Part shown: positions 1 to 64,000 of the stretch, piece by piece
Layout of the letters: each line of letters begins with the position of its first letter
Position numbering within the stretch: the first letter of the stretch is position 1
Program-made: the position numbers and the translations under genes
Notes under the pieces: model-generated
Told to the model about the DNA's origin: nothing
Seen by the model: the letters and a program-made list of their open reading frames with translations, nothing else
Database searches by the model: none
Origin: Pseudomonadota bacterium
GTDB lineage: Bacteria > Pseudomonadota > Gammaproteobacteria > Burkholderiales > Burkholderiaceae_C
NCBI GenBank assembly: GCA_040387875.1
Contig: JAZKCX010000039.1
Span: 2,127 to 66,126, forward strand
Reading direction: 5' to 3'
DNA length: 64,000 nt

Positions 1-1559
1 TCCTCTACATCGAAACACCCGAGACCCCGATGCATGTGGGCGGCCTGAACATCTGCGAACTGCCACCCGGCTACGAGGGCGACTTTTTCGAGGACGTGAA
101 AAAGCATGTACTGAACCGCCTGCACCTGGCTTCGGTGTTCCAGCGCAAGCTGGTGAACATGCCGTTTGAGCTGGCCAACCCGATCTGGGTCCATGACGAC
201 ACGCTGGACATCGACTACCACCTGCGCTCCACCGTGCTGCCCAGGCCCGGCAGCCGCGCCCAGCTCGACAAGCTGGTGGGCCGGCTGCATTCCAGCCTGC
301 TGGACCGCAGCCGCCCGCTGTGGGAGTTCTACGTCATTGAAGGCCTGCAGGCTCCGGCTGACGCGCCGCCCGGCAGCCGCCATGTGGCGTTTTATTCCAA
401 GGTCCACCATGCCGCGCTGGACGGCGCTGGCGGTATTGCACTGGCCGCTGCCACACTCGACGTCGGCCCCATTCCGCGTGAAGTGAAACCGCCGCCACGG
501 CGCGGCCCCACCGGCGACGCGCTAGGCATTGCCGAACTCACTGGCGCCGGCCTGAAAGCCACGGCCGCACAGGTGGCCAAGCTGGTCAAGACCCTGCCGC
601 TGGCTGCCGGTGCCGCCATTGCGTTGCTGCGCCAACCGGGCGAAGCCAAAACCAAGGGTGCACCCAAAAAAGCCGCCAGCAACTGGTTTGGCCCCAAAAC
701 ACCGATCAACGTGGCGGTGACCAACCAGCGGCTGTTTGCCAGCCTGTCGGTTCCGCTGGCCGAGATCAAGGCCATTGCCAAAGGCAACGAGGTCACGCTG
801 AACGACGTGGTGCTGGCGATTTGCTCCGGCGCGCTGCGCAACTACCTGGCCGACCGCGGCTGCGTGCCGACCGAGCCGCTCTTGGCGGCGGTACCGGTGA
901 GCCTGCGCGAAGCCGGCAACACCCAGCTCAACAACCAGGTCTCGATGATGCGCATTGGCCTGGCCAGCACCATTGCCGACCCGATGGAGCGGCTGCAGGC
1001 CATCAAGCAGGCATCGACCAAATCGAAGGCGCTCACCGGCAGCGTCAAGTCGGTGCTGCCCACCGACTTTCCGTCGCTGGGCGCGCCCTGGCTTATCAGC
1101 GGGCTGGCATCGCTGTTCGGCCGCTCACGGCTGGCCAACAAGATGCCGCCGATTGCCAACGTTGCCATCTCCAACGTGCCCGGCCCCAAGTTCGCGCTCT
1201 ACATGGCCGGCGCCAAACTGCTGACCTACTACCCGGTGTCGATTGCGGTGCACAGCATGGCGCTCAACATCACGGTGCAAAGCTACAACGGCGCGCTCGA
1301 CTTCGGCCTGACGGCCTGCCGCAAGGCTCTGCCCGATTTGCCCGAGCTGGCCAAACACATCCAGCTGGCGCACGAAGAGTTGCTGCGGCTCACACCCGCC
1401 ATCGTGGCTGACAACGCCGAGGCGTCTGCGCCTGCTGCGCCGGTGAAAGCCGCTGTGAAAAAAGCGCCCGCCAAAAAAGCGACTGTGGCAAAGAAGGTGG
1501 CGGCAAAAAAATCGCCAGCGGCCAAACCCGTACCGCGCAAACGCAAGGCCACGGCCTGA
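1..1559 (+). CDS. WS/DGAT family acyltransferase (wax ester synthase/diacylglycerol acyltransferase); 5' end lies outside the window
   Basis: The frame is open from the window edge (codons from nt 3). It carries the MHVGGL box, HHAALDGAG (the HHxxxDG active site), PLWEF and SNVPGP motifs typical of WS/DGAT. The C-terminus is a Lys/Ala/Pro-rich tail. Confidence 0.85.
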   Translation, partial: LYIETPETPMHVGGLNICELPPGYEGDFFEDVKKHVLNRLHLASVFQRKLVNMPFELANPIWVHDDTLDIDYHLRSTVLPRPGSRAQLDKLVGRLHSSLLDRSRPLWEFYVIEGLQAPADAPPGSRHVAFYSKVHHAALDGAGGIALAAATLDVGPIPREVKPPPRRGPTGDALGIAELTGAGLKATAAQVAKLVKTLPLAAGAAIALLRQPGEAKTKGAPKKAASNWFGPKTPINVAVTNQRLFASLSVPLAEIKAIAKGNEVTLNDVVLAICSGALRNYLADRGCVPTEPLLAAVPVSLREAGNTQLNNQVSMMRIGLASTIADPMERLQAIKQASTKSKALTGSVKSVLPTDFPSLGAPWLISGLASLFGRSRLANKMPPIANVAISNVPGPKFALYMAGAKLLTYYPVSIAVHSMALNITVQSYNGALDFGLTACRKALPDLPELAKHIQLAHEELLRLTPAIVADNAEASAPAAPVKAAVKKAPAKKATVAKKVAAKKSPAAKPVPRKRKATA

Positions 1560-1634
1560 ACACAACGCTTCTTTTTCAATAGCAATAAAACCAGCACGGG
1601 TGCCGGCCAGAGGCTTATTTTCCTTTAAACTGGA

Positions 1635-2345
1635 CTACCAGGGCAGCTTTTTACCCTGGTAATCCACAAAGCTGCCGCTGTCGGCTGGCGTCAGTTCATT
1701 GAGCACGTACAGCAGATCGCGCGCCGCTTCGTCAGGCGGCCGCACCTGCAAGCCCTTTTTGGCAAAGGGCTGTGAAAGCGCGGTGTCCACCGTACCCGGG
1801 TGCAGCGCAATGCACAACGCGTTACGGTTGCGCCGGGCCAGCTCAATCGAAGCAGTTTTCACCAACTGGTTCAGCGCCGCCTTGGACGCCCGGTAGCCGT
1901 ACCAGCCGCCCAGCGCGTTGTCACCCATGCTGCCGACCTTGGCCGAAATGAATCCCGCCACGCAACGCCCATTCGCCGGCAGCAGCGGAAAGAAATGTTT
2001 GAGTACCAGCGCCGGGCCAATGGTGTTGACCAGAAACACCTGCTGCAGATAGGCGGCATTGAGCTGCGACCAGCTGCGCTCCGGTTGACCGGTTGCGCCG
2101 TGCAGAAAACCGGTGGCCACCAGCAGCAGACGCAGTTCCAGCCCTTGCGCTTTGATCCCGGCAGCCGCAGCGGCCAGCGTGTTTTCATCGGCGTAGTCCA
2201 CGGCCGGCGTAGTGCGCCGCCCCAGCAGTTGCACCTGGGCATGGCGGCCATCGGCCTGCAACTGCGCGGCCAGCGCCGTGCCCAGGCCACCGCTGCCAAT
2301 CACCAGCGCCAGGCCTTTGTCCGCCGAAGTTTGCATCTCAGTCAC
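1635..2345 (-). CDS. short-chain dehydrogenase/reductase (SDR) family oxidoreductase
   Basis: N-terminal Rossmann motif VIGSGGLGTAL and catalytic YRASKAALN (YxxxK). The length of 236 aa fits SDRs. Confidence 0.8.
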   Translation of the reverse strand: MTEMQTSADKGLALVIGSGGLGTALAAQLQADGRHAQVQLLGRRTTPAVDYADENTLAAAAAGIKAQGLELRLLLVATGFLHGATGQPERSWSQLNAAYLQQVFLVNTIGPALVLKHFFPLLPANGRCVAGFISAKVGSMGDNALGGWYGYRASKAALNQLVKTASIELARRNRNALCIALHPGTVDTALSQPFAKKGLQVRPPDEAARDLLYVLNELTPADSGSFVDYQGKKLPW

Positions 2346-3759
2346 GCAGCAGCCGCACCTTCACGCTTTTGCCCTTGACTTTGCCGGCGTTGAGCCGGTC
2401 CATCGCGTCATTCGCAATCGCGCGGTCCACCGCCACAAAGGTGCAGAAGTCGGTGACGTTGATCTTGCCCACCTGCTCGCGGGTAAAACCGGCATCGCCC
2501 GTGAGTGCACCCAGCACATCGCCGGGCCGGATTTTTTCCTTGCGTCCGCTGAGGATCTGCAATGTGACCATCGGCGGCAGCAGCGGCGCGGTGCTGGCGG
2601 GCGTGAGTTCGTCCAGCTTGTGCCAGACCGAGGTGATGCTCTGGTACTGCTCGATGCGGCCGACAAAGCCCATTTCGTCCATGCTGGCCAGGCTCAGCGC
2701 CAGCCCTGCTTCGCCCGCACGACCGGTACGGCCAATGCGGTGCACATGCACTTCGGCATCGGGCGAAATATCCACATTGACCACCGCTTCAAGCTGTGTG
2801 ATGTCCAGCCCGCGCGACGCGACATCGGTTGCCACCAGCACCGAACAACTGCGGTTGGAAAACTGCGCCAGCACCTGGTCGCGTTCGCGCTGCTCCAGCT
2901 CGCCGTACAGCGCCAGTGCGCTGAAACCCTGGGCCTGCAACAGCGTGGCCAGCTCGCGGCACTGATGTTTGGTGTTGCAGAAGGCCAGCGTACTGACGGG
3001 GCGAAAGTGGTTCAGAATTTTCGCCACTGCGGGCAGCCGCTCGGCGCGGGTCACCTGGTAGAAGCGCTGCTCAATCCGGTTCTCGGCCTGCTTGTCCTGA
3101 ACCTTGATCTGTTGCGGCTCGCGCATGAACTGCTGCGCAATCTTCGCAATGCCCTCCGGGTAAGTGGCCGAGAACAGCAACGTCTGCCGCTCCTTGGGGA
3201 GCTGCTTGACCACTGTGGCGATGTCGTCGAAGAAACCCATGTCCAGCATGCGGTCGGCCTCGTCGAGTACCAGGGTGTTGAGCGCCGACACATCGAGCGA
3301 GCCGCGCTGCAGGTGGTCCATGATGCGGCCGGGCGTGCCCACCACCACATGCGCGCCGTGTTCGAGCGATGCGTTCTGCATTCGCAGCGGCACCCCGCCG
3401 CACAGCGTGACGATCTTGATGTTTTCCTCGGCCCGCGCAAGGCGGCGGATTTCCACCGTCACCTGATCCGCCAGCTCGCGGGTGGGGCACAGCACCAGCG
3501 TCTGGATCGCAAAGCGGCGCGGATTCAGATTGGCCAGCAAGGCTAACGCAAAGGCGGCGGTCTTGCCACTGCCGGTTTTGGCCTGGGCAATCAGGTCTTT
3601 GCCGAGCAACGCGGTGGGCAGGCTGGCAGCCTGGATCGGCGTCATCGCGGTGTAACCCAGCCGCTGCAGGTTCTCCAGCACCGCAGGGGCCAGCGGCAAC
3701 TGGCTGAAGGCCGGGCCAGCGGTATCTGCAGGGGTGGGGTTGGAAGGCGTGTTGGTCAT
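2338..3759 (-). CDS. dbpA: ATP-dependent DEAD-box RNA helicase DbpA
   Basis: Helicase motifs AKTGSGKT, PTRELA, DEADRMLDMGF, SAT and HRIGRTGRAG are present. A C-terminal ~70 aa DbpA-type RNA-binding domain follows (ILSGRKEKIRPGDVLGAL). Confidence 0.9.
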   Translation of the reverse strand: MTNTPSNPTPADTAGPAFSQLPLAPAVLENLQRLGYTAMTPIQAASLPTALLGKDLIAQAKTGSGKTAAFALALLANLNPRRFAIQTLVLCPTRELADQVTVEIRRLARAEENIKIVTLCGGVPLRMQNASLEHGAHVVVGTPGRIMDHLQRGSLDVSALNTLVLDEADRMLDMGFFDDIATVVKQLPKERQTLLFSATYPEGIAKIAQQFMREPQQIKVQDKQAENRIEQRFYQVTRAERLPAVAKILNHFRPVSTLAFCNTKHQCRELATLLQAQGFSALALYGELEQRERDQVLAQFSNRSCSVLVATDVASRGLDITQLEAVVNVDISPDAEVHVHRIGRTGRAGEAGLALSLASMDEMGFVGRIEQYQSITSVWHKLDELTPASTAPLLPPMVTLQILSGRKEKIRPGDVLGALTGDAGFTREQVGKINVTDFCTFVAVDRAIANDAMDRLNAGKVKGKSVKVRLLRD

Positions 3760-3818
3760 GCGTGATTATCGGGACTTGCAGGCGGGGTCGCTGCAAACGC
3801 AGGTAAGCTTGATCACAC

Positions 3819-4775
3819 ATGACAACCGCTTCTGCCGCCCCGCTCTCCATCAGCCCCACCGCCCCGCTGTTCATCGTGCACAACGCTGCGTCGGGCAGCC
3901 AGGACACCGACGCCACCCGCCAGACCATTGCCGAGGTGCTGAACGCCGCCGGCCGCACCCACCATCTGCGGGCGGTGGAAAGCGGCGCGCAGTTTCAGGC
4001 CACCGTGCGCCGGGCCGTGGCCGACGCCAAAGCCAGCGGCGGTGTGGTGGTAGCCGCCGGCGGCGACGGCACCATCAATGCGGTGGCGGCGGCCACGCTG
4101 GGCAGCGGCTGCCCTTTTGGCGTGCTGCCCCAGGGCACCTTCAACTATTTCAGCCGCACCCACGGCATTCCGCTGGATGCCGCCGAGGCCACGCAGCAAC
4201 TGCTCAGCCCACAGGCCTGGCCGGTGCAGGTGGGTTTGGTCAACGAGCGGGTGTTTCTGGTGAATGCCAGCCTGGGCCTGTACCCACAACTGCTGGAAGA
4301 CCGCGAGGCCTACAAAAGCCAGTTTGGTCGCAACCGTCTCGTGGCGCTGGGCGCTGGCCTGGTGACGCTGCTGCGCGAGCACCGGCAGTTGCGCCTGCGC
4401 ATAGAGCAGGCCGACTGCACCCGCATGCAGCGCACCCCCACGCTGTTTGTCGGCAACAACGCGCTGCAGCTGGCGCAGATTGGCATGCCTGAGGCGCCGC
4501 TGCTGGAGCAGGGCCTGCTGGCCGCGATTGTGCTGAAACCCGTGGGCACGCTGGCCATGCTGGGCCTGCTGGCGCGCGGCGCGCTGGGCCGGCTGGGCGA
4601 GGACGACAGCGTGGAGAGTTTTGCGTTTCGCTCCATCACCGTCACGCCGGCATTGCCCTATGGCACGCGGCGGGTAAAGATTGCTACCGACGGCGAAATC
4701 TGCTGGCTGAAAGCGCCGCTGGTTTTCAGGGTGGCGCCGGAGCCGCTGTATCTGCTCAAGCCTGCGCCGCAATGA
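3819..4775 (+). CDS. lipid kinase with a diacylglycerol-kinase catalytic domain (YegS/BmrU-like)
   Basis: GGDGTIN motif and VLPQGTFNYF are present, and the length is 318 aa. The stop overlaps the next gene's start (ATGA at 4772-4775). Confidence 0.75.
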   Translation: MTTASAAPLSISPTAPLFIVHNAASGSQDTDATRQTIAEVLNAAGRTHHLRAVESGAQFQATVRRAVADAKASGGVVVAAGGDGTINAVAAATLGSGCPFGVLPQGTFNYFSRTHGIPLDAAEATQQLLSPQAWPVQVGLVNERVFLVNASLGLYPQLLEDREAYKSQFGRNRLVALGAGLVTLLREHRQLRLRIEQADCTRMQRTPTLFVGNNALQLAQIGMPEAPLLEQGLLAAIVLKPVGTLAMLGLLARGALGRLGEDDSVESFAFRSITVTPALPYGTRRVKIATDGEICWLKAPLVFRVAPEPLYLLKPAPQ

Positions 4776-5578
4776 GTTTGCTTTTACACGTTTCTGATCC
4801 CCACTTCGGCACCGAGCGGCCGCAGGTGGTGGAGGCCTTGCTGCGGCTGGTGCAGGCCCACCCGCCCACGCTGGTGGTGTTGTCGGGCGACATTACGCAA
4901 CGGGCGACGCGCGCGCAGTTTGCGGCGGCCAAGAAATTTGTCGAGCGGCTGGGTGATGCACCGCTACTTACCATTCCGGGCAACCACGACATACCGCTGC
5001 TCAATCCGCTGGCCCGGCTTTGCTGGCCCTACCGCAACCACTGCCGCATTTTTGGGCCGGAGCTGCAGCCGCATTACGTATCGGACGACTGGCTGGTGCT
5101 GTGCCTGAACACCACCCGCAGCTACCGGCACCAGAACGGCGAGGTGTCGCGGGCGCAGATTGAGCGCGTCGCCCAGCGCCTGGCCCAGGCTACGCCCCAC
5201 CAGTTGCGGCTGGTGGTGACGCACCAACCGGTGGCCGTGACGCAGGCACACGACCGGCACGACCTGCTGCGCGGCCATGCCCAGGCGATAACGCGCTGGT
5301 CAGAAGCAGGTGCCGACATGGTGCTGGGCGGGCATATCCACCTGCCGTTTGTGCTGCCGCTGCACACGCAGCAAAGCCTGCCCCGGCCACTGTGGGCGGT
5401 GCAGGCCGGTACGGCGGTGTCGTCGCGGGTGCGCAGCGAGGCGGGCAATTCGGTGAATCTGATCTACCGTAGCGGTAATGCATCACGCCAAGCCCGTATT
5501 GAACGCTGGGACTATGCCGAGGCACGGCACAATTTCGAGTGTGTGACCACCACTTCCATCCAGCCCCATGCCCACTGA
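4772..5578 (+). CDS. metallophosphoesterase
   Basis: Calcineurin-like phosphoesterase motifs are present: HVSDPHFG, SGDITQ, GNHD and GGHIH. Confidence 0.8.
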   Translation: MSLLLHVSDPHFGTERPQVVEALLRLVQAHPPTLVVLSGDITQRATRAQFAAAKKFVERLGDAPLLTIPGNHDIPLLNPLARLCWPYRNHCRIFGPELQPHYVSDDWLVLCLNTTRSYRHQNGEVSRAQIERVAQRLAQATPHQLRLVVTHQPVAVTQAHDRHDLLRGHAQAITRWSEAGADMVLGGHIHLPFVLPLHTQQSLPRPLWAVQAGTAVSSRVRSEAGNSVNLIYRSGNASRQARIERWDYAEARHNFECVTTTSIQPHAH

Positions 5579-6398
5579 CGCTTCCCTGCTGACCGAAATG
5601 GTCTACGGCCTGGGTTCGGGTGCGCTCGCCGCTTTTTTTGTGGCGCTGGTGCTGCTGTGCTGGACCGCCACCGGCCTGTGGGGGCTGACCCAGCACTACT
5701 GGGTGCCACGGCTGCGCAGCAGTTGGCCCCCCACGCTGTTTCTGCTGGTGCATCTGATTTTTGGGTTTGCCCTGGTGGTAGCGGCTGCCGGTGTGTTTGC
5801 GCTGCTGGCACAGGGCCTGGGCGACGGCAGCAGCGTGGCCCGGCTGGATGAAGTTTTTTCAGGTGCCATCCGGCAGAACACCTCACGCGAGACGCTGCAG
5901 GCTTTTGCGCTGCTCACCCAATTTGGTGATACCGCCACGCTGCTGGTTTTGCTGCTGGTCGTGTCGGTTGCGCTGGCCCTGCTGAACCGCCAGTGGCTGG
6001 TGTTGCCCTGGGCGCTTGCGCTGCTGGGCAACTGGCTGCTGAACGCAACGCTGAAGAATTTTTTTGCGCGGGCGCGCCCCGTGCACGAACACGAGCTGGT
6101 GGTAACCCACGGCTGGAGTTTCCCCAGCGGCCACGCCTCGGGCGCCGTGGTGGCCTACGGCATGCTGGCCTATCTGGCGCTGCGGCTGCTGCCGGCGCAC
6201 TGGGTGCGGCGCGCCGGCCTGCCGCTACTGCTGGCCGCCATCACGATTGCTTTCACCACCGCCTGCAGCAGGGTATTTTTGCAGGTGCACTATGCCAGCG
6301 ACGTGATTGCGGGAGCGGCCTCGGGTCTGGCCTGGCTGCTGGTCTGCATCTGCAGCGCCGAGCTGGCCCGCCACTACCACCAGACCCGCAGGGCCTAA
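5568..6398 (+). CDS. PAP2-family phosphatase, membrane protein
   Basis: PAP2 motifs KxxxxxxRP (KNFFARARP), SFPSGHA and SRVFLQVHYASDV are present, with several hydrophobic helices. It overlaps the upstream gene by 11 nt. Confidence 0.8.
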   Translation: MPTDASLLTEMVYGLGSGALAAFFVALVLLCWTATGLWGLTQHYWVPRLRSSWPPTLFLLVHLIFGFALVVAAAGVFALLAQGLGDGSSVARLDEVFSGAIRQNTSRETLQAFALLTQFGDTATLLVLLLVVSVALALLNRQWLVLPWALALLGNWLLNATLKNFFARARPVHEHELVVTHGWSFPSGHASGAVVAYGMLAYLALRLLPAHWVRRAGLPLLLAAITIAFTTACSRVFLQVHYASDVIAGAASGLAWLLVCICSAELARHYHQTRRA

Positions 6399-6444
6399 GG
6401 CCTGCCGCCACTGGCCGGTATGGGCTTTGCGCCAGAATAGCTGC

Positions 6445-7947
6445 ATGCCCGACCTTCCCGATTTCATTGCACCACAGCGTTTTGGCGATGCCGCCGCCGC
6501 GTTGGCGCAGGTACAGCGCATCTACGACAGCAGCATCCAGCACCTGCGAAATGCCATGCGGCGTTTTGTGACCGAGCCCGGCAGCGCTGTGCCCGAAAAA
6601 CGGGTGCGGGCCTGCTACCCGCAGCTGCGGGTGCGCACCGAATCGACCCAGCGCTCGGCCCTGGCCGCCCATGCCGGACTGAGCTATGGTTTTGTGGCCG
6701 GGCCGGGACGTTTTGAGACCACTCTCACGCGGCCGGACCTGTACGCCGACTACTATCGTGAGCAGTTCAGCCTGCTGCTGGAAAACCATGCCGTAGAGCT
6801 GGAGGTGAGCACCAGCACACTGCCCATACCGCTGCACTTCTCGTTTGCCGAACACGAACACCTGGAGGGCAGCCTGGGGCCGGAGCGCCGCGCGCTGCTG
6901 CGCGACCTGTTTGACCTGCCCGACCTGGCCGCCATGGACGACGGCATTGCCAACGGCAGCTACGAGCCCGCCCCTGGCGAGCCGCAGCCACTGGCACTGT
7001 TCACCGCGCCGCGGGTGGACTACTCGCTGCACCGGCTGCGCCACTACACCGGCACCACGCCCGAGTGGTTTCAGAACTTTGTGCTGTTCACCAACTACCA
7101 GTTCTATATCGACGAGTTTGTGCGGCTGGGGCATGCCGAAATGGCGAATCCGCAGAGCGAATACATCGCGTTTGTCGAGCCGGGCAATGTGGTCACGCGC
7201 CGTACGGGTCTGCCTGCTGAAGCGACGGACGCGCTGGGCGCTGCCTTACCCAGACCACCCCAGATGCCTGCCTACCATCTGATGCGGGCCGACCGTAGCG
7301 GCATCACCATGGTCAATATCGGTGTTGGACCGGCCAATGCCAAGAACATCACCGACCACATTGCGGTGCTGCGGCCGCACGCCTGGCTGATGCTGGGCCA
7401 CTGCGCGGGTCTGCGCAACAGCCAGCAGTTGGGCGACTATGTGCTGGCCCACGGCTATGTGCGCGAGGACCATGTGCTGGACGAAGAATTGCCGCTGTGG
7501 GTGCCGATTCCGGCGCTGGCCGAAATCCAGCAGGCATTGGAAAAGGCGGTGGCTGATGTCACGCAAATGGAAGGCGCTGACCTCAAGCGCATCATGCGCA
7601 CTGGCACCGTGGCCAGCACCGACAACCGCAACTGGGAGCTGCTGCCCGGCAACCAGCCGCAGCGCCGCTTCAGCCAGAGCCGGGCGATTGCGCTCGACAT
7701 GGAAAGCGCCACCATTGCCGCCAACGGTTTTCGCTTCCGGGTGCCTTACGGCACACTTTTGTGTGTGAGCGACAAACCGCTGCACGGCGAAATCAAACTG
7801 CCGGGCATGGCCAACCACTTCTACCGCGAGCGGGTCGACCAGCATCTGCGCATCGGCATACGCGCCATCGAGCTGCTGCGCGAAAACGGGCTGGAGCAGT
7901 TGCACAGCCGCAAGCTGCGCAGCTTTGCCGAGGTGGCATTTCAATGA
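6445..7947 (+). CDS. amn: AMP nucleosidase
   Basis: This 500 aa protein has the nucleoside-phosphorylase-like C-terminal half (MVNIGVGPANAKNITDH, MESATIAANGF, CVSDKPLHGEIKLPG) that I recognise from Amn. I chose the internal ATG at 6445, because the upstream part of the ORF overlaps the PAP2 gene. Confidence 0.85.
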   Translation: MPDLPDFIAPQRFGDAAAALAQVQRIYDSSIQHLRNAMRRFVTEPGSAVPEKRVRACYPQLRVRTESTQRSALAAHAGLSYGFVAGPGRFETTLTRPDLYADYYREQFSLLLENHAVELEVSTSTLPIPLHFSFAEHEHLEGSLGPERRALLRDLFDLPDLAAMDDGIANGSYEPAPGEPQPLALFTAPRVDYSLHRLRHYTGTTPEWFQNFVLFTNYQFYIDEFVRLGHAEMANPQSEYIAFVEPGNVVTRRTGLPAEATDALGAALPRPPQMPAYHLMRADRSGITMVNIGVGPANAKNITDHIAVLRPHAWLMLGHCAGLRNSQQLGDYVLAHGYVREDHVLDEELPLWVPIPALAEIQQALEKAVADVTQMEGADLKRIMRTGTVASTDNRNWELLPGNQPQRRFSQSRAIALDMESATIAANGFRFRVPYGTLLCVSDKPLHGEIKLPGMANHFYRERVDQHLRIGIRAIELLRENGLEQLHSRKLRSFAEVAFQ

Positions 7948-8882
7948 GCGGCGCCACCGATCCTGGCCGCAGTTGCCCGCTGGCCTACCGCTACAGCGCC
8001 GCGGTGTTTGACCGCCCGCCCGAGTTGCAGACCGAGACCCTTTATGTGGTGGGCGGCTTGTACGGCAACATCTGTGCGCTCGACGCAATCGAGGCCTTGT
8101 TTGCACACGAGGTCGGCCCCAAACGCATGGTTTTTAATGGCGACTTTCACTGGTTTGACGCCGACGCTGCGCTGTTTGCACAGGTTGACCAGCGGGTGAC
8201 CGGACACTACGCGCTGCGCGGCAATGTAGAAACCGAACTCGCCAACGACGACGACTCGGCCGGCTGCGGCTGCGCCTACCCCGACGATGTGGACGACGGC
8301 GCGGTGGCCCGCTCCAACGCCATCCTGCTGCAACTGCGGGGGGTTGCCCGGCAGCACCCTGCGTTGCGCGCCCGGCTGGGCCAGTTGCCCATGCATGCGG
8401 TAGCGCAGGTGGGCGATAGCCGTATTGGCATCGTGCATGGCGATGCGGAGTCGCTGGCGGGCTGGCGGTTCGATCCCGCCGCACTGGACAACCCGGCCGG
8501 CCAGCCCTGGCTGCAGAAGGTGTTTGCGCAGGCGGGCGTGGATATCTTTGCGTCCAGCCACACCTGCGCACCGGCTTTGCGCAAACTCGCGCCGCGGGGC
8601 TTGGTGATCAACAACGGCGCCGCCGGCATGGCCAGCCTGCGCGGGCGCAGCAGCGGTTTGCTCACGCGCATTTCACTTCACCCCGCGCCCACCGCACTGC
8701 CGGTGGTGCAGCAAATACAGTCGGGGAACACCCACATCCAGTCGGTGCGGGTGGACTTTGACAACACCCGCTGGCAGCAGCAGTTTCTGGCGCTGTGGCC
8801 AGCCGGCAGCGCAGCCCATGTGTCGTACTGGCAGCGCATCACACGCGGTTTGCCAGGCGCGGAAGAACGCGCGCTGCTGTAA
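7944..8882 (+). CDS. divergent metallophosphoesterase-like protein (hypothetical)
   Basis: Its ATG overlaps the amn stop (ATGA at 7944-7947). Phosphoesterase-like motifs are degenerate: NGDFHWFD, RGNVE, VHGD and SSHTC. Confidence 0.5.
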   Translation: MSGATDPGRSCPLAYRYSAAVFDRPPELQTETLYVVGGLYGNICALDAIEALFAHEVGPKRMVFNGDFHWFDADAALFAQVDQRVTGHYALRGNVETELANDDDSAGCGCAYPDDVDDGAVARSNAILLQLRGVARQHPALRARLGQLPMHAVAQVGDSRIGIVHGDAESLAGWRFDPAALDNPAGQPWLQKVFAQAGVDIFASSHTCAPALRKLAPRGLVINNGAAGMASLRGRSSGLLTRISLHPAPTALPVVQQIQSGNTHIQSVRVDFDNTRWQQQFLALWPAGSAAHVSYWQRITRGLPGAEERALL

Positions 8883-8936
8883 GAACTTTCCTGTATTGAC
8901 CGACCTCTGTTTTTAACCTTTTTCCTTAGGTACCCC

Positions 8937-9809
8937 ATGCTGAAACACTGGCTCCGATGGCTGATGGCATTGACTCTTTCCGCACTGCTGGCGCAGACCG
9001 CCTACGCCCAGAACACCCTGCGCCTGGGCGTAGGCCTGTTCCAGCCCGACAAGGACAAAAACGACGCCACCTACCGACCGCTGGCCGACTACATCGCAGC
9101 CAAGCTCAAGCGGCCGGTGCAGCTGCGCACGGTGGACACCTGGGAAGGCCTGGCCAAGTCGCTGGCCAGCGGTGAAACGGACCTGGCGCTAATGGGCCCC
9201 TGGGGCTATGTGCTGGCCAACCACGAGGCCGGCGCGCAGGCAATCTCCACCATCCTGTACGAAGGCAAGCCCGAGTACTTTGCCATCATGGTGACCAACC
9301 CGAAGACGGGCATCAACAGCATTGACGACCTGAAGGGCAAAAGCTTTGCGTTTGGCGACAAGGGCTCCACCAGCGGCTACCTGATTCCCTTCCACGAGTT
9401 CCAGAAACGTGGCATCAACGTGGACACCCATTTCTCCAAAGTGCTCTACACCAAGCACCAGGCCATTGAAACCCAGGTGGCACGCGGCGAGCTGGACGCC
9501 GGCGCCGACTACAACCGCAACCGCGACGCGATGATCGACGACGGGCTGATCAAGGCCACTGAGAGCAAGATCATCTGGACCTCGGCTCCGCTGCCGAACG
9601 ACGCCTTTGCCGTAAGCGCCGTGCTGGCCAAAGACACTGCACTGGTAGCGCAACTGCGCGCTGCGCTCGAAGGTATTGGCGCCGAGCTCAAGACCAACCC
9701 GGCCCTGCTGCCCAAACGCTATACCGGTTTTGTGACCAAGGACAACAGCTACTACGCCCCCATCCGCGAGGCAGGCCTGGCCACCGGCAAGCTGGTGCCC
9801 AAACGCTAA
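8937..9809 (+). CDS. PhnD-like phosphonate/phosphite/phosphate ABC transporter substrate-binding protein
   Basis: A signal peptide ends in AYAQ. The GDKGSTSGYLIP motif and overall layout fit the PhnD family. Confidence 0.75.
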   Translation: MLKHWLRWLMALTLSALLAQTAYAQNTLRLGVGLFQPDKDKNDATYRPLADYIAAKLKRPVQLRTVDTWEGLAKSLASGETDLALMGPWGYVLANHEAGAQAISTILYEGKPEYFAIMVTNPKTGINSIDDLKGKSFAFGDKGSTSGYLIPFHEFQKRGINVDTHFSKVLYTKHQAIETQVARGELDAGADYNRNRDAMIDDGLIKATESKIIWTSAPLPNDAFAVSAVLAKDTALVAQLRAALEGIGAELKTNPALLPKRYTGFVTKDNSYYAPIREAGLATGKLVPKR

Positions 9810-9815
9810 AAACCA

Positions 9816-10694
9816 GTGGCAAATACGCGCCTGCGCGCGCTCACGCTGGTCTACCTGGCGGTGCTGGTGGCCTGCGTGGCCACGCTGGTGCTGCGTGGCG
9901 ATTTCAGCTTTGGCCGCAACCCCTGGCAGAACCTGGCGCGCACGCTGGCAGATTTTTCCAATCCGAGTTTTTTTGACGCCTGGATGGGCCCCGAGCGGTT
10001 GGAGTTCAAGGCCGACGACGGCCGTGTGCTGCGGGTGGAAAACCGGCGCGAGGTGGAGCGCGCCTATCTGGCCGGCATTGCCGGCGCCACCTGGACTACC
10101 TTTGTGATTGGCACGCTGGGCAGCGCGCTGGCCGCCGTGCTGGCATTGCCGCTGGGGCTGGTAGCGGCGCGCAATGCGCGGGCACCACCTTGGCTGGCCA
10201 GCCCGGCGCGGGCGCTGCTCAACAGCTTGCGTGCCATCCACACGCTGGTGTTTGGCCTGGTGCTTGTTGGCATCGTCGGGCTGGGGCCTATGGCCGGCAT
10301 TTTGGCGATTGCCGCGCACTCGCTGGGAACCTACGGCAAGCTGTATGCCGAGGCGATTGAGAACGCCGACGCCGCGCTGTTTGAAAGTGGCCTGGCACTG
10401 GGCTTTACCCCCTGGCAGGTGCTGGGCCATGCGATGCGGCGCGGCTTTTATCCGCAGTTCGCGTCTATCCACCTCTACCTGTGGGAGTTCAATGTGCGCG
10501 ACTCCACCGTGCTGGGTCTGATTGGCGCAGGCGGGCTGGGCCTGCTGGTGAGCGAAGCGGTGTCGCTGTTCCAGTGGGGGCGTCTGGCCACGCTGTTGAT
10601 CGTGCTGGTGGCATTGGTGGTGGCAATGGACCGGCTCAGCGCCCTTATCCGTAACCACGTGCTGCGGGCACCGGGCGTCAAGTACCAGGCCTGA
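9816..10694 (+). CDS. PhnE-like ABC transporter permease
   Basis: GTG start. EAIENAD...ALG and NVRDSTVLGLIGAGGLG motifs typical of PhnE permeases are present, along with hydrophobic helices. Confidence 0.7.
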   Translation: MANTRLRALTLVYLAVLVACVATLVLRGDFSFGRNPWQNLARTLADFSNPSFFDAWMGPERLEFKADDGRVLRVENRREVERAYLAGIAGATWTTFVIGTLGSALAAVLALPLGLVAARNARAPPWLASPARALLNSLRAIHTLVFGLVLVGIVGLGPMAGILAIAAHSLGTYGKLYAEAIENADAALFESGLALGFTPWQVLGHAMRRGFYPQFASIHLYLWEFNVRDSTVLGLIGAGGLGLLVSEAVSLFQWGRLATLLIVLVALVVAMDRLSALIRNHVLRAPGVKYQA

Positions 10695-11886
10695 GCGCTG
10701 GCATGCCTTCGCGCAGCAGCGCACGCATGGCCCACAGCCCCAGCAGCGGCCCCCAGCCCAGCCAGGGCAACAGCAACTCCAGCGGGTAGTGGCGCGAGAG
10801 TTCGACAAACAGCGTGATGCTGACCACCGAAATAGAAAATCCAATGCTGTTGGCAAGCGTCAGCACGCTACCGACCGAATGCACCGGTGCATTGCTGGCG
10901 GTCAGCGCCGAAAACTGCGGTGAGTCGCCCGAAACGCTGATGCCCCAGACCAGCAGCCACAGCGCAAACGCCAGGTCGCTGGCGCCAATCAGCCACGGTG
11001 CTAGCACACAGCACAGGCCGCTGGTCGCCAGCAGCGTGCCTGCCACCCGCGCACTGCCAAAACGCCGCGCCAGCAGGCCGCCCACCACGCAGCCTGCTGC
11101 GCCTGCGCCCAGCACCACAAAAGCCGCCAGCGACAGCGTGGCACCCTCGAGCCGCCGCGCCAGAATCAGCGGTACAAAAACCCACATGGTGTACAGCTCC
11201 CACATGTGGCCGAAGTAGCCCAGTACCGAGGCGCGCACCCTGGAGTCGGTCCACAGCACCGCCAGCGCACGCCACTGCAGCGCGCTGCGGCTGGCGGCAG
11301 CCCGCACGGGCGGGTCGGGCAAAAAGGCATACAGAAACACGCCGCCCAGCGCGGCCAGCAGCGCCACGCCCAGCATCACGCTGGGCCAGGGCAAATGGCT
11401 GCTGATGGCGCGCAGGCCATGCGGGCTGGCCGAGCCCAGTACCAGCGCGCCCAGCAGCAAGCCCAGCGCAGCCCCCAGCCCTTTCGAATACCACTGGGAC
11501 GCGATCTTCATGCCCACCGGGTAAATACCAGCCAGAAAGAAGCCGGTGGCGGCCCGCCACAGCAGCAGCGCGGTGAATTCGCCCACCATGGCCCACGCCG
11601 CTACCGTGCAGGCTGCGCCCGCCAGTGAACACAGCAGAAAAACTTTTTTGGGTGGGAAGCGGTCGGCAATGGCCAGCAGCGCAAACACCAGCGTGCCAAC
11701 AATGAAGCCCATCTGCAATGCGGAGGTGAGCGTGCCCACCGCCGTGGCGGGCCAGCCGAAATCGCGCTGCAGATCGGGCATCACCGCATTCACGGTGAAC
11801 CACAGCGAAGTACCGGCGAACTGCGCCAGCACGAGCACTGGCAGAACGTGCCGGGGGACGGCCCCGCTCACTGGCGTGTCAGGCAA
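10678..11886 (-). CDS. MFS transporter
   Basis: A 402 aa polytopic membrane protein of about 12 helices with two-fold MFS-like organisation. Confidence 0.75.
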
Positions 11887-13105
11887 CGCGGGGCTTTACT
11901 TTCGACGCGGCCAGTTTGGCATTGGTACGCGCCACTTCCACGTTGGCATCGAACGCCAGCGCCACGCCCATGCGGCGCTTGAGAAAACTCTCGGGTTTGC
12001 CGAACAGGCGGATGTCGGTATGGGGCACGCGCAGCGCGTCGGCTACGCCATCAAACACGATGCCTTTGGCATCGACACCGCCGTAGATCACCGCGCTGGC
12101 GCCGGGGCTCTTTAGGGCGGTATTGACCGGCAGGCCCAGAATGGCGCGGGCGTGCAGCTCGAACTGGGTCTGCCACTGGGTGGCCATGGTCACCATGCCG
12201 GTGTCGTGCGGGCGCGGGCTGACCTCGCTGAACCAGACGTTCTCGCCTTTGACGAACAGCTCAACACCAAAAATGCCCAGCCCGGAGGGCCTGCCGTCAA
12301 AGCCCACGCCGAGGTTGTCGGTCACCGCCTTGGCAATTTCGCGGCTGCGCTGCAGCGCCACCGGCGACATCGGGTGCGGCTGCCAGCTTTCCACATAATC
12401 GCCCGCCACCTGCACATGACCGATGGGTTCGCAGAAGTGGGTTTCGATTTGCCCGGAAGCGCCCACTGCACGCACGGTGAGCTGGGTAATCTCGTAGTCG
12501 AAATCAATAAAACCCTCAACGATGACGCGACCGTGGCTCACGCGGCCACCGGCCATTGCATAGTCCCAGGCCTTTTTCACATCGGCCGGGCCGCTGATCT
12601 TGCTCTGGCCCTTGCCCGAGCTGCTCATTACCGGCTTGACGATGTTGGGATAGCCAATTTTGGTGTCGATGGCCGCCTGCAGTTCTTCGAGCGAATCGCA
12701 GAACACATAAGGACTGGTCGGCAGGCCCAGGGTTTCGGCGGCCAGGCGGCGAATGCCTTCGCGATCCATCGTCAGGCGGGCGGCGCGGGCAGTGGGAATC
12801 ACGCGTACGGTGCCAGCGGCTTCGAGCTCTTCGAGCATGGCGGTGGCGATGGCCTCAATCTCGGGCACCACCAGATCGGGGCGCTCTTTTTCGATCAGCG
12901 CCTTCAGTTGCGCCGGGTCGCTCATGGTGATGGTGCGCGCATGGTGGGCCACCTGCTGGCCGGGCGCGTTGTCGTAGCGGTCGGTGGCGATGGTCTCCAC
13001 GCCCAGGCGCTGCAGCGCAATCAGCACTTCCTTGCCCAGCTCGCCGCTGCCCAGCAGCATGACTTTGGTGGCGTTGGGAGTGAGTGGGGTTCCGAAAGTG
13101 GTCAT
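11879..13105 (-). CDS. purT: formate-dependent phosphoribosylglycinamide formyltransferase (GAR transformylase 2)
   Basis: The sequence is collinear with E. coli PurT as I recall it: [58 protein letters not shown] and RLFGKPE. Confidence 0.9.
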
Positions 13106-13131
13106 GGTTTGAGAGCAGGGAGGATGGCAGG

Positions 13132-13977
13132 TTACAAAGTGTGGCCCATGGCTTCACCCAAGCGAATGGCGCGGGCAGGCGCCCAGTCGGCATTGAACTG
13201 CAGCGTGTTTTTGGGGAATAGCATGACGACGGTGGAGCCGAGCAGAAAGCGGCCCATCTCCTCGCCTTTTTTCAGGTGAACGGGCGGGTCGGCGTAGTCC
13301 CAGGCGCGCACGGTGCCAGGCCGGGGTGGGTTCACCAGCCCGTGCCAGACCGTGGCCATGCTGCCCACAATGGTGGCGCCCACCAGCGTGAGCACAAAGG
13401 GGCCATGGGCGCCCTCGAAATGGCAGACCACCCGCTCATTGCGCGCGAACAGCCCTGGCACGCCGCGTGCGGTGACCGGGTTCACCGAAAACAGATCGCC
13501 CGGTACATGAACCATGCGCAGCAGCCGGCCGTCGCAGGGCATGTGGATGCGGTGGTAGTCGCGCGGGCTGAGGTAGAGCGTGGCAAAGCTGCCGTCTGCA
13601 TACTGCGCGGCCAGCGCCGCATCGCCACCCAGCAGTGCGGTGGTGGAGTAGCTGTGGCCCTTGGCCTGGAAAATCTGGTCGCGCGCGATCGGGCCAAACT
13701 GGCTGATGGCGCCATCGACCGGGCAGATGAAAGCAGCTTCGGCCTGCGGCCGCGCATCGGGCCGCAGGGCGCGGGTGAAGAAGTCGTTGAAGCTGGTGTA
13801 ACTGGTGATGGCAGGCTCTGCGGCCTCGGCCATGTTCACGCTGTAACGCGCCACAAAGTCGCGAATGATCCACTGCGTAAGACTCCCCCAGCGGGCGCGG
13901 GCCACCCAGCCGGCGAACAGGGTCAGGGCCTGCTTGGGAAACAGGTACTGCGGCAACACCGCGAGGCGATCAGACAC
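13132..13977 (-). CDS. psd: phosphatidylserine decarboxylase proenzyme
   Basis: LGSTVV (the GST self-cleavage site) lies near the C-terminus. DYHRIHMP and the other conserved Psd blocks are present. Confidence 0.9.
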
Positions 13978-14084
13978 AGGCGCTACCGGTAGTCACTTTG
14001 GGGTCTGAATTATATCGGCCGGTGCCGGGCGGCCGCATGTCCCGCCACCGCGGCGGGGAGCAGGTGCTGCGGCACAATCGCCGC

Positions 14085-15035
14085 ATGCCCAGCCCCCTGT
14101 TTTCCGTCAACCACCTGAGCAAGCGCTACGGCAACAACACGGTGGTGGACGATGTGTCGTTCGACATTGCCCCGGGCGAGTGCCTGGGCGTGATTGGTCC
14201 CAACGGCGCCGGCAAAACCACCACCATACGCATGTGCCTGGGTCTGACCCCACCCGACGCGGGCCGCATTGTTTACTTTGCTGCCGACGGCAGCGGCATG
14301 GAAATGCCGCAGGACGCACTGGCCATCAAGGCCCAGCTGGGCGTGGTGAGCCAGTTCGACACGCTGGACCCCGACTTCAGTTGTGCCGAGAACTTGCTGG
14401 TCTATGGCCGCTACTTTGGCATGCGCGACGCCGCCATTCGCGCCCGCATTCCGCTGATGCTGGAATTTGCCGCACTGAGCCACAAGGCCGATGTGAAGCC
14501 GGGCGAACTGTCTGGCGGCATGAAGCGGCGCCTCAGCTTGGCCCGCGCTCTGGTGAACGACCCCCGCCTGCTGCTGCTCGACGAGCCCACGACCGGACTG
14601 GACCCGCAGGCCCGTCATCTGATGTGGGAGCGGCTGCAGGTGCTGCTGCAGCAAGGCAAATCCATCCTGCTGACCACCCACTTCATGGACGAAGCCGAAC
14701 GCCTGTGTTCCCGCCTGCTGGTGTTGGACCACGGCAAAAAAATCGCTGAAGGCAAGCCACGCGCGCTGATTGCGCAACATCTGGAACCCGACGTGGTGGA
14801 GGTCTATGGCAACGGTGCGCTGGCACTGGCCGAAAGCGCGGACCATGCACATCTGCGCGCCCTGGCGGCGCGGGTGGAGAAGAGTGGTGAGACAGTGTTT
14901 TTTTACACGCAAGACGCCAAGCCCTTGCTGCTGGCGCTCGATGCACATGCCGGGCTACGCACCTTGCACCGGCCGGCCAATCTGGAAGACCTGTTTTTGA
15001 AATTGACCGGGCGACAGATCAGGGAGGACGGCTGA
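14085..15035 (+). CDS. ABC transporter ATP-binding protein, ABC-2 exporter type (NodI-like)
   Basis: Walker [10 protein letters not shown], signature LSGGMKRR and Walker [13 protein letters not shown] are present. I chose the internal ATG at 14085. Confidence 0.85.
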
Positions 15036-15931
15036 TGGGGGAAAAAGAGAAAGAGAAGGCCATCGCCGCCGGGCCGCCCCAAGGCGATGACGGCCCCCCC
15101 GGGGGGCAGCGAACCACACGCAGTGGGGAGCGTGGGGGCCAGTCGATCTGGCGTACGCCTGAACTTTCGATGCGCTGGTGGCCGGTGTTCCTGCGCAACC
15201 TGCTGGTCTGGCGCAAGCTGGCCATTCCCAGTCTGGTCGGCAACATTGCCGAGCCGCTGATGTGGCTGGTGGCCTTCGGCTACGGCATGGGTGCGCTGGT
15301 GGGACAGATTACGGTGAACGGCACGGTGGTCCCCTACATCCTGTTTCTGGCCAGCGGCTCGATCTGCATGAGTGCAATGAACGCGGCCACCTTTGAGGCG
15401 CTGTATTCGGCCTTCTCGCGCATGCATGTACAAAAGACCTGGGACGGCATCATGAACGCACCAGTGAGCCTGGACAACATTGTGTTTGCCGAAATGTTGT
15501 GGGCGGGATTCAAATCGCTGTTCACCACCACAGCCATTCTGTGTGTGATGCTGGCGCTGGGCATCAGCCACAGCCCCAAACTCCTGCTGGCCTGGCCAGT
15601 GCTGCTGGGGGTGGGAATTACCTTCAGTTGCCTGGCGCTGGTCTTCAATGCGCTGGCCAAGGGCTACGACTTCTTCACCTACTACTTCACGTTGTTTTTA
15701 ACGCCAATGATGTTTTTAAGCGGCATCTTTTTTCCACGTGAGCAGTTGCCCGGGCTGGTGCGGACGGTGTCTGACTGGCTGCCGCTGACCCACGCGGTGG
15801 AGCTGGTGCGTCCGCTGTTCATGGACCAGTGGCCCCACCAGCCGCTGCAGCATGTGCTGATTTTGCTGGCCTACACCGTCGGCGGCTTCTGGCTGGCGCT
15901 GGGGCTGACGCGCAAGCGTTTTCGCGCCTGA
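15035..15931 (+). CDS. ABC-2 type transporter permease (NodJ-like)
   Basis: The ATG overlaps the upstream stop (ATGA). The protein has six hydrophobic helices. An alternative start at 15170 (MRWWPVF) would remove the charged N-terminal extension. Confidence 0.8.
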   Translation: MGEKEKEKAIAAGPPQGDDGPPGGQRTTRSGERGGQSIWRTPELSMRWWPVFLRNLLVWRKLAIPSLVGNIAEPLMWLVAFGYGMGALVGQITVNGTVVPYILFLASGSICMSAMNAATFEALYSAFSRMHVQKTWDGIMNAPVSLDNIVFAEMLWAGFKSLFTTTAILCVMLALGISHSPKLLLAWPVLLGVGITFSCLALVFNALAKGYDFFTYYFTLFLTPMMFLSGIFFPREQLPGLVRTVSDWLPLTHAVELVRPLFMDQWPHQPLQHVLILLAYTVGGFWLALGLTRKRFRA

Positions 15932-15945
15932 CGCAGCCATTCCGC

Positions 15946-16221
15946 TCAGTGCTGCAGACCGTCGGTATCGAGGTCGTCAAAACCGGCGAAGTCGGTTTCG
16001 GCAATTTCCGGCTCCGGGGGCAGCTCTTCAATCGCCGCATCCACCGTGGCATCGAAGTCTGCCAGCTCGGCCGGCAGCCGGGCCTTGACCACCTTGTCCA
16101 GTGGATGGTGCACTTTGTGCGCCAGCTTCTCCAGACTGGCGGAGCAGTGCATTTCATGCAGCACGGCCTCGGCGTTGAGCAGCATGGCGAACGGGTTGGC
16201 GAGGTGGGCTTGCAGTGGCAT
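15946..16221 (-). CDS. hypothetical small acidic protein
   Basis: The ATG at 16221 is preceded by a GGGAGA Shine-Dalgarno sequence. The product is 91 aa with an acidic C-terminus, and I recognise no family. Confidence 0.4.
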   Translation of the reverse strand: MPLQAHLANPFAMLLNAEAVLHEMHCSASLEKLAHKVHHPLDKVVKARLPAELADFDATVDAAIEELPPEPEIAETDFAGFDDLDTDGLQH

Positions 16222-16493
16222 GGTGATCTCCCTTGGTAGCTGTGTTTGTTGGCAATTCCAATGTAGATCGCGCCCCAAAAAATGCGGGTCGGCCAACAGA
16301 CAAATCACGTGTAAGCCGTTGTCTTACACCACGTACGAAGCAGCATTTCGTTCGTGCAATAGTGCCGTTTTCCACGAAAAGCTGCGGCACTTGTACCGCT
16401 TTTTCAGTCTTGTTTTTCAACGCGGTAACATCGCCGCCACGCTGCCCAGCGCCCGCTGCGGCGCCATTTAATTTTCAAACTTGCGGAGTTTTC

Positions 16494-17354
16494 ATGTCCT
16501 CTAAAGCATCTATCCAGACCGTCGGCATCATTGGCGCAGGCACCATGGGCAATGGCATTGCGCAGGCCTGCGCGGTGGCCGGCATCCATGTGGTGATGGT
16601 CGATATTTCCGAGGCCGCCGTTGCCAAGGGTGTGGCCACGGTGGGCAGCAGCCTGGACCGGCTCATCAAGAAGGAAAAGATGACGGCGTCCGAAAAAGAC
16701 GCTGCGCTGGCACGCATCCAGGGCTCGACCCGCTACGAAGACCTGGCCTCGGCGCAACTGGTGATTGAAGCGGCCACCGAGAACTTCGACCTCAAGGTCA
16801 AGATTCTGAAACAGCTCGACAGCATGCTGCCGGCCGAGGTGCTGATTGCGTCGAACACTTCGTCGATCTCCATCACCAAACTGGCGGCGGTGACCAGTCG
16901 GCCCGAGCGTTTTATCGGCATGCATTTTTTCAACCCGGTGCCGATGATGGCGCTGGTGGAAATCATCCGCGGCCTGCAGACCAGCGACGCCACCCACGCG
17001 GCGGTGCAGGCGCTGGCCGTGGCACTCGGCAAGTCGCCCATCACCGTGAAGAATGCGCCGGGCTTTGTGGTCAACCGCATTCTGGTGCCCATGATCAACG
17101 AGGCACTGTTTGTGCTGGCCGAAGGCCTGGCCACGCCGGAAGACATCGACGCGGGCATGAAGCTGGGCTGCAACCAGCCGATTGGCCCGCTGGCACTGGC
17201 CGACATGATTGGCCTGGATGTGTGTCTGGCGGTGATGGAGGTTTACCTGAACGAGTTTGGCGACTCCAAATACCGCCCCTGCCCGTTGCTGAAGGAAATG
17301 GTGGCCGCCGGCCGCCTGGGCCGCAAGACCGGCCGCGGCGTTTACAGCTACTGA
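16494..17354 (+). CDS. hbd: 3-hydroxybutyryl-CoA / 3-hydroxyacyl-CoA dehydrogenase
   Basis: GIIGAGTMGNGIAQ NAD-binding fold, SNTSSISIT, GMHFFNPVPMM and PGFVVNRIL are present. I chose the internal ATG at 16494. Confidence 0.9.
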   Translation: MSSKASIQTVGIIGAGTMGNGIAQACAVAGIHVVMVDISEAAVAKGVATVGSSLDRLIKKEKMTASEKDAALARIQGSTRYEDLASAQLVIEAATENFDLKVKILKQLDSMLPAEVLIASNTSSISITKLAAVTSRPERFIGMHFFNPVPMMALVEIIRGLQTSDATHAAVQALAVALGKSPITVKNAPGFVVNRILVPMINEALFVLAEGLATPEDIDAGMKLGCNQPIGPLALADMIGLDVCLAVMEVYLNEFGDSKYRPCPLLKEMVAAGRLGRKTGRGVYSY

Positions 17355-18256
17355 ACTTCGGACACCGCGGCCGTATGCGCCGCTGGTTGGAAGCGCGCGC
17401 GCAGATCGGCCAGCCCCAGCTCGCCGAGCAGCTGCTCCAGCCGGGCTGACGCACTGCGGCGCGGGCCGCTATGGCGCGTAGCGATGATGAGTTCGTTTTT
17501 CATCGAATGCTCCCAGCCCACCAGCTCGGTGACTGTGACCTGGTAGCCGCTGGCCTCCAGCTGCAGGCAGCGCAGCACGTTGGTGATCTGGCTGCCAAAT
17601 TCGCGGGTGTGCAGAGGGTGCCGCCAGATTTCACTCAGCGGCGTGCGCGACAGTTGCAGTGCCTTGTGCTGGCGCAGCACACCCGCCACCTCGGCCTGGC
17701 AGCAAGGCACCAGCACCATGAAACGCGCGTTCTTGTGCAGCCCAAAACGAATCGCGTCGTCGGTGGCGGTGTCGCAGGCGTGCAGCGCGGTGACCACATC
17801 CACCTGCGCCGGCAACTCCGGCGCCACCATGGATTGCTGCACCGACAGATTCAGAAAATCCATGCGCGCAAAACCGAGTTGCGCCGCCAGCGCCTTGGAT
17901 TTTTCTACCAGCTCAGGCCGCGTCTCTATGCCCACAACGCGGCCAGCGCTCAGGGCCTTGAAAAACAGGTCGTACAGAATGAAGCCGAGGTAGGACTTGC
18001 CGGCGCCGTGGTCTACCAGCGTGCCATCACCGCGTTCGTCCAGCACCTGCTGCAGCAAAGGTTCGATGAACTGGTAGAGGTGGTAGACCTGCTTGAGCTT
18101 GCGGCGCGAATCCTGGTTCAGCTTGCCGTCGCGGGTGAGGATGTGCAGCTCCTTGAGCAGCGCAATCGACTGGCCGGCGCGCACCTCGGGCAGGCCCGGT
18201 ACCGCCATATTGGCAGCGGGCGGAGTGGCAGGCGGTTTTTCTTTGGTGCGGGGCAT
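17348..18256 (-). CDS. class I SAM-dependent methyltransferase (family uncertain)
   Basis: A VDHGAGKSYLG (GxGxG-like) SAM-binding loop is followed by an acidic loop. The length is 302 aa. Confidence 0.6.
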   Translation of the reverse strand: MPRTKEKPPATPPAANMAVPGLPEVRAGQSIALLKELHILTRDGKLNQDSRRKLKQVYHLYQFIEPLLQQVLDERGDGTLVDHGAGKSYLGFILYDLFFKALSAGRVVGIETRPELVEKSKALAAQLGFARMDFLNLSVQQSMVAPELPAQVDVVTALHACDTATDDAIRFGLHKNARFMVLVPCCQAEVAGVLRQHKALQLSRTPLSEIWRHPLHTREFGSQITNVLRCLQLEASGYQVTVTELVGWEHSMKNELIIATRHSGPRRSASARLEQLLGELGLADLRARFQPAAHTAAVSEVQ

Positions 18257-18311
18257 GCGGTCATCATAGGCGACACCCCGGCAACATCTGGTGGAAATCG
18301 CTTACCCACTA

Positions 18312-18336
18312 TTTCAATTGCACACAATTTAATTGC
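18312..18336 (+). promoter_or_regulatory. candidate OhrR operator
   Basis: An AT-rich palindrome CAATT-T-AATTG (18325-18335) and a CAATTG palindrome (18315-18320) lie 18-40 nt upstream of the ohrR start. Confidence 0.4.
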
Positions 18337-18352
18337 CAGCTACAATCAGTCC

Positions 18353-18802
18353 ATGCCCACCGCCACGATGACGCCCGAAGAAGCCCTGTTGCTGGACAAC
18401 CAGCTCTGTTTTGCGCTGTATTCCAGCTCGCTGGCCATGACCAAGCTGTACAAGCCGCTGCTGGAGCCGCTGGGCCTGACCTACCCGCAGTACCTGGTGA
18501 TGCTGGTGCTGTGGGAGCGCGATGGCCTGGGCGTGTCAGAACTGGGCGAGCGCCTGTTTTTGGATTCCGGCACCGTCACCCCACTGCTTAAACGCATGGA
18601 GGCCGCCGGCCTGCTACAGCGGGTGCGTGCCAGCGACGACGAGCGCAAGGTGCTGGTCACGCTCAAGCCGCAGGGCCGCAAGCTTAAGACCAAAGGCGTA
18701 AAAATTCCTGGCTGTGTGGCCAGTGCCAGCCAGTGCGCACTGCCTGAGTTGCTGTCGCTCACCGCCCGATTACAAACCCTGCGCGGCAAACTGTCGCGCT
18801 GA
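18353..18802 (+). CDS. ohrR: MarR-family organic hydroperoxide resistance regulator OhrR
   Basis: [11 protein letters not shown] carries the sensing Cys. A winged-helix MarR core is present ([35 protein letters not shown]). The gene lies directly upstream of ohr. Confidence 0.85.
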
Positions 18803-18851
18803 ATTTTCCCAACCGCTTCGCCCCCGAAGCACCTACCCCAAGGAGTTCCCC

Positions 18852-19277
18852 ATGACCAAACCCGAAAAAATTGTCTACACCGCCCACGCCAGCGCCACCG
18901 GCGGCCGCGAAGGCCAGGCCAAATCCGACGACGGCTTTCTGGACGTCAAGCTGGTGCTGCCCAAGGAAATGGGCGGCGCGGGCGGCGGCGTCAACCCCGA
19001 GCAGATGTTTGCGGCCGGCTACGCCGCCTGTTTTCTGGGCGCAATGAAGTTTGTGGCCGGCAAGGAAAAAATTGCGCTGCCGGCCGACACCAAGGTCAAC
19101 GGCGCGGTGGGCATTGGCCCCATTCCTGAAGGCTTCAACATCAAGGTGGATCTGTCGGTGCACGTTCCCGGCATGGACCATGCGGCTGCCGAAACCCTGG
19201 TGGAAAAAGCGCATGGCGTGTGCCCCTATTCCAACGCCACCCGCGGCAATATCGACGTCACGCTGAAGGTAATCTAA
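18852..19277 (+). CDS. ohr: organic hydroperoxide resistance protein Ohr (OsmC/Ohr family peroxiredoxin)
   Basis: An AGGAG Shine-Dalgarno sequence precedes the start. The product is 141 aa, with both catalytic Cys in context (AAGYAACF and HGVCPYS). Confidence 0.9.
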
Positions 19278-19340
19278 GCCGCAGCTGACGATAGTTGCTA
19301 CTTAAAATATAGCAAACTATCAAGTATATACGCTGGCTAC

Positions 19341-19382
19341 AAAGCGTTTTGACTCTCAAATGCGGGTCAAAACGCTTTTTTT
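19341..19382 (+). terminator. rho-independent terminator after ohr
   Basis: A 13-bp stem AAAGCGTTTTGAC / GTCAAAACGCTTT is followed by a T-run. Confidence 0.6.
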
Positions 19383-19417
19383 GCGTCTGCGGAGGCTTGC
19401 AGCCCGACAATCGTTGC

Positions 19418-20458
19418 ATGTCAGCTGCGCACCCCATCACCCACCCCTTTGAAGCCCTCACGCCCGACCGCGTGTTGGACGCCCTTGCCAGCGTGGGCCT
19501 GTACGGCGACGGCCGGCTGATGGCGCTCAGCTCCTACGAAAACCGGGTGTACCTGGTGCACCTGGAATCTGCTGCCGCCGACGCCGTGGCGCCACCTGCC
19601 GTGGTCGTCAAGTTCTACCGACCCGGCCGCTGGAGCGATGCGCAGATTCTGGAAGAGCACGCCTTTGCCGCCGAGCTGATGGCGGCCGAGATTCCCGCCG
19701 TCGGGCCGCTGGTGCTGAACGGCAGCACGCTGCACGAGGCCGAGGGTTTTGCCTTCAGCGTGAGCCCGCGCCGGGGCGGCCGCGCACCCGAACTGGACGA
19801 CGACGAGGTGCTGGAATGGATTGGCCGTTTTCTGGCACGCATCCACAGCGTGGGCGCGCGCCAGCCCTTTGCCCACCGGCCTGCGCTGGACCTGCAGAGC
19901 TTTGGCACCGCCTCACGCGACTGGCTGCTGGAAAGCGCCATGATCCCCATGGACGTGCAGACAGCCTGGCAAACCGCCTGCTCAACCGCTCTGGATTTAA
20001 TAGCTAAAACCCCATTAACAGCGCCGGCTACCGGCCAAAATATTGCGAAAATACGGCTGCACGGCGACTGCCATCCTGGCAACATCCTCTGGACCCCCAC
20101 CGACCTGCCCGGTGGCGGCCCGCACTTTGTCGACCTGGACGACGCCCGCACCGGCCCGGCCGTGCAAGACCTGTGGATGTTGCTCAGCGGCGACCGGCGC
20201 CAGCAGCAGCGCCAGCTCGGCGCACTGGTAGACGGCTACGAGCAGTTCCGGGAATTCGACCGCCGCGAGCTGGCCCTGATCGAGCCGCTGCGCACCCTGC
20301 GCCTGATCCACTACAGCGCCTGGCTGGCCCGCCGCTGGGACGACCCGATCTTCCCCATCAACTTCCCCTTCTTCGGCAGCAGCGACTACTGGCAAGGCCA
20401 GGTGCAGATGCTGGAAGAGCAGATTGAGGCCATGCAGGAGCTGCCGCTCGTAGCCTGA
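19418..20458 (+). CDS. srkA: stress-response serine/threonine kinase SrkA (YihE/RdoA family)
   Basis: The N-terminus matches YihE-like proteins (L.SYENRVY, VKFYRPGRW, RLHGDCHPGNILW). I chose the internal ATG at 19418, downstream of the ohr terminator. Confidence 0.8.
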   Translation: MSAAHPITHPFEALTPDRVLDALASVGLYGDGRLMALSSYENRVYLVHLESAAADAVAPPAVVVKFYRPGRWSDAQILEEHAFAAELMAAEIPAVGPLVLNGSTLHEAEGFAFSVSPRRGGRAPELDDDEVLEWIGRFLARIHSVGARQPFAHRPALDLQSFGTASRDWLLESAMIPMDVQTAWQTACSTALDLIAKTPLTAPATGQNIAKIRLHGDCHPGNILWTPTDLPGGGPHFVDLDDARTGPAVQDLWMLLSGDRRQQQRQLGALVDGYEQFREFDRRELALIEPLRTLRLIHYSAWLARRWDDPIFPINFPFFGSSDYWQGQVQMLEEQIEAMQELPLVA

Positions 20459-20563
20459 GGGCGCCCGCAGCAGAAGCGGAACTATGTCACGGTCCTCCGG
20501 GAAGGCACCAACATCCGGCAAACGCATACTTCCGTATTATTGGGAGCTCTCACAAGGATTTGT

Positions 20564-22057
20564 ATGGCTTCCACCCCAGAAACGCCTGCCCTCGTTCCTG
20601 CTTCGTCCCCGGGCACCGCGCCTTTGGTGGCCCAGGCGGCCACTCCGCCCGCGCCGGTGGCACCTGTGCTGGTCACGCCCAATACGGCGGTGCTGGGCGT
20701 GTTGTCCGGCATTGCGCCCGGCACCGAAGTCTTCCGTGGCGCGGCGCGGTTTGCGCCCGAACGGCTGGAGCCCCTGTTTGCCGGTGACCGCCTCACGGTT
20801 CCTGCGGGCGGCGCAACCAACGTCACTTTCTACGGCCAGGGCGTGAACAAAACCCCGGTCAACGGCGTCTTCTACGGCGGTACCGACGCCGTGCTTACAG
20901 CAGCCTCGGTGTCGCCCGGCGTTCGCCAGTTGCAGGTAGAACTCAGCAGCGGCGACCTGCTGGTCGCGGTGCCCGAAGCCGCCGACACCGGCGCCGTGGC
21001 CGTGGTCAAAAAAGGGGCTGCTGCAGCGGCGGCGTCCGGCGGCAGCGGGCTGGCAGACAACGCCGGCTTGCTGGGCCTGTTTGCCCTCGCCAGCGGGGTG
21101 AGCGGCGGCGGTAGCAGCGATTCGACATCGGACAGCGGCGGTTTTTCTGCCAGCGATTCGGGCAGCACCTCCTCCTTCAACAGCTCAGGCAATTCCGACA
21201 GCACCGCTTTCGCGCCTGCGGACACCTCCAACAACACGGGCGCCAGCCCGCCCGCCAGCACCGCCGATCCGGTAGCCGGCAACGAAGAGGCCACACCGCC
21301 CGATGCATTGGGCGATGAAGGTGGCAGCGTAGTGGGCGACTTGACTGGCGCCCTGCCCGGCGCCGAAGGCGAAGAAGGCGCCGAGGGCGGCAGCCCGCTG
21401 GACGCTTTGACTGGCGGCCTCGGAGGTGAAGGCGGCGGTCCGCTCGGCGCTTTGACCGGTGGTCTGGGTGGCGAGGGTGGCGGCCCACTGGGCGCCCTGA
21501 CGGGCGGCTTGGGTGGCGAAGGCGGGAGCCCACTGGATGCCCTGACCGGCGGCCTCGGTGGCGAGGGTGGCGGCCCGCTCGGCGCGCTGACCGGCGGCTT
21601 GGGCGGCGAGGATGGCGGCCCACTGGGCTCCGTGACCGGCTTGCTCGGTGGTGAAGGCGGCAGCCCCTTGGACGCTTTGACTGGCGGCCTGGGCGGCGAA
21701 GGCGGTAGCCCGCTAGACGCCCTCACGGGTGGCTTGGGTGGCGAGGGCGGAAGCCCACTGGATGCCCTGACCGGCGGCCTGGGCGGTGAAGGCGGTGGCC
21801 CGCTGGGCCCGGTGACTGGCTTGCTAGGTGGTGAAGGCGGCAGTCCTCTGGACGCACTGACCGGCGGCCTCGGTGGTGAAGGTGGCAGTCCGCTGGGCGC
21901 CTTGACTGGCACCAACCCGCTCAGTGGCGGCGTTACCAATGCGCTGCCTGTCGGTGAGGCCGGTGGGTTAGTCGACGACGGAATGTTCTCTGGCGGTCCG
22001 CCTCCCGTAGGCAGCATGCCCCCGCAACAGGGCGACCCTTTTACTGGATTCGGTTAG
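20564..22057 (+). CDS. repetitive Cys-free acidic protein, paralog P1 of the T1SS-linked cargo family
   Basis: The ATG at 20564 has an AAGGA Shine-Dalgarno sequence 5 nt upstream. The N-terminal 150 aa aligns with the proteins at 57881-59755 and 60224-61642 (GVLS..G.E..RG..R....L..GDR..VP.GG.ANV.F...P.NGVF.GG..AV...SPGV.Q..V....GD..VA.P). A KK-hydrophobic segment follows, then a Ser/Asp-rich tract, then 12 tandem 15-aa Gly-rich repeats. Confidence 0.75.
   Translation: MASTPETPALVPASSPGTAPLVAQAATPPAPVAPVLVTPNTAVLGVLSGIAPGTEVFRGAARFAPERLEPLFAGDRLTVPAGGATNVTFYGQGVNKTPVNGVFYGGTDAVLTAASVSPGVRQLQVELSSGDLLVAVPEAADTGAVAVVKKGAAAAAASGGSGLADNAGLLGLFALASGVSGGGSSDSTSDSGGFSASDSGSTSSFNSSGNSDSTAFAPADTSNNTGASPPASTADPVAGNEEATPPDALGDEGGSVVGDLTGALPGAEGEEGAEGGSPLDALTGGLGGEGGGPLGALTGGLGGEGGGPLGALTGGLGGEGGSPLDALTGGLGGEGGGPLGALTGGLGGEDGGPLGSVTGLLGGEGGSPLDALTGGLGGEGGSPLDALTGGLGGEGGSPLDALTGGLGGEGGGPLGPVTGLLGGEGGSPLDALTGGLGGEGGSPLGALTGTNPLSGGVTNALPVGEAGGLVDDGMFSGGPPPVGSMPPQQGDPFTGFG
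21386..21910 (+). repeat. about 12 tandem 45-bp coding repeats (GGSPLDALTGGLGGE units) inside P1
   Basis: Counted by hand from the translation (aa 283-457 of the 505-aa ORF). The units differ by synonymous and G/S, D/G substitutions. Confidence 0.9.
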
Positions 22058-22086
22058 ACAACGGCCACGGGATGGTCACGGCCATG

Positions 22087-22112
22087 AAAAAAGCCACCTT
22101 CGGGTGGCTTTT
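22087..22112. terminator. bidirectional rho-independent terminator between P1 and the convergent lipoprotein gene
   Basis: An A-run is followed by the stem AGCCACC / GGTGGCT with loop TTCG, then a T-run. Confidence 0.6.
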
Positions 22113-22459
22113 CATTTGACTTTGCGCTTTGGATCATTCGGGTCATACAGCACCGTGCCGGTGCCCACGCCGACCCCAGCCCGTACACCGCTGTTGCCCA
22201 CCTCGGTGCCTACGCCCACGCCGGCCCCACCGGTTACCTGGCCGTTTTGGTTCACGCCCACACCCACCGCCACCGGGCCCGAACCCGCAGACACCCCCGC
22301 ATTGACACCGCCGCTGCCTACCCCCACGCCTATCGATACGCCGCGGAAGATGGGCACGCTGAAGCCCACGCCTGCGCCCACCGAGCCACAGCCGGCCAGG
22401 GCGGCCGACGCCAGCAGTGCAAACAGCAGCCGGGAGTGGGGGAAAGCCTGTGTCAACAT
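22112..22459 (-). CDS. glycine-rich lipoprotein
   Basis: A signal peptide with lipobox LAGC is followed by a (G-V/A/S-G) rich glycine-zipper-like body. The length is 115 aa. Confidence 0.7.
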   Translation of the reverse strand: MLTQAFPHSRLLFALLASAALAGCGSVGAGVGFSVPIFRGVSIGVGVGSGGVNAGVSAGSGPVAVGVGVNQNGQVTGGAGVGVGTEVGNSGVRAGVGVGTGTVLYDPNDPKRKVK

Positions 22460-22477
22460 GCCGCCATATTACGCCGC

Positions 22478-24445
22478 TCAGACCAGCAGCGCATTGACTC
22501 TTTTCACATAAGCGGCCGGATCGTCGGGCAGCCCGCCTTCGGCCAGCAGGGCCTGGTCAAACAATATGTGCGCCAGGTCGTCAAACAGCGGCGAGCCAGC
22601 GAGCTTTTTCACCAGCGCGTGTTCGGCATTGACTTCCAGCACCGGCTTGACTTCGGGCGCCTTCTGGCCGGCCTGTTTCAGCATGCGGGCGAGCTGGGTG
22701 CTCATGCCACCGTCCTGCACCACCAGGCAGGCCGGCGAATCGACCAGGCGGGTGGTCACGCGCACGTCCTGCGCCTTGTCTTTCAGCGTGAGCTTGAGCT
22801 GGGCCAGGATGGGCTTGAAGGTCTCGGCTGCGTCTTCGGCGGCTTTCTTTTCGGTGTCGTCCTGCAGCTTGCCCAGATCCACCGCGCCCTTGGCCACGCT
22901 TTGCAGCGGCGTGCCGTCAAACTCGTGCAGGTAGTTCAGCGCCCACTCGTCCACCCGGTCGGTCATCAGCAGCACCTCAATGCCTTTTTTCTTGAACACT
23001 TCCAGGTGCGGGCTGTTGCGGGCGGCGGCTGCGGTTTCGGCAGTGATGTAATAAATCGCTTCCTGGCCCTCTTTCATGCGGGCCTTGTAGTCGGCCAGCG
23101 AAACCGAGACCGTATCGCTGGTGGTGGAGGCATAACGCACCAGCTTGGCGAGGCGCTCGCGGTTGGCGAAGTCTTCGCCGAAACCTTCCTTCAGCACCGC
23201 GCCAAATTCTGCGTAGAACTTGCCGTACTGGCCGGCCTTGGCCTTGTCTTCATCGCTGGGCACGTCGGTCACGCCATCGGCGCCGGCAGTGGCGGGCTGG
23301 TCGTGTTTGGCCAGGTCTTCCAGCATGCCCAGCACGCGCCTGGTCGAGCCTTCGCGGATGGCTTTGACGTCGCGGCTTTCCTGCAGCAGCTCGCGGCTGA
23401 CGTTGAGCGGCAGGTCGCTTGAATCGACCACGCCTTTCACAAAGCGCAGGTAGGACGGCATTAGCGCCTCGGCGTCGTCCATGATGAAGACGCGCTTGAC
23501 GTAGAGCTTGACGCCAGCCACCTTCTCGCGCTGGTACAAATCCATCGGCGCCTTGGCCGGGATGTACAGCAGCTGGGTGTATTCGGTACTGCCTTCCACC
23601 CGGTTGTGGCTCCAGGCCAGCGGGTCGTCCTGGTCGTAGCTGATCTGTTTGTAGAAATCCCTGTACTGCTCGGGTGTGATGTCTTTTTTGGGCCGCGACC
23701 ACAGCGCGCTGGCCTGGTTGACGGTTTCCCATTCACCGGTTTTTTCCATGCCGCCGGGTTGATGACCACCGGAGGGGTCGTTTTCTATAGGTTCGCCCTC
23801 TTTCCATTCCTCTTTTTCCATCAGGATGGGCAGCGAAATATGGTCTGAGTACTTGCTGATGATGCCCTTCACCGACCAGGCATTGAGGTAGTCTTCGGCG
23901 TCGTCGCGCAGGTGCAGAATCACGCTGCTGCCGCGCTGCGGGCGGTTAATGGTTTCCACCTCAAAATCGCCGGCGCCGCCGCTGGTCCAGCGCACGCCTT
24001 GGTCTGCCGGCAGACCGGCCCGGCGCGACTCCACGGTGATCTTGTCGGCCACGATGAAGCCGGAATAAAAGCCCACGCCAAACTGGCCGATGAGCTGCGC
24101 GTCGGCCTTTTGCTCGCCGCTCAGTTTGCCCATGAATTCGCGGGTACCGCTTTTGGCAATGGTGCCCAGGTTGTCGATGGCCTCCTGCTCCGACAGGCCG
24201 ATGCCGTTGTCGGTAATCGTCAGGGTTTTGGCCGCGGTGTCGATGGCCACACGCACTTCCAGATTCGGCGCGTCCTCATACAGCGCGGCGTTGTTCAGCG
24301 CCTCAAAACGCAGCTTGTCGCAGGCATCGGACGCGTTGGAAATCAGCTCGCGCAGGAAGATTTCCTTGTTGGAGTACAGCGAGTGGGTGACGAGGTGCAG
24401 CAGTTGGGCTACTTCGGCCTGGAAGGAAAGTTTTTGCTTGCTCAT
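22478..24445 (-). CDS. htpG: molecular chaperone HtpG (Hsp90)
   Basis: [32 protein letters not shown] (the GHKL ATPase N-terminus) and [10 protein letters not shown] are present. I chose the internal ATG at 24445, giving 655 aa. Confidence 0.95.
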
Positions 24446-24555
24446 GGTGAAACTGGAAGTGTCCCGAGGTTGGAAGTTAGGTGCCCGCCAGCTGAACAGC
24501 GGGCCAGGCGGAATTATGGGCGCTGCGCCCGTTTTCAAGGCAGCAGCCGCGCCGG

Positions 24556-25398
24556 CTAGAAGCGTTCGTGCGGGCCCAGGTAACGCCATGCGCCAATCGG
24601 CAGGTTACCCAGCACGACATGGCCAATGCGAATGCGTTTGAGGCCCACCACTTTCAGGCCCACCTGTTCGCACATGCGGCGAATCTGCCGCTTCTTGCCT
24701 TCGGTCAGCACAAAACGCAGTTGCTCGGGGTTTTGCCAATCCACTTTGGCGGGCCGCAGCGGCTGGCCGTCCAGGCTCAGGCCGTGGCGCAGGCGGGCCA
24801 GCTGGGCAGTTGGAAAGGCTGCCTGCACGTTGTTTTCTACCGGCGCGCCGGCGCCCTCGTAAATCACGCGCACCAGATACTCTTTTTCCACCTCGGAGTT
24901 CTCGCCAATGAGCTGGCGCGCCACCCGGCCGTCCTGCGTCAATACCAACAGGCCGATGGAATCGATATCCAGCCGTCCTGCCGGCGCCAGCCCGCGCAGT
25001 TGCGGCGGCGAAAACCGGTTGCGGCTGGGGTCTTCGCGCCAGTGGGTACGGGGGTTGATGAGCACAATGGCCGGCTCGTGGCCATCCTCGGCCTGGCCGC
25101 TGACATAGCCCATGGGCTTGTTGAGCAAAATCGTGACACGGTTTTCCTGCTGGCCGCGGGCCTTGGGGTCGACCTCGATGTGGGCGTCGGGCGCCACCTG
25201 CAGGCCCATGGGGGCTATGGCGCCGTTCACCTTGACCCAGCCCATCGCAATCCAGTCGTCGGCCTCGCGGCGCGAGCACAGGCCCAGCTCGGCCATGCGT
25301 TTGTTCAGGCGGCTGGTGGCCGGTGCAGATAGTGGGGGCACGGAGGGCGAGGCTTGCAGGGCACGGCGCGGTGGCGGGGGGCGGCGGAAGTCGGTCAT
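24556..25398 (-). CDS. pseudouridine synthase, RsuA/RluB/RluF family
   Basis: An S4 domain ([18 protein letters not shown]) and the catalytic [17 protein letters not shown] motif are present. The start choice at 25398 is uncertain. Confidence 0.8.
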
Positions 25399-25426
25399 GA
25401 AGCCGCTATTTTGCCGTTTTGGCTTT

Positions 25427-26161
25427 TCACCGCTCCAGCGCGCGCCCCGGCCGTTGGGCCAGTCCGTAGCGCAAAGCATGCAGGTCCAGCACCCGCAGGC
25501 CCCCATATTCCACCCGAATGCTGCCCTGCGCTTCCAGCGTGGCCAGCGCCTCGTTCACCCGCTGGCGCGACAGACCCACCAGGTAGGCCAGCTCCTGCTG
25601 GGTGATGCGCAAAATCTGCCCCACGCTGGGGTAGAGCACCGGATTGAACAGTGCCGCCAGGTTGCGCGCCACCCGCACATCGGGACTTCCGAGCCGGTCG
25701 ATCTCGCGGGCCGCAATGAACTGGGCCAGCCGCTCGTTGAGCTGGTTCATCACAAAACGGTTGAAGGCAATCGAATGGTCAAGCAGCCAGTGGAAGGTTT
25801 CCACCGGCACACCGGCCACCACACTGCGGCGCAGCGGCTGGATGTTGTAGCGGTAGCTTTCGCGCTTGAGCAAGGTGCCCTCGCCAAACCAGCCACCGGT
25901 GGGAATGCCGGCAAAAGTCATGGACTGGCCCTGGTCGTTGTCGGTGCTCATCTTGAGCAGGCCCTCGACCACGCCAAACCAGTAATTGCCCGGCCGGCCG
26001 ACGCGGCACAACAAATCGGTGGGCTGGGCGTCGCTGACACGCAGCTCGGCCAGTACCCGTTTGCGCTCCTGCAGCGCGAGCAGGCCAAACCACGGAATGC
26101 CCTGAAGCTCGGTTTCTGTCGGCAATCGACGGCGCTGATGGAGGCTGAGGTCGGTACTCAT
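25427..26161 (-). CDS. Crp/Fnr family transcriptional regulator
   Basis: An N-terminal cNMP-binding-like beta roll and a C-terminal HTH (ITQQELAYLVGLSRQRVNEALATLE) are present. Confidence 0.8.
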   Translation of the reverse strand: MSTDLSLHQRRRLPTETELQGIPWFGLLALQERKRVLAELRVSDAQPTDLLCRVGRPGNYWFGVVEGLLKMSTDNDQGQSMTFAGIPTGGWFGEGTLLKRESYRYNIQPLRRSVVAGVPVETFHWLLDHSIAFNRFVMNQLNERLAQFIAAREIDRLGSPDVRVARNLAALFNPVLYPSVGQILRITQQELAYLVGLSRQRVNEALATLEAQGSIRVEYGGLRVLDLHALRYGLAQRPGRALER

Positions 26162-26278
26162 GGGCGGAAATGAAGAAATTGATGTAAAGCCGGGAAACCC
26201 CCACTAGGGGTCACCCTAGGATTGTCGGCGAAACGACAAAATAACGTCAAACATTTGCTTACTATCCGTCGTGAAATT

Positions 26279-26297
26279 TGTCACACCTCCGTTGACA
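26279..26297. promoter_or_regulatory. inverted repeat TGTCA-N9-TGACA in the divergent promoter region
   Basis: The repeat lies between the Crp/Fnr regulator gene and the CoA-ligase/ABC cluster. The 9-nt spacing is atypical for CRP/FNR boxes, so this is only a candidate. Confidence 0.25.
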
Positions 26298-26328
26298 CGA
26301 ATTCCCTTTTTTGAATCAAGGATGCGGG

Positions 26329-28272
26329 ATGCAGACCACGTTCCCTCAACTGCTGTTGAAACATGCCGCCGAGCGCCCCCAGGCGCCAGCCATGCGCGAG
26401 AAAGAATACGGTATCTGGCAAACCCGGACCTGGAACGACATGGCCGTGATGGTGGAGCAGATTGCCTGCGGCCTGCATCTGGCAGGGCTGCAGCGCGGCG
26501 AGCACATGGTGCTGATCGGCTCCAACCGGCCACGCCTGTACGCCACCATGCTGGCAGTCCAGTCGCTTGGCGCCATTCCGGTGCCGCTGTACCAGGACGC
26601 TGCCGGCCCGGAGTGCGTGTTTCCTATCAATAACACCGGCACCCGCTTTGCGCTGGTGGAAGACCAGGAACAGGTCGACAAGCTGATGGAAATCCGCGAA
26701 TCCTGCCCGGCCATCAGCCATGTTTACTACGATGAACCGCGTGGCTTGCGCAACTACAGCGAGCCGGGCCTGGCATCGCTCGATTCGCTGATCGAGGCCG
26801 GCAAGGCTTTTGCAGCCAGCAATGCCGGCTTTTTCAAGGCCGAGATTGCCAGGACGGTGGAGACCGACGTAGCCGCGATGTTCTACACCTCGGGTACCAC
26901 AGGCAACCCCAAAGGCGTGGTCCACACCCACTTCACGCTGCTGAACCGTGGCAAGGCCGCCGCCGATTTTGAGCGCCTGGGCCCTAACGAAGACGTGCTG
27001 GCTTACCTGCCGCCCGCGTGGATTGGCCAGAACATCTTTTCCTACGCCCAGTGGCTGGCCTGCGGTTACGTGGTGAACTGCCCGGAATCGGCCGCCACCG
27101 TGATGATTGATTTGAAGGAAGTCGGCCCGACGTATTACTTCGCACCGCCCCGTGTGTTTGAAGGCCTGCTGACCAGCGTGATGATCCGCATGGAAGACGC
27201 CGGCGCCCTCAAGCGCAAGATTTTCCACACCGCCATGGACCTGGCCAAACGCGTGGGCCCGGCCCGCATGGATGGCCTGCCGGTCAGCACGATGGACCGT
27301 ATCAAGTACGCCATTGGCGACTTCATGGTCTATGGCCCGCTGCGCAACAACCTGGGCATGAGCCGCGTCAAGGTGGCCTATACCGCCGGCGAGGCAATTG
27401 GCCCGGACCTGTTTACCTTCTACCGCTCCATCGGCATCAACCTCAAGCAACTCTACGGCTCGACCGAGACCGCTGTGTTTGTCTGCGTACAGCCCGACAA
27501 CCAGGCCCGCGCCGACACGGTGGGCGTACCGCTGGCGGGTGTGGAGATCAAGCTGGAAAACGGCGAGCTGATGGTCAAGTCGCCCGGTCTGCTCAAGGAG
27601 TACTACAAGAATCCTGCTGCCACCGCCGAAGTGCTGACGGCCGACGGCTGGTACCACACCGGTGACGCCGGCTTCCTCGACAACGAAGGCCACCTGAAGA
27701 TCATCGATCGCGCCAAGGATGTGGGACGCATCATGGGTGGTGCCCACGATGGCGCCATGTTCGCGCCCAAGTATGTGGAGAACAAACTCAAGTTTTTCTC
27801 GCACATCAAGGAAGTGGTGGCGCTGGGCGACAAGCGCGAGTTTGCCTGCGTGATGATCAACATCGATTTCGACGCAGTGGCCAACTGGGCCGAGCGGCGC
27901 AACCTGCCTTACGCCGGCTACGCCGACCTGGCGCAAAAGCCCGAGGTCTACGGCCTGATCAAGGACTGCGTGGAGCAGGTCAATGCCGACCTGAGCCGCG
28001 ACGCCATGCTGGCGGGAAGCCAGGTCAGCCGCTTTCTGGTGCTGCACAAGGAACTCGACGCAGACGATGGCGAGCTCACCCGCACCAACAAGGTCCGCCG
28101 CGGCTTCATTGCCGACAAATACCAGCCTCTGGTCGACGCGCTGTACGGCGGCAAGACCGAGCAGTTCATTGAAACCCAGGTCAAATTTGAAGACGGTCGC
28201 ACCGGCAGCATCAGCGCCACGCTCAAGATCGTTGACACCAAGACTTTCACGCCCGTGAAGGCAGCAGCATGA
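26329..28272 (+). CDS. AMP-binding acyl-CoA synthetase (long-chain-fatty-acid--CoA ligase-like)
   Basis: The adenylate-forming motifs FYTSGTTGNPKGV, YGSTET and TGDAG are present. The stop overlaps the next gene. Confidence 0.85.
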   Translation: MQTTFPQLLLKHAAERPQAPAMREKEYGIWQTRTWNDMAVMVEQIACGLHLAGLQRGEHMVLIGSNRPRLYATMLAVQSLGAIPVPLYQDAAGPECVFPINNTGTRFALVEDQEQVDKLMEIRESCPAISHVYYDEPRGLRNYSEPGLASLDSLIEAGKAFAASNAGFFKAEIARTVETDVAAMFYTSGTTGNPKGVVHTHFTLLNRGKAAADFERLGPNEDVLAYLPPAWIGQNIFSYAQWLACGYVVNCPESAATVMIDLKEVGPTYYFAPPRVFEGLLTSVMIRMEDAGALKRKIFHTAMDLAKRVGPARMDGLPVSTMDRIKYAIGDFMVYGPLRNNLGMSRVKVAYTAGEAIGPDLFTFYRSIGINLKQLYGSTETAVFVCVQPDNQARADTVGVPLAGVEIKLENGELMVKSPGLLKEYYKNPAATAEVLTADGWYHTGDAGFLDNEGHLKIIDRAKDVGRIMGGAHDGAMFAPKYVENKLKFFSHIKEVVALGDKREFACVMINIDFDAVANWAERRNLPYAGYADLAQKPEVYGLIKDCVEQVNADLSRDAMLAGSQVSRFLVLHKELDADDGELTRTNKVRRGFIADKYQPLVDALYGGKTEQFIETQVKFEDGRTGSISATLKIVDTKTFTPVKAAA

Positions 28273-29051
28273 GCAAGAAAATCGGCGACGTCATTCTGGA
28301 CGTCAACAACATCAGTTTGCGCTTCGGCGGCGTCAAAGCGCTGACTGACATCTCGTTCAACGTGAAAGAGCACGAGATCCGCGCCATCATCGGACCCAAC
28401 GGCGCCGGCAAAAGCTCCATGCTGAATTGCATCAACGGCGTCTATTCGCCGCAGGAAGGCACGATCAGCTTCATGGGCCAGACCTTCAAGCACATGAGCA
28501 GCCGCCAGGTGGCCGAGATGGGTCTGGCACGGACCTTTCAGAACCTGGCGCTGTTCAAGGGCATGAGCGTGCTCGACAACATCATGACCGGGCGCAACCT
28601 GCGCATCAAAAGCAACCTGTTCATGCAGGCGCTGCGCATTGGGCCTGCAGAAAAAGAAGAGATGCAGCACCGCGAGTATGTGGAGCACATCATCGACTTT
28701 CTGGAAATCCAGGCCTATCGCAAAACGCCTGTGGGCCAATTGCCTTATGGCCTGCAGAAGCGTGTGGATCTGGCGCGGGCACTGGCGCTCGAACCCAAAG
28801 TGCTGCTGCTGGACGAGCCCATGGCGGGCATGAACGTTGAGGAGAAGCAGGACATGTGCCGCTTCGTGCTCGACGTCAATGACGAATTCGGAACCACCAT
28901 CGTGCTGATTGAGCACGACATGGGCGTGGTGATGGACATTTCCGACCGGGTGGTGGTGTTGGACTACGGCAAAAAAATCGGCGATGGCACGCCGGAAGAA
29001 GTCCGCAACAACCCCGAAGTCATCAGCGCCTATCTCGGCACCAGTCACTGA
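28269..29051 (+). CDS. ABC transporter ATP-binding protein (LivG-like)
   Basis: Walker A GPNGAGKSS, the signature region LPYGLQKRVDLARAL and Walker B VLLLDEPMAGM are present. Confidence 0.85.
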   Translation: MSKKIGDVILDVNNISLRFGGVKALTDISFNVKEHEIRAIIGPNGAGKSSMLNCINGVYSPQEGTISFMGQTFKHMSSRQVAEMGLARTFQNLALFKGMSVLDNIMTGRNLRIKSNLFMQALRIGPAEKEEMQHREYVEHIIDFLEIQAYRKTPVGQLPYGLQKRVDLARALALEPKVLLLDEPMAGMNVEEKQDMCRFVLDVNDEFGTTIVLIEHDMGVVMDISDRVVVLDYGKKIGDGTPEEVRNNPEVISAYLGTSH

Positions 29052-29059
29052 GCAACACC

Positions 29060-29989
29060 ATGGCATTCTTTCTAGAAACCCTTTTCAGCGGCCTGATGGT
29101 CGGCATGCTTTATTCGCTGGTGGCGCTCGGCTTTGTGCTGATTTTCAAGGCCTCCGGTGTCTTCAACTTCGCGCAGGGCGCGATGGTGCTGTTTGCCGCG
29201 TTGGCGATGGCCCGGTTTTCGGAATGGATTCCGAAGTGGACCGGTATCGACAGCCTGATCTTCGCCAACGTGGCGGCCTTCATCATTTCCGCGCTCATCA
29301 TGTTCACGATGGCCTGGCTGGTCGAACGGCTGGTGCTGCGGCATCTGGTGAACCAGGACAGCGCAACCCTGCTGATGGCCACGCTGGGCATCGCCTACTT
29401 CCTTGAAGGTTTTGGCCAGACGCTGTTTGGCAGCCAGATTTACCAGATCAACGTGGGCATGCCCAAAGAGCCGCTGATCGCTTTTGAATCTGTTTTCCCG
29501 GGCGGCATTCTGCTGAGCAAGGAAGATATGGTGGCGGCAGGCATCGCCGTGGTGCTGGTGACCCTGCTGTCCGTCTTCTTCCAGAAAACGTCTACCGGCC
29601 GCGCACTGCGCGCGGTGGCAGACGACCACCAGGCAGCGCAGTCCATCGGTATTCCGCTGAACCGCATCTGGGTCATTGTGTGGTGTGTGGCCGGTCTGGT
29701 GGCTTTGGTGGCCGGCATCATCTGGGGCTCCAAACTGTCGGTGCAGTTCTCGCTGACCACCATCGCACTGCGCGCCCTTCCCGTGTTGATTCTGGGCGGC
29801 CTGACCTCGGTGCCTGGCGCCATTGTGGGCGGCCTGATCATCGGCGTGGGCGAAAAGCTGTCGGAAGTTTTCCTGGGCCCCTATATCGGCGGCGGTATCG
29901 AAATCTGGTTTGCCTATGTGCTGGCCCTGGTGTTTCTGCTGTTCCGTCCGCAAGGACTGTTTGGCGAAAAGATCATCGACCGGGTATGA
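29060..29989 (+). CDS. branched-chain amino acid type ABC transporter permease (LivH-like)
   Basis: A polytopic protein with AFFLETLFSGLMVGMLYSLVALG at the N-terminus and GGLTSVPGAIVGG near the C-terminus. Confidence 0.85.
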   Translation: MAFFLETLFSGLMVGMLYSLVALGFVLIFKASGVFNFAQGAMVLFAALAMARFSEWIPKWTGIDSLIFANVAAFIISALIMFTMAWLVERLVLRHLVNQDSATLLMATLGIAYFLEGFGQTLFGSQIYQINVGMPKEPLIAFESVFPGGILLSKEDMVAAGIAVVLVTLLSVFFQKTSTGRALRAVADDHQAAQSIGIPLNRIWVIVWCVAGLVALVAGIIWGSKLSVQFSLTTIALRALPVLILGGLTSVPGAIVGGLIIGVGEKLSEVFLGPYIGGGIEIWFAYVLALVFLLFRPQGLFGEKIIDRV

Positions 29990-30047
29990 CGCCCCCGCCT
30001 GATTGCGCAGCGTGCTCTAGCCCACCGATTCCGTTCGAGAGAAAACC

Positions 30048-31124
30048 ATGATTTACCGCGAAAACGGCCAGTTCAAGACGTCCTACAAGGCCGACCAACA
30101 GATCTTCCCGATCACCCAGGACCGCTGGGCGATTTTGGCCCTCATAGCTTTTGCAGTGATCGGCGTGCCGTTTCTGGCCGACGAATACATGCTGCGCGCC
30201 ATCATCATTCCGTTTGTGATCCTGTCACTGGCGGCGCTGGGCGTGAACATTCTGGTGGGCTACTGCGGCCAGATTTCCGTGGGCTCCGGCGCTTTCATGG
30301 CGGTAGGGGCCTACGCGGCCTACAACTTCATGATTCGCATCGACGGCATGCCGCTGGTGCCCGCCCTGTTGTTGGGTGGCGTTGCCGCCACCGCGGTGGG
30401 CATGCTGTTCGGCATTCCCAGCCTGCGCGTCAAGGGGCTGTACCTGGCCATTGCCACGCTGGCGGCCCAGTTCTTCTGCGACTGGCTGTTCCTGCGCGTG
30501 AAGTGGTTCACCAACGACTCGTCTTCGGGAACCGCTTCGATTTCCAATCTGCAGGTGTTTGGCCTGCCGATTGAAACCCCGCTGAGCAAGTACCTGTTCT
30601 GCCTGGGCTTCCTGATTATTTTTGGTCTGCTCGCCAAGAACCTGGTCCGTAGCGCGATTGGCCGCGAATGGATGGCCATTCGCGACATGGACGTAGCGGC
30701 GGCCGTTATCGGCATTCGCCCGATGTACGCCAAGCTGTCGGCGTTTGCCGTGAGCTCCTTCATCGTCGGCGTAGCGGGCGGGCTGTGGGGCTTTGTGCAC
30801 CTAGGTTCGTGGGAGCCGGCGGCGTTCTCGGTGGACCGCTCCTTCCAGCTTTTGTTCATGGTCATCATCGGCGGTTTGGGCTCCATCATGGGCAGCTTCT
30901 TCGGCGCGGCTTTCATCGTGATCCTGCCGATTTTCCTGAACCAGTTCGTGCCGTTTCTCGGCGGCATCTTCGGCATCTCGGTGGACACCGCGACCGTATC
31001 GCACGTCGAGTTCATGGTCTTCGGCGCGCTGATCGTCTGGTTCCTGATCGTCGAGCCGCACGGCCTGGCGCGTCTGTGGAGCATGGGCAAACAGAAGTTG
31101 CGGCTGTGGCCATTCCCCCACTGA
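30048..31124 (+). CDS. branched-chain amino acid type ABC transporter permease (LivM-like)
   Basis: A polytopic protein with the YCGQISVGSGAFMAVGAY motif typical of LivM. Confidence 0.85.
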   Translation: MIYRENGQFKTSYKADQQIFPITQDRWAILALIAFAVIGVPFLADEYMLRAIIIPFVILSLAALGVNILVGYCGQISVGSGAFMAVGAYAAYNFMIRIDGMPLVPALLLGGVAATAVGMLFGIPSLRVKGLYLAIATLAAQFFCDWLFLRVKWFTNDSSSGTASISNLQVFGLPIETPLSKYLFCLGFLIIFGLLAKNLVRSAIGREWMAIRDMDVAAAVIGIRPMYAKLSAFAVSSFIVGVAGGLWGFVHLGSWEPAAFSVDRSFQLLFMVIIGGLGSIMGSFFGAAFIVILPIFLNQFVPFLGGIFGISVDTATVSHVEFMVFGALIVWFLIVEPHGLARLWSMGKQKLRLWPFPH

Positions 31125-31248
31125 CGGCGGTGGATTCAAACGGTTGACAGGATTTCTAATCGCTAGTACCTAGTTGCAAGTACTAATGACTTTTTAAGCG
31201 GCAACGGTTGTACTCAAACGCTTTTTTCATTTTTTCAAGGAGAGTCTC

Positions 31249-32586
31249 ATGAAGCTTCGCAATCTCGTTCTGGCGGTAACCATCGCCGCCGCCGGCGCCT
31301 CGTCGGTGTTGGTGGCATCGACTGCATTCGCCCAGTCCAAAGAGCAGTTTTTCCCGGTGCTCGCTTACCGTACCGGCGCTTACGCTGCCAACGGCATTCC
31401 GTTCGCCAACGGCTATGTCGATTACCTCAAACTGGCTTCCGCCAAGAATGAACTCAACGGCGTCAAGATCAGCTACGAAGAATGTGAAACCGGCTACGCC
31501 ACCGACCGCGGTGTCGAATGCTACGAACGCCTGAAGGGCAAAAACGGTGGTGCCACCACGTTCCAGCCGCTGTCCACCGGCATCACCTTCGCGCTGACCG
31601 AAAAAGCCCCCATCGACAAGATCCCACTGATCACTGCAGGCTACGGCCGCAGCGAATCGGCTGACGGTGGTGTGTTCAAGTGGAACTTCCCATTGACCGG
31701 CACCTATTGGGTGGCCGCTGACGTGCTGGTGCAGCACATCGCCAAAAAAGAAGGCGGCGCGGACAAGCTCAAGGGCAAGAAAATCGCTCTGGTCTACCAC
31801 GACAGCCCCTATGGCAAGGAACCCATCGCGCTGCTGCAGGAACATGCCCGCAGCTACGGTTTCGAGCTGAGCCTGCTGCCTGTCACGCACCCCGGTGTCG
31901 AGCAGAAGGCGACCTGGCTGCAAGTGCGCCAGAACAAGCCCGACTATGTTTTCCTGTGGGGCTGGGGTGTGATGAACTCCACCGCCATCAAGGAAGCGCA
32001 AGCCACCGGCTACCCGCGCGAGAAGATGTACGGCGTGTGGTGGGCAGGTGCCGAGCCTGACGTCCGCGACGTTGGCGACGCATCCAAGGGCTACAACGCG
32101 CTGGCTCTGCAGCACGGCCCGGCCTATGAAGCCAAGGTGGTGAAAGACATCCGCGCCATGGTGCACGACAAAGGCCAGGGCACCGGACCCAAAGACGAAG
32201 TCGGCCAGGTGCTGTACATGCGTGGCGTGTTCGCTGCCTACCTCGCGGTCGAAGGCGTCAAACGCGCCCAGGAACGTTATGGCAAGGGCAAAAACATGAC
32301 CGGCGAGCAAGTGCGCTGGGGTCTGGAAAACCTGGCACTCGACCAGAAGAAAATTGACGCTGCCGGTTTTGCGGGCGTGCTCAAGCCCATCAGCACTTCG
32401 TGCAAGGACCACATGGGCGCTGCATGGGCCCGCGTACAGACCTGGGACGGAAAGAACTGGAACTTCACTTCCGACTGGTACCAGGGCGATGACCAGGTCA
32501 TCAACCCCATGGTCAAGGCTGCTGCCGACAAGTACGCCGCAGAAAAGAAGATCACCCGCCGCACCGCCGCGGACTGCCAGTCCTGA
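31249..32586 (+). CDS. ABC transporter substrate-binding protein (LivK/Leu-Ile-Val-binding family)
   Basis: A signal peptide ends in AFAQ. The product is a 445 aa periplasmic type-I binding protein encoded inside the ABC operon. Confidence 0.85.
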   Translation: MKLRNLVLAVTIAAAGASSVLVASTAFAQSKEQFFPVLAYRTGAYAANGIPFANGYVDYLKLASAKNELNGVKISYEECETGYATDRGVECYERLKGKNGGATTFQPLSTGITFALTEKAPIDKIPLITAGYGRSESADGGVFKWNFPLTGTYWVAADVLVQHIAKKEGGADKLKGKKIALVYHDSPYGKEPIALLQEHARSYGFELSLLPVTHPGVEQKATWLQVRQNKPDYVFLWGWGVMNSTAIKEAQATGYPREKMYGVWWAGAEPDVRDVGDASKGYNALALQHGPAYEAKVVKDIRAMVHDKGQGTGPKDEVGQVLYMRGVFAAYLAVEGVKRAQERYGKGKNMTGEQVRWGLENLALDQKKIDAAGFAGVLKPISTSCKDHMGAAWARVQTWDGKNWNFTSDWYQGDDQVINPMVKAAADKYAAEKKITRRTAADCQS

Positions 32587-32602
32587 TCGTTTCTCCCAAA
32601 GC

Positions 32603-32682
32603 CCGTCTGCCCTGCAAAGGGCAGACGGCCGGGGCTCCGCGAGGAGTCCTCGCCACAGCGCCGCGTGCGGCGTTGTGGCGAG
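32603..32682 (+). other. two intercistronic GC-rich hairpins downstream of the binding-protein gene
   Basis: Hairpin 1 is CCGTCTGCCC / GGGCAGACGG (32603-32628). Hairpin 2 is CTCGCCACA / TGTGGCGAG (32649-32682). Neither is followed by a T-run, so they look like mRNA-stabilising or attenuating structures. Confidence 0.35.
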
Positions 32683-32700
32683 CCTAAAGACCTACTACCC

Positions 32701-33510
32701 ATGACAGCACCAAACATTGTTCTCAACGTCAACGGCATCGAGGTGATCTACAACCATGTGATCCTCGTGCTCAAAGGCGTATCCCTGACCGTGCCCGAAG
32801 GCGGCATTGTGGCCATTCTGGGCGGCAATGGCGCGGGTAAAACCACCACCCTGCGCGCGGTATCCAACCTGCTCAAAGGCGAGCGCGGCGAAGTCACCAA
32901 GGGCTCCATCGAGCTCAAGGGCGAACGCATCGAAAACCTTTCGCCTGCCGATCTGGTGCAGCGGGGCGTGGTGCAGGTCATGGAAGGTCGCCATTGTTTT
33001 GCCCACCTGACCATTGAAGAGAACTTGCTCACCGGCGCCTACACCCGCACCAGCAAAGGCGAAATCGCCGCCAACCTGGACAAGGTCTACAACTATTTTC
33101 CGCGCCTGAAGACACGCAAGTCTTCGCAGGCTGCCTACACCTCTGGCGGCGAGCAGCAGATGTGCGCCATTGGCCGCGCGCTGATGGCCAACCCCAGCAT
33201 GGTGCTGCTTGACGAGCCTTCCATGGGCCTGGCACCGCAAATCGTGGAAGAAGTGTTTGAGATCGTAAAAGACCTCAACGCCAAGGAAAAAGTGACCTTT
33301 CTGCTGGCCGAACAGAACACCAACATGGCGTTGCGCTATGCCGACTACGGCTACATCATGGAGTCGGGCCGTGTGGTGATGGACGGCGCCGCCAAAGAAC
33401 TGGCCAGCAACGAAGACGTGAAAGAGTTCTACCTGGGAATGGGCGGCGGCGAGCGCAAGTCGTTCAAGGACGTCAAGAGCTACAAACGCCGCAAACGTTG
33501 GCTGGCTTGA
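32701..33510 (+). CDS. ABC transporter ATP-binding protein (LivF-like)
   Basis: Walker A GGNGAGKTT, signature TSGGEQQM and Walker B MVLLDEPSMGLAP are present. I chose the ATG at 32701. Confidence 0.85.
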   Translation: MTAPNIVLNVNGIEVIYNHVILVLKGVSLTVPEGGIVAILGGNGAGKTTTLRAVSNLLKGERGEVTKGSIELKGERIENLSPADLVQRGVVQVMEGRHCFAHLTIEENLLTGAYTRTSKGEIAANLDKVYNYFPRLKTRKSSQAAYTSGGEQQMCAIGRALMANPSMVLLDEPSMGLAPQIVEEVFEIVKDLNAKEKVTFLLAEQNTNMALRYADYGYIMESGRVVMDGAAKELASNEDVKEFYLGMGGGERKSFKDVKSYKRRKRWLA

Positions 33511-33523
33511 GAGAAGCATTGCC

Positions 33524-34771
33524 ATGAACGATTTTTTCGATCCTCTCGAAACGCGCAGCCCCGCCGAACGAGAAGCCGCGCTGCTGGCAGCGCTGCCCTC
33601 GCACATCACCTTTGCCAAGGAAAATTCACAGGCTTTCGGTCGCCTGTTTGCCGATGTGGACCCCCAGGCAGTGACCAGCCGCGAAGCGCTCGCCAAGCTG
33701 CCAGTGACCCGTAAATACGAATTGCTTGACCTGCAGAAGCAGCACCGTGCCACCGATATTTTTGGCGGCTTTGCCACGGTGGTCTACGGCGCCGGTATGC
33801 CGCGCATCTTTGCCAGCCCCGGTACGCTGTACGAGCCCGAAGGCCACCGCGAGGATTACTGGCGCGCCGCCCGTGCGCTGTTCGCGGCGGGTTTCCGTCC
33901 GGGCGAGTTGCTGCACAACTGTTTCAGCTACCACTTCGTACCCGCTGGCTCCATGATGGAGACCGGCGCCCACTACCTGGGCTGTACCGTGTTCCCCGGC
34001 GGTACCGGCCAGACCGAGCAGCAGGTCCAGGCCATGTCCGAACTCAAGCCTTCGGGTTATGCCGGCACACCCAGCTTTCTGAAAATCATTCTGGAAAAAG
34101 CGGCCGAGATGGGCGTAGCCCTGCCCAGCCTGAAGAAGGCGCTGGTGTCCGGCGAGGCCTGCCCGCCCAGCCTGCGCGACTGGTTCAGCGCCCACAACGT
34201 CGATGCCTACCAGTGCTACGCCACCGCCGACCTGGGCCTGATTGCCTACGAAACCAGCGCCCGCGAAGGCCTGGTGCTCGACGAACAGGTGCTGGTGGAA
34301 ATTGTGCGTCCCGGTACCGGCGATCCGGTGCCCGAGGGCGAGGTGGGCGAGCTGGTGGTGACCACCTTCAACCGCGACTACCCATTAATTCGTTTTGGCA
34401 CCGGCGACCTGTCTGCAGTGCTGGCTGGCCACTGCCCCACGGGCCGCACCAATACCCGCATCAAGGGCTGGATGGGCCGGGCCGACCAGACCACCAAGAT
34501 CCGCGGCATGTTTGTGCACCCCGGCCAGGTGGCCGATATTGCCAGGCGTTTTCCTGAAGTCGTCAAGGCGCGGCTGGTTGTCACAGGCGAGATGGCCAAC
34601 GACAGCATGACGCTCAAGGTCGAGTCTGCCAACGGCAGCCAGGACCTGCAAACCCGCCTGGGTGAGGCCATTCGCGATGTGACCAAGCTGCGCGGCACGG
34701 TCGAGATGGTGACGCCGGGCAGCCTGCCGAACGACGGCAAGGTCATCGAAGACGCACGCAGCTACAAATAA
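33524..34771 (+). CDS. phenylacetate-CoA ligase family protein (PaaK-like adenylating enzyme)
   Basis: The 415 aa length and PaaK-like blocks fit this family (SSGTTG replaced by FASPGT, YGAGMPRIF, GWMGRADQTTKIRGMFVHP). Confidence 0.8.
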   Translation: MNDFFDPLETRSPAEREAALLAALPSHITFAKENSQAFGRLFADVDPQAVTSREALAKLPVTRKYELLDLQKQHRATDIFGGFATVVYGAGMPRIFASPGTLYEPEGHREDYWRAARALFAAGFRPGELLHNCFSYHFVPAGSMMETGAHYLGCTVFPGGTGQTEQQVQAMSELKPSGYAGTPSFLKIILEKAAEMGVALPSLKKALVSGEACPPSLRDWFSAHNVDAYQCYATADLGLIAYETSAREGLVLDEQVLVEIVRPGTGDPVPEGEVGELVVTTFNRDYPLIRFGTGDLSAVLAGHCPTGRTNTRIKGWMGRADQTTKIRGMFVHPGQVADIARRFPEVVKARLVVTGEMANDSMTLKVESANGSQDLQTRLGEAIRDVTKLRGTVEMVTPGSLPNDGKVIEDARSYK

Positions 34772-34894
34772 CCCTGCGCGCAGGTATTGCACCTGCGCGA
34801 CAGGGCATTGGTAGTTCCCGTAGTGCGCAGGGCGGGGATGGTGGCTAACATCAGGCCACTCATCCCAACTTCCCGTTTCTCAGGAGTCTTCCCC

Positions 34895-35875
34895 ATGCGC
34901 TTTACCCTTTCTCTGGTTGCCGGCTGTCTGGCAGCTTTTTCTGCCGTCTCTGCAGACTTTCCCATCAAGGACAAGGTCATCACCATTGTGGTGCCGTTCA
35001 GCGCCGGTGGCCCAACCGACCGCGTAGCGCGCGACCTTGCCGAAGCTCTGCGCAAGCCGCTGGGTGGCGTCAGTGTGGTGGTCGACAACGCGGCAGGTGC
35101 GGGCGGCTCGATTGGCGCCAACAAGGTGGCCAAGGCCACGCCCGACGGTCACACCATCCTGCTGCACCACATCGGCATGTCGACCATGCCCACGCTGGTA
35201 CGCAACATTCCGTTCAAGGTGGAGAGCGACTTTGAATACCTTGGCATGGTCAACGATGTGCCCATGACGCTGATTGCCAAACCCAGCATGGCCGCCACCA
35301 ATTTCAAGGAACTGTCGGCCTGGATGACGCAGAACAAGGGCAAGATCAACCTGGGCAACGCTGGCATTGGTTCGGCCTCGCATCTGTGTGGCCTGCTGTT
35401 CCAGAACGCACTGCAGAACGAAATGACCACCGTCCCCTACAAAGGCACGGCGCCGGCCATGACCGACCTGATTGGTGGCCAGATTGACTTGATGTGCGAC
35501 CAGACCACCAACACCAGCACACAGATCGAGGCCAAAAAGGTCAAGGCCTATGCCGTCACCACCCTGAAGCGCCTGAGCACGCCCGCGCTGAAAGACATTC
35601 CGACCATGGACGAGTCGGGCCTGAAGAACTTCCAGGTCACCATCTGGCACGGTCTGTACGCGCCCAAGGGCACCCCCGCCGACGTGACGACCAAGCTCAA
35701 CGACGCGCTGAAGGTCGCCCTGAAAGATCCTGAGTTCATCAAGAAGCAGGAAGGCCTGGGCGCCGTCGTGGTGACCGACAAACGCATGGAGCAGGCGGAG
35801 CACAAGAAATTTGTGGCCGCCGAAATCGCCAAGTGGAGCCCGGTAATCAAGGCCGCTGGCGTTTACGCAGACTAA
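34895..35875 (+). CDS. Bug-family (TctC-like) tripartite tricarboxylate transporter substrate-binding protein
   Basis: A signal peptide and the Bug-family blocks VVPFSAGGPTD, VVDNAAGAGG, VPYKGTAPAMTDLIGGQID and GLYAPKGTP are present. Confidence 0.85.
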   Translation: MRFTLSLVAGCLAAFSAVSADFPIKDKVITIVVPFSAGGPTDRVARDLAEALRKPLGGVSVVVDNAAGAGGSIGANKVAKATPDGHTILLHHIGMSTMPTLVRNIPFKVESDFEYLGMVNDVPMTLIAKPSMAATNFKELSAWMTQNKGKINLGNAGIGSASHLCGLLFQNALQNEMTTVPYKGTAPAMTDLIGGQIDLMCDQTTNTSTQIEAKKVKAYAVTTLKRLSTPALKDIPTMDESGLKNFQVTIWHGLYAPKGTPADVTTKLNDALKVALKDPEFIKKQEGLGAVVVTDKRMEQAEHKKFVAAEIAKWSPVIKAAGVYAD

Positions 35876-35904
35876 AGCCCGAGGCGGCGCTGGCCGCCCT
35901 CAGC

Positions 35905-36222
35905 TCAAACGCCCCAGACAATTTCCTTGTCTTCTTTTTCGCAGCGTTTGAGCATGGCCACAAAGGGTGCTGCGCGCTGGCGCAGCGACACAGCCTCGGG
36001 TTTGGCAGCATCCCGGGGCTGTTCTTTTTTCAAGGCCTCGGCCCGGGCTTGCTCGTCGCTGGCAATCGCAGCTTCCAGGGCAGCGGCAGCAGCGGCCATT
36101 TCTTCGGGCAGGATGATGCCCTTGGGGCCTGCATCCTTGCCGATAAGCTGCAAAACCTGGCGGCCGTTGGGCTCCAGCATGATCAGGTCGCCAGCGGCAG
36201 CAGATTTGAATTTATAAAGCAT
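35905..36222 (-). CDS. DUF1840-like small protein
   Basis: The MLYKFKSAAAGDLIMLEPNG N-terminus is what I associate with DUF1840. I chose the internal ATG at 36222, giving 105 aa. Confidence 0.55.
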   Translation of the reverse strand: MLYKFKSAAAGDLIMLEPNGRQVLQLIGKDAGPKGIILPEEMAAAAAALEAAIASDEQARAEALKKEQPRDAAKPEAVSLRQRAAPFVAMLKRCEKEDKEIVWGV

Positions 36223-36337
36223 CGTGAACCGCGAAAAATGAACAGAAGCGCCCATTGTGCGCCAGCCCATCCAGCCGCCACCCCGGGAAAAGTCGCCAAC
36301 AGGGTGTAAGGAAAAATCGATGCTGCGCACCTTGACC

Positions 36338-36922
36338 TCAGGCCGGCGCGCACACCACCACAGCCCCGGCATGCAGCATGCCGCCGCGCAGCACACGGGC
36401 CGTGAGCCCACCGTGGCCGCGCAGCGCGTTGTAGGCGCCTGTGCCCAGCACCTCCTCCATGCGCGAGCAAGGCTCGCAGGGGCCCGAGACTTCGAGCACC
36501 ACATCACCAATGCGCAGCACCAGGGGCTGGTCCCTGAACAGGCTGCGGGCAGCGATCAGATTGAGGCCAGAGACGACCAGGTTGCGCCGCAACAGCGCAG
36601 GGTCGATGCTGGTTTGGCCCATGAGTGCGGCGACGACCGCCAGGTGCTCGGCCTGCAGCAAACTCACCTGGCGCTTGTGGCCGCCCGCCGTGGGCGCCGG
36701 CCCCAGCGCGCTGCGGTCACCCGCCAATCCGCTGTCGGCAATGGCCAGCGCCTCTGGCACCTTGAGCACCGCCACCCTGCGTGCGGGCCGCAAAAAAATG
36801 GCCTCCATCCGGCCCGGCCACGGAAACTGGCGGCTCAGTGCGCGCAGGTCGTTGGCGCCTGCGGACAGCATGGTGGGCTGGGTCTCTGGCAGGGGCGGCG
36901 CAGTGCAGTAGCCGCCACCCAC
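36338..36922 (-). CDS. MOSC domain-containing protein
   Basis: The block GDVVLEVSGPCEPCSRME carries the conserved MOSC Cys. An alternative ATG lies at 36871. Confidence 0.7.
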   Translation of the reverse strand: MGGGYCTAPPLPETQPTMLSAGANDLRALSRQFPWPGRMEAIFLRPARRVAVLKVPEALAIADSGLAGDRSALGPAPTAGGHKRQVSLLQAEHLAVVAALMGQTSIDPALLRRNLVVSGLNLIAARSLFRDQPLVLRIGDVVLEVSGPCEPCSRMEEVLGTGAYNALRGHGGLTARVLRGGMLHAGAVVVCAPA

Positions 36923-36925
36923 ACG

Positions 36926-37279
36926 TCAGGAATTCTTCTGCTCGGGCGCGTCCAGCGCGGGCATTTCGGCGGGCTCGCCGTCCTCGTCCGTGGTCTCGAC
37001 CGCATCCAGAAATTCGCTCTGAAACACTTCGAAGAGGCGCGAAAAAGCCTCTTGGGGATCCTTGCCCTGGCGTTCGTAAGCGCCCGCAATATCGCGTGCC
37101 ACGCCTGCCAGTAACAGGCCCCAGGTGCCTGGGTCTTCCCACAGCATCTTGAGTTTGGACTGCTGCGCTTGGTTGGAGCCTACCCATACGCGCAAGACCT
37201 CTACCGCACCTTCTTCGATGGCCAGCGGCGGAGGTGGAATTTCTGCCAGATCTGTCAAGGGGGCTGCTTCATCCGTCAT
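36926..37279 (-). CDS. hypothetical protein (DUF5076-like)
   Basis: VEVLRVWV......WEDPGTWGLLLAGVARDIAGAY resembles DUF5076 as I recall it. The tail is acidic. Confidence 0.45.
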   Translation of the reverse strand: MTDEAAPLTDLAEIPPPPLAIEEGAVEVLRVWVGSNQAQQSKLKMLWEDPGTWGLLLAGVARDIAGAYERQGKDPQEAFSRLFEVFQSEFLDAVETTDEDGEPAEMPALDAPEQKNS

Positions 37280-37403
37280 GGGAGACTCCTGGTATCGGTG
37301 GTTGCTGGGGCACCGGCCGCCAAGGCTGCGGTGCTACCCCACAATTATTGCAGCCTGTGTGACTCTCGTGGTTAACCCGGAGCCAGCCTGGCCGGACCGA
37401 TTT

Positions 37404-40400
37404 TCAGGTGGGCAGTGCCGCCGGTTGGGCCTGACCGCGCCCGCGCAAACGGCGCACCGTGCGGCCCAGCCAATGCTCCAGATCATCGATATAGGTAAAC
37501 ACCGCCGGCACCACCAAAAGGCTCAGCAGTGTAGAGGTGATCAGCCCGCCAATCACCGCAATCGCCATCGGCGAGCGAAAGCTCGGGTCGGCGCCCCAGC
37601 CCAGAGCCAGCGGCATCATGCCGGCGCCCATGGCGATGGTGGTCATGATGATGGGCCGGCTACGCTTGTGGCAGGCATCCACCAAGGCATCAAAGCGGTT
37701 CATGCCAGCCTGGCGCGCAAGAATGGCGTAGTCCACCAGCAGAATGGAGTTTTTGGTAACGATGCCCATCAGCATGATGAGGCCGATCATTGACGGCATC
37801 GACAACGCCTGTCCGGTGACCAAGAGCGCCACAAAAGCGCCGCCAATCGACAGCGGCAGCGCGGCAAGAATCGTGACCGGCTGCATGAAGTCCTTGAACA
37901 GCAACACCAGCACCCCGTAGATGCAGAGCACGCCAATCAGCATGGCTATACCAAAGCTGGCAAAAAGCGCCTGCATTTCCTGTGCGTCGCCCAGCTCGGC
38001 AATCTGCACTGCGGCCGGCAGGCCTTTCATGGAGGGCAGCGCGCGCGCCTCGGCGTTGAGCTCGCCCAGCGTGCGCGAGCCCAGCTCCACATCGAGCGTG
38101 ACGTTGCGGCTGCGATTCAGCCGGTCGATTTGTGCCGGCCCGCTTTCCATGCTGATGCTGGCAACGTTGCCCAGCAGTACGGGACCGTTTTTGCCGGGCA
38201 CCGTCAGGCGTTCGATGGCAGCCAGATCGGCCCGCACCGCATCCGGCAGCTTGACGCGGATCGGCACCTGGCGTTCGCTCAGGTTGAGTTTGGTGAGCGC
38301 GGTGTCGTAGTCGCCGGCAGTAGCCACCCGCACGGTCTCGGCAATGCTGGCGGCGGTCACGCCCAGGTCGGCGGCGCGGGCAAAGTCGGGCCGCACAATG
38401 ATTTCGGGCCGCACCAGCGAAGCACTGGAGCTGACGTTGCCAATACCCTGCAGCGTGCGCAGTTCACGCTCGACCTTTTGTGCGGCGGCATTGAGTGCCA
38501 CCGGGTCTTCGCTGCGCAGCACCAGCTGCATCTTCACGCCGGTGTCGGGCGGGCCCACGTTGAAACGGGCACCGGGAATATCGGAGAGCTTCTGGCGAAT
38601 CTGCGACTCGATTTCCCCCAGCGACTCCGACCGGTCGGTGCGGTGCACCGTGGTAAGCGTGAGCACGGCACGGCGTGCTTCGGCTGCGGCGCCGGGCGCA
38701 AAAGCATCGCCGCTGGAGCCGCCGCCCACCGAGCTGAAAACACCGGTGATGCCTTTCACGCCCGTGGCCGCCACGCGGGCCCGCTCGGCGACGCCCAGGG
38801 TTTCGGCCAGCGTGCTACCAGGCGGCAGTTCAATGTTGATCTGCGTCTGCGCGCGGTCCGCGGCCGGCACGAACCCCGTGGGTAGCAGGCCCACCAGGGC
38901 GATCGAGCCAATAAAAAACAGCGCCGACGCAATAGCGGTAAACAGCCGGTGCCGCAGGCACCACTGCATGGTGGTCATGTAGCGCTGCATGATCCAGCCG
39001 TCTTTCTGCTCAGTCTCCTGGGTTGGCTTGAGCAGATAGGCCGCCATCATCGGCGTGAGCAGCCGCGCCACCATCAGCGAAGCCAGAATCGCCAGCACAG
39101 CCGTCCAGCCGAACTGCTTGAAAAACAGCCCCGGAACACCGCCCATGAAGGCGGTGGGCAAAAACACCGCCACCAGCGCAAAAGTGGTGGCAATCACCGC
39201 CATGCCAATCTCGTCGGCCGCTTCCATCGCGGCCTGCATCGGTGTTTTGCCCATACGCAGATGGCGCGCGATGTTTTCGATTTCCACAATCGCATCGTCC
39301 ACCAGCACGCCGACCACCAGCGCCAGCGACAGCAGCGTTACGGTGTTGAGCGTGTAGCCAAAATATTTGAGGCCGAGGAAGGTGGGGATGACCGACAGCG
39401 GCAGCGCGGCAGCGGCTACCAGTGTGGCGCGCCAGTCGCGCAGAAACCACCAGACCACCAGCACCGCCAGGAAAGCGCCTTCGTAGAGCAGCTCCATGGA
39501 GCCCTCAAAGTTTTCTTCTACCGGGAAAGCGTTGTCAATGGCCTGGTTGATGGTGACATTGGGGTTGCCAGCCTTCAGTTCCTCCACCGCTGCGCGCACG
39601 CCTTTGGCGACATCGACCTCGCTCGCGCCCTTGGTACGGAATACCTCAAAACCCACCACCGGCTTGCCGTCCTGCAGCGCCACCGCGCGCGACTCGGCCA
39701 CGCCGTCGGTAATCGTTGCTACCTGGTCAAGCCGGATGTGCCGGCCGTCGGCCAGTGGTAGGTCCACCAGCGCCAGCTCGGCGGCGGTCTTGACGGTGGC
39801 AATGGTGCGCACCGACTGCTCGGCACCGCCCACATCGCCACGGCCGCCGGGTGCCTCTTGCTGCACCAGCTTGAGCCGGCGCGAGACATCCACGGCTGCG
39901 ACATTGAGCGCGGCCATCTTGGCGGCGTCCAGCTCGACGCGCACCTCGCGGCTGGCCCCGCCCATGCGCTTGACCGCGCCCACGCCCGGCACATTCAGCA
40001 GGCGTTTGGCCACGGTGTTGTCGACAAACCAGCTCAGCTCCTGGGTATCGAGCTTGCCGGCGCTGCCATTGGCTCCCACGGTGGCAGCGGCAGTAAAGGT
40101 GAGTACCACCCGGCCGGCAGTGGAGGCCTTGGTCACGGTGGGGTCGCGCAGCTCGCTGGGCAGGTCGGCCCGCACGCGGGCCACGGCGTCGCGCACGTCG
40201 TTCACCGCTTCGGAAATGTTCTTCTCCAGAACAAACTCCACCGTGATGGCGACCTCGCCGTCGAGCACTTTGCTGTAGAGGTTTTTCACACCCTGCAGCG
40301 TGGCCACCGAATCTTCGATTTTGCGCGCCACCTCGGTTTCGAGTTGCGCAGGCGCCGCGCCCGGCAGCGAGGCGCTGACGGTGACGATGGGCAGCTCGAT

Positions 40401-40517
40401 GTCGGGGAAGTCCTGCACTGCGTTGGACTTGAAGGCCAGCAGCCCGGCCAGCGTCAGCAGCACAAACAGCATGATCGCCGGGATGGGGTTGCGAATCGAC
40501 AGCGCAGAAAAGTTCAT
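37404..40517 (-). CDS. RND efflux transporter permease (AcrB/HAE1 family)
   Basis: A 1037 aa protein with the canonical N-terminus MNFSALSIRNPIPAIMLFVLL, 12 TM helices and two large periplasmic loops. Confidence 0.95.
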   Translation of the reverse strand: MNFSALSIRNPIPAIMLFVLLTLAGLLAFKSNAVQDFPDIELPIVTVSASLPGAAPAQLETEVARKIEDSVATLQGVKNLYSKVLDGEVAITVEFVLEKNISEAVNDVRDAVARVRADLPSELRDPTVTKASTAGRVVLTFTAAATVGANGSAGKLDTQELSWFVDNTVAKRLLNVPGVGAVKRMGGASREVRVELDAAKMAALNVAAVDVSRRLKLVQQEAPGGRGDVGGAEQSVRTIATVKTAAELALVDLPLADGRHIRLDQVATITDGVAESRAVALQDGKPVVGFEVFRTKGASEVDVAKGVRAAVEELKAGNPNVTINQAIDNAFPVEENFEGSMELLYEGAFLAVLVVWWFLRDWRATLVAAAALPLSVIPTFLGLKYFGYTLNTVTLLSLALVVGVLVDDAIVEIENIARHLRMGKTPMQAAMEAADEIGMAVIATTFALVAVFLPTAFMGGVPGLFFKQFGWTAVLAILASLMVARLLTPMMAAYLLKPTQETEQKDGWIMQRYMTTMQWCLRHRLFTAIASALFFIGSIALVGLLPTGFVPAADRAQTQINIELPPGSTLAETLGVAERARVAATGVKGITGVFSSVGGGSSGDAFAPGAAAEARRAVLTLTTVHRTDRSESLGEIESQIRQKLSDIPGARFNVGPPDTGVKMQLVLRSEDPVALNAAAQKVERELRTLQGIGNVSSSASLVRPEIIVRPDFARAADLGVTAASIAETVRVATAGDYDTALTKLNLSERQVPIRVKLPDAVRADLAAIERLTVPGKNGPVLLGNVASISMESGPAQIDRLNRSRNVTLDVELGSRTLGELNAEARALPSMKGLPAAVQIAELGDAQEMQALFASFGIAMLIGVLCIYGVLVLLFKDFMQPVTILAALPLSIGGAFVALLVTGQALSMPSMIGLIMLMGIVTKNSILLVDYAILARQAGMNRFDALVDACHKRSRPIIMTTIAMGAGMMPLALGWGADPSFRSPMAIAVIGGLITSTLLSLLVVPAVFTYIDDLEHWLGRTVRRLRGRGQAQPAALPT

Positions 40518-40522
40518 GCGGC

Positions 40523-40556
40523 ATTAGACCACATAAATCAAACGATTGATTAAATT
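40523..40556 (-). promoter_or_regulatory. 34-bp operator/promoter element, copy 1 (ATTAGACCACATAAATCAAACGATTGATTAAATT)
   Basis: It lies 5 nt upstream of the RND permease ATG. It matches 45286-45319 at 33 of 34 positions and contains a near-perfect copy of the 16-bp palindrome AATCAATCGATTGATT. Confidence 0.55.
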
Positions 40557-40708
40557 GGTATGACTTTCCAGCCCTCTTTATCCTATTTTTTTAAAGGCCA
40601 TTTTCTGGCTTGTCACGCTTTGCCACCCTGACCCGACCAAAGGAGCAGGTAGACGCCAACCGTGGCTGCTACCCCTAACCAGAAACCAAGTCTTGAAAGG
40701 ACTCCATC

Positions 40709-41011
40709 ATGAAAACCTTGTTCATCGCACTCGCCATCACCTCTGCTTCCATGACCGCTTTTGCCGGCTCCGGCAACGACAGCGCACAAGTTGCCCAGGC
40801 AACGTCCGGCCAGACCAGCCGTGTGGAAGCCACCGTCAAGCACAGCGCTCCCGCTCCTGTCATCCAGTCCAACTTCGGCGAACGCACCTACGACGGCGCC
40901 ACCCCCGCCAGCTTTGGCAAGACCCGCGCACAGGTGATGGCCGAGACCCGGGAAGCCATCCGTACCGGCGAACTGCGCTACGTTGACGAAGCTTTCCAGC
41001 GCAACCTGTAA
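40709..41011 (+). CDS. DUF4148-like small periplasmic protein
   Basis: An AAAGGA Shine-Dalgarno sequence and a signal peptide are present. The C-terminal block KTRAQVMAETREAIRTGEL is typical of DUF4148. Confidence 0.6.
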   Translation: MKTLFIALAITSASMTAFAGSGNDSAQVAQATSGQTSRVEATVKHSAPAPVIQSNFGERTYDGATPASFGKTRAQVMAETREAIRTGELRYVDEAFQRNL

Positions 41012-41147
41012 AGCGCAGCCGCCTCTGTACTGCACGCTGTGCATGTAAGAAAGCGCTGCCCCATGCGTCTAAGTTGCACCAAGACCGGTCATGCCAGGAC
41101 ATCCTCCGCTGTGGACGGATGCCTGGCCCGGCCGCAAGGACCGCACC

Positions 41148-41744
41148 ATGACGCCTACCGGGCTGGAAGCCGAACTGCCGGCACTGCGCAGCCAGTTGAT
41201 GCGGCATGCGCGCCTGGTGGTACGCGACGCAGCACTGGCCGAAGACCTGGTGCAGGACACCTTGCTGGCGGTAGTGCAACAGCACGCCGAACGCCGGGGC
41301 GATGCCAAGCTGGCGACCTGGGCCATTGCAATTTTGAAGAACAAGGTGGCCGACTGGTACCGCTCGCCGCAAAGCTGGCGCCTGGTCCCGTTGCAGGACG
41401 ACAGCGACGCCCTCGGTGAAGCCGTGGACGGCCTGTACAGCAGCAGCGGCCACTATGCCGAGACGGTACCGGCCTGGCAACAGCCCGACAACCGTACCGA
41501 ACAAAAACAGATGATGAGCACACTGGAGGGATGCATGGCCTGCCTGCCAACACAGACCGGGCGCGTTTTCATGATGCGTGAATGGCTCGGCTTTGAGTCG
41601 TCCGAAATCTGCACGCGCCTGAAAATCAGTCCCGAGAACTGCCGCACCCTGCTGCACCGCGCCCGCATGGGCCTGCGGCTGTGCATGGAGAAAAACTGGC
41701 TGGGCCAGAAGGCCGCAGCGGGCATGGCGGAGGCATCGGCATGA
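41148..41744 (+). CDS. ECF-type RNA polymerase sigma-70 factor
   Basis: Region 2 (AEDLVQDTLLAVV) and region 4 HTH (SSEICTRLKISPENCRTLLHRARMGLR) are present. AAGGA lies 7 nt upstream of the ATG at 41148. Confidence 0.85.
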   Translation: MTPTGLEAELPALRSQLMRHARLVVRDAALAEDLVQDTLLAVVQQHAERRGDAKLATWAIAILKNKVADWYRSPQSWRLVPLQDDSDALGEAVDGLYSSSGHYAETVPAWQQPDNRTEQKQMMSTLEGCMACLPTQTGRVFMMREWLGFESSEICTRLKISPENCRTLLHRARMGLRLCMEKNWLGQKAAAGMAEASA

Positions 41745-41944
41745 ACTGGCTGGTCTCGTGCAAGCAGGCCGCCGAGCTGCTGTCCATCTCGCAGGACGAA
41801 CCCCTGGGCCTGATCAGCCGGCTGCGGCTGCGCGCCCATTTGTCGATGTGTGAAAACTGCCGCCAGGTGGAGGCACAGTTCAACTCCCTGCGCTCCCTCA
41901 CCGGCCAGTGGATGGAAGACGAGGCGGGTCAGCGCAAAGACTAA
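41741..41944 (+). CDS. zf-HC2 anti-sigma factor-like small protein
   Basis: The ATG overlaps the sigma gene stop (ATGA). The H-x3-C-x2-C motif (HLSMCENC) is present. At 67 aa the protein has no TM segment. Confidence 0.6.
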   Translation: MNWLVSCKQAAELLSISQDEPLGLISRLRLRAHLSMCENCRQVEAQFNSLRSLTGQWMEDEAGQRKD

Positions 41945-41947
41945 CGC

Positions 41948-43132
41948 CTATTTTTTAGGAGCAGAAGACGTAGCACTGGCGCCGGCCAGAGGCTTATTTG
42001 GCTCAGAAATAGCGGCTGCAGCCACGTTTTTGACCAAATCGCCGTCGTTCAGGAAACCGGCACCGCTGGCCACCAGCACCGCATCCGGCGCAATGCCGCC
42101 CAGCACTTCCACCCGGTCGCCCAGCCGGCGGCCAGTCTGCACCTTGAGCTGGGACACGCGGTTGTCCGCGCCCAGCCGGAAAACGTAGCTGAAGCCGTCG
42201 CGCACCACCACCGATTGCTGCGGTACCGTCAGCGCGGCGGACGCGCCCATCTCGAACTCGCCCTTCGCAAACATCCCGGCCTGAACCGGCGCCGACGCTC
42301 CAGCGCTGGTTGGCAAATCCACATAAACCAGCGCCGCCCGGGTTTGCGGGTCGACCGTGGGCGCCACCATGCGCACCTTGCCCTGGAGCTGCGTGCCGTT
42401 GGCCGCAGTGACCTTGGCGGTAGTGCCAGGAATCAGCCTACCGAGTTCGGTGGATGTCACCTCGGCCCGCCACTCCAGCCGGCCCTGGCGGATCAGCCGG
42501 AACAGCTCGGTGCCGCTGGCCACCACCGCGCCTACCGTGGCGGTACGTGAAGAGATCACGCCCGCATCGGGCGCCAGCACCTGGGTTTGCCTCAAACGCA
42601 GTTGCTGCACCGCCAGGCTGGCACGTGCCGCCTCGACCCTGGCCTGGGCTGTCTGCGCGGTGGTGAGGTACTGGTTGATCTGCTGGGTGCTGAGCGCGCC
42701 GGTGCTTTGCAGGGTGCGGGCGCGTTCGGCGTTGTTGGTGGCGTCGGCGGCATTGGCGTCGGCCTCGGCCAGCGCGGCCTTGGCCTGGGCCAGATCGGCC
42801 AACACCGGTTCGCTGGCAAAGCTGGCCAGCACCTGGCCGGCGCGCACCCGGTCGCCCACATTGGCGCGCACTTCGCGCAGCCGCAGGCCGCTGGCCTCGC
42901 TGCCGACGATGGCCTCCTGCCAGGCGGTGATGTTGCCGTTGGCCGCCAGGGCAATGGGCAAACTGGCCTGCTGCGGCTGGGCAGTGGTGACAGTGAGCGC
43001 AGGTTTGGGCGGGGTGGTCTTTTTCTCGTCCGCTGCCGTAGATTTGGAAGAAAAAAGCACGAACGCCAGCGCCAGTATTACGACAGCCGCTATCGCATAA
43101 ATAGCAAGAGAATTGCGTTTGAAGAAGGTCAT
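41948..43132 (-). CDS. RND efflux periplasmic adaptor (membrane fusion protein)
   Basis: An N-terminal anchor, a coiled-coil hairpin (AQAKAALAEADANAADATNNAERARTLQ) and beta-barrel blocks are present. The last 19 codons derive from a REP-like element. Confidence 0.9.
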   Translation of the reverse strand: MTFFKRNSLAIYAIAAVVILALAFVLFSSKSTAADEKKTTPPKPALTVTTAQPQQASLPIALAANGNITAWQEAIVGSEASGLRLREVRANVGDRVRAGQVLASFASEPVLADLAQAKAALAEADANAADATNNAERARTLQSTGALSTQQINQYLTTAQTAQARVEAARASLAVQQLRLRQTQVLAPDAGVISSRTATVGAVVASGTELFRLIRQGRLEWRAEVTSTELGRLIPGTTAKVTAANGTQLQGKVRMVAPTVDPQTRAALVYVDLPTSAGASAPVQAGMFAKGEFEMGASAALTVPQQSVVVRDGFSYVFRLGADNRVSQLKVQTGRRLGDRVEVLGGIAPDAVLVASGAGFLNDGDLVKNVAAAAISEPNKPLAGASATSSAPKK

Positions 43133-44592
43133 GGATTTCTGCTGCTCGCTGCTGCCGTGGGTGTGGCGTTGTTCAGTGCGGTGTCGGTGGCGTTCCAGCC
43201 GCCGCCCATGGCGCGGTACAGCGCCACCCAGGCAGCGCGGCGCTCGCGTTGCAGGCTGGCCAGCGCGGTGTCGGCAGCCAGCGCGGTGCGGCGTGCGTCT
43301 TCCAGCTCCACCAGGCTGGCCAGTCCGCTCTGGTAGCGGGCCTCGGTACCTTTGAACGATGCGCGGTAGCCTTCGCTGGCAACCTTGGCGTCGTCGCTGC
43401 GCTGGGCCGTGCTTTGCAGGTTGACCAGCGCTTCTTCGACCTCGCGCACCGCCTGGCGCACCTTGCTGCGGTAGAGCGCAGCGGCCTCCACATAGCGGGC
43501 CTCGGCCGACGCCACGTTGGCGGCGCTGCGGCCGCCGTCAAACAGCGGCAGGCTCAGCGCGAGGGGGCCAATCGCCCAGGTGTCGGTATCAAAGGTCATG
43601 CCGGCCGCGCGGTAACGCAGCGCGCCGATGGAGCCGCGCAGCGTGAGCCGCGGGTAGCGCTGGGCCTGGGCGCTGCCCAGATCGGCGCTGGCGGCGGCCA
43701 CTTCGCGTTCGGCGTTGAAGATGTCGGGTCGCTGGCCGAGCGCCTGCGCTGGCACAGACGCTACCGAAACAGGAGCAAAGTCTTGAATATCCGCACCGGC
43801 TACTGGCAGTTTTGATCTTAAATCTGGCTCCTGCCAGCCGCTCAGGGCCACCAGGCCCTTGATGTCGATGTCGCAGAGTGCGCGCTGCTGGGTGGCGCGG
43901 CCACGGCCTTCGGCAGCGCTGGCGCGGGCCAGTGCGGCTGCGGCCGGGGCCTGAAAACCGGCCTGGGCGGCAAGCTCCGCGAGCCGGGCAGTCTCGCCGC
44001 GCGAGGCGGCGTCGGCCTGGCTGATCTGCAGCAGGCGCTCACAACTGCGCAGGCTGCTGTACAGGTTGGCGACTTCCGCCGCCACCGACACGCGGGCATC
44101 GTGCCACTGCGCCTGGGCGCCGTCGAGCCGGGCCTGGGCGGCGTCGCGGCTGGCGCGGTTGGCACCAAACAAATCTATCTCCCAGGCGGCCTGCAGGCCA
44201 CCGGTGATGGTGGTGGCCACAATGTCGGGCGGCGGGCTGCCGGGGGCAATGACGGTTTGCACCGGCTCGCGGCTGGCGCTCAGGTTGGCGTCGAGCGTCG
44301 GCAGCAATGCCGCCCCAGCGGTGGTGCGGCTGGCGCGGGCCTGGGCAATGCGCGAGGCGGCGGTGGCTACCGTGGGGCTTTGCTGCTGGGCCGACTCGAT
44401 CAGCGCCACCAGCAGCGGGTCGCCCTGCTGTTGCCACCACTGCGACAGATCGGTCAGCGAGCCCTGGTGCGGCAGCGGCGCCTGCCACTGCGTGGGAATC
44501 TCCGGTACGGGCTGCGGACTCGCCATGGGCGCAGCGCAGCCGGCCAGCGCCAGCAGCACGGCGAGGGCGGAGAGGGTTTTGGCAGAGGTCAA
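43129..44592 (-). CDS. efflux outer membrane factor lipoprotein, NodT/OprM family
   Basis: Lipobox LALAGCA and two TolC-like repeat halves are present. The gene overlaps both neighbours by 4 nt. Confidence 0.9.
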   Translation of the reverse strand: MTSAKTLSALAVLLALAGCAAPMASPQPVPEIPTQWQAPLPHQGSLTDLSQWWQQQGDPLLVALIESAQQQSPTVATAASRIAQARASRTTAGAALLPTLDANLSASREPVQTVIAPGSPPPDIVATTITGGLQAAWEIDLFGANRASRDAAQARLDGAQAQWHDARVSVAAEVANLYSSLRSCERLLQISQADAASRGETARLAELAAQAGFQAPAAAALARASAAEGRGRATQQRALCDIDIKGLVALSGWQEPDLRSKLPVAGADIQDFAPVSVASVPAQALGQRPDIFNAEREVAAASADLGSAQAQRYPRLTLRGSIGALRYRAAGMTFDTDTWAIGPLALSLPLFDGGRSAANVASAEARYVEAAALYRSKVRQAVREVEEALVNLQSTAQRSDDAKVASEGYRASFKGTEARYQSGLASLVELEDARRTALAADTALASLQRERRAAWVALYRAMGGGWNATDTALNNATPTAAASSRNP

Positions 44593-45278
44593 ACGCGGCC
44601 TTTCGCAGGTGGCAGGGCGGCACGGCGCGCCACCTCGCTCGCTACCATGGCTTCGGCATAGCCCACCATGCGCTGGGCAAACAGGTCAATTGCCTCGGGC
44701 GCGGCAATCAGCCCCGGCCGGATGGCCTGCATCACGTCGCGGCCCACAAACATGTGCACGCCCAGCCCGACGATGGAAAACGCCAGCCGGTGGATATCGT
44801 CATCGGCCTGCGTGACGCCCAGATGGCGGCACAGCACGGCCACCAGCGCCGCATGGGCGGGCTTGATGCCGTTGTCAATTTCTTCGGCCCAGATGCCGGT
44901 GGGCTCGACCATTTCGCGGAAATGCAGCCGCATGCACTGCTGCACCAGCTCGCCCTGCTTGAGCGGCTCCATAAAACCGCCCAGCAGGCCCTGCAACGCC
45001 TGCCGCAGCGTGAAATCGGGGCTGTCGTAACGGGTGGTGTCGTCGCAGGGGCCGCCCATGGGCTCGTTGAATGCCGCCTTGTACAGGCCGGCCTTGTCGC
45101 CAAAGTAGTAGCTGATGGCGCCGATGTTGGCGCCGGCGGCCTGCGCAATTTCGCGGGTGGAAGTCTTGGCAAAACCTTTTTCGGCAAACAGCGCCAGCGC
45201 CGCGTGCAGCAAGCGCTGGCGCGACACCGCGCCGTCACTGCGCTGGGCGGGGGTTTCGGTACGTGCGGAGGAATCCAT
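44589..45278 (-). CDS. TetR/AcrR family transcriptional regulator
   Basis: The N-terminal HTH is LLHAALALFAEKGFAKTSTREIAQAAGANIGAISYYFGDK. It is the first gene of the tetR-OMF-MFP operon. Confidence 0.85.
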   Translation of the reverse strand: MDSSARTETPAQRSDGAVSRQRLLHAALALFAEKGFAKTSTREIAQAAGANIGAISYYFGDKAGLYKAAFNEPMGGPCDDTTRYDSPDFTLRQALQGLLGGFMEPLKQGELVQQCMRLHFREMVEPTGIWAEEIDNGIKPAHAALVAVLCRHLGVTQADDDIHRLAFSIVGLGVHMFVGRDVMQAIRPGLIAAPEAIDLFAQRMVGYAEAMVASEVARRAALPPAKGRV

Positions 45279-45285
45279 GGGGTCG

Positions 45286-45319
45286 ATTAGACCACATAAA
45301 TCAATCGATTGATTAAATT
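45286..45319 (-). promoter_or_regulatory. 34-bp operator/promoter element, copy 2 (ATTAGACCACATAAATCAATCGATTGATTAAATT)
   Basis: It lies 7 nt upstream of the tetR ATG and carries the perfect 16-bp palindrome AATCAATCGATTGATT. Confidence 0.55.
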
Positions 45320-45335
45320 CGGGGGATTGGAAAAC

Positions 45336-47186
45336 TTAGCCGGACTCGATTTTTCGCTTTTCCACCCTGCAGAATTGGTAGGCGTAACCTTTCGCACCGA
45401 TAAACGCCTTCTGCAGGATGCAACTACCTGCGTTGATGGAAAAACCACGGCTTTCGGCTGTTTTTGACGCGCCCTCCAGAAGCGTTGTGTTTTCCGATTC
45501 CAACTCCTGTTGTCGTTGCGGATACAACTGGAATTCACACGTCACATCACTGGAATTTTGTTTGACTCGGGGAATGACCGCCCCGGCGAGCTCGGTAGTT
45601 CGATTGATATAGCGGGTCACCAATTTGCACGCTGTACTGCCAGTGCGGATCTGGTTGCGTTGCAACCAACGGTTCAGTCTGGAAAGCCTGTGGGCGCGCG
45701 CATCCACACGCCCTTGAACAATTGCGTACAAACCCCCTGGACGACTGTCAACGAGGGATTCCGCACGCTCCCAGAAAACTTTTGATTGTGAAATTTCAGT
45801 GAGCGATACAAACACCAGCTGTTCAGGGAAGGCGGGCGTGATCCAGGCAAAAGGAGGGCCGATCAACAACACCATCGATGAATCGGGCTGGCTGATCTTG
45901 GGCACCTCCACTGCATAGCTTTCGCTGGACCACGGCGCATGGCCCCACGTTTCAAACCGCACTAGCGTTACCAGCATCGAAAACACCAGCATCATTGGCA
46001 CAAACCGGTTTGCCTTTGTAGGGCCGACGAGCGCCCTGAAAGCCAACCAGCACGCGATCGGCAACAACATTTCTATTGATACCGCATACCGACCAATGCT
46101 GAACAACAACATCCAAGTGAAGTAGCTGGTGGCCAGGAATATCAGGAAAGGACGAATACCATGGGATTCCCCTGTGGCGGGCAATCCTTCCGCGCGATTC
46201 GATCTTGCACCGGAGATTTTCCTGAGAAGATTTCGGAAAAACCAGACCCAGAGCAGGGTGTAGCTGATCGGCCATAGCCACAGCGTCAGCTTTATTTCAC
46301 CCATCCGCTGCGGCGAGACGGCTACCACATAGGGGTAAAAAATGGCTTCGACAATGCTGCGTGGCATCCAGCTTGTATCGCGCAGGGAGCTTTGTTCAAA
46401 AAGCTCTGACCGAAAAACCGAATTGAACATCGGAAATACCGGGTTTCCGAAATGCTGCCACATCGTCAAATACCAAAACCCGCCCGTCACCGCCATGCCG
46501 AACAACACGCCCAGGCCAAAAATGGTCGTCACCGCCAGGCGCTGTGGTAACGGTAGCCTGAGACAGAGCAGGCTGACAAAAATACCCACCGCGTAGATCG
46601 CATTGGTTAATTTGAGCCCGGCACCCATACCCACCAGCAGGGCGGCCAGAAAGCAGATGCCCAGGCCACTTCGCCAATCTGATTCCAGTGTTTTCCACGA
46701 CTTGAGAATCAGATACAGCGCACCCAGATTCAGCAAGGCTGTTGTGTTGTCGCCCATGGTGTTACCCAACTCGGACAGGAAGGTCGGTGCAAGACACCCG
46801 CCCAGTGCCAGCAACACCACCACATGCGTTTTCGTATCGGTGGGCAGTAACAGGCGCGCAATGGCCAGCAACAAGCCAAAATTCAGCCCATGTAGACACC
46901 CCATGATGAAACCTGTCGCGGGGGGCCACAGGTATTTGGACATCCAGTAATAAGGAATATCCAGCAGCGGATTGAAGTAACTTTGGATTCCCGCAGGCGC
47001 CAGATCAGTGCCTGTTCGGTTGGTCAGATAGGCCCATGGGTTGTAGACATGGTAATTCTGAAGATCCCAGTTGGCATCCTGTCCTGCATACAGCGAAAGC
47101 AGGCCAAACAGCGCAGCACCCACAGCCCACAAAGGAATCTCGTACCCACACAGTCTTGGCGCCAGAAATGCAGATGGTCTGATCAT
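45336..47186 (-). CDS. polytopic membrane protein, candidate GT-C-fold glycosyltransferase (GT87/DUF2029-like, uncertain), with a ~190 aa C-terminal soluble domain
   Basis: A 616 aa protein with about 11-12 hydrophobic helices in the first ~420 aa. An acidic/aromatic loop (DANWDLQNYHVYNPWAY) follows helix 1, as in GT-C enzymes. The gene is clearly lower in GC than its neighbours. Confidence 0.45.
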   Translation of the reverse strand: MIRPSAFLAPRLCGYEIPLWAVGAALFGLLSLYAGQDANWDLQNYHVYNPWAYLTNRTGTDLAPAGIQSYFNPLLDIPYYWMSKYLWPPATGFIMGCLHGLNFGLLLAIARLLLPTDTKTHVVVLLALGGCLAPTFLSELGNTMGDNTTALLNLGALYLILKSWKTLESDWRSGLGICFLAALLVGMGAGLKLTNAIYAVGIFVSLLCLRLPLPQRLAVTTIFGLGVLFGMAVTGGFWYLTMWQHFGNPVFPMFNSVFRSELFEQSSLRDTSWMPRSIVEAIFYPYVVAVSPQRMGEIKLTLWLWPISYTLLWVWFFRNLLRKISGARSNRAEGLPATGESHGIRPFLIFLATSYFTWMLLFSIGRYAVSIEMLLPIACWLAFRALVGPTKANRFVPMMLVFSMLVTLVRFETWGHAPWSSESYAVEVPKISQPDSSMVLLIGPPFAWITPAFPEQLVFVSLTEISQSKVFWERAESLVDSRPGGLYAIVQGRVDARAHRLSRLNRWLQRNQIRTGSTACKLVTRYINRTTELAGAVIPRVKQNSSDVTCEFQLYPQRQQELESENTTLLEGASKTAESRGFSINAGSCILQKAFIGAKGYAYQFCRVEKRKIESG

Positions 47187-47564
47187 GTTTTATCGGGGAA
47201 AATTTGTGGCTTGCTGGCTGGGCAGCTTTGTGCAGCTGAAACGCCGCAACTGATCTTAGTTCGAGAATAGCCCATCAATCCCGCCAACGCTATGCCGACG
47301 GTCGCGTGCAATGGCGTTGCTGCCGCGCGTCCCAATTGCGTTGGGGGAACTATGGAAGCTGCGCGCCAAGACGCGCAGCTCCACTTTTCTCGCTCTGGTG
47401 GCGTGAAGCTCTCGCCGCGACTTTACTTTTGGTCAGCGCCGAAAGTAGCCGTGTGCACCGCTGTGGATCTCACCAGGCAGGAGGGCAACCTGTCAGGGGA
47501 GCGATCTGGTTTCACCAGCGCAGGTTGGCAAAGCTTCTCCGGTAGCAAGCGCCCGGCAGCAATA

Positions 47565-48062
47565 TCAGTTCAGCAGGCGCTTGGCTTCGAGCCGGCCGCA
47601 CTTGTCCTGAATCACCACGTTGCTGTCGATGACGCGGTTTTTGCCTTCGCGGGAGCTCACGTCCAGCAGCATGCGGGCCGGAATGGCGCGGCAGCCGATG
47701 GGCTCGCACAGGGCTTCTTCGCCGTTTTTCACCAGCGAGGCCTCGACCACAAAATCGCCGCCCGAGGCAATCGTCAGTCCGCCGAACTTCACTTCCTTGG
47801 TGTTGCGGAAATACACAAACTGTTCGGTGGTGGCCTTGCCCAGTTTCACCATGGCCGATTTGCTGTCGATCACCACCGCCACGATTTTCTGCTCGGGCAG
47901 CTTGACGATATCGACCGAACAACCTGCCGAGCGGGCATTGAACTTGGCCTTATCCGCATCGGAAATGAACTGCAGGCTGAGGTCGGGCGCCTGGGCCTGG
48001 GCAGCAAAGGCGGTGGCAAGGGCGAGTGCAACGACGGCAATTGAATGCGTCCGGAAGTTCAT
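47565..48062 (-). CDS. hypothetical secreted protein
   Basis: The ATG at 48062 has a GGAG Shine-Dalgarno sequence. A signal peptide ends in AQAQA, and the mature part carries 4 Cys. I recognise no family. Confidence 0.5.
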   Translation of the reverse strand: MNFRTHSIAVVALALATAFAAQAQAPDLSLQFISDADKAKFNARSAGCSVDIVKLPEQKIVAVVIDSKSAMVKLGKATTEQFVYFRNTKEVKFGGLTIASGGDFVVEASLVKNGEEALCEPIGCRAIPARMLLDVSSREGKNRVIDSNVVIQDKCGRLEAKRLLN

Positions 48063-48319
48063 TCTGGCTCCTGGGCAAGTGGCAAGGGCGCGTCGGGCTT
48101 TTGGCCCTTCCACCCCGGTATTCTGGCTGATATTTGCGGAAGGTCCTTTCCGCACGGTCTGCGGGCTGACTGCATCCCACCGTCGTCGCTTTCACAGGTA
48201 ATCAAATGTAAGCCCTCGAAGCATAGGCCACAACCGTGGCGGCCCCCTGCGGTAAATGGGGAACGGGCGGCCCAGCAGAGCGGTTGACCGGCACGAAGCC
48301 GGGTACCACCGGCGGGCGC

Positions 48320-50281
48320 CTACGCCAGCGAACGGAAAAGCGCCTCGAGCTTGCGCGCAGACTCTGCGGGGTTGGTGGCGGGGCTGTCTTCCAGCCGCTG
48401 CCGCATGCCCTGGCGCAGTGCTTCGAGTTCCTGCGGATGGCTGGCGTAGTGTTTGCAGCGGGCCACATATTCGTCGGTGCTGTGGGCGACCAGCTCGGTC
48501 AACGCCAGCGAAGTAAGCAGCGAAAGACTCACGCGCGAGACGTGGGTCTTGCCGGCCAGGGTGATCACGGGAATGCCCATCCACAGCGCCTCGATGGTGG
48601 TGGCGGTGCCGTGGTAGGGATAGGGGTCCAGCGCAATATCGGCCTGCTGGTACAGCGCCAAGTGCTGCGCAAAACCCATGCGCGCGTGCATCTGTACCCG
48701 GCCCAAATCAAAACCCATGCGCTCAAAACGCTGCAGTTGCTCGGTCTTGAGCACCGCGTCGGACAGCGGCGCGGCTTTCACAATCAGCCGGGTCTCGGGC
48801 ATCTCCTGCATGATGCGCGACCACAGCGCCAGGGTCTCATCGGACAGCTTAGCGAGGTTGTTGAAGCTGGCCAGCGTGAGGTAGCCGTTGCGCAGCAGCG
48901 GTGTGGGCCCGCAGGGCGGCAGTTCGGGTGGCTTGCGGATACACAGGAAGGGCGCCGGCATGCGCAGCAACTTTTCTGAATGGATCGCATCGGCCAGCTC
49001 GGGCGGGTCGGCAATCGCATCCGAGATGCGGTAGTCCATGGTCGAAAGACCCGTGGTGTTGGGATAGCCCAGGTAAGTCATCTGCACCGGCGCCAGACGC
49101 TGCCCGAAAATCGGCAGGCGGCTGTCGCCTGTATGGCCCGACAGGTCGATCAGCACATCGACCTTGTCGGCAACAATCTGCGCCGCAAGTTCTTTGTTGC
49201 TGCTGCGGCCCAGCTCGCGCCAGCGGTCGCCAAAATGCTGCTTGAGCTGCTCGGTCAGGCCGTCCGACTTGTCTCCGGCGTTGTAGAGCACGATATCGAA
49301 CTGTTTGCGGTCGTGCTGCATCAGCACCGGCGCAATGATCTGGCCGACCGGGTGCTGGTAGAAATCGGGGCTGACGTAGCCCACGCGCAGCTTGCGCTTG
49401 CCGAGGGCGAGCTTGGGTTTGGCAACCGCATCCGCCGTACCGGTGTGCCAGCCACGCGTCCACGCGACGTGTTCGCTGTAGATGTAAGCCGGGTCGTGCG
49501 CCTGGTAGTTGAGCATCAGCAGGTAGTTGGACACCGCCGTGGTGTTGGACGGGTTGCCCTGGGCACTGGAACGGAACAGCTCGGTGGCACGCGCAATATC
49601 GCCATTGCGGTAACACATGCCGCCCAGAAAGGTGCTTGCAGGCGTGTAGTCGGGAAACTTTTCCAGGCACTCGGTCCAAAGCGCCCGCGCTTCGGCGAGC
49701 TGGCCGGTTTCCTGATGGGCCCGGCCCAGCAGAAAGTAGCTGCGGTCGGAGTGTTCCGCCGCATGGAAGACCTTGCAAAAAGGCAAGGCATCGCTCCAGC
49801 GGTTTTGCCGGGCCAGGAGCTCGATCAGGTTGGACTGCGCCAGCCGCATGCCGGGCTGCAGGATAACGGCCTCGGTCAGGTGTTCCAGCGCTGCTTCAAA
49901 CTCGTGCAGTTCGGTCAGCACATAGCCCAGGTTGTTACGGGCCTGGCCCACCTCAGGCCGCAAGGCCACCGCACGGCTGTAGCACATTTTGGCGGCGGGG
50001 AAATCACGCAGCGTCGAATAACAGTTGCCCAGCGACAGCACTGCGTCGTAGCCCAGCTTGTCCTGGTCAAACAATGGCCGCAGCAAAAAGATCGCGTCTA
50101 CCGAGCGACCATTTTTGTTGAGATAGTCCGAGAGTGCGGCATGCGCTTCGGTGTTGTCCGGAGCGAAGGCGAAGGCCCGCAGGTAGGCAGCCTTGACGCT
50201 GTCAATGGAGGTGCCAGGCTGCTGCGACAGGCGCCGGGCCTGCAGCAGTGCCGCCGCAAAGCGTACTTCGTCGTTGTTCAT
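48320..50281 (-). CDS. TPR-repeat protein with a C-terminal GT41 (SPINDLY/OGT-type) glycosyltransferase domain
   Basis: The N-terminal ~280 aa are TPR repeats. The C-terminal half is collinear with OGT catalytic lobes ([75 protein letters not shown]). Confidence 0.8.
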
Positions 50282-50515
50282 GCGTTGGTGTCTGATGAAG
50301 CAGGTGAACGGGGTGGCGGGCACACGCCCGCGTGCCCCCGCCTGCCATTATGCGGACTTCGCAACCAGTGTTTTGCCTGCGTGCCAGCGCCACCGCAGCG
50401 GCCAAAAAAATCCTGTAAGAAAGGGCGGCCTGTCCCTACAAAGAAGCACCGCAACCTGAATGATCAGTACCGTGCGGTGTCGTTCAGTCATCTCAATTTC
50501 CTATTGGAGTTTTCA

Positions 50516-50803
50516 ATGATCGCTAACCAAGCCAAGTTCGCCGCTTCCTTCGCCCTGACCGCCGCCACGCTCGCGCTGGCCGCAACCGCCTTCGCCGCCG
50601 ACGCCCCCAAGGGCTCCAGCGGCAAGGCCGTCGCCGCCAAAGACAAGGTGCATTGCTACGGCCTGCATGAGTGCAAGGGCAACAGCGCCTGCAAGACCGC
50701 AGAGCACAGCTGCAAAGGCCAGAATGCCTGCAAGGGCCATGGCTTTGTGGCTTCGACCGCATCGCAGTGCCTGACCAAGGGCGGCACCATCGGCGACCTG
50801 TAA
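50516..50803 (+). CDS. DUF2282-type Cys-rich precursor peptide with a Sec signal peptide (bufferin BufA-like)
   Basis: A GGAG Shine-Dalgarno sequence lies 6 nt upstream. The product is 95 aa, with a signal peptide ending in AFA-ADA. The core [33 protein letters not shown]...QCLTKGG has 6 Cys. The gene lies immediately upstream of the DUF692 gene. Confidence 0.75.
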
Positions 50804-50875
50804 TCTGGTCTGACCTTGCCCCTGACATCCTGCCTGCAAGGGCGGGATGTTTTTTCATTTCCGGGTGTCTTCACC

Positions 50876-52600
50876 ATGCCTAAAAACCTCTACTCCCTGA
50901 CGGTGCCACACGCCGGTTTCGGTCTGGGTTTGCGAACCACCCACTACCCCGATTTTCTTGCATGCAGGCAGCCACTGGACTGGCTGGAAATCATCACGGA
51001 CAACTACCTGGTGGATGGCGGCAAGCCGCTGGTGACGCTGGACGCGATCCGCCGCGACTACCCCCTTGCCATGCATGGCGTGGCCCTGTCACTGGGTGCG
51101 CCTGCGGGCCACGACCGCGCCTATCTGAAGAAGGTCAAGGCGTTGGCAGACCGCATTGATCCCCTCTGGATTTCCGACCACCTGTGCTGGATCGGGCCGG
51201 AGCCGCAGCAACTGCACGACCTCTATCCCCTGCCTTACACCGAAGAAGCCGCACGCCACCTGATAACGCAGATCCGCCAGGTCCAGGACGTATTGCAGCG
51301 CCGCCTGGTAGTGGAGAACGTCTCCAGCTACATTGATTTCGCCTACTCGGCAGCCACCGAATGGGAGTTTCTGAGCCATATCGCGAACGAGGCCGATTGT
51401 TCCCTGCTGGTCGATATCAACAACATCTATGTCAGCAGCGTGAACCACGGCTTTGACCCCCTCGCCTATTTGCGTGGCCTGCCGGCGCAGCGTATTCAGC
51501 AGTTCCATCTGGCTGGCCATTCCAACGAGGGCACCCACATTGTTGACACCCACGACCACCCGGTGGCCGAGCCCGTGTGGGAACTCTACGCGCAGGCGTG
51601 CCAGATGTTTGGCCCAGTGACCACCATGATCGAGCGGGACGACCACATCCCGCCTTTGCGGGAGTTGATTGAAGAGCTGGACCGTGCCCGTGGCATTGCC
51701 GCCGCCCTGGAGAACGAACAGCCCCGCAGCGCGTACCATGCCTCGGCGTTGCGCTGGGCTGCGCCCCTCGCAGCACAAGACCCGGGCTTGCAGGCAATGC
51801 GGCAGCGCATGGCCACCTACGTCTTGGGCCCCGCTAACGGCACCGAAGCCATGGCGCCTATGGTGCGCCAAGCGCCGGGTGTGGATGTGCCTCTGCGCCT
51901 TTCCATCTACCACCACGCCTACCGCGCCCGGCTGGCCGAAGTGCTGGCGGACACCTTTGAGAAAACCGTGCTCTATATGGGCTCGGACAGTTTCACGCAG
52001 CATGCCCGTACGTTTGCGGAGCAAAACCCGCCGCTCACCCGAAGCCTGGGTCGGTACGGCGCGAGCTTTCCGGCCTACCTGGCGGCGCTTTATCCCCACA
52101 ACCCGGAGTTGCGCGAGCTGGCCTACCTGGACTGGGACTTGCGCAGCTGTTTTGACGGTGCCGATGCGCCCGCCCTGGATGCGGCGGCCGCGGCGGCCGA
52201 CGCACAGCAATCGTGGTTGCTCCATACGCCCGCAATACACCCCAGTCTGGTGCTGCGCGAAATTACCAGCAACGTGGTGCAGCTCTGGAAGTCCATCGAC
52301 GAAGACCAGGAGGTTCCCGCACCGGTCTATCGCGATACCCCCATGGCTTTGGCAGTCTGGCGCAAAGGGCTGCAGCCACACTTCAAAACGGTAGAGGGCA
52401 TGCAGGCCGTCTGGCTGCGCCGGCTGATGGCAGGTGCGTCCCTGTCGCAAGCCTGTGGTGAATTTGAGGGCACAGAGCACATGCCTGAGATCGCCGTATT
52501 CGGCCAGTGGCTGGCTGAATGGCTGGAAGACGAACTGCTGAGCCCACCACCGCTGCTGCAGCCATTGGCACACGCTGCAGCAGCAGAAGCCGTCAGTTAA
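50876..52600 (+). CDS. fused DUF692 (MNIO, MbnB/BufB-like) and DUF2063 (MbnC/BufC-like) protein
   Basis: Residues 1 to about 285 are DUF692-like (GFGLGLRTTHY, LEIITDNY, HGVALSLG, SDHLCW, ENVSSY, DINNIYVS, FHLAGH, IERDDHIPPL). Residues from about 310 to the end are DUF2063-like (RLSIYHHAYRARLAEVLADTF, RSLGRYGASFPAYL). The ORF is continuous at 574 aa. Confidence 0.8.
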   Translation: MPKNLYSLTVPHAGFGLGLRTTHYPDFLACRQPLDWLEIITDNYLVDGGKPLVTLDAIRRDYPLAMHGVALSLGAPAGHDRAYLKKVKALADRIDPLWISDHLCWIGPEPQQLHDLYPLPYTEEAARHLITQIRQVQDVLQRRLVVENVSSYIDFAYSAATEWEFLSHIANEADCSLLVDINNIYVSSVNHGFDPLAYLRGLPAQRIQQFHLAGHSNEGTHIVDTHDHPVAEPVWELYAQACQMFGPVTTMIERDDHIPPLRELIEELDRARGIAAALENEQPRSAYHASALRWAAPLAAQDPGLQAMRQRMATYVLGPANGTEAMAPMVRQAPGVDVPLRLSIYHHAYRARLAEVLADTFEKTVLYMGSDSFTQHARTFAEQNPPLTRSLGRYGASFPAYLAALYPHNPELRELAYLDWDLRSCFDGADAPALDAAAAAADAQQSWLLHTPAIHPSLVLREITSNVVQLWKSIDEDQEVPAPVYRDTPMALAVWRKGLQPHFKTVEGMQAVWLRRLMAGASLSQACGEFEGTEHMPEIAVFGQWLAEWLEDELLSPPPLLQPLAHAAAAEAVS

Positions 52601-54314
52601 TCAGCGGCCGGTAGTAATTGGCCGGTGGCGGAGCAACGTCTTCGACCGGCGGCCGGGACTCCACAGGCGGAGGCGGCTGCACCGCAGGCCGGAATTCGCG
52701 TGCCGGTGGCGAGCTGACCAGCGGCCGCAACTCGACCGCTGGCCGGGGTGGTACGGGTGCCGCCAGGCGAGGCTCAATGTCCAGCGCGGCCACCGGTGCG
52801 CCAAGCGCGGAGCTGCGCTTGAGCACCGGACTGCGTGGTTCTGGCGGGAGGGGCACCGAAGCCGTGTTGCAGTTGGCGTTGTCGGTACGGCAGACCGACT
52901 CGCGCAGGCTTTCTGAAAATATGTCGTTGGCATCGGCTTTGGACACCACGCTGTGAATCCAGCCGTTGTCGCTGACGCCATCGACCAGCAACCTGCCGGA
53001 AGTCCTGGCCAGCCGGAATTCGGCAATGCGCAGATCAAACACGCCGTCTGCCAGATCCAGCAGCAGATTGAAATGCTCAAGCTGAGCGTCCAGCACATTG
53101 GGCAGTGTTTCGCGGCCAAACCCGAGCAGCCGGCGTTTGGACTGGTAGGCGAGACCCGCCTCGCTCACCGCTTCCATCAGTTGCTTGACCCGATCCGCGC
53201 CGGAAGAGGTACGCCCCCAGGAAGCAGATGTCACCTCCACCAGATTGGCGCGCGCAGCCTCCAGCCGGGCCTCTTGTGCGCCTACTTCCACCAGCGCCGC
53301 CTTGATGCGCGACTGCACATCAAAGCCGTTACCCAGGTTGAAGTTCAACTCCAGCGCTGCCCGCGTGGGCTCGGTTGTCAGGTCGCGGTTGTCTTTGGTA
53401 CGGGACACCACTGCATCCAGCGTGGGAAAGCGGCCGGATTTTTCACGGTCCACGTTCGCCTTGGCGCGCTCTATGCGGCCGCGGGCCTCGCCCAGCTCGG
53501 CGCTGTTGGCCTCGGCAATCTGAATGGCCTGGGCCAGCGAACCCACCGCCCACTCCTTGGGCGTGGCCAGCGTCGGCAACCCGGCGGCATTGGGCACAAA
53601 CTTGAAATAGGTTTCAAACTTGGCCAGCGCATCGATCAGCAGGGCATCAAATTCCTGCCGCTTGGCGGCTGCGCCCGACCGGCGCGATGCCGCAAGGCGC
53701 GCATCACCCTGACCGGCAGCACCCAGCTCGACCTTGCGCTGTTCGGCGCGGGTCAACTCATCAAGAACCAGCGTGGAGCGGGCGGCAATGCGCTTTTTCA
53801 GATCAAAGCGCTGCACCTGGAGGTAAGTCGTGATGCCATCAAGCACCACCTTCTGGCTGGCAACCCGCAAACCCTCTTCCAGCGCACTGGAGTTGGCAGT
53901 GGCAGCCCGCTCGCGGGCATTGATGCCACCGGCATCCAACAGGCTGACCCGCGCGCTGGCGGTCAGGGCTGTAAAGCGCTGCGAGGACGTGTTGCCGGGA
54001 GACGTAAAGGTGCTGGAGCGACCGGTCGCAGTGGCCAGTGAAAAACGTGGAAACCGGGCCCGTTTGGCGGCTTCGGTCTCAAACCCGCTGCTGGCCAGAC
54101 TGGCCTGCGCGGCCAGAACCTCGGGATGGTCCTGGGCCATATTGAGTATGCCCAGCTTGACCTTGTCCGAGTACTCGACCGTACCCAGCGAACGGCCTGA
54201 GAGTGTGGTGGAGGGCGCCAGAACCGGCGCGCCATCGTCCTGCGCATGCGCGTTGAGGGCGGCCACGAACAGGGCAACCGCAAGATGCAGCGGAGAGGGT
54301 CTGAACACGTTCAA
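52593..54314 (-). CDS. TolC-family outer membrane protein of the T1SS, with a 90-aa Pro-rich C-terminal extension
   Basis: The TTG start overlaps the MFP stop (TTGA). A signal peptide ends in AHAQ, and two TolC repeat halves are present. The tail is rich in Pro and Arg. Confidence 0.85.
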   Translation of the reverse strand: MNVFRPSPLHLAVALFVAALNAHAQDDGAPVLAPSTTLSGRSLGTVEYSDKVKLGILNMAQDHPEVLAAQASLASSGFETEAAKRARFPRFSLATATGRSSTFTSPGNTSSQRFTALTASARVSLLDAGGINARERAATANSSALEEGLRVASQKVVLDGITTYLQVQRFDLKKRIAARSTLVLDELTRAEQRKVELGAAGQGDARLAASRRSGAAAKRQEFDALLIDALAKFETYFKFVPNAAGLPTLATPKEWAVGSLAQAIQIAEANSAELGEARGRIERAKANVDREKSGRFPTLDAVVSRTKDNRDLTTEPTRAALELNFNLGNGFDVQSRIKAALVEVGAQEARLEAARANLVEVTSASWGRTSSGADRVKQLMEAVSEAGLAYQSKRRLLGFGRETLPNVLDAQLEHFNLLLDLADGVFDLRIAEFRLARTSGRLLVDGVSDNGWIHSVVSKADANDIFSESLRESVCRTDNANCNTASVPLPPEPRSPVLKRSSALGAPVAALDIEPRLAAPVPPRPAVELRPLVSSPPAREFRPAVQPPPPVESRPPVEDVAPPPANYYRPLIN

Positions 54315-55642
54315 GGCTCCTGGAATGCTTCACGCTGGGCCTTCAGCACCGGCCTGAGAATGTACCAAATGAAGGGGTCACGCCCGACCAGCAGATCGAC
54401 CTCAACCTCCATACCCGCCGTGATGGCCCGCTCGGGAATGCCCACGTACTCCTTGTCGGTACTGATCAGCAGCCGGTAGTAGGAGCGCACAGTGGGGTTG
54501 GTCGGGTCGCTGTCGGCATCGGCACCGACAAGGTTGACTTTCCCATTCACCGCGCCATAGCGCAGGAAATCGTAGGCGCTCACTTTGACGCGTGCTGTCT
54601 GTCCGGTGTTGACATAACCACGGTCACTGGGATTGAGCTTGGCTTCGATGATGATCTGCTTCTGGTCAGGCACCACTTCCATGATCTGCTCACCCGGCTT
54701 CACCACCCAGCCCGGGCTGGGGTTGCGCAGCCCCTTGATGATGCCGTCGGCCGACGCGCGCACGACCGTGCGCGAACGCTGGATTTTGGCACGTGAAAGG
54801 TCTTCGCTCAGACTCGCAATCTGCCGCTCGGCAGTGGCCAGTTCGTCAGAGGCTCGCCGGCGGTAACGGCCCTGCGCCTCGACAATTTTGCCTTGCGCTT
54901 CCGTAATGGCGGAACCGGCAGAGACCAACGCCTGCCGGGCGGTAGCAAGGTCGCCCCGTACGGCCTCCATCTGGCGCTGCTTTTCCAGGACCTCGAGTTG
55001 CGGAATCAGTTTTTCGTCCAGCAGTTGCTGGGACAGATCGACTTCTTTTTTGTAGAGCGCCAGCCGCGACGTCAGCCCATTGACCCGCTCCTGCTGCTCG
55101 ACCAGCTTGCTGCGGGCCTGCGCCAATTGCGACTCTGCGGTGTCCACCACGCCTTTTTGCTCCAGCGAGCGGGCTTCAAAAGCGCCCGATTCGGCCTGGA
55201 AGACCGATTCGTCAATGTCTTTGCCCAGCGCCGCGCGGGTAAAAGGTTTGCCCTGGCTTTCGGCCAGCAGGCGCGTACGCGTGGCCTGCAACGAGGCGTA
55301 GCGAACCGTCAGTTCTTCGAGGTTCAGGCTGTTACCGCCCAGATCAATTTCTACCAGCGGTTGGCCCGATTTGACTTTTTCACCTTCCTTAACAAGTACC
55401 GCACTGACAATACCACCCTCCAGGTGCTGCACCACCTTGACCTGGTCGGAGGGAATCACTCTGCCCGGCGCAATCACCACCGACTCCACCGGGAACCCCA
55501 GACCGAACGCGGCGAGAACAACCACCCCGCCCCACAAAAGCCATGAGGTGATGGATTTTTTTCTGGAATAGGGAAGCGCTTTGGTGGAGCTTGCAGGATT
55601 CTGCAAAACCAGCGGGAGGGTATTGGCGTTCTTGGAGTCCAT
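54311..55642 (-). CDS. HlyD-family type I secretion periplasmic adaptor
   Basis: An N-terminal TM, the HLEGGIV motif, a long coiled coil and a C-terminal barrel are present (443 aa). Confidence 0.9.
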   Translation of the reverse strand: MDSKNANTLPLVLQNPASSTKALPYSRKKSITSWLLWGGVVVLAAFGLGFPVESVVIAPGRVIPSDQVKVVQHLEGGIVSAVLVKEGEKVKSGQPLVEIDLGGNSLNLEELTVRYASLQATRTRLLAESQGKPFTRAALGKDIDESVFQAESGAFEARSLEQKGVVDTAESQLAQARSKLVEQQERVNGLTSRLALYKKEVDLSQQLLDEKLIPQLEVLEKQRQMEAVRGDLATARQALVSAGSAITEAQGKIVEAQGRYRRRASDELATAERQIASLSEDLSRAKIQRSRTVVRASADGIIKGLRNPSPGWVVKPGEQIMEVVPDQKQIIIEAKLNPSDRGYVNTGQTARVKVSAYDFLRYGAVNGKVNLVGADADSDPTNPTVRSYYRLLISTDKEYVGIPERAITAGMEVEVDLLVGRDPFIWYILRPVLKAQREAFQEP

Positions 55643-55676
55643 GGCTTCAATTCAAAGGTAGTGCGCTGATGCTGGA

Positions 55677-57530
55677 TCAGCTGTCCGCCGGCTCGGCAGG
55701 CGCAGAGGATTTCGGCGCGGCAGAAATTGCTGCGGTTGCCGCAGGCGCCGGCAACTTGACGCCGAACAGCTTGGGCACCATCACCGATGCGGAGCCACTC
55801 TCGACATTGCCCGCCCCGGTGACGTAATGCACCTGGCTGGCACTGGCCACAATACGCAGCGAGTGCGTCACCACAATGATGGTGCGGCTGCGGGCCGCAG
55901 CCATCAGCGCGGCAATCAGCGCCGTCTCCGCCTGGTAATCCAGGTCATTGCTGGGCTCATCCAGAATCACAACAGCCGGATCGCGCAGGAACAACTGGGC
56001 CAGCGCAAGCTTGCGGCGTTCACCCATGGACAGGCCCATGCCGCCCTCACCCAGCACCGTGCGGTATCCTGCTGGCAAGCGCGAAATAAAGTCGTGTGCA
56101 CCGGACAGGCGGCAGGCTGCAACAATTCTTTCGTCGGTCTGGTCGGGGGCGGCGCGGCGGAGGATTTCAATCAGCTCTCCGCCAAAAAGATATACCTCTT
56201 GCGACAGGATACTGATCCACTGAACCAGCTCTTCCCGGGCAAACTGCGACAGGTCATATTCATCAACCGAGATTTTTCCGTTGGTGGGGCTATACAGGCC
56301 CGCAACCAGTTTGACCAGCGTAGATTTGCCGGCGCCGTTTTTACCGACAATCACATGCAGACCACCGGGCCCGATTTCGAGATTGACGTTCTCCAGCACG
56401 GAGGCGGAGTTTTCGTTGAACTGAAAGCTGACTTCCTGCAGCCGGATTGCCCCGCGCGGCTTGGGCAACACAATGCCACCCGGGCGGCGATCCGTTGGTT
56501 CATTGAAGACGTTTTCAAGCCGCTTTGCGGCCTCGGTGGCGGTTGCAAGAGATCGCCAGTTGGAAGCCAGCCCCGCGACGGGAGACAGGGCTTTGGACGA
56601 CAACATGCTGGCGGCAATCAGACCGCCGACAGTCATCCATTGCTGCATGACTGCCAGAGCCCCGACCGACACCACCACAACGGAGAAAACCGACAGCATC
56701 ACAGTGGTCAGCTCCCGGGCGCGCTCTATCTCGCCGTTTTTTCGGAAACTCTCGCTGAGCCAGGCGTTGTAGTTCTGTTGCCACATCGCTACGACAGGCT
56801 GGTTGTGCCCCAGACTTTTCAGGGTTTCACGGGCCCGGCAAATCTCTGACGTCACCTGGTCCAGGCTACGTCCGCGGAGCACTTCTTCGACACGCCCGGC
56901 GCGTACTTCATCAGCCCACCACCAGGCAAAAAACGCAAGTACTCCCAAAAACAGCAAAAGCACTGGCAACAGCGGCCATGCCACCATGCCAATAATGACG
57001 AGTGCAAAAAGAGCCACGGGCATGTCAAAGATGGAGGTCATCAGCCCACCGGTCACTGTTGCACGCACTGCGCCCACGTCGCGGAACAACAAAAACCATG
57101 CTGTGGCAGGCCGGGACTCCAGCATGCGCAAAGGCCGCTGCAGCATGGACTGCAACAAGGCGTTCGACACCCCATGGTCAACAATTGCGCCGGCATCGCG
57201 CAGCGACCGGGACCGCTTATTGCGCAGCCACAACTCAATCAGCAAAAACACAAAAATACCGGCCAGCAGGGCGACCAGTGTGGAGTAGCCACTGCGACCA
57301 ATCACGCGGTCGTACACCTGTAGCGTGAAAATTGACGGCAACAACCCGAACAGACTGATGGGCAGCGACCACCAAGCCGCCTGCTTCACCAAGGGGTAGG
57401 CACTGGTAAATGCGTCGTGCAGCGCGCCACCGTAGGGAGTGACCGCAGAGTCGGTAGCCGTCTTGTTCACTAACTGACGGGGCAACAGGAATTTGAGCAT
57501 GGTTGTTACAGGAAGATAGTCGAGCGCCAA
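55677..57530 (-). CDS. type I secretion system ABC permease/ATPase (PrtD/HasD-like, no C39 peptidase domain)
   Basis: The TMD carries LQVYDRV. Walker A GKNGAGKST, signature LSMGERRK, Walker B VVILDEPSNDLD and H-loop VTHS are present. The maximal ORF starts at TTG 57530, and the first ATG is at 57500. Confidence 0.9.
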   Translation of the reverse strand: MALDYLPVTTMLKFLLPRQLVNKTATDSAVTPYGGALHDAFTSAYPLVKQAAWWSLPISLFGLLPSIFTLQVYDRVIGRSGYSTLVALLAGIFVFLLIELWLRNKRSRSLRDAGAIVDHGVSNALLQSMLQRPLRMLESRPATAWFLLFRDVGAVRATVTGGLMTSIFDMPVALFALVIIGMVAWPLLPVLLLFLGVLAFFAWWWADEVRAGRVEEVLRGRSLDQVTSEICRARETLKSLGHNQPVVAMWQQNYNAWLSESFRKNGEIERARELTTVMLSVFSVVVVSVGALAVMQQWMTVGGLIAASMLSSKALSPVAGLASNWRSLATATEAAKRLENVFNEPTDRRPGGIVLPKPRGAIRLQEVSFQFNENSASVLENVNLEIGPGGLHVIVGKNGAGKSTLVKLVAGLYSPTNGKISVDEYDLSQFAREELVQWISILSQEVYLFGGELIEILRRAAPDQTDERIVAACRLSGAHDFISRLPAGYRTVLGEGGMGLSMGERRKLALAQLFLRDPAVVILDEPSNDLDYQAETALIAALMAAARSRTIIVVTHSLRIVASASQVHYVTGAGNVESGSASVMVPKLFGVKLPAPAATAAISAAPKSSAPAEPADS

Positions 57531-57754
57531 AGTTGGCGTTTCACGGGCCTGTTGGGTGGGTTACTGCCGAGGCCTACGACTAAAGAGTGACATACAAAAC
57601 AACGATTGCGAGTGTACGCCGACTGTACCGTGCTGGGCCTGGAATAGGCACCGGTTTTTCCCTCCTATTGTTCCATCTCGTGCGCGATGGCCGGCAGTAG
57701 GAACAGCAAGGGAGGTAGACCCGACCCGGTACAACGGGTGGCTCACACTCCATG

Positions 57755-57796
57755 AAAAAAGCCGCCGTACTGCCCTGAGGCAGCCGTGCGGCTTTT
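57755..57796 (-). terminator. rho-independent (bidirectional-looking) terminator between cargo gene P2 and the ABC gene
   Basis: The sequence AAAAAA-GCCGCCGTACTGCC-CTGA-GGCAGCCGTGCGGC-TTTT lies 85 nt downstream of the P2 stop. Confidence 0.6.
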
Positions 57797-57880
57797 AGAA
57801 CTGTGCAGCAATGGGCTGCTGCGAATTCTTGAGGGCAGGGAGTTGCAACCCCCTTAACGCCCCGTAACTAGCAAATCAAA

Positions 57881-59755
57881 TCAGCGGTCCAGCAAACCAC
57901 CCAGTGCACCAGTGACAGGGTTGGCTTCTGCGCCGCCCAGGCTGGTCACGGGGATAGGCAGGCCACCGCCCAAACCACCACCCAGCGACCCAAGCAGATC
58001 GCCCGGGATCAGGTCCGTTGGTACCGGCAGGCCACCGCCAGCTCCGCCCAGAGAACCGACCAGCTCAAGAACGGGTTCGAGCAAGCCGCCCGCGCCGCCT
58101 GTGAGCAGATCGGTAGGTACAGGCAGGCCACCAGCGCCGGCGCCCAGCAAGTCGGTAGGAACCGGCAAGCCCCCACCGCCCAGCGAGCCGAGCAGGGAAG
58201 TCAGCGGGCCGAGAGCGCCGCCGGCATCACCACCCAGCAAGCCGCCGAGACCACCCAAACCACCCGCGTCAAGCGCGCTTGCGCCCGTGGTTGCGCCGCC
58301 GCCGATGACGCCGCCACCCAGCAGTGCAAGAACCGGCGCAAGGAGGCCGCCACCGTCAAGCGAACCGGTACCGCCGAGCAGACCGCCAAGCAGGTTGCCG
58401 CCCACCTGTGCGCCGCCTTCGCCACCACCTGCGCCAACGCCGCCGGAGACAGAGCCCAGACCGCCATTGAGGAAGTTGCTCAAACCGTTTGTCAGCTGAT
58501 CAACCTGCAGATTCGCGGGTCCGATCAGCGATTCCGTAGCGCCTTCGCCCAGGATTCCGTCGACGATGGGTTGCAGAACATCGTTGCCTACGGAGGTGAC
58601 GCTGAAGCCCAAGTTGTCCACCGGGTCGAGCTGATTGGGGGCGTCGAATCCAGGGTCAATACCGAGGGACTCGGTGATGTCGTTACCAGTGTCCGTAACG
58701 GTTTTGACCAGATCGTCCAGAGGTTGCAGCGAACCACCGATGCCAGCGCCTGCAGCGCCCAGTGCACTGCCGTCCAATGCATCGGTCAAGTTGTCGACCA
58801 ACTGCGCCGTAGGATCCAGGAGACCAGGCTTTTGCGCACCTGGACCGGTACCCGTACCGGTGCCGGAGCCAGTGTCCGTACCGGTATTGGTACCCGTATC
58901 GGTTCCCGTGTCTGTACCGGTGTTGGTTCCAGTATTGGTGCTGGTGTTAGTGCCCGTATCGGTACTGGTATTGGTTCCGGTATTGGTGCTCGTGCTCGTG
59001 CCAGTACTGGTACTCGTGCTCGTATTCGTACCAGTGTTGGTGCCCGTGGTAGTACCGGTGCTGGTGCCGGTATCCGTACCCGTGTTCGTGCCCGTGTTGG
59101 TATTGGTGCTTGTGCCCGTGCCTGTACCGGTCGCTGTTGCGGTGCTGGTATCTGTGCCGGTTCCAGTGCTGGTGCCCGATCCCGTACCGGTTCCGGTGTT
59201 GGTGCCGCCCGAGCCGCCGTCGTCGTCATCGTTCAGCGCAGCGGCCAAACCGGCCAGACCCAGAAGTGCCAGAGGCAACCATCCCAGACCTTCGGTACCT
59301 GCAGCGCCCTTTTTCTTCACAGCAACCGATGCGGCATCGGTGGCGTCGGGTGCGGCCACGAACAGGTCGCCCGTGGCCATATCGACCGTCACTTGCTCAA
59401 CACCGGGGGACAGCGTCTTGACACCAATAACCGCATCCGATCCACCGGAGAAAACGCCGTTCAACGGGGTTTTGCTGCCGCCAGGGCCGGGGAAAGTTAC
59501 GTTGGCCGAGCCGCCTTGCGGAACAATAACGCGGTCACCAGCCAACAGCGAAGTATTTCCTTCGGCCGCAAACCTTGCGCTTCCGCGCACAACTTCCACG
59601 CCGGGAGTAGCACCAGACAGAACGCCTAAGCCTCCCGCCTGAGAAGCTGCTACGGGAGCGGCAGACGCGGCAGCAGGGCTTGCCTGGGCGAGGGTCGTGA
59701 TGTCTTCACCAGCGGTCAACGGGCCTTTCAGGCTCGTTTCTTGAGTTGCGATCAT
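57881..59755 (-). CDS. T1SS-linked repetitive Cys-free acidic protein, paralog P2
   Basis: The ATG at 59755 is preceded by AAGGA. There is no signal peptide. The layout is: conserved N-terminal domain, KKK-hydrophobic-DDDD segment, a 119-aa X-Thr array, an acidic D/L-rich domain shared with P3, then a Gly-rich C-terminus with [10 protein letters not shown] repeats. Confidence 0.8.
58847..59203 (-). repeat. X-Thr dipeptide array in P2 (60 consecutive units, 6-nt period)
   Basis: Hand check of aa 196-314 of the 635-aa ORF. Every even position is Thr, twice Ser, with no register shift. The odd positions are only G, N, S, D, A or T. Confidence 0.9.
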
Positions 59756-60137
59756 AAAAAATCCTTTGGAAAGCAGGATATGGGGCACTAAAACAATGCC
59801 TTGATTATAGTTATCGGGCAGGGAGTGGAGAAACTTTAATGCTTTTGTTTATGGCAATTCTCATCAAATTGTGTGACTTAATTCATGAAATCGATTGCAA
59901 AGTATCTACCCGCTTGTCCCAGAGAGGGATTTAGTCACCGATTAGGGTAAAGTTTAAGTGGGGCAGATGGTTGGAGTAATACTAATGTTTGGAGAGCCAA
60001 AACCGGCACCCCAAAAGCCCGCCATGGCAGTGTTTCTAAAGGGTGAAACTCGATGCTGCAACAGGCTTGGATGGCCAAAGCAGGAGTTCAGCGTCGACCT
60101 ATTAAAAGCATTACTTCAAAAGCACAAAACAAAATGC

Positions 60138-60166
60138 AAAATGGCTGCCTACGAGGCAGCCATTTT
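60138..60166 (-). terminator. rho-independent terminator after cargo gene P3
   Basis: The sequence AAAATGGCTGCCT-ACG-AGGCAGCCATTTT lies 58 nt downstream of the P3 stop. Confidence 0.6.
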
Positions 60167-60223
60167 GGCGAGAAGACAAAGCGCACCAAACCTATGTGAA
60201 ATTTGCGTGCGCCAAGCCTCGAT

Positions 60224-61642
60224 TTACAACATCGACAATATGGGCGCCAGCGGAGATGGGTTGCTGGCCGCATCGGTGGAGCTGGAGATTGGCGGTATGG
60301 CCCCTGGCGTGCTGCCGTTGCCGGACACGTTCTCCACAAACTCGGAGCCTGAACCCACAACCACGCCAGGTGTGTTTTCTCCGGTCGCGGTATTTCCAAG
60401 GGCACCCACCGGCGCCAAAACGCTACCAGCACCGCCCAAACTACCGAACATGCCGGTCAGCGGCCCCAGCAAACCACCCACTCCTGCAGTCTCGCCCACA
60501 CCCAGCAGACCCGAAGAGCCCAGCGCGTTGGTCAGCCCATCCGTCACGAAATCGACCTGCAGGTCTGCGGGACTGATCAGGGTTGCCGTTACGCCATTGC
60601 CCAGGATGGAATCCACCAGCGGAGTGACCGGAACAGACACCACGCCGCCGGTGACATCCGCGGCAAGTGCATCCACTGAATCCAGAGAGTTGGGGTCATC
60701 GGCAAAAAACTCTTCGCCAACGACAGGCGCCAACAGGCCGTTGCCAGCATCGGTAACCGATGCAACCAAGTCATCTACCGGTTGCAAAGATGTACCCAAA
60801 CCACTTGCCAACCCGCCGAGCTCCGCTTTTGCGGCGCCGTCGGCCGGCGCTTCTGCAGCGCCGCTGGGCCCTTCAAGGGCATCGGTCAGATTGTCAACCA
60901 GCGTCGCGGTTGGATCGAGGAACCCCATGCCCTCTGCACCCGTCCCCGTATCGGTGCCAGTTCCGGTCCCGGTATCGGTGCCAGTCCCGGTGCCCGTGCC
61001 AGTGTCCGTACCAATTCCGGTTCCGGTATCCGTGCCAATACCTGTGCCCGTACCCGTATCGGTGCCAACACCGGTACCCGTGCCAGTGCCGGTGTCGGTA
61101 TTGTCCCCACCGCCTCCACCACTACCAGCGAGACCGGCCAGTCCAAGCAAGCCCAAAGGCAGCAGCCAACCCAGCCCGCCGTCGGCCACAGCAGCCTTTT
61201 TCCTGACCAGCAAGGACGACTCGATCTGGGTGAAATCCGGGGGAGCAACAATAAAGTCACCAGCAGCCAGGTCAACCACCACCTGGTCAACACCCGGGGC
61301 AATGGTCTTGACGCCGATCACCGCCTCAGAACCACCAGAAAAGACCCCCACCAAAGGATTGGGATTGCTGGCAGAAGCGGGAAAAGCCACATTGGCCGAC
61401 CCACCTTCGGGCACGATGACCCGGTCACCCAACTGCAGCGCAGCGGACCCTTCGGCAGGCAAGCGGGTTCCTCCGCGGACGATTTCCACGCCCTTAGAGG
61501 CATCGGACAGCACGCCCAGCATGGGCACCGCCTGGGGGGTTGCCGCAGCCGTAGCAGCAGGGGCAACCGCAGCCTGCGCCACCAAGGCATCCAGGCCTGG
61601 TGAGCTTAGAACTTCGGCACTCGTATTAGGGGTAGATTCCAT
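60224..61642 (-). CDS. T1SS-linked repetitive Cys-free acidic protein, paralog P3
   Basis: The ATG is preceded by an AAGAGG Shine-Dalgarno sequence. It has the same architecture as P2: N-terminal domain, RKK-hydrophobic-GGGGGD segment, a 54-aa X-Thr array, the shared [14 protein letters not shown] domain and a Gly-rich tail. Confidence 0.8.
60941..61102 (-). repeat. X-Thr dipeptide array in P3 (27 units)
   Basis: aa 181-234. The even positions are Thr, apart from V192, I202 and I210, which are also beta-branched. Confidence 0.85.
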
Positions 61643-61844
61643 GGGAAACCTCTTAATTGCTCAGAATAACGTCGTACAAGTATACGTAAGGCACGAATCA
61701 AGGCGTACCAGGTCGTACAACCGACTCGCAATTATGTGATTTATTTGCTGTTCCGGGAATTAATTGCCGGAGCGAAAAATAATACGCTCGCGAAATGTGC
61801 TTCAAATTCAATCAAAAACCTATACAAAACCCGCAATTGAAGCC

Positions 61845-62807
61845 CTAGCGTTGCCCGGTGAAACGCTCACGCAGCGCGGAAAGTTCGCCCACAACGCCCC
61901 GGCGGAATACCAGCACACACAACACAAAAATGGCACCCATGATGACAGTGACCCAAGAGCCCACCTTGTCTGCGAGCTGATTCTGCAACGCAACAATCAC
62001 CGTGGCGCCCACCGCAGGCCCGAGTACGGTACCCAGCCCACCGAGCAGCGTCATCAGCACCACCTCGCCCGAGGTATGCCAGTGCGCATCGGTTAAAGAA
62101 GCCAGCTGAAACACCAGCGCCTTGATAGAGCCCGCCATCCCGGCAAGCGCCGCCGAAATGACAAATGCCAGCAACTTGTAGCGATCTACGTCGTAACCCA
62201 GCGATATTGCGCGTGGCTCGTTTTCACGAATCGCCTTCAAAATCTGGCCGAAGGGCGAGTGGATAGTCCGGTAGATCAGCGCAAAACCCAACATAAACAG
62301 ACCAAATACAAAGAAATACATGCTGATGTTGTCGGAAAGGTCAATCAGTCCGAAAAGGCGGCCACGTGGCACCCCCTGCAGGCCATCCTCACCCCCAGTT
62401 TGCGGCAGCTGCAGCACCAAAAAGTAAACCAGCTGGGCCAGCGCCAGCGTGATCATGGCAAAGTAAATACCCGCCCTGCGGATAGCCAGCAGGCCAAAAA
62501 CCAAACCCAGAAAACCTGCTACCACCGTCCCCGCCAGCACACCCAACTCAGGCGTCCAGCCTTGTTCTTTGCAAAGCCAGGCACACACATAGGCCGCCCC
62601 GCCAAAAAAAGCGGCATGTCCAAAAGACAAAAGACCGGCAAAACCCAGCAGCAGATTGAATGCGCAGGCAAACAGCGCAAAACACAACACTTTCATGAGA
62701 AAGGTTGGGTAGAACAAAAAAGGCGCAATGCTGCCCAGCACCAGCATGCCAGCGAACATCCAAATAGCGCGGCGCGATGCAGCAGAAGTCGACAAGGGTT
62801 TCGTCAT
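61845..62807 (-). CDS. branched-chain amino acid type ABC transporter permease (LivM-like)
   Basis: A polytopic protein with the LLSFGHAAFFGGAAY motif. I chose the ATG at 62807. Confidence 0.85.
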   Translation of the reverse strand: MTKPLSTSAASRRAIWMFAGMLVLGSIAPFLFYPTFLMKVLCFALFACAFNLLLGFAGLLSFGHAAFFGGAAYVCAWLCKEQGWTPELGVLAGTVVAGFLGLVFGLLAIRRAGIYFAMITLALAQLVYFLVLQLPQTGGEDGLQGVPRGRLFGLIDLSDNISMYFFVFGLFMLGFALIYRTIHSPFGQILKAIRENEPRAISLGYDVDRYKLLAFVISAALAGMAGSIKALVFQLASLTDAHWHTSGEVVLMTLLGGLGTVLGPAVGATVIVALQNQLADKVGSWVTVIMGAIFVLCVLVFRRGVVGELSALRERFTGQR

Positions 62808-62817
62808 GAACTCTCTT

Positions 62818-63702
62818 TCAGGCCTGCTTGCCGAACAGGCCCGCCGGACGCAGCAACAACACGATGACCATGATGACAAAAATCACCACGGCCGAGGCTT
62901 CCGGGTAAACCACTTTGGTCAGCCCCTCCACCACCCCCAGCCCCAAGCCGGTAACGATGGAGCCGAGAATGGACCCCATGCCGCCAATCACCACCACCGC
63001 AAACACCACAATAATGAGGTTGGAACCCATCAGCGGGTTGACCTGCACGATGGGCGCTGCAAGTACGCCGGCAAAAGCGGCCAGCGCCACGCCCACACCA
63101 TAGGTTGCGGTTATCAGCAGCGGCACATTGATACCCAGCGCCTGCACCAACTGCGGCCGCTCGGTGGCGGCACGCAAGGTGGCTCCCAGCCGGGTTTTTT
63201 CGATCAGATACCAGGTTGTCAGGCAGACCGCGACCGACGCCACAACCACCCAGCCCCGGTAAATGGGCATGTACATGAAGCCCAGGTCCATGCCGCCCTG
63301 CAGGGCTTCCGGCACCTCGTAGGAATCCCCTGAAATGCCGTAAAAATTGCGAAACAGACCTTCTGCGATGAGCGCCAGACCAAAAGTCAGCAGCAAACCA
63401 TACAAATGGTCGAGCTGGTAAAGATGCCGCAGCAGCAGCCGCTCAATGGCCACGCCCAGCGCCCCCACAATTAACGGCGACAACACCAGCGCAAACCAGT
63501 AGTTGATGCCGAATTTGGTCAAACCGATCCACGCGACAAACGCGCCGATCATGTACAGCGCACCGTGCGAGAAATTGATGATGTTGAGCAAGCCAAAAAT
63601 AATGGCCAGCCCCAAACTCAGGGTCGCGTAGAACGACCCGTTGATCAGCCCCAGCAACAACTGTCCAAACAGTGCCTGGGACGATATACCGAAAATTTCC
63701 AT
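62818..63702 (-). CDS. branched-chain amino acid type ABC transporter permease (LivH-like)
   Basis: The ATG at 63702 has a GGAG Shine-Dalgarno sequence. N-terminal LLLGLINGSFYATLSLGLAIIFG and C-terminal GGMGSILGSIVTG blocks are present. Confidence 0.85.
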   Translation of the reverse strand: MEIFGISSQALFGQLLLGLINGSFYATLSLGLAIIFGLLNIINFSHGALYMIGAFVAWIGLTKFGINYWFALVLSPLIVGALGVAIERLLLRHLYQLDHLYGLLLTFGLALIAEGLFRNFYGISGDSYEVPEALQGGMDLGFMYMPIYRGWVVVASVAVCLTTWYLIEKTRLGATLRAATERPQLVQALGINVPLLITATYGVGVALAAFAGVLAAPIVQVNPLMGSNLIIVVFAVVVIGGMGSILGSIVTGLGLGVVEGLTKVVYPEASAVVIFVIMVIVLLLRPAGLFGKQA

Positions 63703-63781
63703 CACCACTCCTGAGCGCAAGGCGCCTCTGCGGTGATGCCGGCCACCCGGCCCGCACCACCTTCCCGCGAAACTACCGCGC

Positions 63782-64000
63782 TTACTTCTTTACCAAGGGG
63801 CAGCGCGAGGCCGACAGCGGCTGGAAGGCTTCTGCCGCAGGAATCGTCGCCCGTACGTGGTAGTAGTCCCATGGCGTTTTGGATTCGGCTGGCTTCTTGA
63901 CCTGCAGCAAATACATGTCGTGCACCATGCGACCGTCGTCACGGATCGAACCGTTCTTGGCAAAAAAATCATTGACGGGCGTTTTCTTCATCTGCGCCAT
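63782..64000 (-). CDS. ABC transporter substrate-binding protein (Liv-type), C-terminal fragment; the 5' part lies outside the window
   Basis: The frame is open to the window edge. The fragment lies upstream of the LivH/LivM-like genes on the same strand. Only 72 aa are visible, so the family call is contextual. Confidence 0.5.
   Translation of the reverse strand: MAQMKKTPVNDFFAKNGSIRDDGRMVHDMYLLQVKKPAESKTPWDYYHVRATIPAAEAFQPLSASRCPLVKK

Follow-up and report, generated by a model that had tools for sequence, protein, structure and literature searches.

X-Thr dipeptide arrays in two candidate T1SS substrates of Burkholderiales: a probable sequence-tolerant tether

Two neighbouring genes, P2 and P3, encode proteins in which threonine occupies every second position over dozens of residues, and the question raised by this locus is what such an array is for. 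The whole stretch of DNA that was analysed, 64 kb in length, is referred to below as the window. Three roles had been put forward for the arrays: a mucin-like glycosylated spacer, a threonine-faced surface binding ice, mineral or polysaccharide, and an unstructured thread spanning the T1SS channel. The last of these is the role that we favour, since a T1SS operon lies beside the family genes in five loci, the N-terminal domain is RIN-like, the array stands at the appropriate position and AF2 predicts it to be disordered. We consider it probable that the array is an extended, sequence-tolerant tether in surface proteins which are secreted by a T1SS and retained by a plug. The genes and arrays are as follows.

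57881..59788, minus strand: P2 gene, a candidate surface-retained T1SS substrate; the ORF runs from a GTG, and the probable start is the ATG at 59755 (624 aa).
60224..61642, minus strand: P3 gene (472 aa), a paralogue of P2 with 62% identity over the N-domain.
60137..60167, minus strand: terminator-like hairpin (14-bp stem and T run) between P3 and P2.
58847..59206, minus strand: (X-T)60 array of P2, a probable disordered, hydrophilic spacer, judged by its composition and register, its DNA structure and the spacers that relatives carry there.
60941..61102, minus strand: (X-T)27 array of P3, a probable disordered, hydrophilic spacer, judged by its AF2 coil and the Pro-rich array of a syntenic orthologue.

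The ATG start of P2 is backed by orthologues beginning MIATQ or MIASQ. The exact P2 protein was found in another assembly, where it adjoins ABC and HlyD genes, and the exact P3 protein is present in three other assemblies. The P2 array (aa 195-314) comprises 60 X-T or X-S units without a break, the even positions being T58 and S2 and the odd positions G28, N12, S11, D6, A2 and T1. That of P3 (aa 181-234) comprises 27 units, with T24, I2 and V1 at even positions and G20, D6 and N1 at odd ones. The strict register described in the original prediction was confirmed in both proteins, with the P2 span running to 59206 rather than 59203 (58847..59203), as was the statement that Val and Ile are the only residues replacing Thr at the even positions of P3.

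The arrays had also been described as something other than a clean microsatellite, and this holds. At period 6, Tandem Repeats Finder (TRF) found no more than 62-63% matches, and among higher-order periods 48 and 54 nt scored best (77-82% matches); 29 distinct hexamers occur among the 60 units of P2, and neighbouring positions with the same residue share an identical codon at a frequency of 0.35, compared with approximately 0.36 expected, by our own arithmetic, from random draws of Thr codons. A further claim, that the array codons are GC-poor against a GC-preferring background, fell. Within the arrays GC3 amounts to 0.65 (P2) and 0.61 (P3), as against 0.633 and 0.634 in the remainder of the same genes; 12 other genes of the window have values of 0.63-0.82 (0.75 when pooled). 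The Thr codons of the P2 array (ACC.51, ACG.29, ACT.12, ACA.08) are nearly identical in usage to the pooled reference (.54,.27,.10 and.09, respectively). Because the lower GC3 is modest and gene-wide, we reject an array-specific shift in codon usage. Plus-strand ORFs overlie the arrays at 58571..59629, 58635..59642 and 59958..61739, with translations of the VPVPV type. We regard these as antisense shadows of the repeat, since the minus-strand frame is the one that is conserved in homologues and that folds.

An ABC/HlyD/TolC operon lies directly downstream of P2 and P3.

55677..57530, minus strand: T1SS ABC permease/ATPase.
54311..55642, minus strand: T1SS HlyD-family periplasmic adaptor (TIGR01843, 341 bits, above cutoff), with its synteny kept.
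52593..54314, minus strand: outer-membrane channel of the TolC family, its C-terminal tail rich in Pro.

Compared with the LssB and HlyB models, the ABC protein is missing about 140 residues at its N-terminus. The same ABC-HlyD-TolC set is found downstream of family genes in five independent loci (L004, L009, L010, L011 and L012). Both proteins would be acidic, Cys-free, non-RTX cargo of this adjoining T1SS: P2 has a pI of 4.05 and no Cys, and a regular-expression search of P2 and P3 for RTX nonapeptides (GGxGxDxUx) found none. Their remaining parts, apart from the N-terminal domain and the hydrophobic segment considered below, are listed here.

58469..58822, minus strand: helical passenger domain of P2, bearing a 17-residue motif and QVDxLT motifs, conserved family-wide.
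57884..58468, minus strand: Gly/Leu-rich C-terminal region of P2, with repeats of a ten-residue motif and a conserved tail, a putative secretion signal.
60521..60922, minus strand: helical passenger domain of P3 (AF2 helices, pLDDT 80-91).
60227..60520, minus strand: C-terminal region of P3, which includes the conserved tail (IPPISSS...PLAPILSML) as putative secretion signal.

Foldseek comparison of the P3 passenger domain with the PDB gave no fold match. The domain is present in one to three copies per family member, and the C-terminal tail is conserved among members of widely differing length.

The family to which P2 and P3 belong is small. It was assembled from a full HMMER scan of representatives together with a genome scan, the former yielding 51 sequences among 1.84 billion, and the named members all belong to the Burkholderiales. 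No Pfam or NCBIfam model fits P2, P3 or their separated N- and C-terminal parts; hits to ser_rich_anae_1 (29.6 bits where the cutoff is 650), Cupin_3 (E 0.0025, short of the gathering score) and YPDG_rpt (E 0.065) were dismissed as compositional or sub-threshold. A word-index search for homologues returned two fragments with the P2 N-terminal query and, with two profile queries, one match and none, a poor yield which may reflect saturation by low-complexity words. All members share one order of parts: a beta N-domain, Lys-Lys, a Gly/Ala/Leu segment, an acidic patch, the spacer, the helical passenger or passengers and the conserved tail. In every member the spacer separates the anchor module from the helical domain, and the position of the array matches exactly that expected of a conduit-spanning segment.

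A low-complexity spacer occupies this position in all of the approximately 35 members inspected, and its type changes freely among XT, (SD)n, (DA)n, poly-Pro, PT, PA, collagen-like GPX and Gly/Asn-rich sequence, many spacers containing neither Ser nor Thr. Twelve members have spacers of 30-46 residues, mostly Pro-rich, the shortest seen being about 30; the longest are 184 residues (XT, L004) and 309 residues (SD, in Comamonas, where the L009 member has about 150 SD units). The syntenic P3 orthologue of L004, a sister genome of the window, is approximately 80% identical to P3 outside the spacer, and its spacer is (NPPPPV/E)n of about 62 residues where P3 has 68 residues of XT. Another P3 orthologue, P0005, likewise has a Pro-rich replacement, of 65 residues. 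Judged from these sequences, and with lengths that are our own estimates, the site retains a spacer no shorter than about 30 residues but not the X-T pattern.

These comparisons also bear on the idea that the array is a neutrally expanded coding microsatellite in a permissive linker, with no demand on its length or composition. Orthologues do vary in length and in internal repeats: the orthologous XT array has 60 units in the window and 85 in L004, that of L005 is built of a 24-nt unit with 98% self-identity, and composition differs wholly between close orthologues. Against this, the spacer is present in every member inspected and none falls below about 30 residues; P3 and its two orthologues, at 68, 65 and about 62 residues, are similar in length with unrelated sequences; and the window arrays are old, with randomised codons, and identical in several assemblies, so that no instability is visible. 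We judge neutral slippage to be very improbable as an account of the array. The original prediction had argued for selection on the peptide rather than slippage; that argument holds only in part, for in the window the codons are randomised and the arrays old, but the orthologous array of L005 has its 24-nt unit and that of L004 has 85 units rather than 60. On the tether reading, the array would have arisen, and would continue to change, by in-frame tandem duplication of 6-48-nt blocks.

The interchange of spacer types speaks against a flat Thr face that binds ice, mineral or polysaccharide in the manner of a TxT beta-solenoid. The periodicity of one Thr in two residues, a feature in which the arrays resemble the TxT ice-binding solenoids of insect antifreezes and of the MpIBP RIV domain, is the sole point in its favour. 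Those solenoids are folded, with coils of 12-19 residues and a hydrophobic or Ca2+ core, whereas the arrays have a period of 2, no core and predicted disorder: in the full-length AF2 model of P3 the array is coil with pLDDT 36-45, below 50 throughout and with no predicted fold. The odd positions are essentially G, N, S or D, and a solenoid is not expected because hydrophobic core residues are lacking there. Orthologues carry Pro-rich, SD, DA, collagen-like or Gly/Asn-rich sequence instead, and the array lies beside the anchor, while the ligand-binding domains of T1SS adhesins are at the distal tip (PMC5550230). This role, one of the three originally suggested, is unsupported and we give it hardly any credence.

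Nor is the strict (X-T)n pattern as novel as had been thought. Such arrays are common among metagenomic proteins, the first 120 metagenome stretches containing at least 84 ORFs with 25 or more strict (T-X) units, and in cellulases a Pro-Thr box with strict alternation has been characterised (PMC8209791). In the PT-box linkers of cellulases (e.g. CenA of Cellulomonas fimi) and the metagenomic PT, NT and AT linkers, as in P2 and P3, Thr occupies every second residue of an interdomain spacer, and these linkers are often glycosylated. They differ in the identity of X, for the most part Pro, Ala or Asn in those linkers and Gly, Asn, Ser or Asp, without Pro, in P2 and P3; moreover, those linkers connect the catalytic modules of enzymes exported by Sec with the binding modules.

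The N-terminal domains of the two proteins are as follows.

59342..59629, minus strand: N-terminal all-beta domain of P2, with a predicted RIN-like retention/plug fold (AF2 pLDDT >90; Foldseek 5ix9).
61232..61519, minus strand: N-terminal all-beta domain of P3, with a predicted RIN-like retention/plug fold (AF2 pLDDT ~90; Foldseek 5ix9).

Two independent AF2 models, one of the P2 N-domain and one of full-length P3, were compared with the PDB using Foldseek, so that a predicted fold is set against a solved structure. For the P2 domain 5ix9 was the sole meaningful match (probability 0.95, target-normalised TM 0.65, rmsd 2.7 A, with a weak E-value of 0.99), and for P3 it was the sole credible one (probability 1.00, target-normalised TM 0.70, rmsd 2.5 A, again with a weak E-value, 0.042). 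This structure is that of RIN, by which the adhesin MpIBP of Marinomonas is plugged; RIN is oversized for the approximately 20 A TolC pore (PMC5550230). At the sequence level no likeness of P2 or P3 to retention modules was found: the N-domain, searched against PDB sequences as a single sequence and as a profile of 26 N-domains, matched neither RIN/5ix9 nor anything else credible, and a Pfam/NCBIfam scan of P2 and P3 with E-values up to 10 gave no match to retention-module or BapA-prefix models. It is the predicted fold, and not the sequence, that supports the assignment of the N-domain as a retention plug.

Other features also recall adhesins of the LapA/MpIBP type. P2 and P3 are likewise encoded beside ABC, MFP and TolC-like genes; their N-terminal domain, a beta-sandwich some 95 residues long that contains spaced glycines, has the predicted RIN (5ix9) fold; and the plug leads into a non-globular segment, after which come the passenger domains and, at the C-terminus, a signal region. 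Unlike those adhesins, which measure thousands of residues and up to 1.5 MDa, the members of this family have 350-1600 aa, without RTX nonapeptides or Ig-like extender repeats, and their passengers are helical and rich in Gly and Leu. Where the adhesins have the 12-kDa RIM, the conduit segment of the family would be a hydrophobic G/A/L stretch plus a hypervariable low-complexity array.

Many members have, as a possible point of likeness to the LapA/MpIBP type, a di-Ala (GAAG, KAAV or AAAG) about 100 residues past the start of the fold; it is KGAAG in P2, KAAV in P3 and AAAG in several relatives. The motif of the LapG site is [T/A/P]AAG (PMC13090378). Release regulated by LapG and LapD was not adopted, because the di-Ala is not universal (it is absent in P0004, P0006, P0010, P0011 and P0016) and the ORFs scanned across the 64-kb window yielded neither a LapG-type protease nor a LapD-type c-di-GMP receptor.

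Between the N-domain and the array lies a hydrophobic segment, and it invites a different topology.

59219..59287, minus strand: Gly/Ala/Leu hydrophobic segment of P2 (18 residues), with KKK before it and an acidic NDDDD patch after it.
61127..61177, minus strand: Gly/Ala/Leu hydrophobic segment of P3 (17 residues), with RKK before it.

A hydrophobic 17-20-mer is present family-wide (Kyte-Doolittle mean 1.3-2.4; 1.88 over 17 residues in P2), preceded by Lys-Lys and followed by an Asp cluster in nearly all members. It could be an N-in/C-out transmembrane helix, in which case the array would be a TonB-like periplasmic spacer and the protein perhaps a T1SS accessory rather than cargo. TonB has a Pro-rich dipeptide-repeat (Glu-Pro/Lys-Pro) spacer which spans distance in the periplasm directly after its membrane-embedded N-terminal segment; unlike P2 and P3 it is a Sec-inserted inner-membrane protein with a charged, Pro-based repeat and with no T1SS link or plug domain. 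With such a topology the N-domain would be cytoplasmic and the array would fix how far the helical domain stands from the inner membrane; the short spacers would not extend to the cell surface. The flanking charges favour this arrangement, as do the helix that AF2 places at the segment and the 30-46-residue spacers, which fit a sub-periplasmic distance. In MpIBP, moreover, the segment following RIN, which crosses the outer membrane inside TolC, is reported to have no transmembrane sequence (PMC5550230). On the other side, the predicted fold of the N-domain matches a plug that sits on the periplasmic side of TolC, a signal peptide is absent, and the adjoining T1SS is the only obvious export route for a very acidic, Lys/Arg-poor C-terminal part of 300-1400 residues (beyond the junction, the 297-449 residues of P2 and P3 include only 1-3 Lys/Arg). 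The motif conserved at the extreme C-terminus suits a T1SS signal. The hydrophobic segment contains an unusual amount of Gly and Ala, and the AF2 helix of P3 has low confidence (~40). An inner-membrane anchor is, in our estimation, unlikely.

The remaining proposal concerns modification of the array, for which two nearby glycosyltransferase candidates had been named. One of them is genuine.

48320..50323, minus strand: TPR plus GT41 (OGT-like) glycosyltransferase (Pfam PF13844, E 5.6e-48), a possible modifier of the Thr arrays.

The other, 45336..47186 (minus strand), was considered as a GT-C glycosyltransferase and rejected, as it has no Pfam, NCBIfam or PDB support. A cytoplasmic GT41 enzyme might O-glycosylate the array Thr and Ser residues before export, giving a stiffer, protease-shielded, mucin-like stalk, a proposal which is compatible with the tether. 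The bona fide GT41 gene lies 8.5 kb from the arrays, with a bufferin operon alone between it and TolC in the window; in L004 its orthologue comes right after the T1SS operon, beginning 160 bp past TolC on the same strand. Both genomes with XT spacers carry the gene, and Thr makes up half of the array residues. In staphylococci, SdgB and SdgA glycosylate nearly every Ser of the SD repeats and thereby protect them against proteolysis (PMC3794999). The synteny shared by the window and L004 is nonetheless weak evidence, because the two are close relatives (ABC proteins 92% identical), and no GT41 was seen in the Variovorax and Comamonas family loci as far as these extend. Since many spacers of the DA, poly-Pro, PA and Gly/Asn types have few or no hydroxyl residues, glycosylation is no requirement of the family. 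A bulky glycan would still have to get through the channel. We know of no glycosylated T1SS substrate. We hold a mucin-like spacer, O-glycosylated by GT41, to be possible but unlikely. The stronger form, in which the X-Thr spacers (in Comamonas, Ser-Asp) are dense acceptor arrays for an operon-linked TPR-GT41 and the proteins are heavily O-glycosylated T1SS-exported tethers, seems to us improbable; if true, it would give what to our knowledge would be the first glycosylated T1SS cargo, and a new compact class of TolC-plugged surface proteins with a conduit segment made up of a hydrophobic helix and a hypervariable repeat.

We thus return to the tether through the T1SS conduit. P2 and P3 would most likely be exported C-terminus first until the RIN-fold N-domain, unable to traverse the TolC pore, brought passage to a halt, and a protein blocked in this way would remain tethered to the cell. 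The XT array would be the disordered, hydrophilic stretch beyond the plug and the hydrophobic/acidic junction, threading the outer-membrane conduit and keeping the helical passenger away from the cell surface. For this purpose a spacer would have to be at least about 30 residues long, flexible or extended, non-folding, and uncharged or acidic; threonine would not be needed. Against this reading count the weak Foldseek E-values together with the lack of a sequence match to RIN, the resemblance of the hydrophobic segment to an inner-membrane anchor, the absence of RTX nonapeptides, a di-Ala site that some members do not have, and a scan of ORFs across the window that turned up no LapG or LapD gene.

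The closest parallel to such a stalk is found in the SD repeats of the staphylococcal Clf and Sdr proteins. These too are long, strict dipeptide arrays with mixed synonymous codons and variable length, standing between a cell anchor and a functional domain, and staphylococcal stalks of unrelated sequence (SD repeats, Pro/Gly-rich) form extended disordered rods (PMC10367597). A possible tie to a dedicated glycosyltransferase is a further point of likeness (PMC3794999). P2 and P3, in contrast, belong to a Gram-negative T1SS and not to a sortase/LPXTG pathway, their array is N-proximal rather than C-proximal, they pair X with Thr, and the nearby transferase is a GT41 enzyme and not SdgA/SdgB.

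The repeat itself is ordinary in kind, being one more extended low-complexity linker. Of more use is the small, unannotated Burkholderiales family in which it occurs, whose members are compact and non-RTX, have their own T1SS and carry an apparent RIN-like plug. The GT41 link, if true, raises the export of glycoproteins by T1SS as a question. The segment following the plug has been swapped among at least seven unrelated low-complexity types with a minimum length kept, which amounts to a natural experiment. The family could reveal which properties let a polypeptide occupy or cross the TolC/T1SS conduit and what length of tether is necessary, and it may possibly guide the design of minimal scaffolds for T1SS surface display, comparable to the engineered LapA system (bioRxiv 10.1101/358705).

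The paralogous genes P2 and P3, which share 62% identity across the N-terminal domain (N-domain), lie on the same strand.

57881..59788 (-), P2, an ORF with a likely start at 59755 giving 624 aa
60224..61642 (-), P3, 472 aa

The start of P2 is placed at 59755 because orthologues begin at the MIATQ methionine. Translation yielded 60 uninterrupted X-(T/S) units in P2 (aa 195-314, 58847..59206; even positions T58, S2; odd positions G28, N12, S11, D6, A2, T1) and 27 X-(T/I/V) units in P3 (aa 181-234, 60941..61102; even positions T24, I2, V1; odd positions G20, D6, N1); the X-Thr (XT) peptide pattern as first described was right to within 3 nt. Both proteins are Cys-free, have a pI of 4.05 and contain no RTX nonapeptides; past the junction, a stretch of 297-449 residues, they carry only 1-3 Lys/Arg. 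A strong terminator-like hairpin lies 3' of P3. Long antisense ORFs at 58571..59629 (+), 58635..59642 (+) and 59958..61739 (+) cross both arrays with VPVPV- or GTG-type translations; these were rejected as genes and are read as shadow ORFs made by the repeat.

TRF gave 62-63% matches at period 6 in the arrays, the best higher-order periods being 48 and 54 nt (77-82%), and the P2 array uses 29 different hexamers across its 60 units. The DNA is thus degenerate and, as the original prediction held, not a clean microsatellite. Only 35% of neighbouring same-residue positions have identical codons; by our arithmetic, sampling at random from the Thr codon frequencies would give about the same. The supposed GC-poor codons of the array are not specific to it: GC3 is 0.65 and 0.61 in the arrays versus 0.633 and 0.634 in the rest of P2 and P3, and array Thr codon usage mirrors that of twelve other window genes (pooled GC3 0.75, range 0.63-0.82).

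XT unit number differs between orthologues (60 in P2 versus 85 in L004, the sister-genome locus). The L004 array has a 12/24-nt periodicity with 74-78% self-identity, and that of L005, another family locus, a 24-nt (GTSTNTGT) unit with 98% self-identity, which indicates a recent clean expansion. Simple slippage, proposed at the outset as the meaning of hypervariable length with identical codons, therefore agrees in part with the length turnover among orthologues and with L005, but not with the window arrays, which are old and codon-randomised. XT arrays are made by tandem duplication. The P3 and P2 proteins recur identically in other assemblies, apparently of one population, on contigs (L001, L002 and L003 for P3, L134 for P2) that all stop in the P3-P2 intergenic region, three ending 1 nt past the P3 gene and one beginning 183 nt before P2. 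Some feature of this region breaks short-read assembly.

The statement that no characterised bacterial protein is known with a strict (X-T)n pattern is weakened by CenA of Cellulomonas fimi, with its characterised, strictly alternating Pro-Thr box (PMC8209791). Database search weakened the novelty of the array as well. Scanning metagenome contigs for (ACNNNN)24AC returned at least 120 stretches and, once poly-Thr and dinucleotide-type matches had been removed, at least 84 ORFs with strict (T-X)n arrays; among the matches listed, array length ranges from 25 to 234 units. In most of the ORFs listed X is Pro, Ala or Asn, and the arrays serve as linkers within large secreted proteins. A few listed matches, L096 and L072, are of the Gly type, and the P2/P3 N-domain is absent from all those listed. 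From these ORFs and the CenA box it follows that the pattern class is common, the proline-free G/N/S/D flavour being a less frequent variant. The P2 and P3 arrays are real, and ordinary in kind: low-complexity extended spacers. Among metagenome loci outside the family, L096 has a TM-like membrane anchor followed by (GT)n of >100 units, L072 a (TG)29 array, and L112 is a lipoprotein with 52 mixed XT units directly past the lipobox. The combination of an anchor with an XT tether behind it seems to recur among such unrelated proteins.

No Pfam or NCBIfam model matched P2 or P3, and of 1.84 billion representatives a profile of the N-domain matched just 51. Scanning one genome per species located ten family loci, in a Burkholderiaceae MAG (three paralogues), two more proteobacterial MAGs, Comamonas, three Variovorax genomes and Acidovorax; Lampropedia has one further member. 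Every member has its parts in the same order.

Part 1, variable Ala-rich leader
Part 2, conserved beta domain of ~95 residues with invariant spaced glycines
Part 3, (K/R)K motif, often with di-Ala next
Part 4, Gly/Ala/Leu hydrophobic segment of 17-20 residues, Kyte-Doolittle mean 1.3-2.4 (P2 59219..59287 (-), P3 61127..61177 (-))
Part 5, acidic patch (DDDD)
Part 6, low-complexity spacer
Part 7, domain of ~120 residues in one to three copies, with QVDFxTDG-type motifs
Part 8, Gly/Leu-rich repeats
Part 9, conserved extreme C-terminus: [LIA]P[IVL][ST]S, then 10-15 small residues, then P[LV]xGLLxGLL

Spacer types among relatives of P2 and P3 (L, family loci; P, family proteins)
(XT)n: L004 (85 units), L005
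(SD)n, ~150 units: Comamonas L009
(DA)n: Variovorax L010-L012, L008
Poly-Pro or PA: L007, P0004, P0010, P0015, P0037
PT-type: P0006, P0021, P0024, L013, P0033
Collagen-like GPX: P0003, P0011, P0016
Gly/Asn-rich: L006, P0007

The shortest spacers, in twelve complete members, have 30-46 residues, and none is shorter. L004 contains the same P3-P2 gene pair, and its ABC protein is 92% identical to that of the window; its P3 orthologue, with ~80% identity outside the spacer, has (NPPPPV/E)n over ~62 residues versus 68 residues of XT in the window P3. In P0005, another P3 orthologue, the spacer is Pro-rich and 65 residues long. Since position and approximate length are kept while the sequence is free, this is the signature of a spacer and not of a Thr-specific surface. 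The suggested binding of ice or mineral is unsupported, the array having no predicted fold or core residues and being replaced in orthologues. P0022 has an extra segment of ~100 residues inside the spacer region (FTVTHAPASVNEGQAVVFTVTRTG...TFTVDALTD), beta-strand-rich by eye, so that a folded module, too, can occupy the spacer position.

Three type I secretion (T1SS) genes follow P2.

55677..57530 (-), ABC permease/ATPase, directly downstream of P2 on the same strand
54311..55642 (-), HlyD-family adaptor (TIGR01843, 341 bits, above cutoff)
52593..54314 (-), TolC-family channel, third of the three

The ABC-HlyD-TolC triplet is also present downstream of the family gene in L004, L009, L010, L011 and L012, with 52-92% identity to the window proteins, and the link to the secretion system is therefore conserved and no local coincidence. 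In Variovorax (L010:14073-15791 (+)) and Comamonas (L009:15335-18559 (+)) the gene for a conserved protein of ~570 aa, without a Pfam match, separates the family gene from that of the ABC protein; it has no counterpart in the window. The Comamonas protein has an extra C-terminal extension of ~500 residues, Mur-ligase-like by eye, and just before it (L009:14800-15321 (+)) lies a protein with an OmpA-family domain and a lipoprotein-like N-terminus. At its C-terminus (52593..52900 (-)) the window TolC has ~100 Pro-rich residues containing PPPxxSRP-like repeats, a tail mostly missing from the 518-aa L004 orthologue. Convergent with TolC and overlapping its end is a bufferin-type copper RiPP operon (50516..52600 (+)), absent at the equivalent L004 position. 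Upstream, the genes at 37404..45278 (-) make up a second tripartite efflux system.

50516..50803 (+), BufA2-family precursor (NF050166, 97.8 bits, above cutoff)
50816..52600 (+), MNIO maturase BufB (NF050167, 358 bits, above cutoff) fused to a DUF2063/HvfC-like domain
44589..45278 (-), TetR/CecR-type regulator of the second efflux system
43129..44592 (-), OEP outer-membrane factor of the same system
41948..43132 (-), HlyD-type adaptor of the same system
37404..40517 (-), AcrB-family RND pump of the same system

Of the two glycosyltransferase candidates originally named, that at 48320..50323 is a true TPR-GT41 enzyme, whereas 45336..47186 (-) is without support; it encodes a 616-aa polytopic membrane protein with a GC3 of 0.63, as low as P2 and P3, for which sequence searches of Pfam, NCBIfam and the PDB gave no match to the membrane protein. 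The L004 orthologue of GT41 starts 160 bp past TolC on the same strand; in the window the bufferin operon separates the two genes. O-glycosylation of the Thr arrays, with GT41 as candidate enzyme, is a possible but rather unlikely modification. Spacers free of Ser and Thr occur in many family members, so that glycosylation cannot be family-wide.

AF2, supplied with 26 N-domains, predicted a confident all-beta fold (pLDDT >90 over residues 1-95), which recurred in a full-length P3 model built with 14 homologues. In the latter the hydrophobic segment is a low-confidence helix, the entire XT array is coil (pLDDT 36-45), aa 240-380 form a confident helical bundle (pLDDT 80-91), and the C-terminus is of low confidence. 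For both models Foldseek found a single credible PDB match, 5ix9 (P2 N-domain, probability 0.95, E-value 0.99, rmsd 2.7 Å; full-length P3, probability 1.00, E-value 0.042, rmsd 2.5 Å), with TM-scores of 0.65 and 0.70, respectively, normalised to the 76-residue target. This is RIN, the periplasmic beta-sandwich at the N-terminus of the Marinomonas primoryensis adhesin MpIBP, which exceeds the ~20 Å TolC pore and so plugs it, keeping the adhesin on the cell; RIM, the next segment, crosses the outer membrane within TolC (PMC5550230). LapA and DvhA are established cases of the same plug-retention principle (PMC10690286, PMC13090378, bioRxiv 10.1101/358705). No sequence-level similarity was found between the N-domain and RIN; the N-domain may be called RIN-like at the level of predicted fold only.

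We consider it reasonably likely that the XT arrays of P2 and P3 are part of a T1SS surface tether. The adjacent system would export both proteins C-terminus first, the RIN-like domain would be unable to pass, leaving the protein tethered, and the junction and spacer would fill the conduit and project the helical passenger. Assuming ~3.1-3.5 Å per residue for a PPII or extended chain and ~140 Å for TolC, as general values, we estimate that a short helix of ~27 Å plus a 30-46-residue spacer covers ~120-190 Å, roughly one TolC length. The spacers of P3 (68 residues) and P2 (138 residues) would then reach some 100-300 Å beyond this, a distance comparable to the depth of an LPS or capsule layer. 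In function, the spacer comes closest to staphylococcal stalk regions, in which SD repeats and Pro/Gly-rich sequences, unrelated in composition, are alike extended and disordered (PMC10367597).

The hydrophobic segment strains this proposal. Preceded by Lys-Lys and followed by an Asp cluster in all family members, it looks like an N-in/C-out inner-membrane anchor, and the outer-membrane-spanning segment of MpIBP is reported to have no transmembrane sequence (PMC5550230). On this rival and less likely reading, with the segment as a genuine helix of the inner membrane, the N-domain would lie in the cytoplasm and members with short spacers could not reach the surface. Candidate roles for the 17-20-mer include a transmembrane anchor and a TolC-lumen element, among others.

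As putative tethered T1SS substrates, P2 and P3 resemble the LapA family in their apparent way of working. They differ in having no RTX repeats, di-Ala is not universal among members, and no LapG-like or LapD-like proteins occurred among the ORFs scanned across the 64-kb window; they should therefore not be filed as LapA-family members. The more interesting object, rather than the arrays themselves, is an unannotated T1SS-coupled family with a predicted RIN-like plug and a hypervariable conduit segment.

Follow-up and report, generated by a model that had tools for sequence, protein, structure and literature searches.

A transmembrane-length helix behind a plug-like domain in putative type I secretion cargo of a Burkholderiales bacterium

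What does a hydrophobic segment of transmembrane (TM) length do in the interior of proteins encoded beside a type I secretion system (T1SS)? The question is raised by a 64,000-nucleotide stretch of DNA from a bacterium of the Burkholderiaceae_C (hereafter the window), which encodes three paralogous proteins, P1, P2 and P3, that share such a segment. To our knowledge, a single natural means of retaining type I cargo on the cell is well described, namely the periplasmic plug of the giant RTX adhesins, which is released by LapG. An earlier note on this DNA had offered two readings: either the proteins are inner-membrane anchored and merely encoded next to a T1SS, or the segment has a new role such as stalling or anchoring. 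The second, unproven as it is, we consider the best reading of the two. Most likely the helix helps to hold the proteins of the P2 family in the cell envelope, in a way that has not been described for such cargo.

The P2 protein, its paralogs and the hydrophobic segment

The P2 coding sequence (57881..59755, minus strand; 624 aa) was assigned from family membership and from the ATG at 59755, which is the start used by relatives (homolog P0003); the longest open reading frame, 57881-59788 on the minus strand, begins at a GTG at 59788. All features of P2 lie on the minus strand. The protein opens with a leader of 41 aa (59633..59755) that carries the family motif '(L/V)(L/I)AQA' and no signal-peptide-like hydrophobic core, its 12-residue hydrophobicity maximum being 1.00. 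An all-beta N-domain follows (59318..59632), assigned to the fold of the RIN plug of retention modules by AF2 modelling and structure comparison. Next come a basic hinge (59291..59317), in which KKKGAAGTE (59291-59317) comprises the end of the last N-domain strand and then a Gly/Ala hinge closing with an acidic residue; a hydrophobic 19-mer helix (59234..59290), recognized by Kyte-Doolittle hydropathy, AF2 and family conservation; and, directly C-terminal of the helix, the acidic patch NDDDD (59219..59233). An X-Thr low-complexity linker of about 132 aa (58823..59218) leads to a conserved acidic helical module (58448..58822) whose motifs, LLDPT...LVDNLTDAL...NPNxLDxVD...LQVDxxTDGL, emerge from alignments. 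The Gly/Leu-rich C-terminal region (57884..58447), delimited by comparing the tails of relatives, ends in a family-conserved tail (57884-57922) that we propose as the T1SS signal. In relatives of P2 the X-Thr linker is replaced by Pro-rich or PT-rich spacers. AF2 predicts the counterpart of the linker in P3 to be disordered and the counterpart of the acidic module to form helical hairpins (pLDDT 85-94); a fold search with the C-terminal module returned only generic long-helix matches (Z <= 6), several of them OMF alpha-barrel hairpins.

P3 (60224..61642, minus strand; 472 aa) lies directly upstream of P2, and P0012 is the same protein read from a later start. Its hydrophobic segment of 19 residues (61124..61180, minus strand) lies between RKKAAVAD (61181-61204) on the N-side and a 10-residue stretch (61094-61123) on the C-side. 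A terminator-like hairpin with a 14-bp stem, a consensus match only, sits just after the P3 stop codon (60137..60167, minus strand). P1 is distant from the T1SS genes (20540..22057, plus strand; 505-aa open reading frame), probably starts at the ATG at 20564 that its relatives use, and carries a weak version of the segment, NAGLLGLFALASGV (21059..21100, plus strand). A fourth paralog is present in the same genome, on contig C146.

The segments of P2, P3 and P1 as first reported were exact in translation; for P2 it is the minus strand of 59219-59317 that yields the segment, while the plus strand encodes an unrelated string. The reported 18-residue helix is thus real but its length was off, since the uncharged span of P2, between E155 and D176, measures 20 residues. 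Kyte-Doolittle 19-window means are 1.86 in P2, 1.51 in P3 and 1.21 in P1, the last under the usual line of 1.6; proven multi-pass proteins encoded in the window reach 1.5-2.8, a range that includes the P2 helix. Rough Hessa insertion-energy sums, with scale values not drawn from a tool, are +1.6 for P2 and +7.2 for P1, so that the description of the P1 version as weaker is borne out by both measures. AF2 predicts a helix for the segment in P2 at a low pLDDT of about 50 and in P3 for residues 160-174 at pLDDT 41-49; across models the confidence for the helix is low (41-52). An origin of the helix as a DNA repeat artefact was excluded, the P2 segment containing a single short repeat (9 bp, 2.1 copies, score 31). 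By eye, an AxA-like signal peptidase site at the helix end could not be told from the Ala/Gly/Ser-rich composition, and this candidate was dropped.

The AF2 model of the P2 N-domain has pLDDT mostly > 85, and its best match among solved structures was 5IX9 (VIA Z 8.3, rmsd 2.3, 72 of 76 residues aligned), with the next at Z 5.2. A second, independent AF2 model also matched 5IX9, the RIN domain of MpIBP, best (Z 8.1; next Z 6.0), and Foldseek gave a probability of 0.97 for P2 (E 0.69) and 1.00 for the other model. A Z of about 8 is middling on the scale of the tool and therefore denotes a shared fold rather than proven homology. In the ESM Atlas, the nearest named cluster is 'retention module-containing protein (fragment)', at 0.87 and thus below the 0.9 line, which makes it a lead only. 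FecR-like relatives of the N-domain fold are periplasmic proteins with signal peptides.

Link to type I secretion and conservation of the helix

Downstream of P2 on the same strand lie three genes of a T1SS. The ABC exporter (55677..57530, minus strand; 617 aa; Pfam ABC_tran and ABC_membrane) has no N-terminal C39 or C39-like domain: it aligns with the LssB- and HlyB-type profiles only from positions 140-147 and with PrtD from 11, and scores under the curated cut-offs of all three. It is followed by an HlyD-family periplasmic adaptor (54311..55642, minus strand; TIGR01843 at 341 bits against a cut-off of 208.65) and a TolC-family outer membrane channel (52593..54314, minus strand; Pfam OEP at 107 bits; TIGR01844 at 116.5 bits, under its cut-off), whose last 110 or so residues form a Pro-rich tail.

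The paralogs and this exporter travel together. In a set of 301 genomes from the GTDB family of this bacterium, the N-domain occurs in 11, an ortholog of the ABC exporter in 13 and both in 10; where the two share a contig, the cargo gene lies upstream of the ABC gene on the same strand (7/7). The order cargo, ABC, adaptor (MFP), outer membrane channel (OMP) recurs in loci L001, L006, L007, L009 and L017, the last of which belongs to the cultured strain Comamonas sp. BIGb0124 and contains one family member. In locus L054 (G320) an ABC ortholog of 52% identity occurs without the family; upstream of it lie genes of other kinds, one AceK-like and one for a permease, and no cargo was found for it. 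The proteins themselves have the make-up of type I cargo. A Sec-like leader was found in 0 of 52 relatives, none of which reaches a 12-residue hydrophobicity maximum of 2.2. Cysteine is absent from 48 of 55 family proteins, most of the exceptions being six-frame open reading frames that possibly include upstream sequence, and the pI is about 4.05-4.75. The extreme C-terminus is conserved in the form (N/S)PLxGLLxxL, and up to 6 variable paralogs occur per genome. In one member, P0034, the linker is followed by a Calx-beta domain (40.8 bits; cut-off 27), and searches of P1-P3 revealed no Pfam domain and no RTX repeats. From these features we infer that P1-P3 and the fourth paralog are cargo of the adjacent ABC-HlyD-TolC system and are presumably secreted by it. 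That the proteins are merely encoded next to a T1SS is not supported, given the co-occurrence in 10 of 11 genomes, the synteny in 7 of 7 and the cargo hallmarks.

The helix after the plug-like N-domain is a conserved, family-defining feature. In each of the 51 non-identical family proteins (340 aa or longer) that a script measured, an uncharged span occupies the same position; its length is 16-30 residues (median 21) and falls within 16-26 in 49 of them. Two further proteins, P0009 and P0010, were misplaced by the window of the script and so stand outside the 51, and by eye both carry the segment of P0011. The same element is present in 4 distant long members. Across 59 distinct sequences the position, length and core pattern of the helix are kept, while the adjoining spacer swaps wholly between X-Thr, poly-Pro, PTDPTN and DA repeats; the alignment of these segments shows a V-x-K-K motif (V and first K at >= 70%) and, in most sequences, F, Y or W at the N-side boundary. 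Conserved Gly, Ala and Leu positions suggest that the helix packs against another helix. The stretch that separates the helix from the first conserved C-terminal module is at least 19 residues long (median 52; <= 63 in 33 of 44). It is very improbable that the segment is a mere hydrophobic, low-complexity part of the spacer without a specific role: its flanks are of low complexity, the Gly/Leu-rich C-terminal parts also reach hydrophobic windows of 1.5-2.0 and the P1 version is weak, but the segment is not a tandem DNA repeat and keeps its position, length and core pattern while the spacer changes completely.

The anatomy of an N-in/C-out single-pass protein, as the earlier note had it, fits the length, the helix prediction and the charge asymmetry. 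In 48 of 51 proteins the charge is more positive before the span than after it; the N-side is net positive in 39, and the 15 residues after the span are net negative in 47. The positive-inside argument was nevertheless overstated, because the KK pair is absent in the distant members (G154, G318, G476, P0030, P0032, P0040 and P0052), where both sides of the helix are acidic and the rule fails, and because insertion is energetically marginal: the rough sum, on the same scale, has a median of +2.96 kcal/mol and is <= 2 in 15 of 51. The Kyte-Doolittle mean is at least 1.6 in 43 of 51, P1 and P0018 being at about 1.2.

Canonical retention modules provide a point of reference. The NF033682 profile passed its cut-off (50 bits) in 23 of 201 genomes of the same order, gave no match to P1-P3 at E up to 1 and matched none of 6 scored candidates in the bacterium's own genome. 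A comparable span was found in 0 of 23 canonical LapA-type modules when the 190 residues that follow the plug core were examined. LapG (PF06035) was not found in the genome of the bacterium (76% complete). Nor is the dialanine site conserved: P2 has GAAG and P3 KAAV, and P0007, P0013 and P0015 are without any dialanine. Control by LapG was rejected on these two grounds.

Where the helix may come to rest

We tentatively favour the possibility that the family carries an N-terminal arrest unit, in which a stopper and a TM-length stop-transfer helix act at the level of the inner membrane. Export would run C-terminus first and would end in arrest by three parts: a fast-folding RIN-like beta-sandwich as stopper, a short basic hinge, and the helix with its acidic patch. 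The helix would act as a stop-transfer element and settle level with the inner membrane, either within the transmembrane domain of the ABC exporter or next to it. The stopper and KK would then be in the cytoplasm, and the acidic patch would point outward together with the linker, Pro-rich or X-Thr. With this unit in place the protein would be tied to the cell and not released. The moderate hydrophobicity of the segment may spare it from co-translational capture before the C-terminal signal has been made. Geometry weighs against arrest at this level. From the inner membrane to the cell exterior, the tripartite conduit measures about 210-270 Å. Fully stretched, the linker would span about 65-220 Å, and the C-terminal module could therefore not fold outside in most members. 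Further points against it are that in LapA and MpIBP the RIN plug is placed in the periplasm and not in the cytoplasm, that the charge rule fails in distant members, that the insertion energy is marginal and that the AF2 confidence for the helix is low.

The periplasmic place of the known plug leads to an alternative that we judge unlikely, namely a tether of the LapA kind. Here the N-terminus would cross the inner membrane and the RIN-like domain would plug the TolC-like mouth from the periplasm, with the Gly/Ala/Leu helix lodged in or at the aperture as the first part of the conduit-spanning segment. The helix would then replace the targeting helix, TAAG site and poly-Gly stretch of LapA, and the tether would therefore be non-cleavable. 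The fold match to the MpIBP plug argues for such a tether, as do the published model, in which the segment after a periplasmic plug runs through TolC, and the periplasmic location of the FecR-like relatives. TolC is 140 Å long. The combined length of helix and linker is about 40 residues or more (21 + 19; median about 73), which is near what this length would need and near the 77 flexible residues of LapA (positions 97-173), and (TG)n spacers follow canonical modules too (L025, L029). But a channel filled with water would not account for an uncharged span of ~21 residues that is bounded by charges and more positive on its N-side, and the 23 canonical modules lack such a span; the ABC exporter without an N-terminal domain, the failure to find LapG in the 76% complete genome, the unconserved dialanine and the missing NF033682 match also speak against it. 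The idea that KK meets an acidic ring at the TolC aperture was dropped, as a phmmer search of the outer membrane channel against solved structures gave a single weak match (7NG8, E 9e-6), too poor a basis for statements about individual residues.

We regard it as quite improbable that the T1SS releases the protein fully and the helix acts only later, by inserting into a membrane (own surface, vesicles or partner cell) or by self-association through its small-residue face. Putative TM helices with which a protein inserts into target membranes can occur in T1SS substrates (PMC8953716); the moderate hydrophobicity and the conserved Gly/Ala would fit a packing or membrane-active helix, and several paralogs per genome with variable C-terminal parts would fit secreted effectors or matrix proteins. 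Against this, P1-P3 have a single helix only and no RTX repeats or other Pfam domains, and a stably folded N-terminal beta-sandwich would be expected to stall export, if the result of PMC4648471 applies here. The acidic residues at both helix edges would also disfavour spontaneous insertion into anionic surfaces.

There is likewise little probability, in our estimate, that Sec/SRP inserts these proteins as bitopic inner-membrane proteins, with the N-domain cytoplasmic, the helix as signal-anchor and the rest periplasmic, the T1SS being a functional partner and not the exporter. Length, charge asymmetry and acidic patch match an N-in/C-out signal-anchor, and the P2 helix scores in the range of real TM helices from the same window. 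Proteins that span the periplasm, TonB and anti-sigma factors among them, typically have a Pro-rich spacer behind the helix, which adds to the resemblance. The tight co-occurrence with the T1SS and the operon position point the other way, and the conserved extreme C-terminus, the Cys-free acidic make-up and the up to 6 variable paralogs per genome look like cargo. In addition, hydrophobicity is marginal in many members, including P1 and P0018 (Kyte-Doolittle about 1.2), and the N-side positive charge is missing in distant members.

The P2 family thus joins a plug-like fold to a membrane-type helix on small proteins without RTX repeats, beside an ABC exporter without an N-terminal domain. If the helix is an anchor, a stop-transfer-like signal can retain T1SS cargo, which bears on how and where export arrests, and the unit could serve as a compact, protease-free tag for T1SS-based surface display. 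If the stalled-substrate reading is true, it would add a third way of fixing T1SS cargo to the cell to the two of release and the TolC plug under LapG control. Should the helix instead prove to be an ordinary Sec anchor, this family would caution against reading cargo status from operon position.

Comparison with known systems

The closest parallel is the retention module of LapA and MpIBP. The published model places their RIN plug in the periplasm at the TolC mouth, with the next segment threaded through TolC. The P2 family shares with them the N-terminal beta-sandwich fold, the T1SS neighbourhood and a flexible spacer after the domain; in some canonical relatives (L025, L029) this spacer is a (TG)n run. 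The differences are considerable. The family has no NF033682 match, and the targeting helix, the DP motif and the [T/A/P]AAG site were not found in it; its ABC exporter is without the C39-like N-terminal domain of the LapB type; and its proteins are small (350-1600 aa), without Ig-like extenders or RTX repeats. The TM-length helix after the plug is absent from the 23 canonical modules examined, and the middle region of MpIBP has no TM sequence (Guo 2017). A limited literature search yielded no retention module described with a hydrophobic helix and no T1SS substrate described with an inner-membrane anchor. P1-P3 also fall outside the definition of RTX adhesins (10.1101/2025.09.30.679566), having no Pfam domain and a C-terminal module predicted to be helical.

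The expectation that T1SS substrates do not contain such segments is sound for retention-module cargo, where the segment is unusual (0/23; Guo 2017), but too strong in general. RTX cytolysins are T1SS substrates with several putative TM helices in their N-terminal part that insert into target membranes (PMC8953716). They combine several helices with RTX repeats and acylation, whereas the P2 family has one helix and none of the others.

The same order of basic residue, ~20-residue helix and Pro-rich spacer is seen in type II (N-in) signal-anchor proteins, for example TonB and anti-sigma factors. The P2 family differs from them in the 110-aa beta-sandwich of plug fold before the helix, in the T1SS linkage and cargo hallmarks, in its marginal hydrophobicity and in the acidic N-flank of distant members.

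A stalled substrate has a laboratory precedent. When eGFP, which folds rapidly, is fused to the N-terminus of HlyA, the HlyA T1SS stalls and the C-terminus of the cargo is by then outside the cell (Lenders 2015; PMC4648471). The likeness to the P2 family would lie in a folded N-terminal domain on a cargo exported C-terminus first, with the chain threaded when export arrests. The eGFP-HlyA fusion is artificial and without a hydrophobic helix, whereas stalling in the P2 family is our proposal.

Finally, the segment recalls the PEP-CTERM, GlyGly-CTERM and orphan WGxxGxxG-CTERM signals, which likewise place a TM-length Gly/Leu/Ala-rich helix beside a charged cluster. The PEP-CTERM likeness pointed out earlier holds for composition only: the segment is internal, with 200-1400 residues after it, it has no PEP motif or similar signature, and acidic rather than basic residues follow the helix, so that the orientation is mirrored. 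PEP-CTERM and related signals were ruled out by this position, these flanks and the lack of any HMM match at cut-off; the P3 segment matched NF041742 of the WGxxGxxG family weakly, at 15.2 bits against a cut-off of 35, which is a lead only. The arrest unit that we favour would mirror the arrangement of motif, TM helix and basic tail at the C-terminus of proteins exported N-terminus first. A natural stalled T1SS substrate, in which stopper, basic hinge and TM-length helix form the mirror image of a C-terminal sorting signal and leave the protein as a protease-free tether that starts at the inner membrane or the ABC exporter and crosses the envelope, is a possibility that we put forward with considerable doubt.

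A conserved hydrophobic segment behind the N-domain

The hydrophobic segment of P2 and its flanks are encoded at 59219-59317 on the minus strand, the plus strand giving no meaningful translation. The P2 ORF is listed at 57881-59788 (minus), and the start used by relatives, an ATG at 59755, yields a protein of 624 aa. Paralogous segments are found in P3 (ORF 60224-61642, minus) and in P1 (20540-22057, plus), which lies apart from the other two, while a fourth paralog outside the window, a 753-aa open frame on the genome's contig C146 (1754-4012, plus), has a variant of the helix as well, SLGLAALGLGGLAAL. The segment strings previously reported for P1 to P3 agree exactly with the translations, although the P2 helix, described in the earlier note as 18 residues, has an uncharged span of 20. 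Kyte-Doolittle means over 19-residue windows were 1.86 for P2, 1.51 for P3 and 1.21 for P1, against 1.5-2.8 for proven transmembrane helices in the ABC exporter and Liv-type permeases encoded in the window; P2 is thus transmembrane-compatible, P3 marginal and P1 below the line, in keeping with its earlier description as the weaker segment. A single 9-bp, 2.1-copy DNA repeat lies inside the P2 segment.

The family has few members: a word-based search recovered 13 relatives, and a profile search run exhaustively over 1.84 billion representatives recovered 48 at E 0.001 or better; all titled loci are from Burkholderiaceae/Comamonadaceae genomes. We measured the segment in 51 non-identical proteins of at least 340 aa with a full N-domain match, leaving out fragments, exact duplicates, weak unrelated or fragmentary matches (P0055-P0057), and P0009 and P0010, where the search window took a later stretch and the P0011 segment is present by eye. 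The uncharged span behind the N-domain is 16-30 residues long (median 21; 16-26 in 49 of the 51 proteins) and its Kyte-Doolittle mean reaches at least 1.6 in 43. The 15 residues preceding it are net positive in 39 proteins, the 15 following it are net negative in 47, and the N-side is more positive than the C-side in 48. A rough, position-independent insertion-energy sum based on Hessa-scale values gave a median of +2.96 kcal/mol, with only 15/51 at or below 2, so the segment is of transmembrane length but of moderate hydrophobicity only.

An alignment of 59 distinct segments revealed a conserved core with an acidic residue, often with F/Y/W, at its N-edge, continuing as L-x-A-L...G-L/V-A-G-L-A-A with small residues and a DD cluster. 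The pattern of D/E-[FY], a Gly/Ala/Leu-rich span and an acidic cluster persists in four long, distant members (ORFs of 1199-1383 aa in genomes G154, G318, G476 and G237). KKK precedes the span in G237; the basic KK hinge is absent from the other three, leaving both their flanks acidic, and is likewise lost in relatives P0030, P0032, P0040 and P0052. The spacer behind the acidic patch differs completely from member to member (X-Thr, poly-Pro, PTDPTN repeats, DA repeats), unlike the helix. The hydrophobic segment is real, conserved and family-defining.

Association with type I secretion genes

P2 is followed directly, on its own strand, by three genes for an ABC exporter, an HlyD-family adaptor (TIGR01843, 341 bits, above cut-off) and a TolC-family channel. 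The exporter has no C39 or C39-like domain, since its alignment to the LssB and HlyB profiles starts only at ~140. The order cargo(s), ABC exporter, adaptor, channel recurs in loci L001, L006, L007, L009 and L017, with L002 ending at a contig edge. Among 301 genomes from the window's GTDB family, some possibly identical to those of the titled loci, the N-domain (E ≤1e-8) was found in 11, the ABC ortholog (E ≤1e-100) in 13 and both in 10, counts which are not independent events because the genomes are kin. One genome has the N-domain without the exporter (G339, 65% complete), and three have the exporter without the N-domain: G315 (87% complete), G320 and G471 (52% identity each). Wherever both lay on one contig (7/7 genomes), the cargo gene was upstream of the ABC gene on the same strand.

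The proteins themselves resemble type I substrates. Among the 52 relatives whose Met start was called, none has a signal-peptide-like leader; cysteine is absent from 48/55 family proteins, pI values are ~4.05-4.75, and a conserved end tail of the (N/S)PLxGLLxxL type follows a variable sequence. Genomes hold 1-6 paralogs, and relative P0034 has a Calx-beta domain behind its spacer. Synteny, co-occurrence and these hallmarks argue against the suggestion that the proteins are merely encoded next to a T1SS; they are probably its cargo. A strong terminator-like hairpin with a 14-bp stem (60137-60167, minus), located after P3 and before P2, might set differing expression of the two.

Several features of the surrounding genes were also observed. 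The channel ends in a Pro-rich extension of ~110 aa (52593 to about 52930, minus) that is absent from ordinary TolC proteins and only partly kept among orthologs. At L050 (G154) and L051 (G318), two overlapping ORFs make up the ABC ortholog, which could reflect a frameshift or sequencing error; these systems may be decaying. Distant systems have an ORF of ~1000 aa between the cargo and ABC genes (L050:5516-8497, plus; L052:7547-10684, minus; L053:7065-10178, minus; L017, about 16500-18550). Its C-terminal part is MurF-like (Mur_ligase_M, Mur_ligase_C; NCBIfam cut-offs not reached), its N-terminal ~600 aa received no name, and its only match in the present genome is at 28% identity over ~480 aa on contig C70; this ORF could modify the cargo. 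Some 2 kb past the T1SS operon, 48320-50323 (minus) encodes a TPR protein of 667 aa. Its C-terminal part gives a weak match to NF049992 (protein N-glucosyltransferase; E 1.7e-10, far under cut-off), and it could conceivably glycosylate the Thr-rich spacers.

A plug-like fold and possible roles of the helix

Pfam and NCBIfam named nothing in P1-P3. AF2 modelling of the N-terminal 149 residues (10-sequence alignment) predicted an all-beta domain with confidence, and the hydrophobic segment as a helix at a low confidence of ~50. The full-length P3 model (33 sequences) has the same N-domain (pLDDT ~95), a helix at residues 160-174 (pLDDT 41-49) packed against nothing, a disordered spacer, a module of helical hairpins predicted with confidence at 235-380, and a disordered tail. 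The best solved match of both models is PDB 5IX9, with VIA-align Z of 8.3 and 8.1 (rmsd 2.3-2.4, 72/76 residues; runner-up Z 5.2 and 6.0) and Foldseek probabilities of 0.97 and 1.00, yet E of 0.69 and 0.048. A Z of ~8 is in the middling range of the tool and so indicates a shared fold rather than proven homology. This structure is RIN, the N-terminal domain of the Marinomonas adhesin MpIBP; its authors describe RIN as plugging the TolC pore in the periplasm and report that the region behind it is without transmembrane sequence (PMC5550230). The acidic, conserved P3 module at 235-380 (about 60500-60940, minus), with its predicted long helical hairpins, has weak structural neighbours in outer-membrane-factor alpha-barrel hairpins (VceC, CusC, TolC, MtrE, NodT; Z 5-6), a likeness that is probably generic. 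Family leaders (5-90 aa, e.g. 59633-59755, minus) are otherwise variable and share an (L/V)(L/I/V)AQA motif 15-25 residues ahead of the beta domain.

A folded N-terminal domain has been reported to stall type I secretion with the C-terminus outside the cell (PMC4648471). Residues right behind such a stopper would then come to rest level with the transmembrane part of the ABC exporter, where the helix may serve as a stop-transfer-like element. Judged from sequence, the segment looks as expected for an N-in/C-out membrane-level helix: it has the length to cross a bilayer, is asymmetric in charge, is bordered by an aromatic residue and exits into acidic ones. Its conserved small residues hint at helix-helix packing. 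The anchor anatomy proposed in the earlier note is consistent with length, asymmetry and acidic exit, and is weakened by moderate hydrophobicity and the missing KK of distant members. We tentatively favor a stop-transfer-like helix at the inner-membrane level as the best explanation. The main counter-evidence is spacing: the first conserved C-terminal module follows 19-63 residues behind the helix in 33/44 measurable proteins (median 52), too short for the whole tripartite conduit of ~210-270 Å.

It is also conceivable, if unlikely, that helix and spacer thread TolC as in LapA. Together they span at least ~40 residues (median ~73), which fits the 140-Å length of TolC and the 77 flexible residues of LapA and so speaks for this reading, but a water-filled channel offers no reason for a transmembrane-like signature. 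Release of the protein by the T1SS, with the helix acting later, seems rather improbable. RTX cytolysins, which T1SSs export and which carry putative transmembrane helices (PMC8953716), leave room for it; they also correct the expectation that such substrates lack a segment of this kind. We likewise doubt that the segment is a Sec-inserted anchor, a reading that fits the sequence signature but is at odds with the cargo evidence and the marginal hydrophobicity. That the helix has no role is very improbable given its conservation.

Comparison with sorting signals and LapA-type retention modules

If the stop-transfer-like reading holds, the N-terminal arrest unit would be a mirror image of C-terminal sorting signals. 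Models of PEP-CTERM and other sorting signals matched neither the proteins nor the isolated segments, except for NF041742 (WGxxGxxG family) on P3 at 15.2 bits (cut-off 35). WGxxGxxG-CTERM is described as an orphan C-terminal signal (Haft, 10.1101/2023.06.07.544157), whereas the present segment is internal with acidic residues behind it. The resemblance to PEP-CTERM proposed in the earlier note, like that to other sorting signals, is compositional.

For LapA-type systems, 201 genomes of the order yielded 23 loci above the NF033682 (retention_LapA) cut-off, and in each we scanned the 190 residues behind the plug core. None of these canonical modules (0/23) has a comparable hydrophobic span directly behind the plug; best 19-window means were 0.36-1.87, the 1.87 value coming from a stretch ~115 residues away in the next region. 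They carry the known helix, TAAG site, poly-Gly stretch and FVRL motif, and those of L025 and L029 run straight into long (TG)n spacers of the same kind as the X-Thr arrays in P2 and P3. Sub-threshold NF033682 matches (profile positions 3-68) were seen in proteins of 216-561 aa at L044-L049, and at L045-L049 they sit behind an N-terminal signal-peptide-like hydrophobic stretch and, by eye, a FecR-like pattern, suggesting a relationship between the plug fold and the periplasmic FecR domain in its first half.

LapA itself is reported to have a LapG site and flexible stretch (residues 97-173) behind its plug, and LapA-type ABC exporters to form a distinct subclass (10.1101/198937; PMC13090378). 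In the present genome (76% complete) we found neither an NF033682 match nor LapG (PF06035), and dialanine is not conserved within the family. The family thus shares fold and logic with LapA-type proteins yet falls outside them on most membership tests, and is a putative new form of tethered T1SS cargo.
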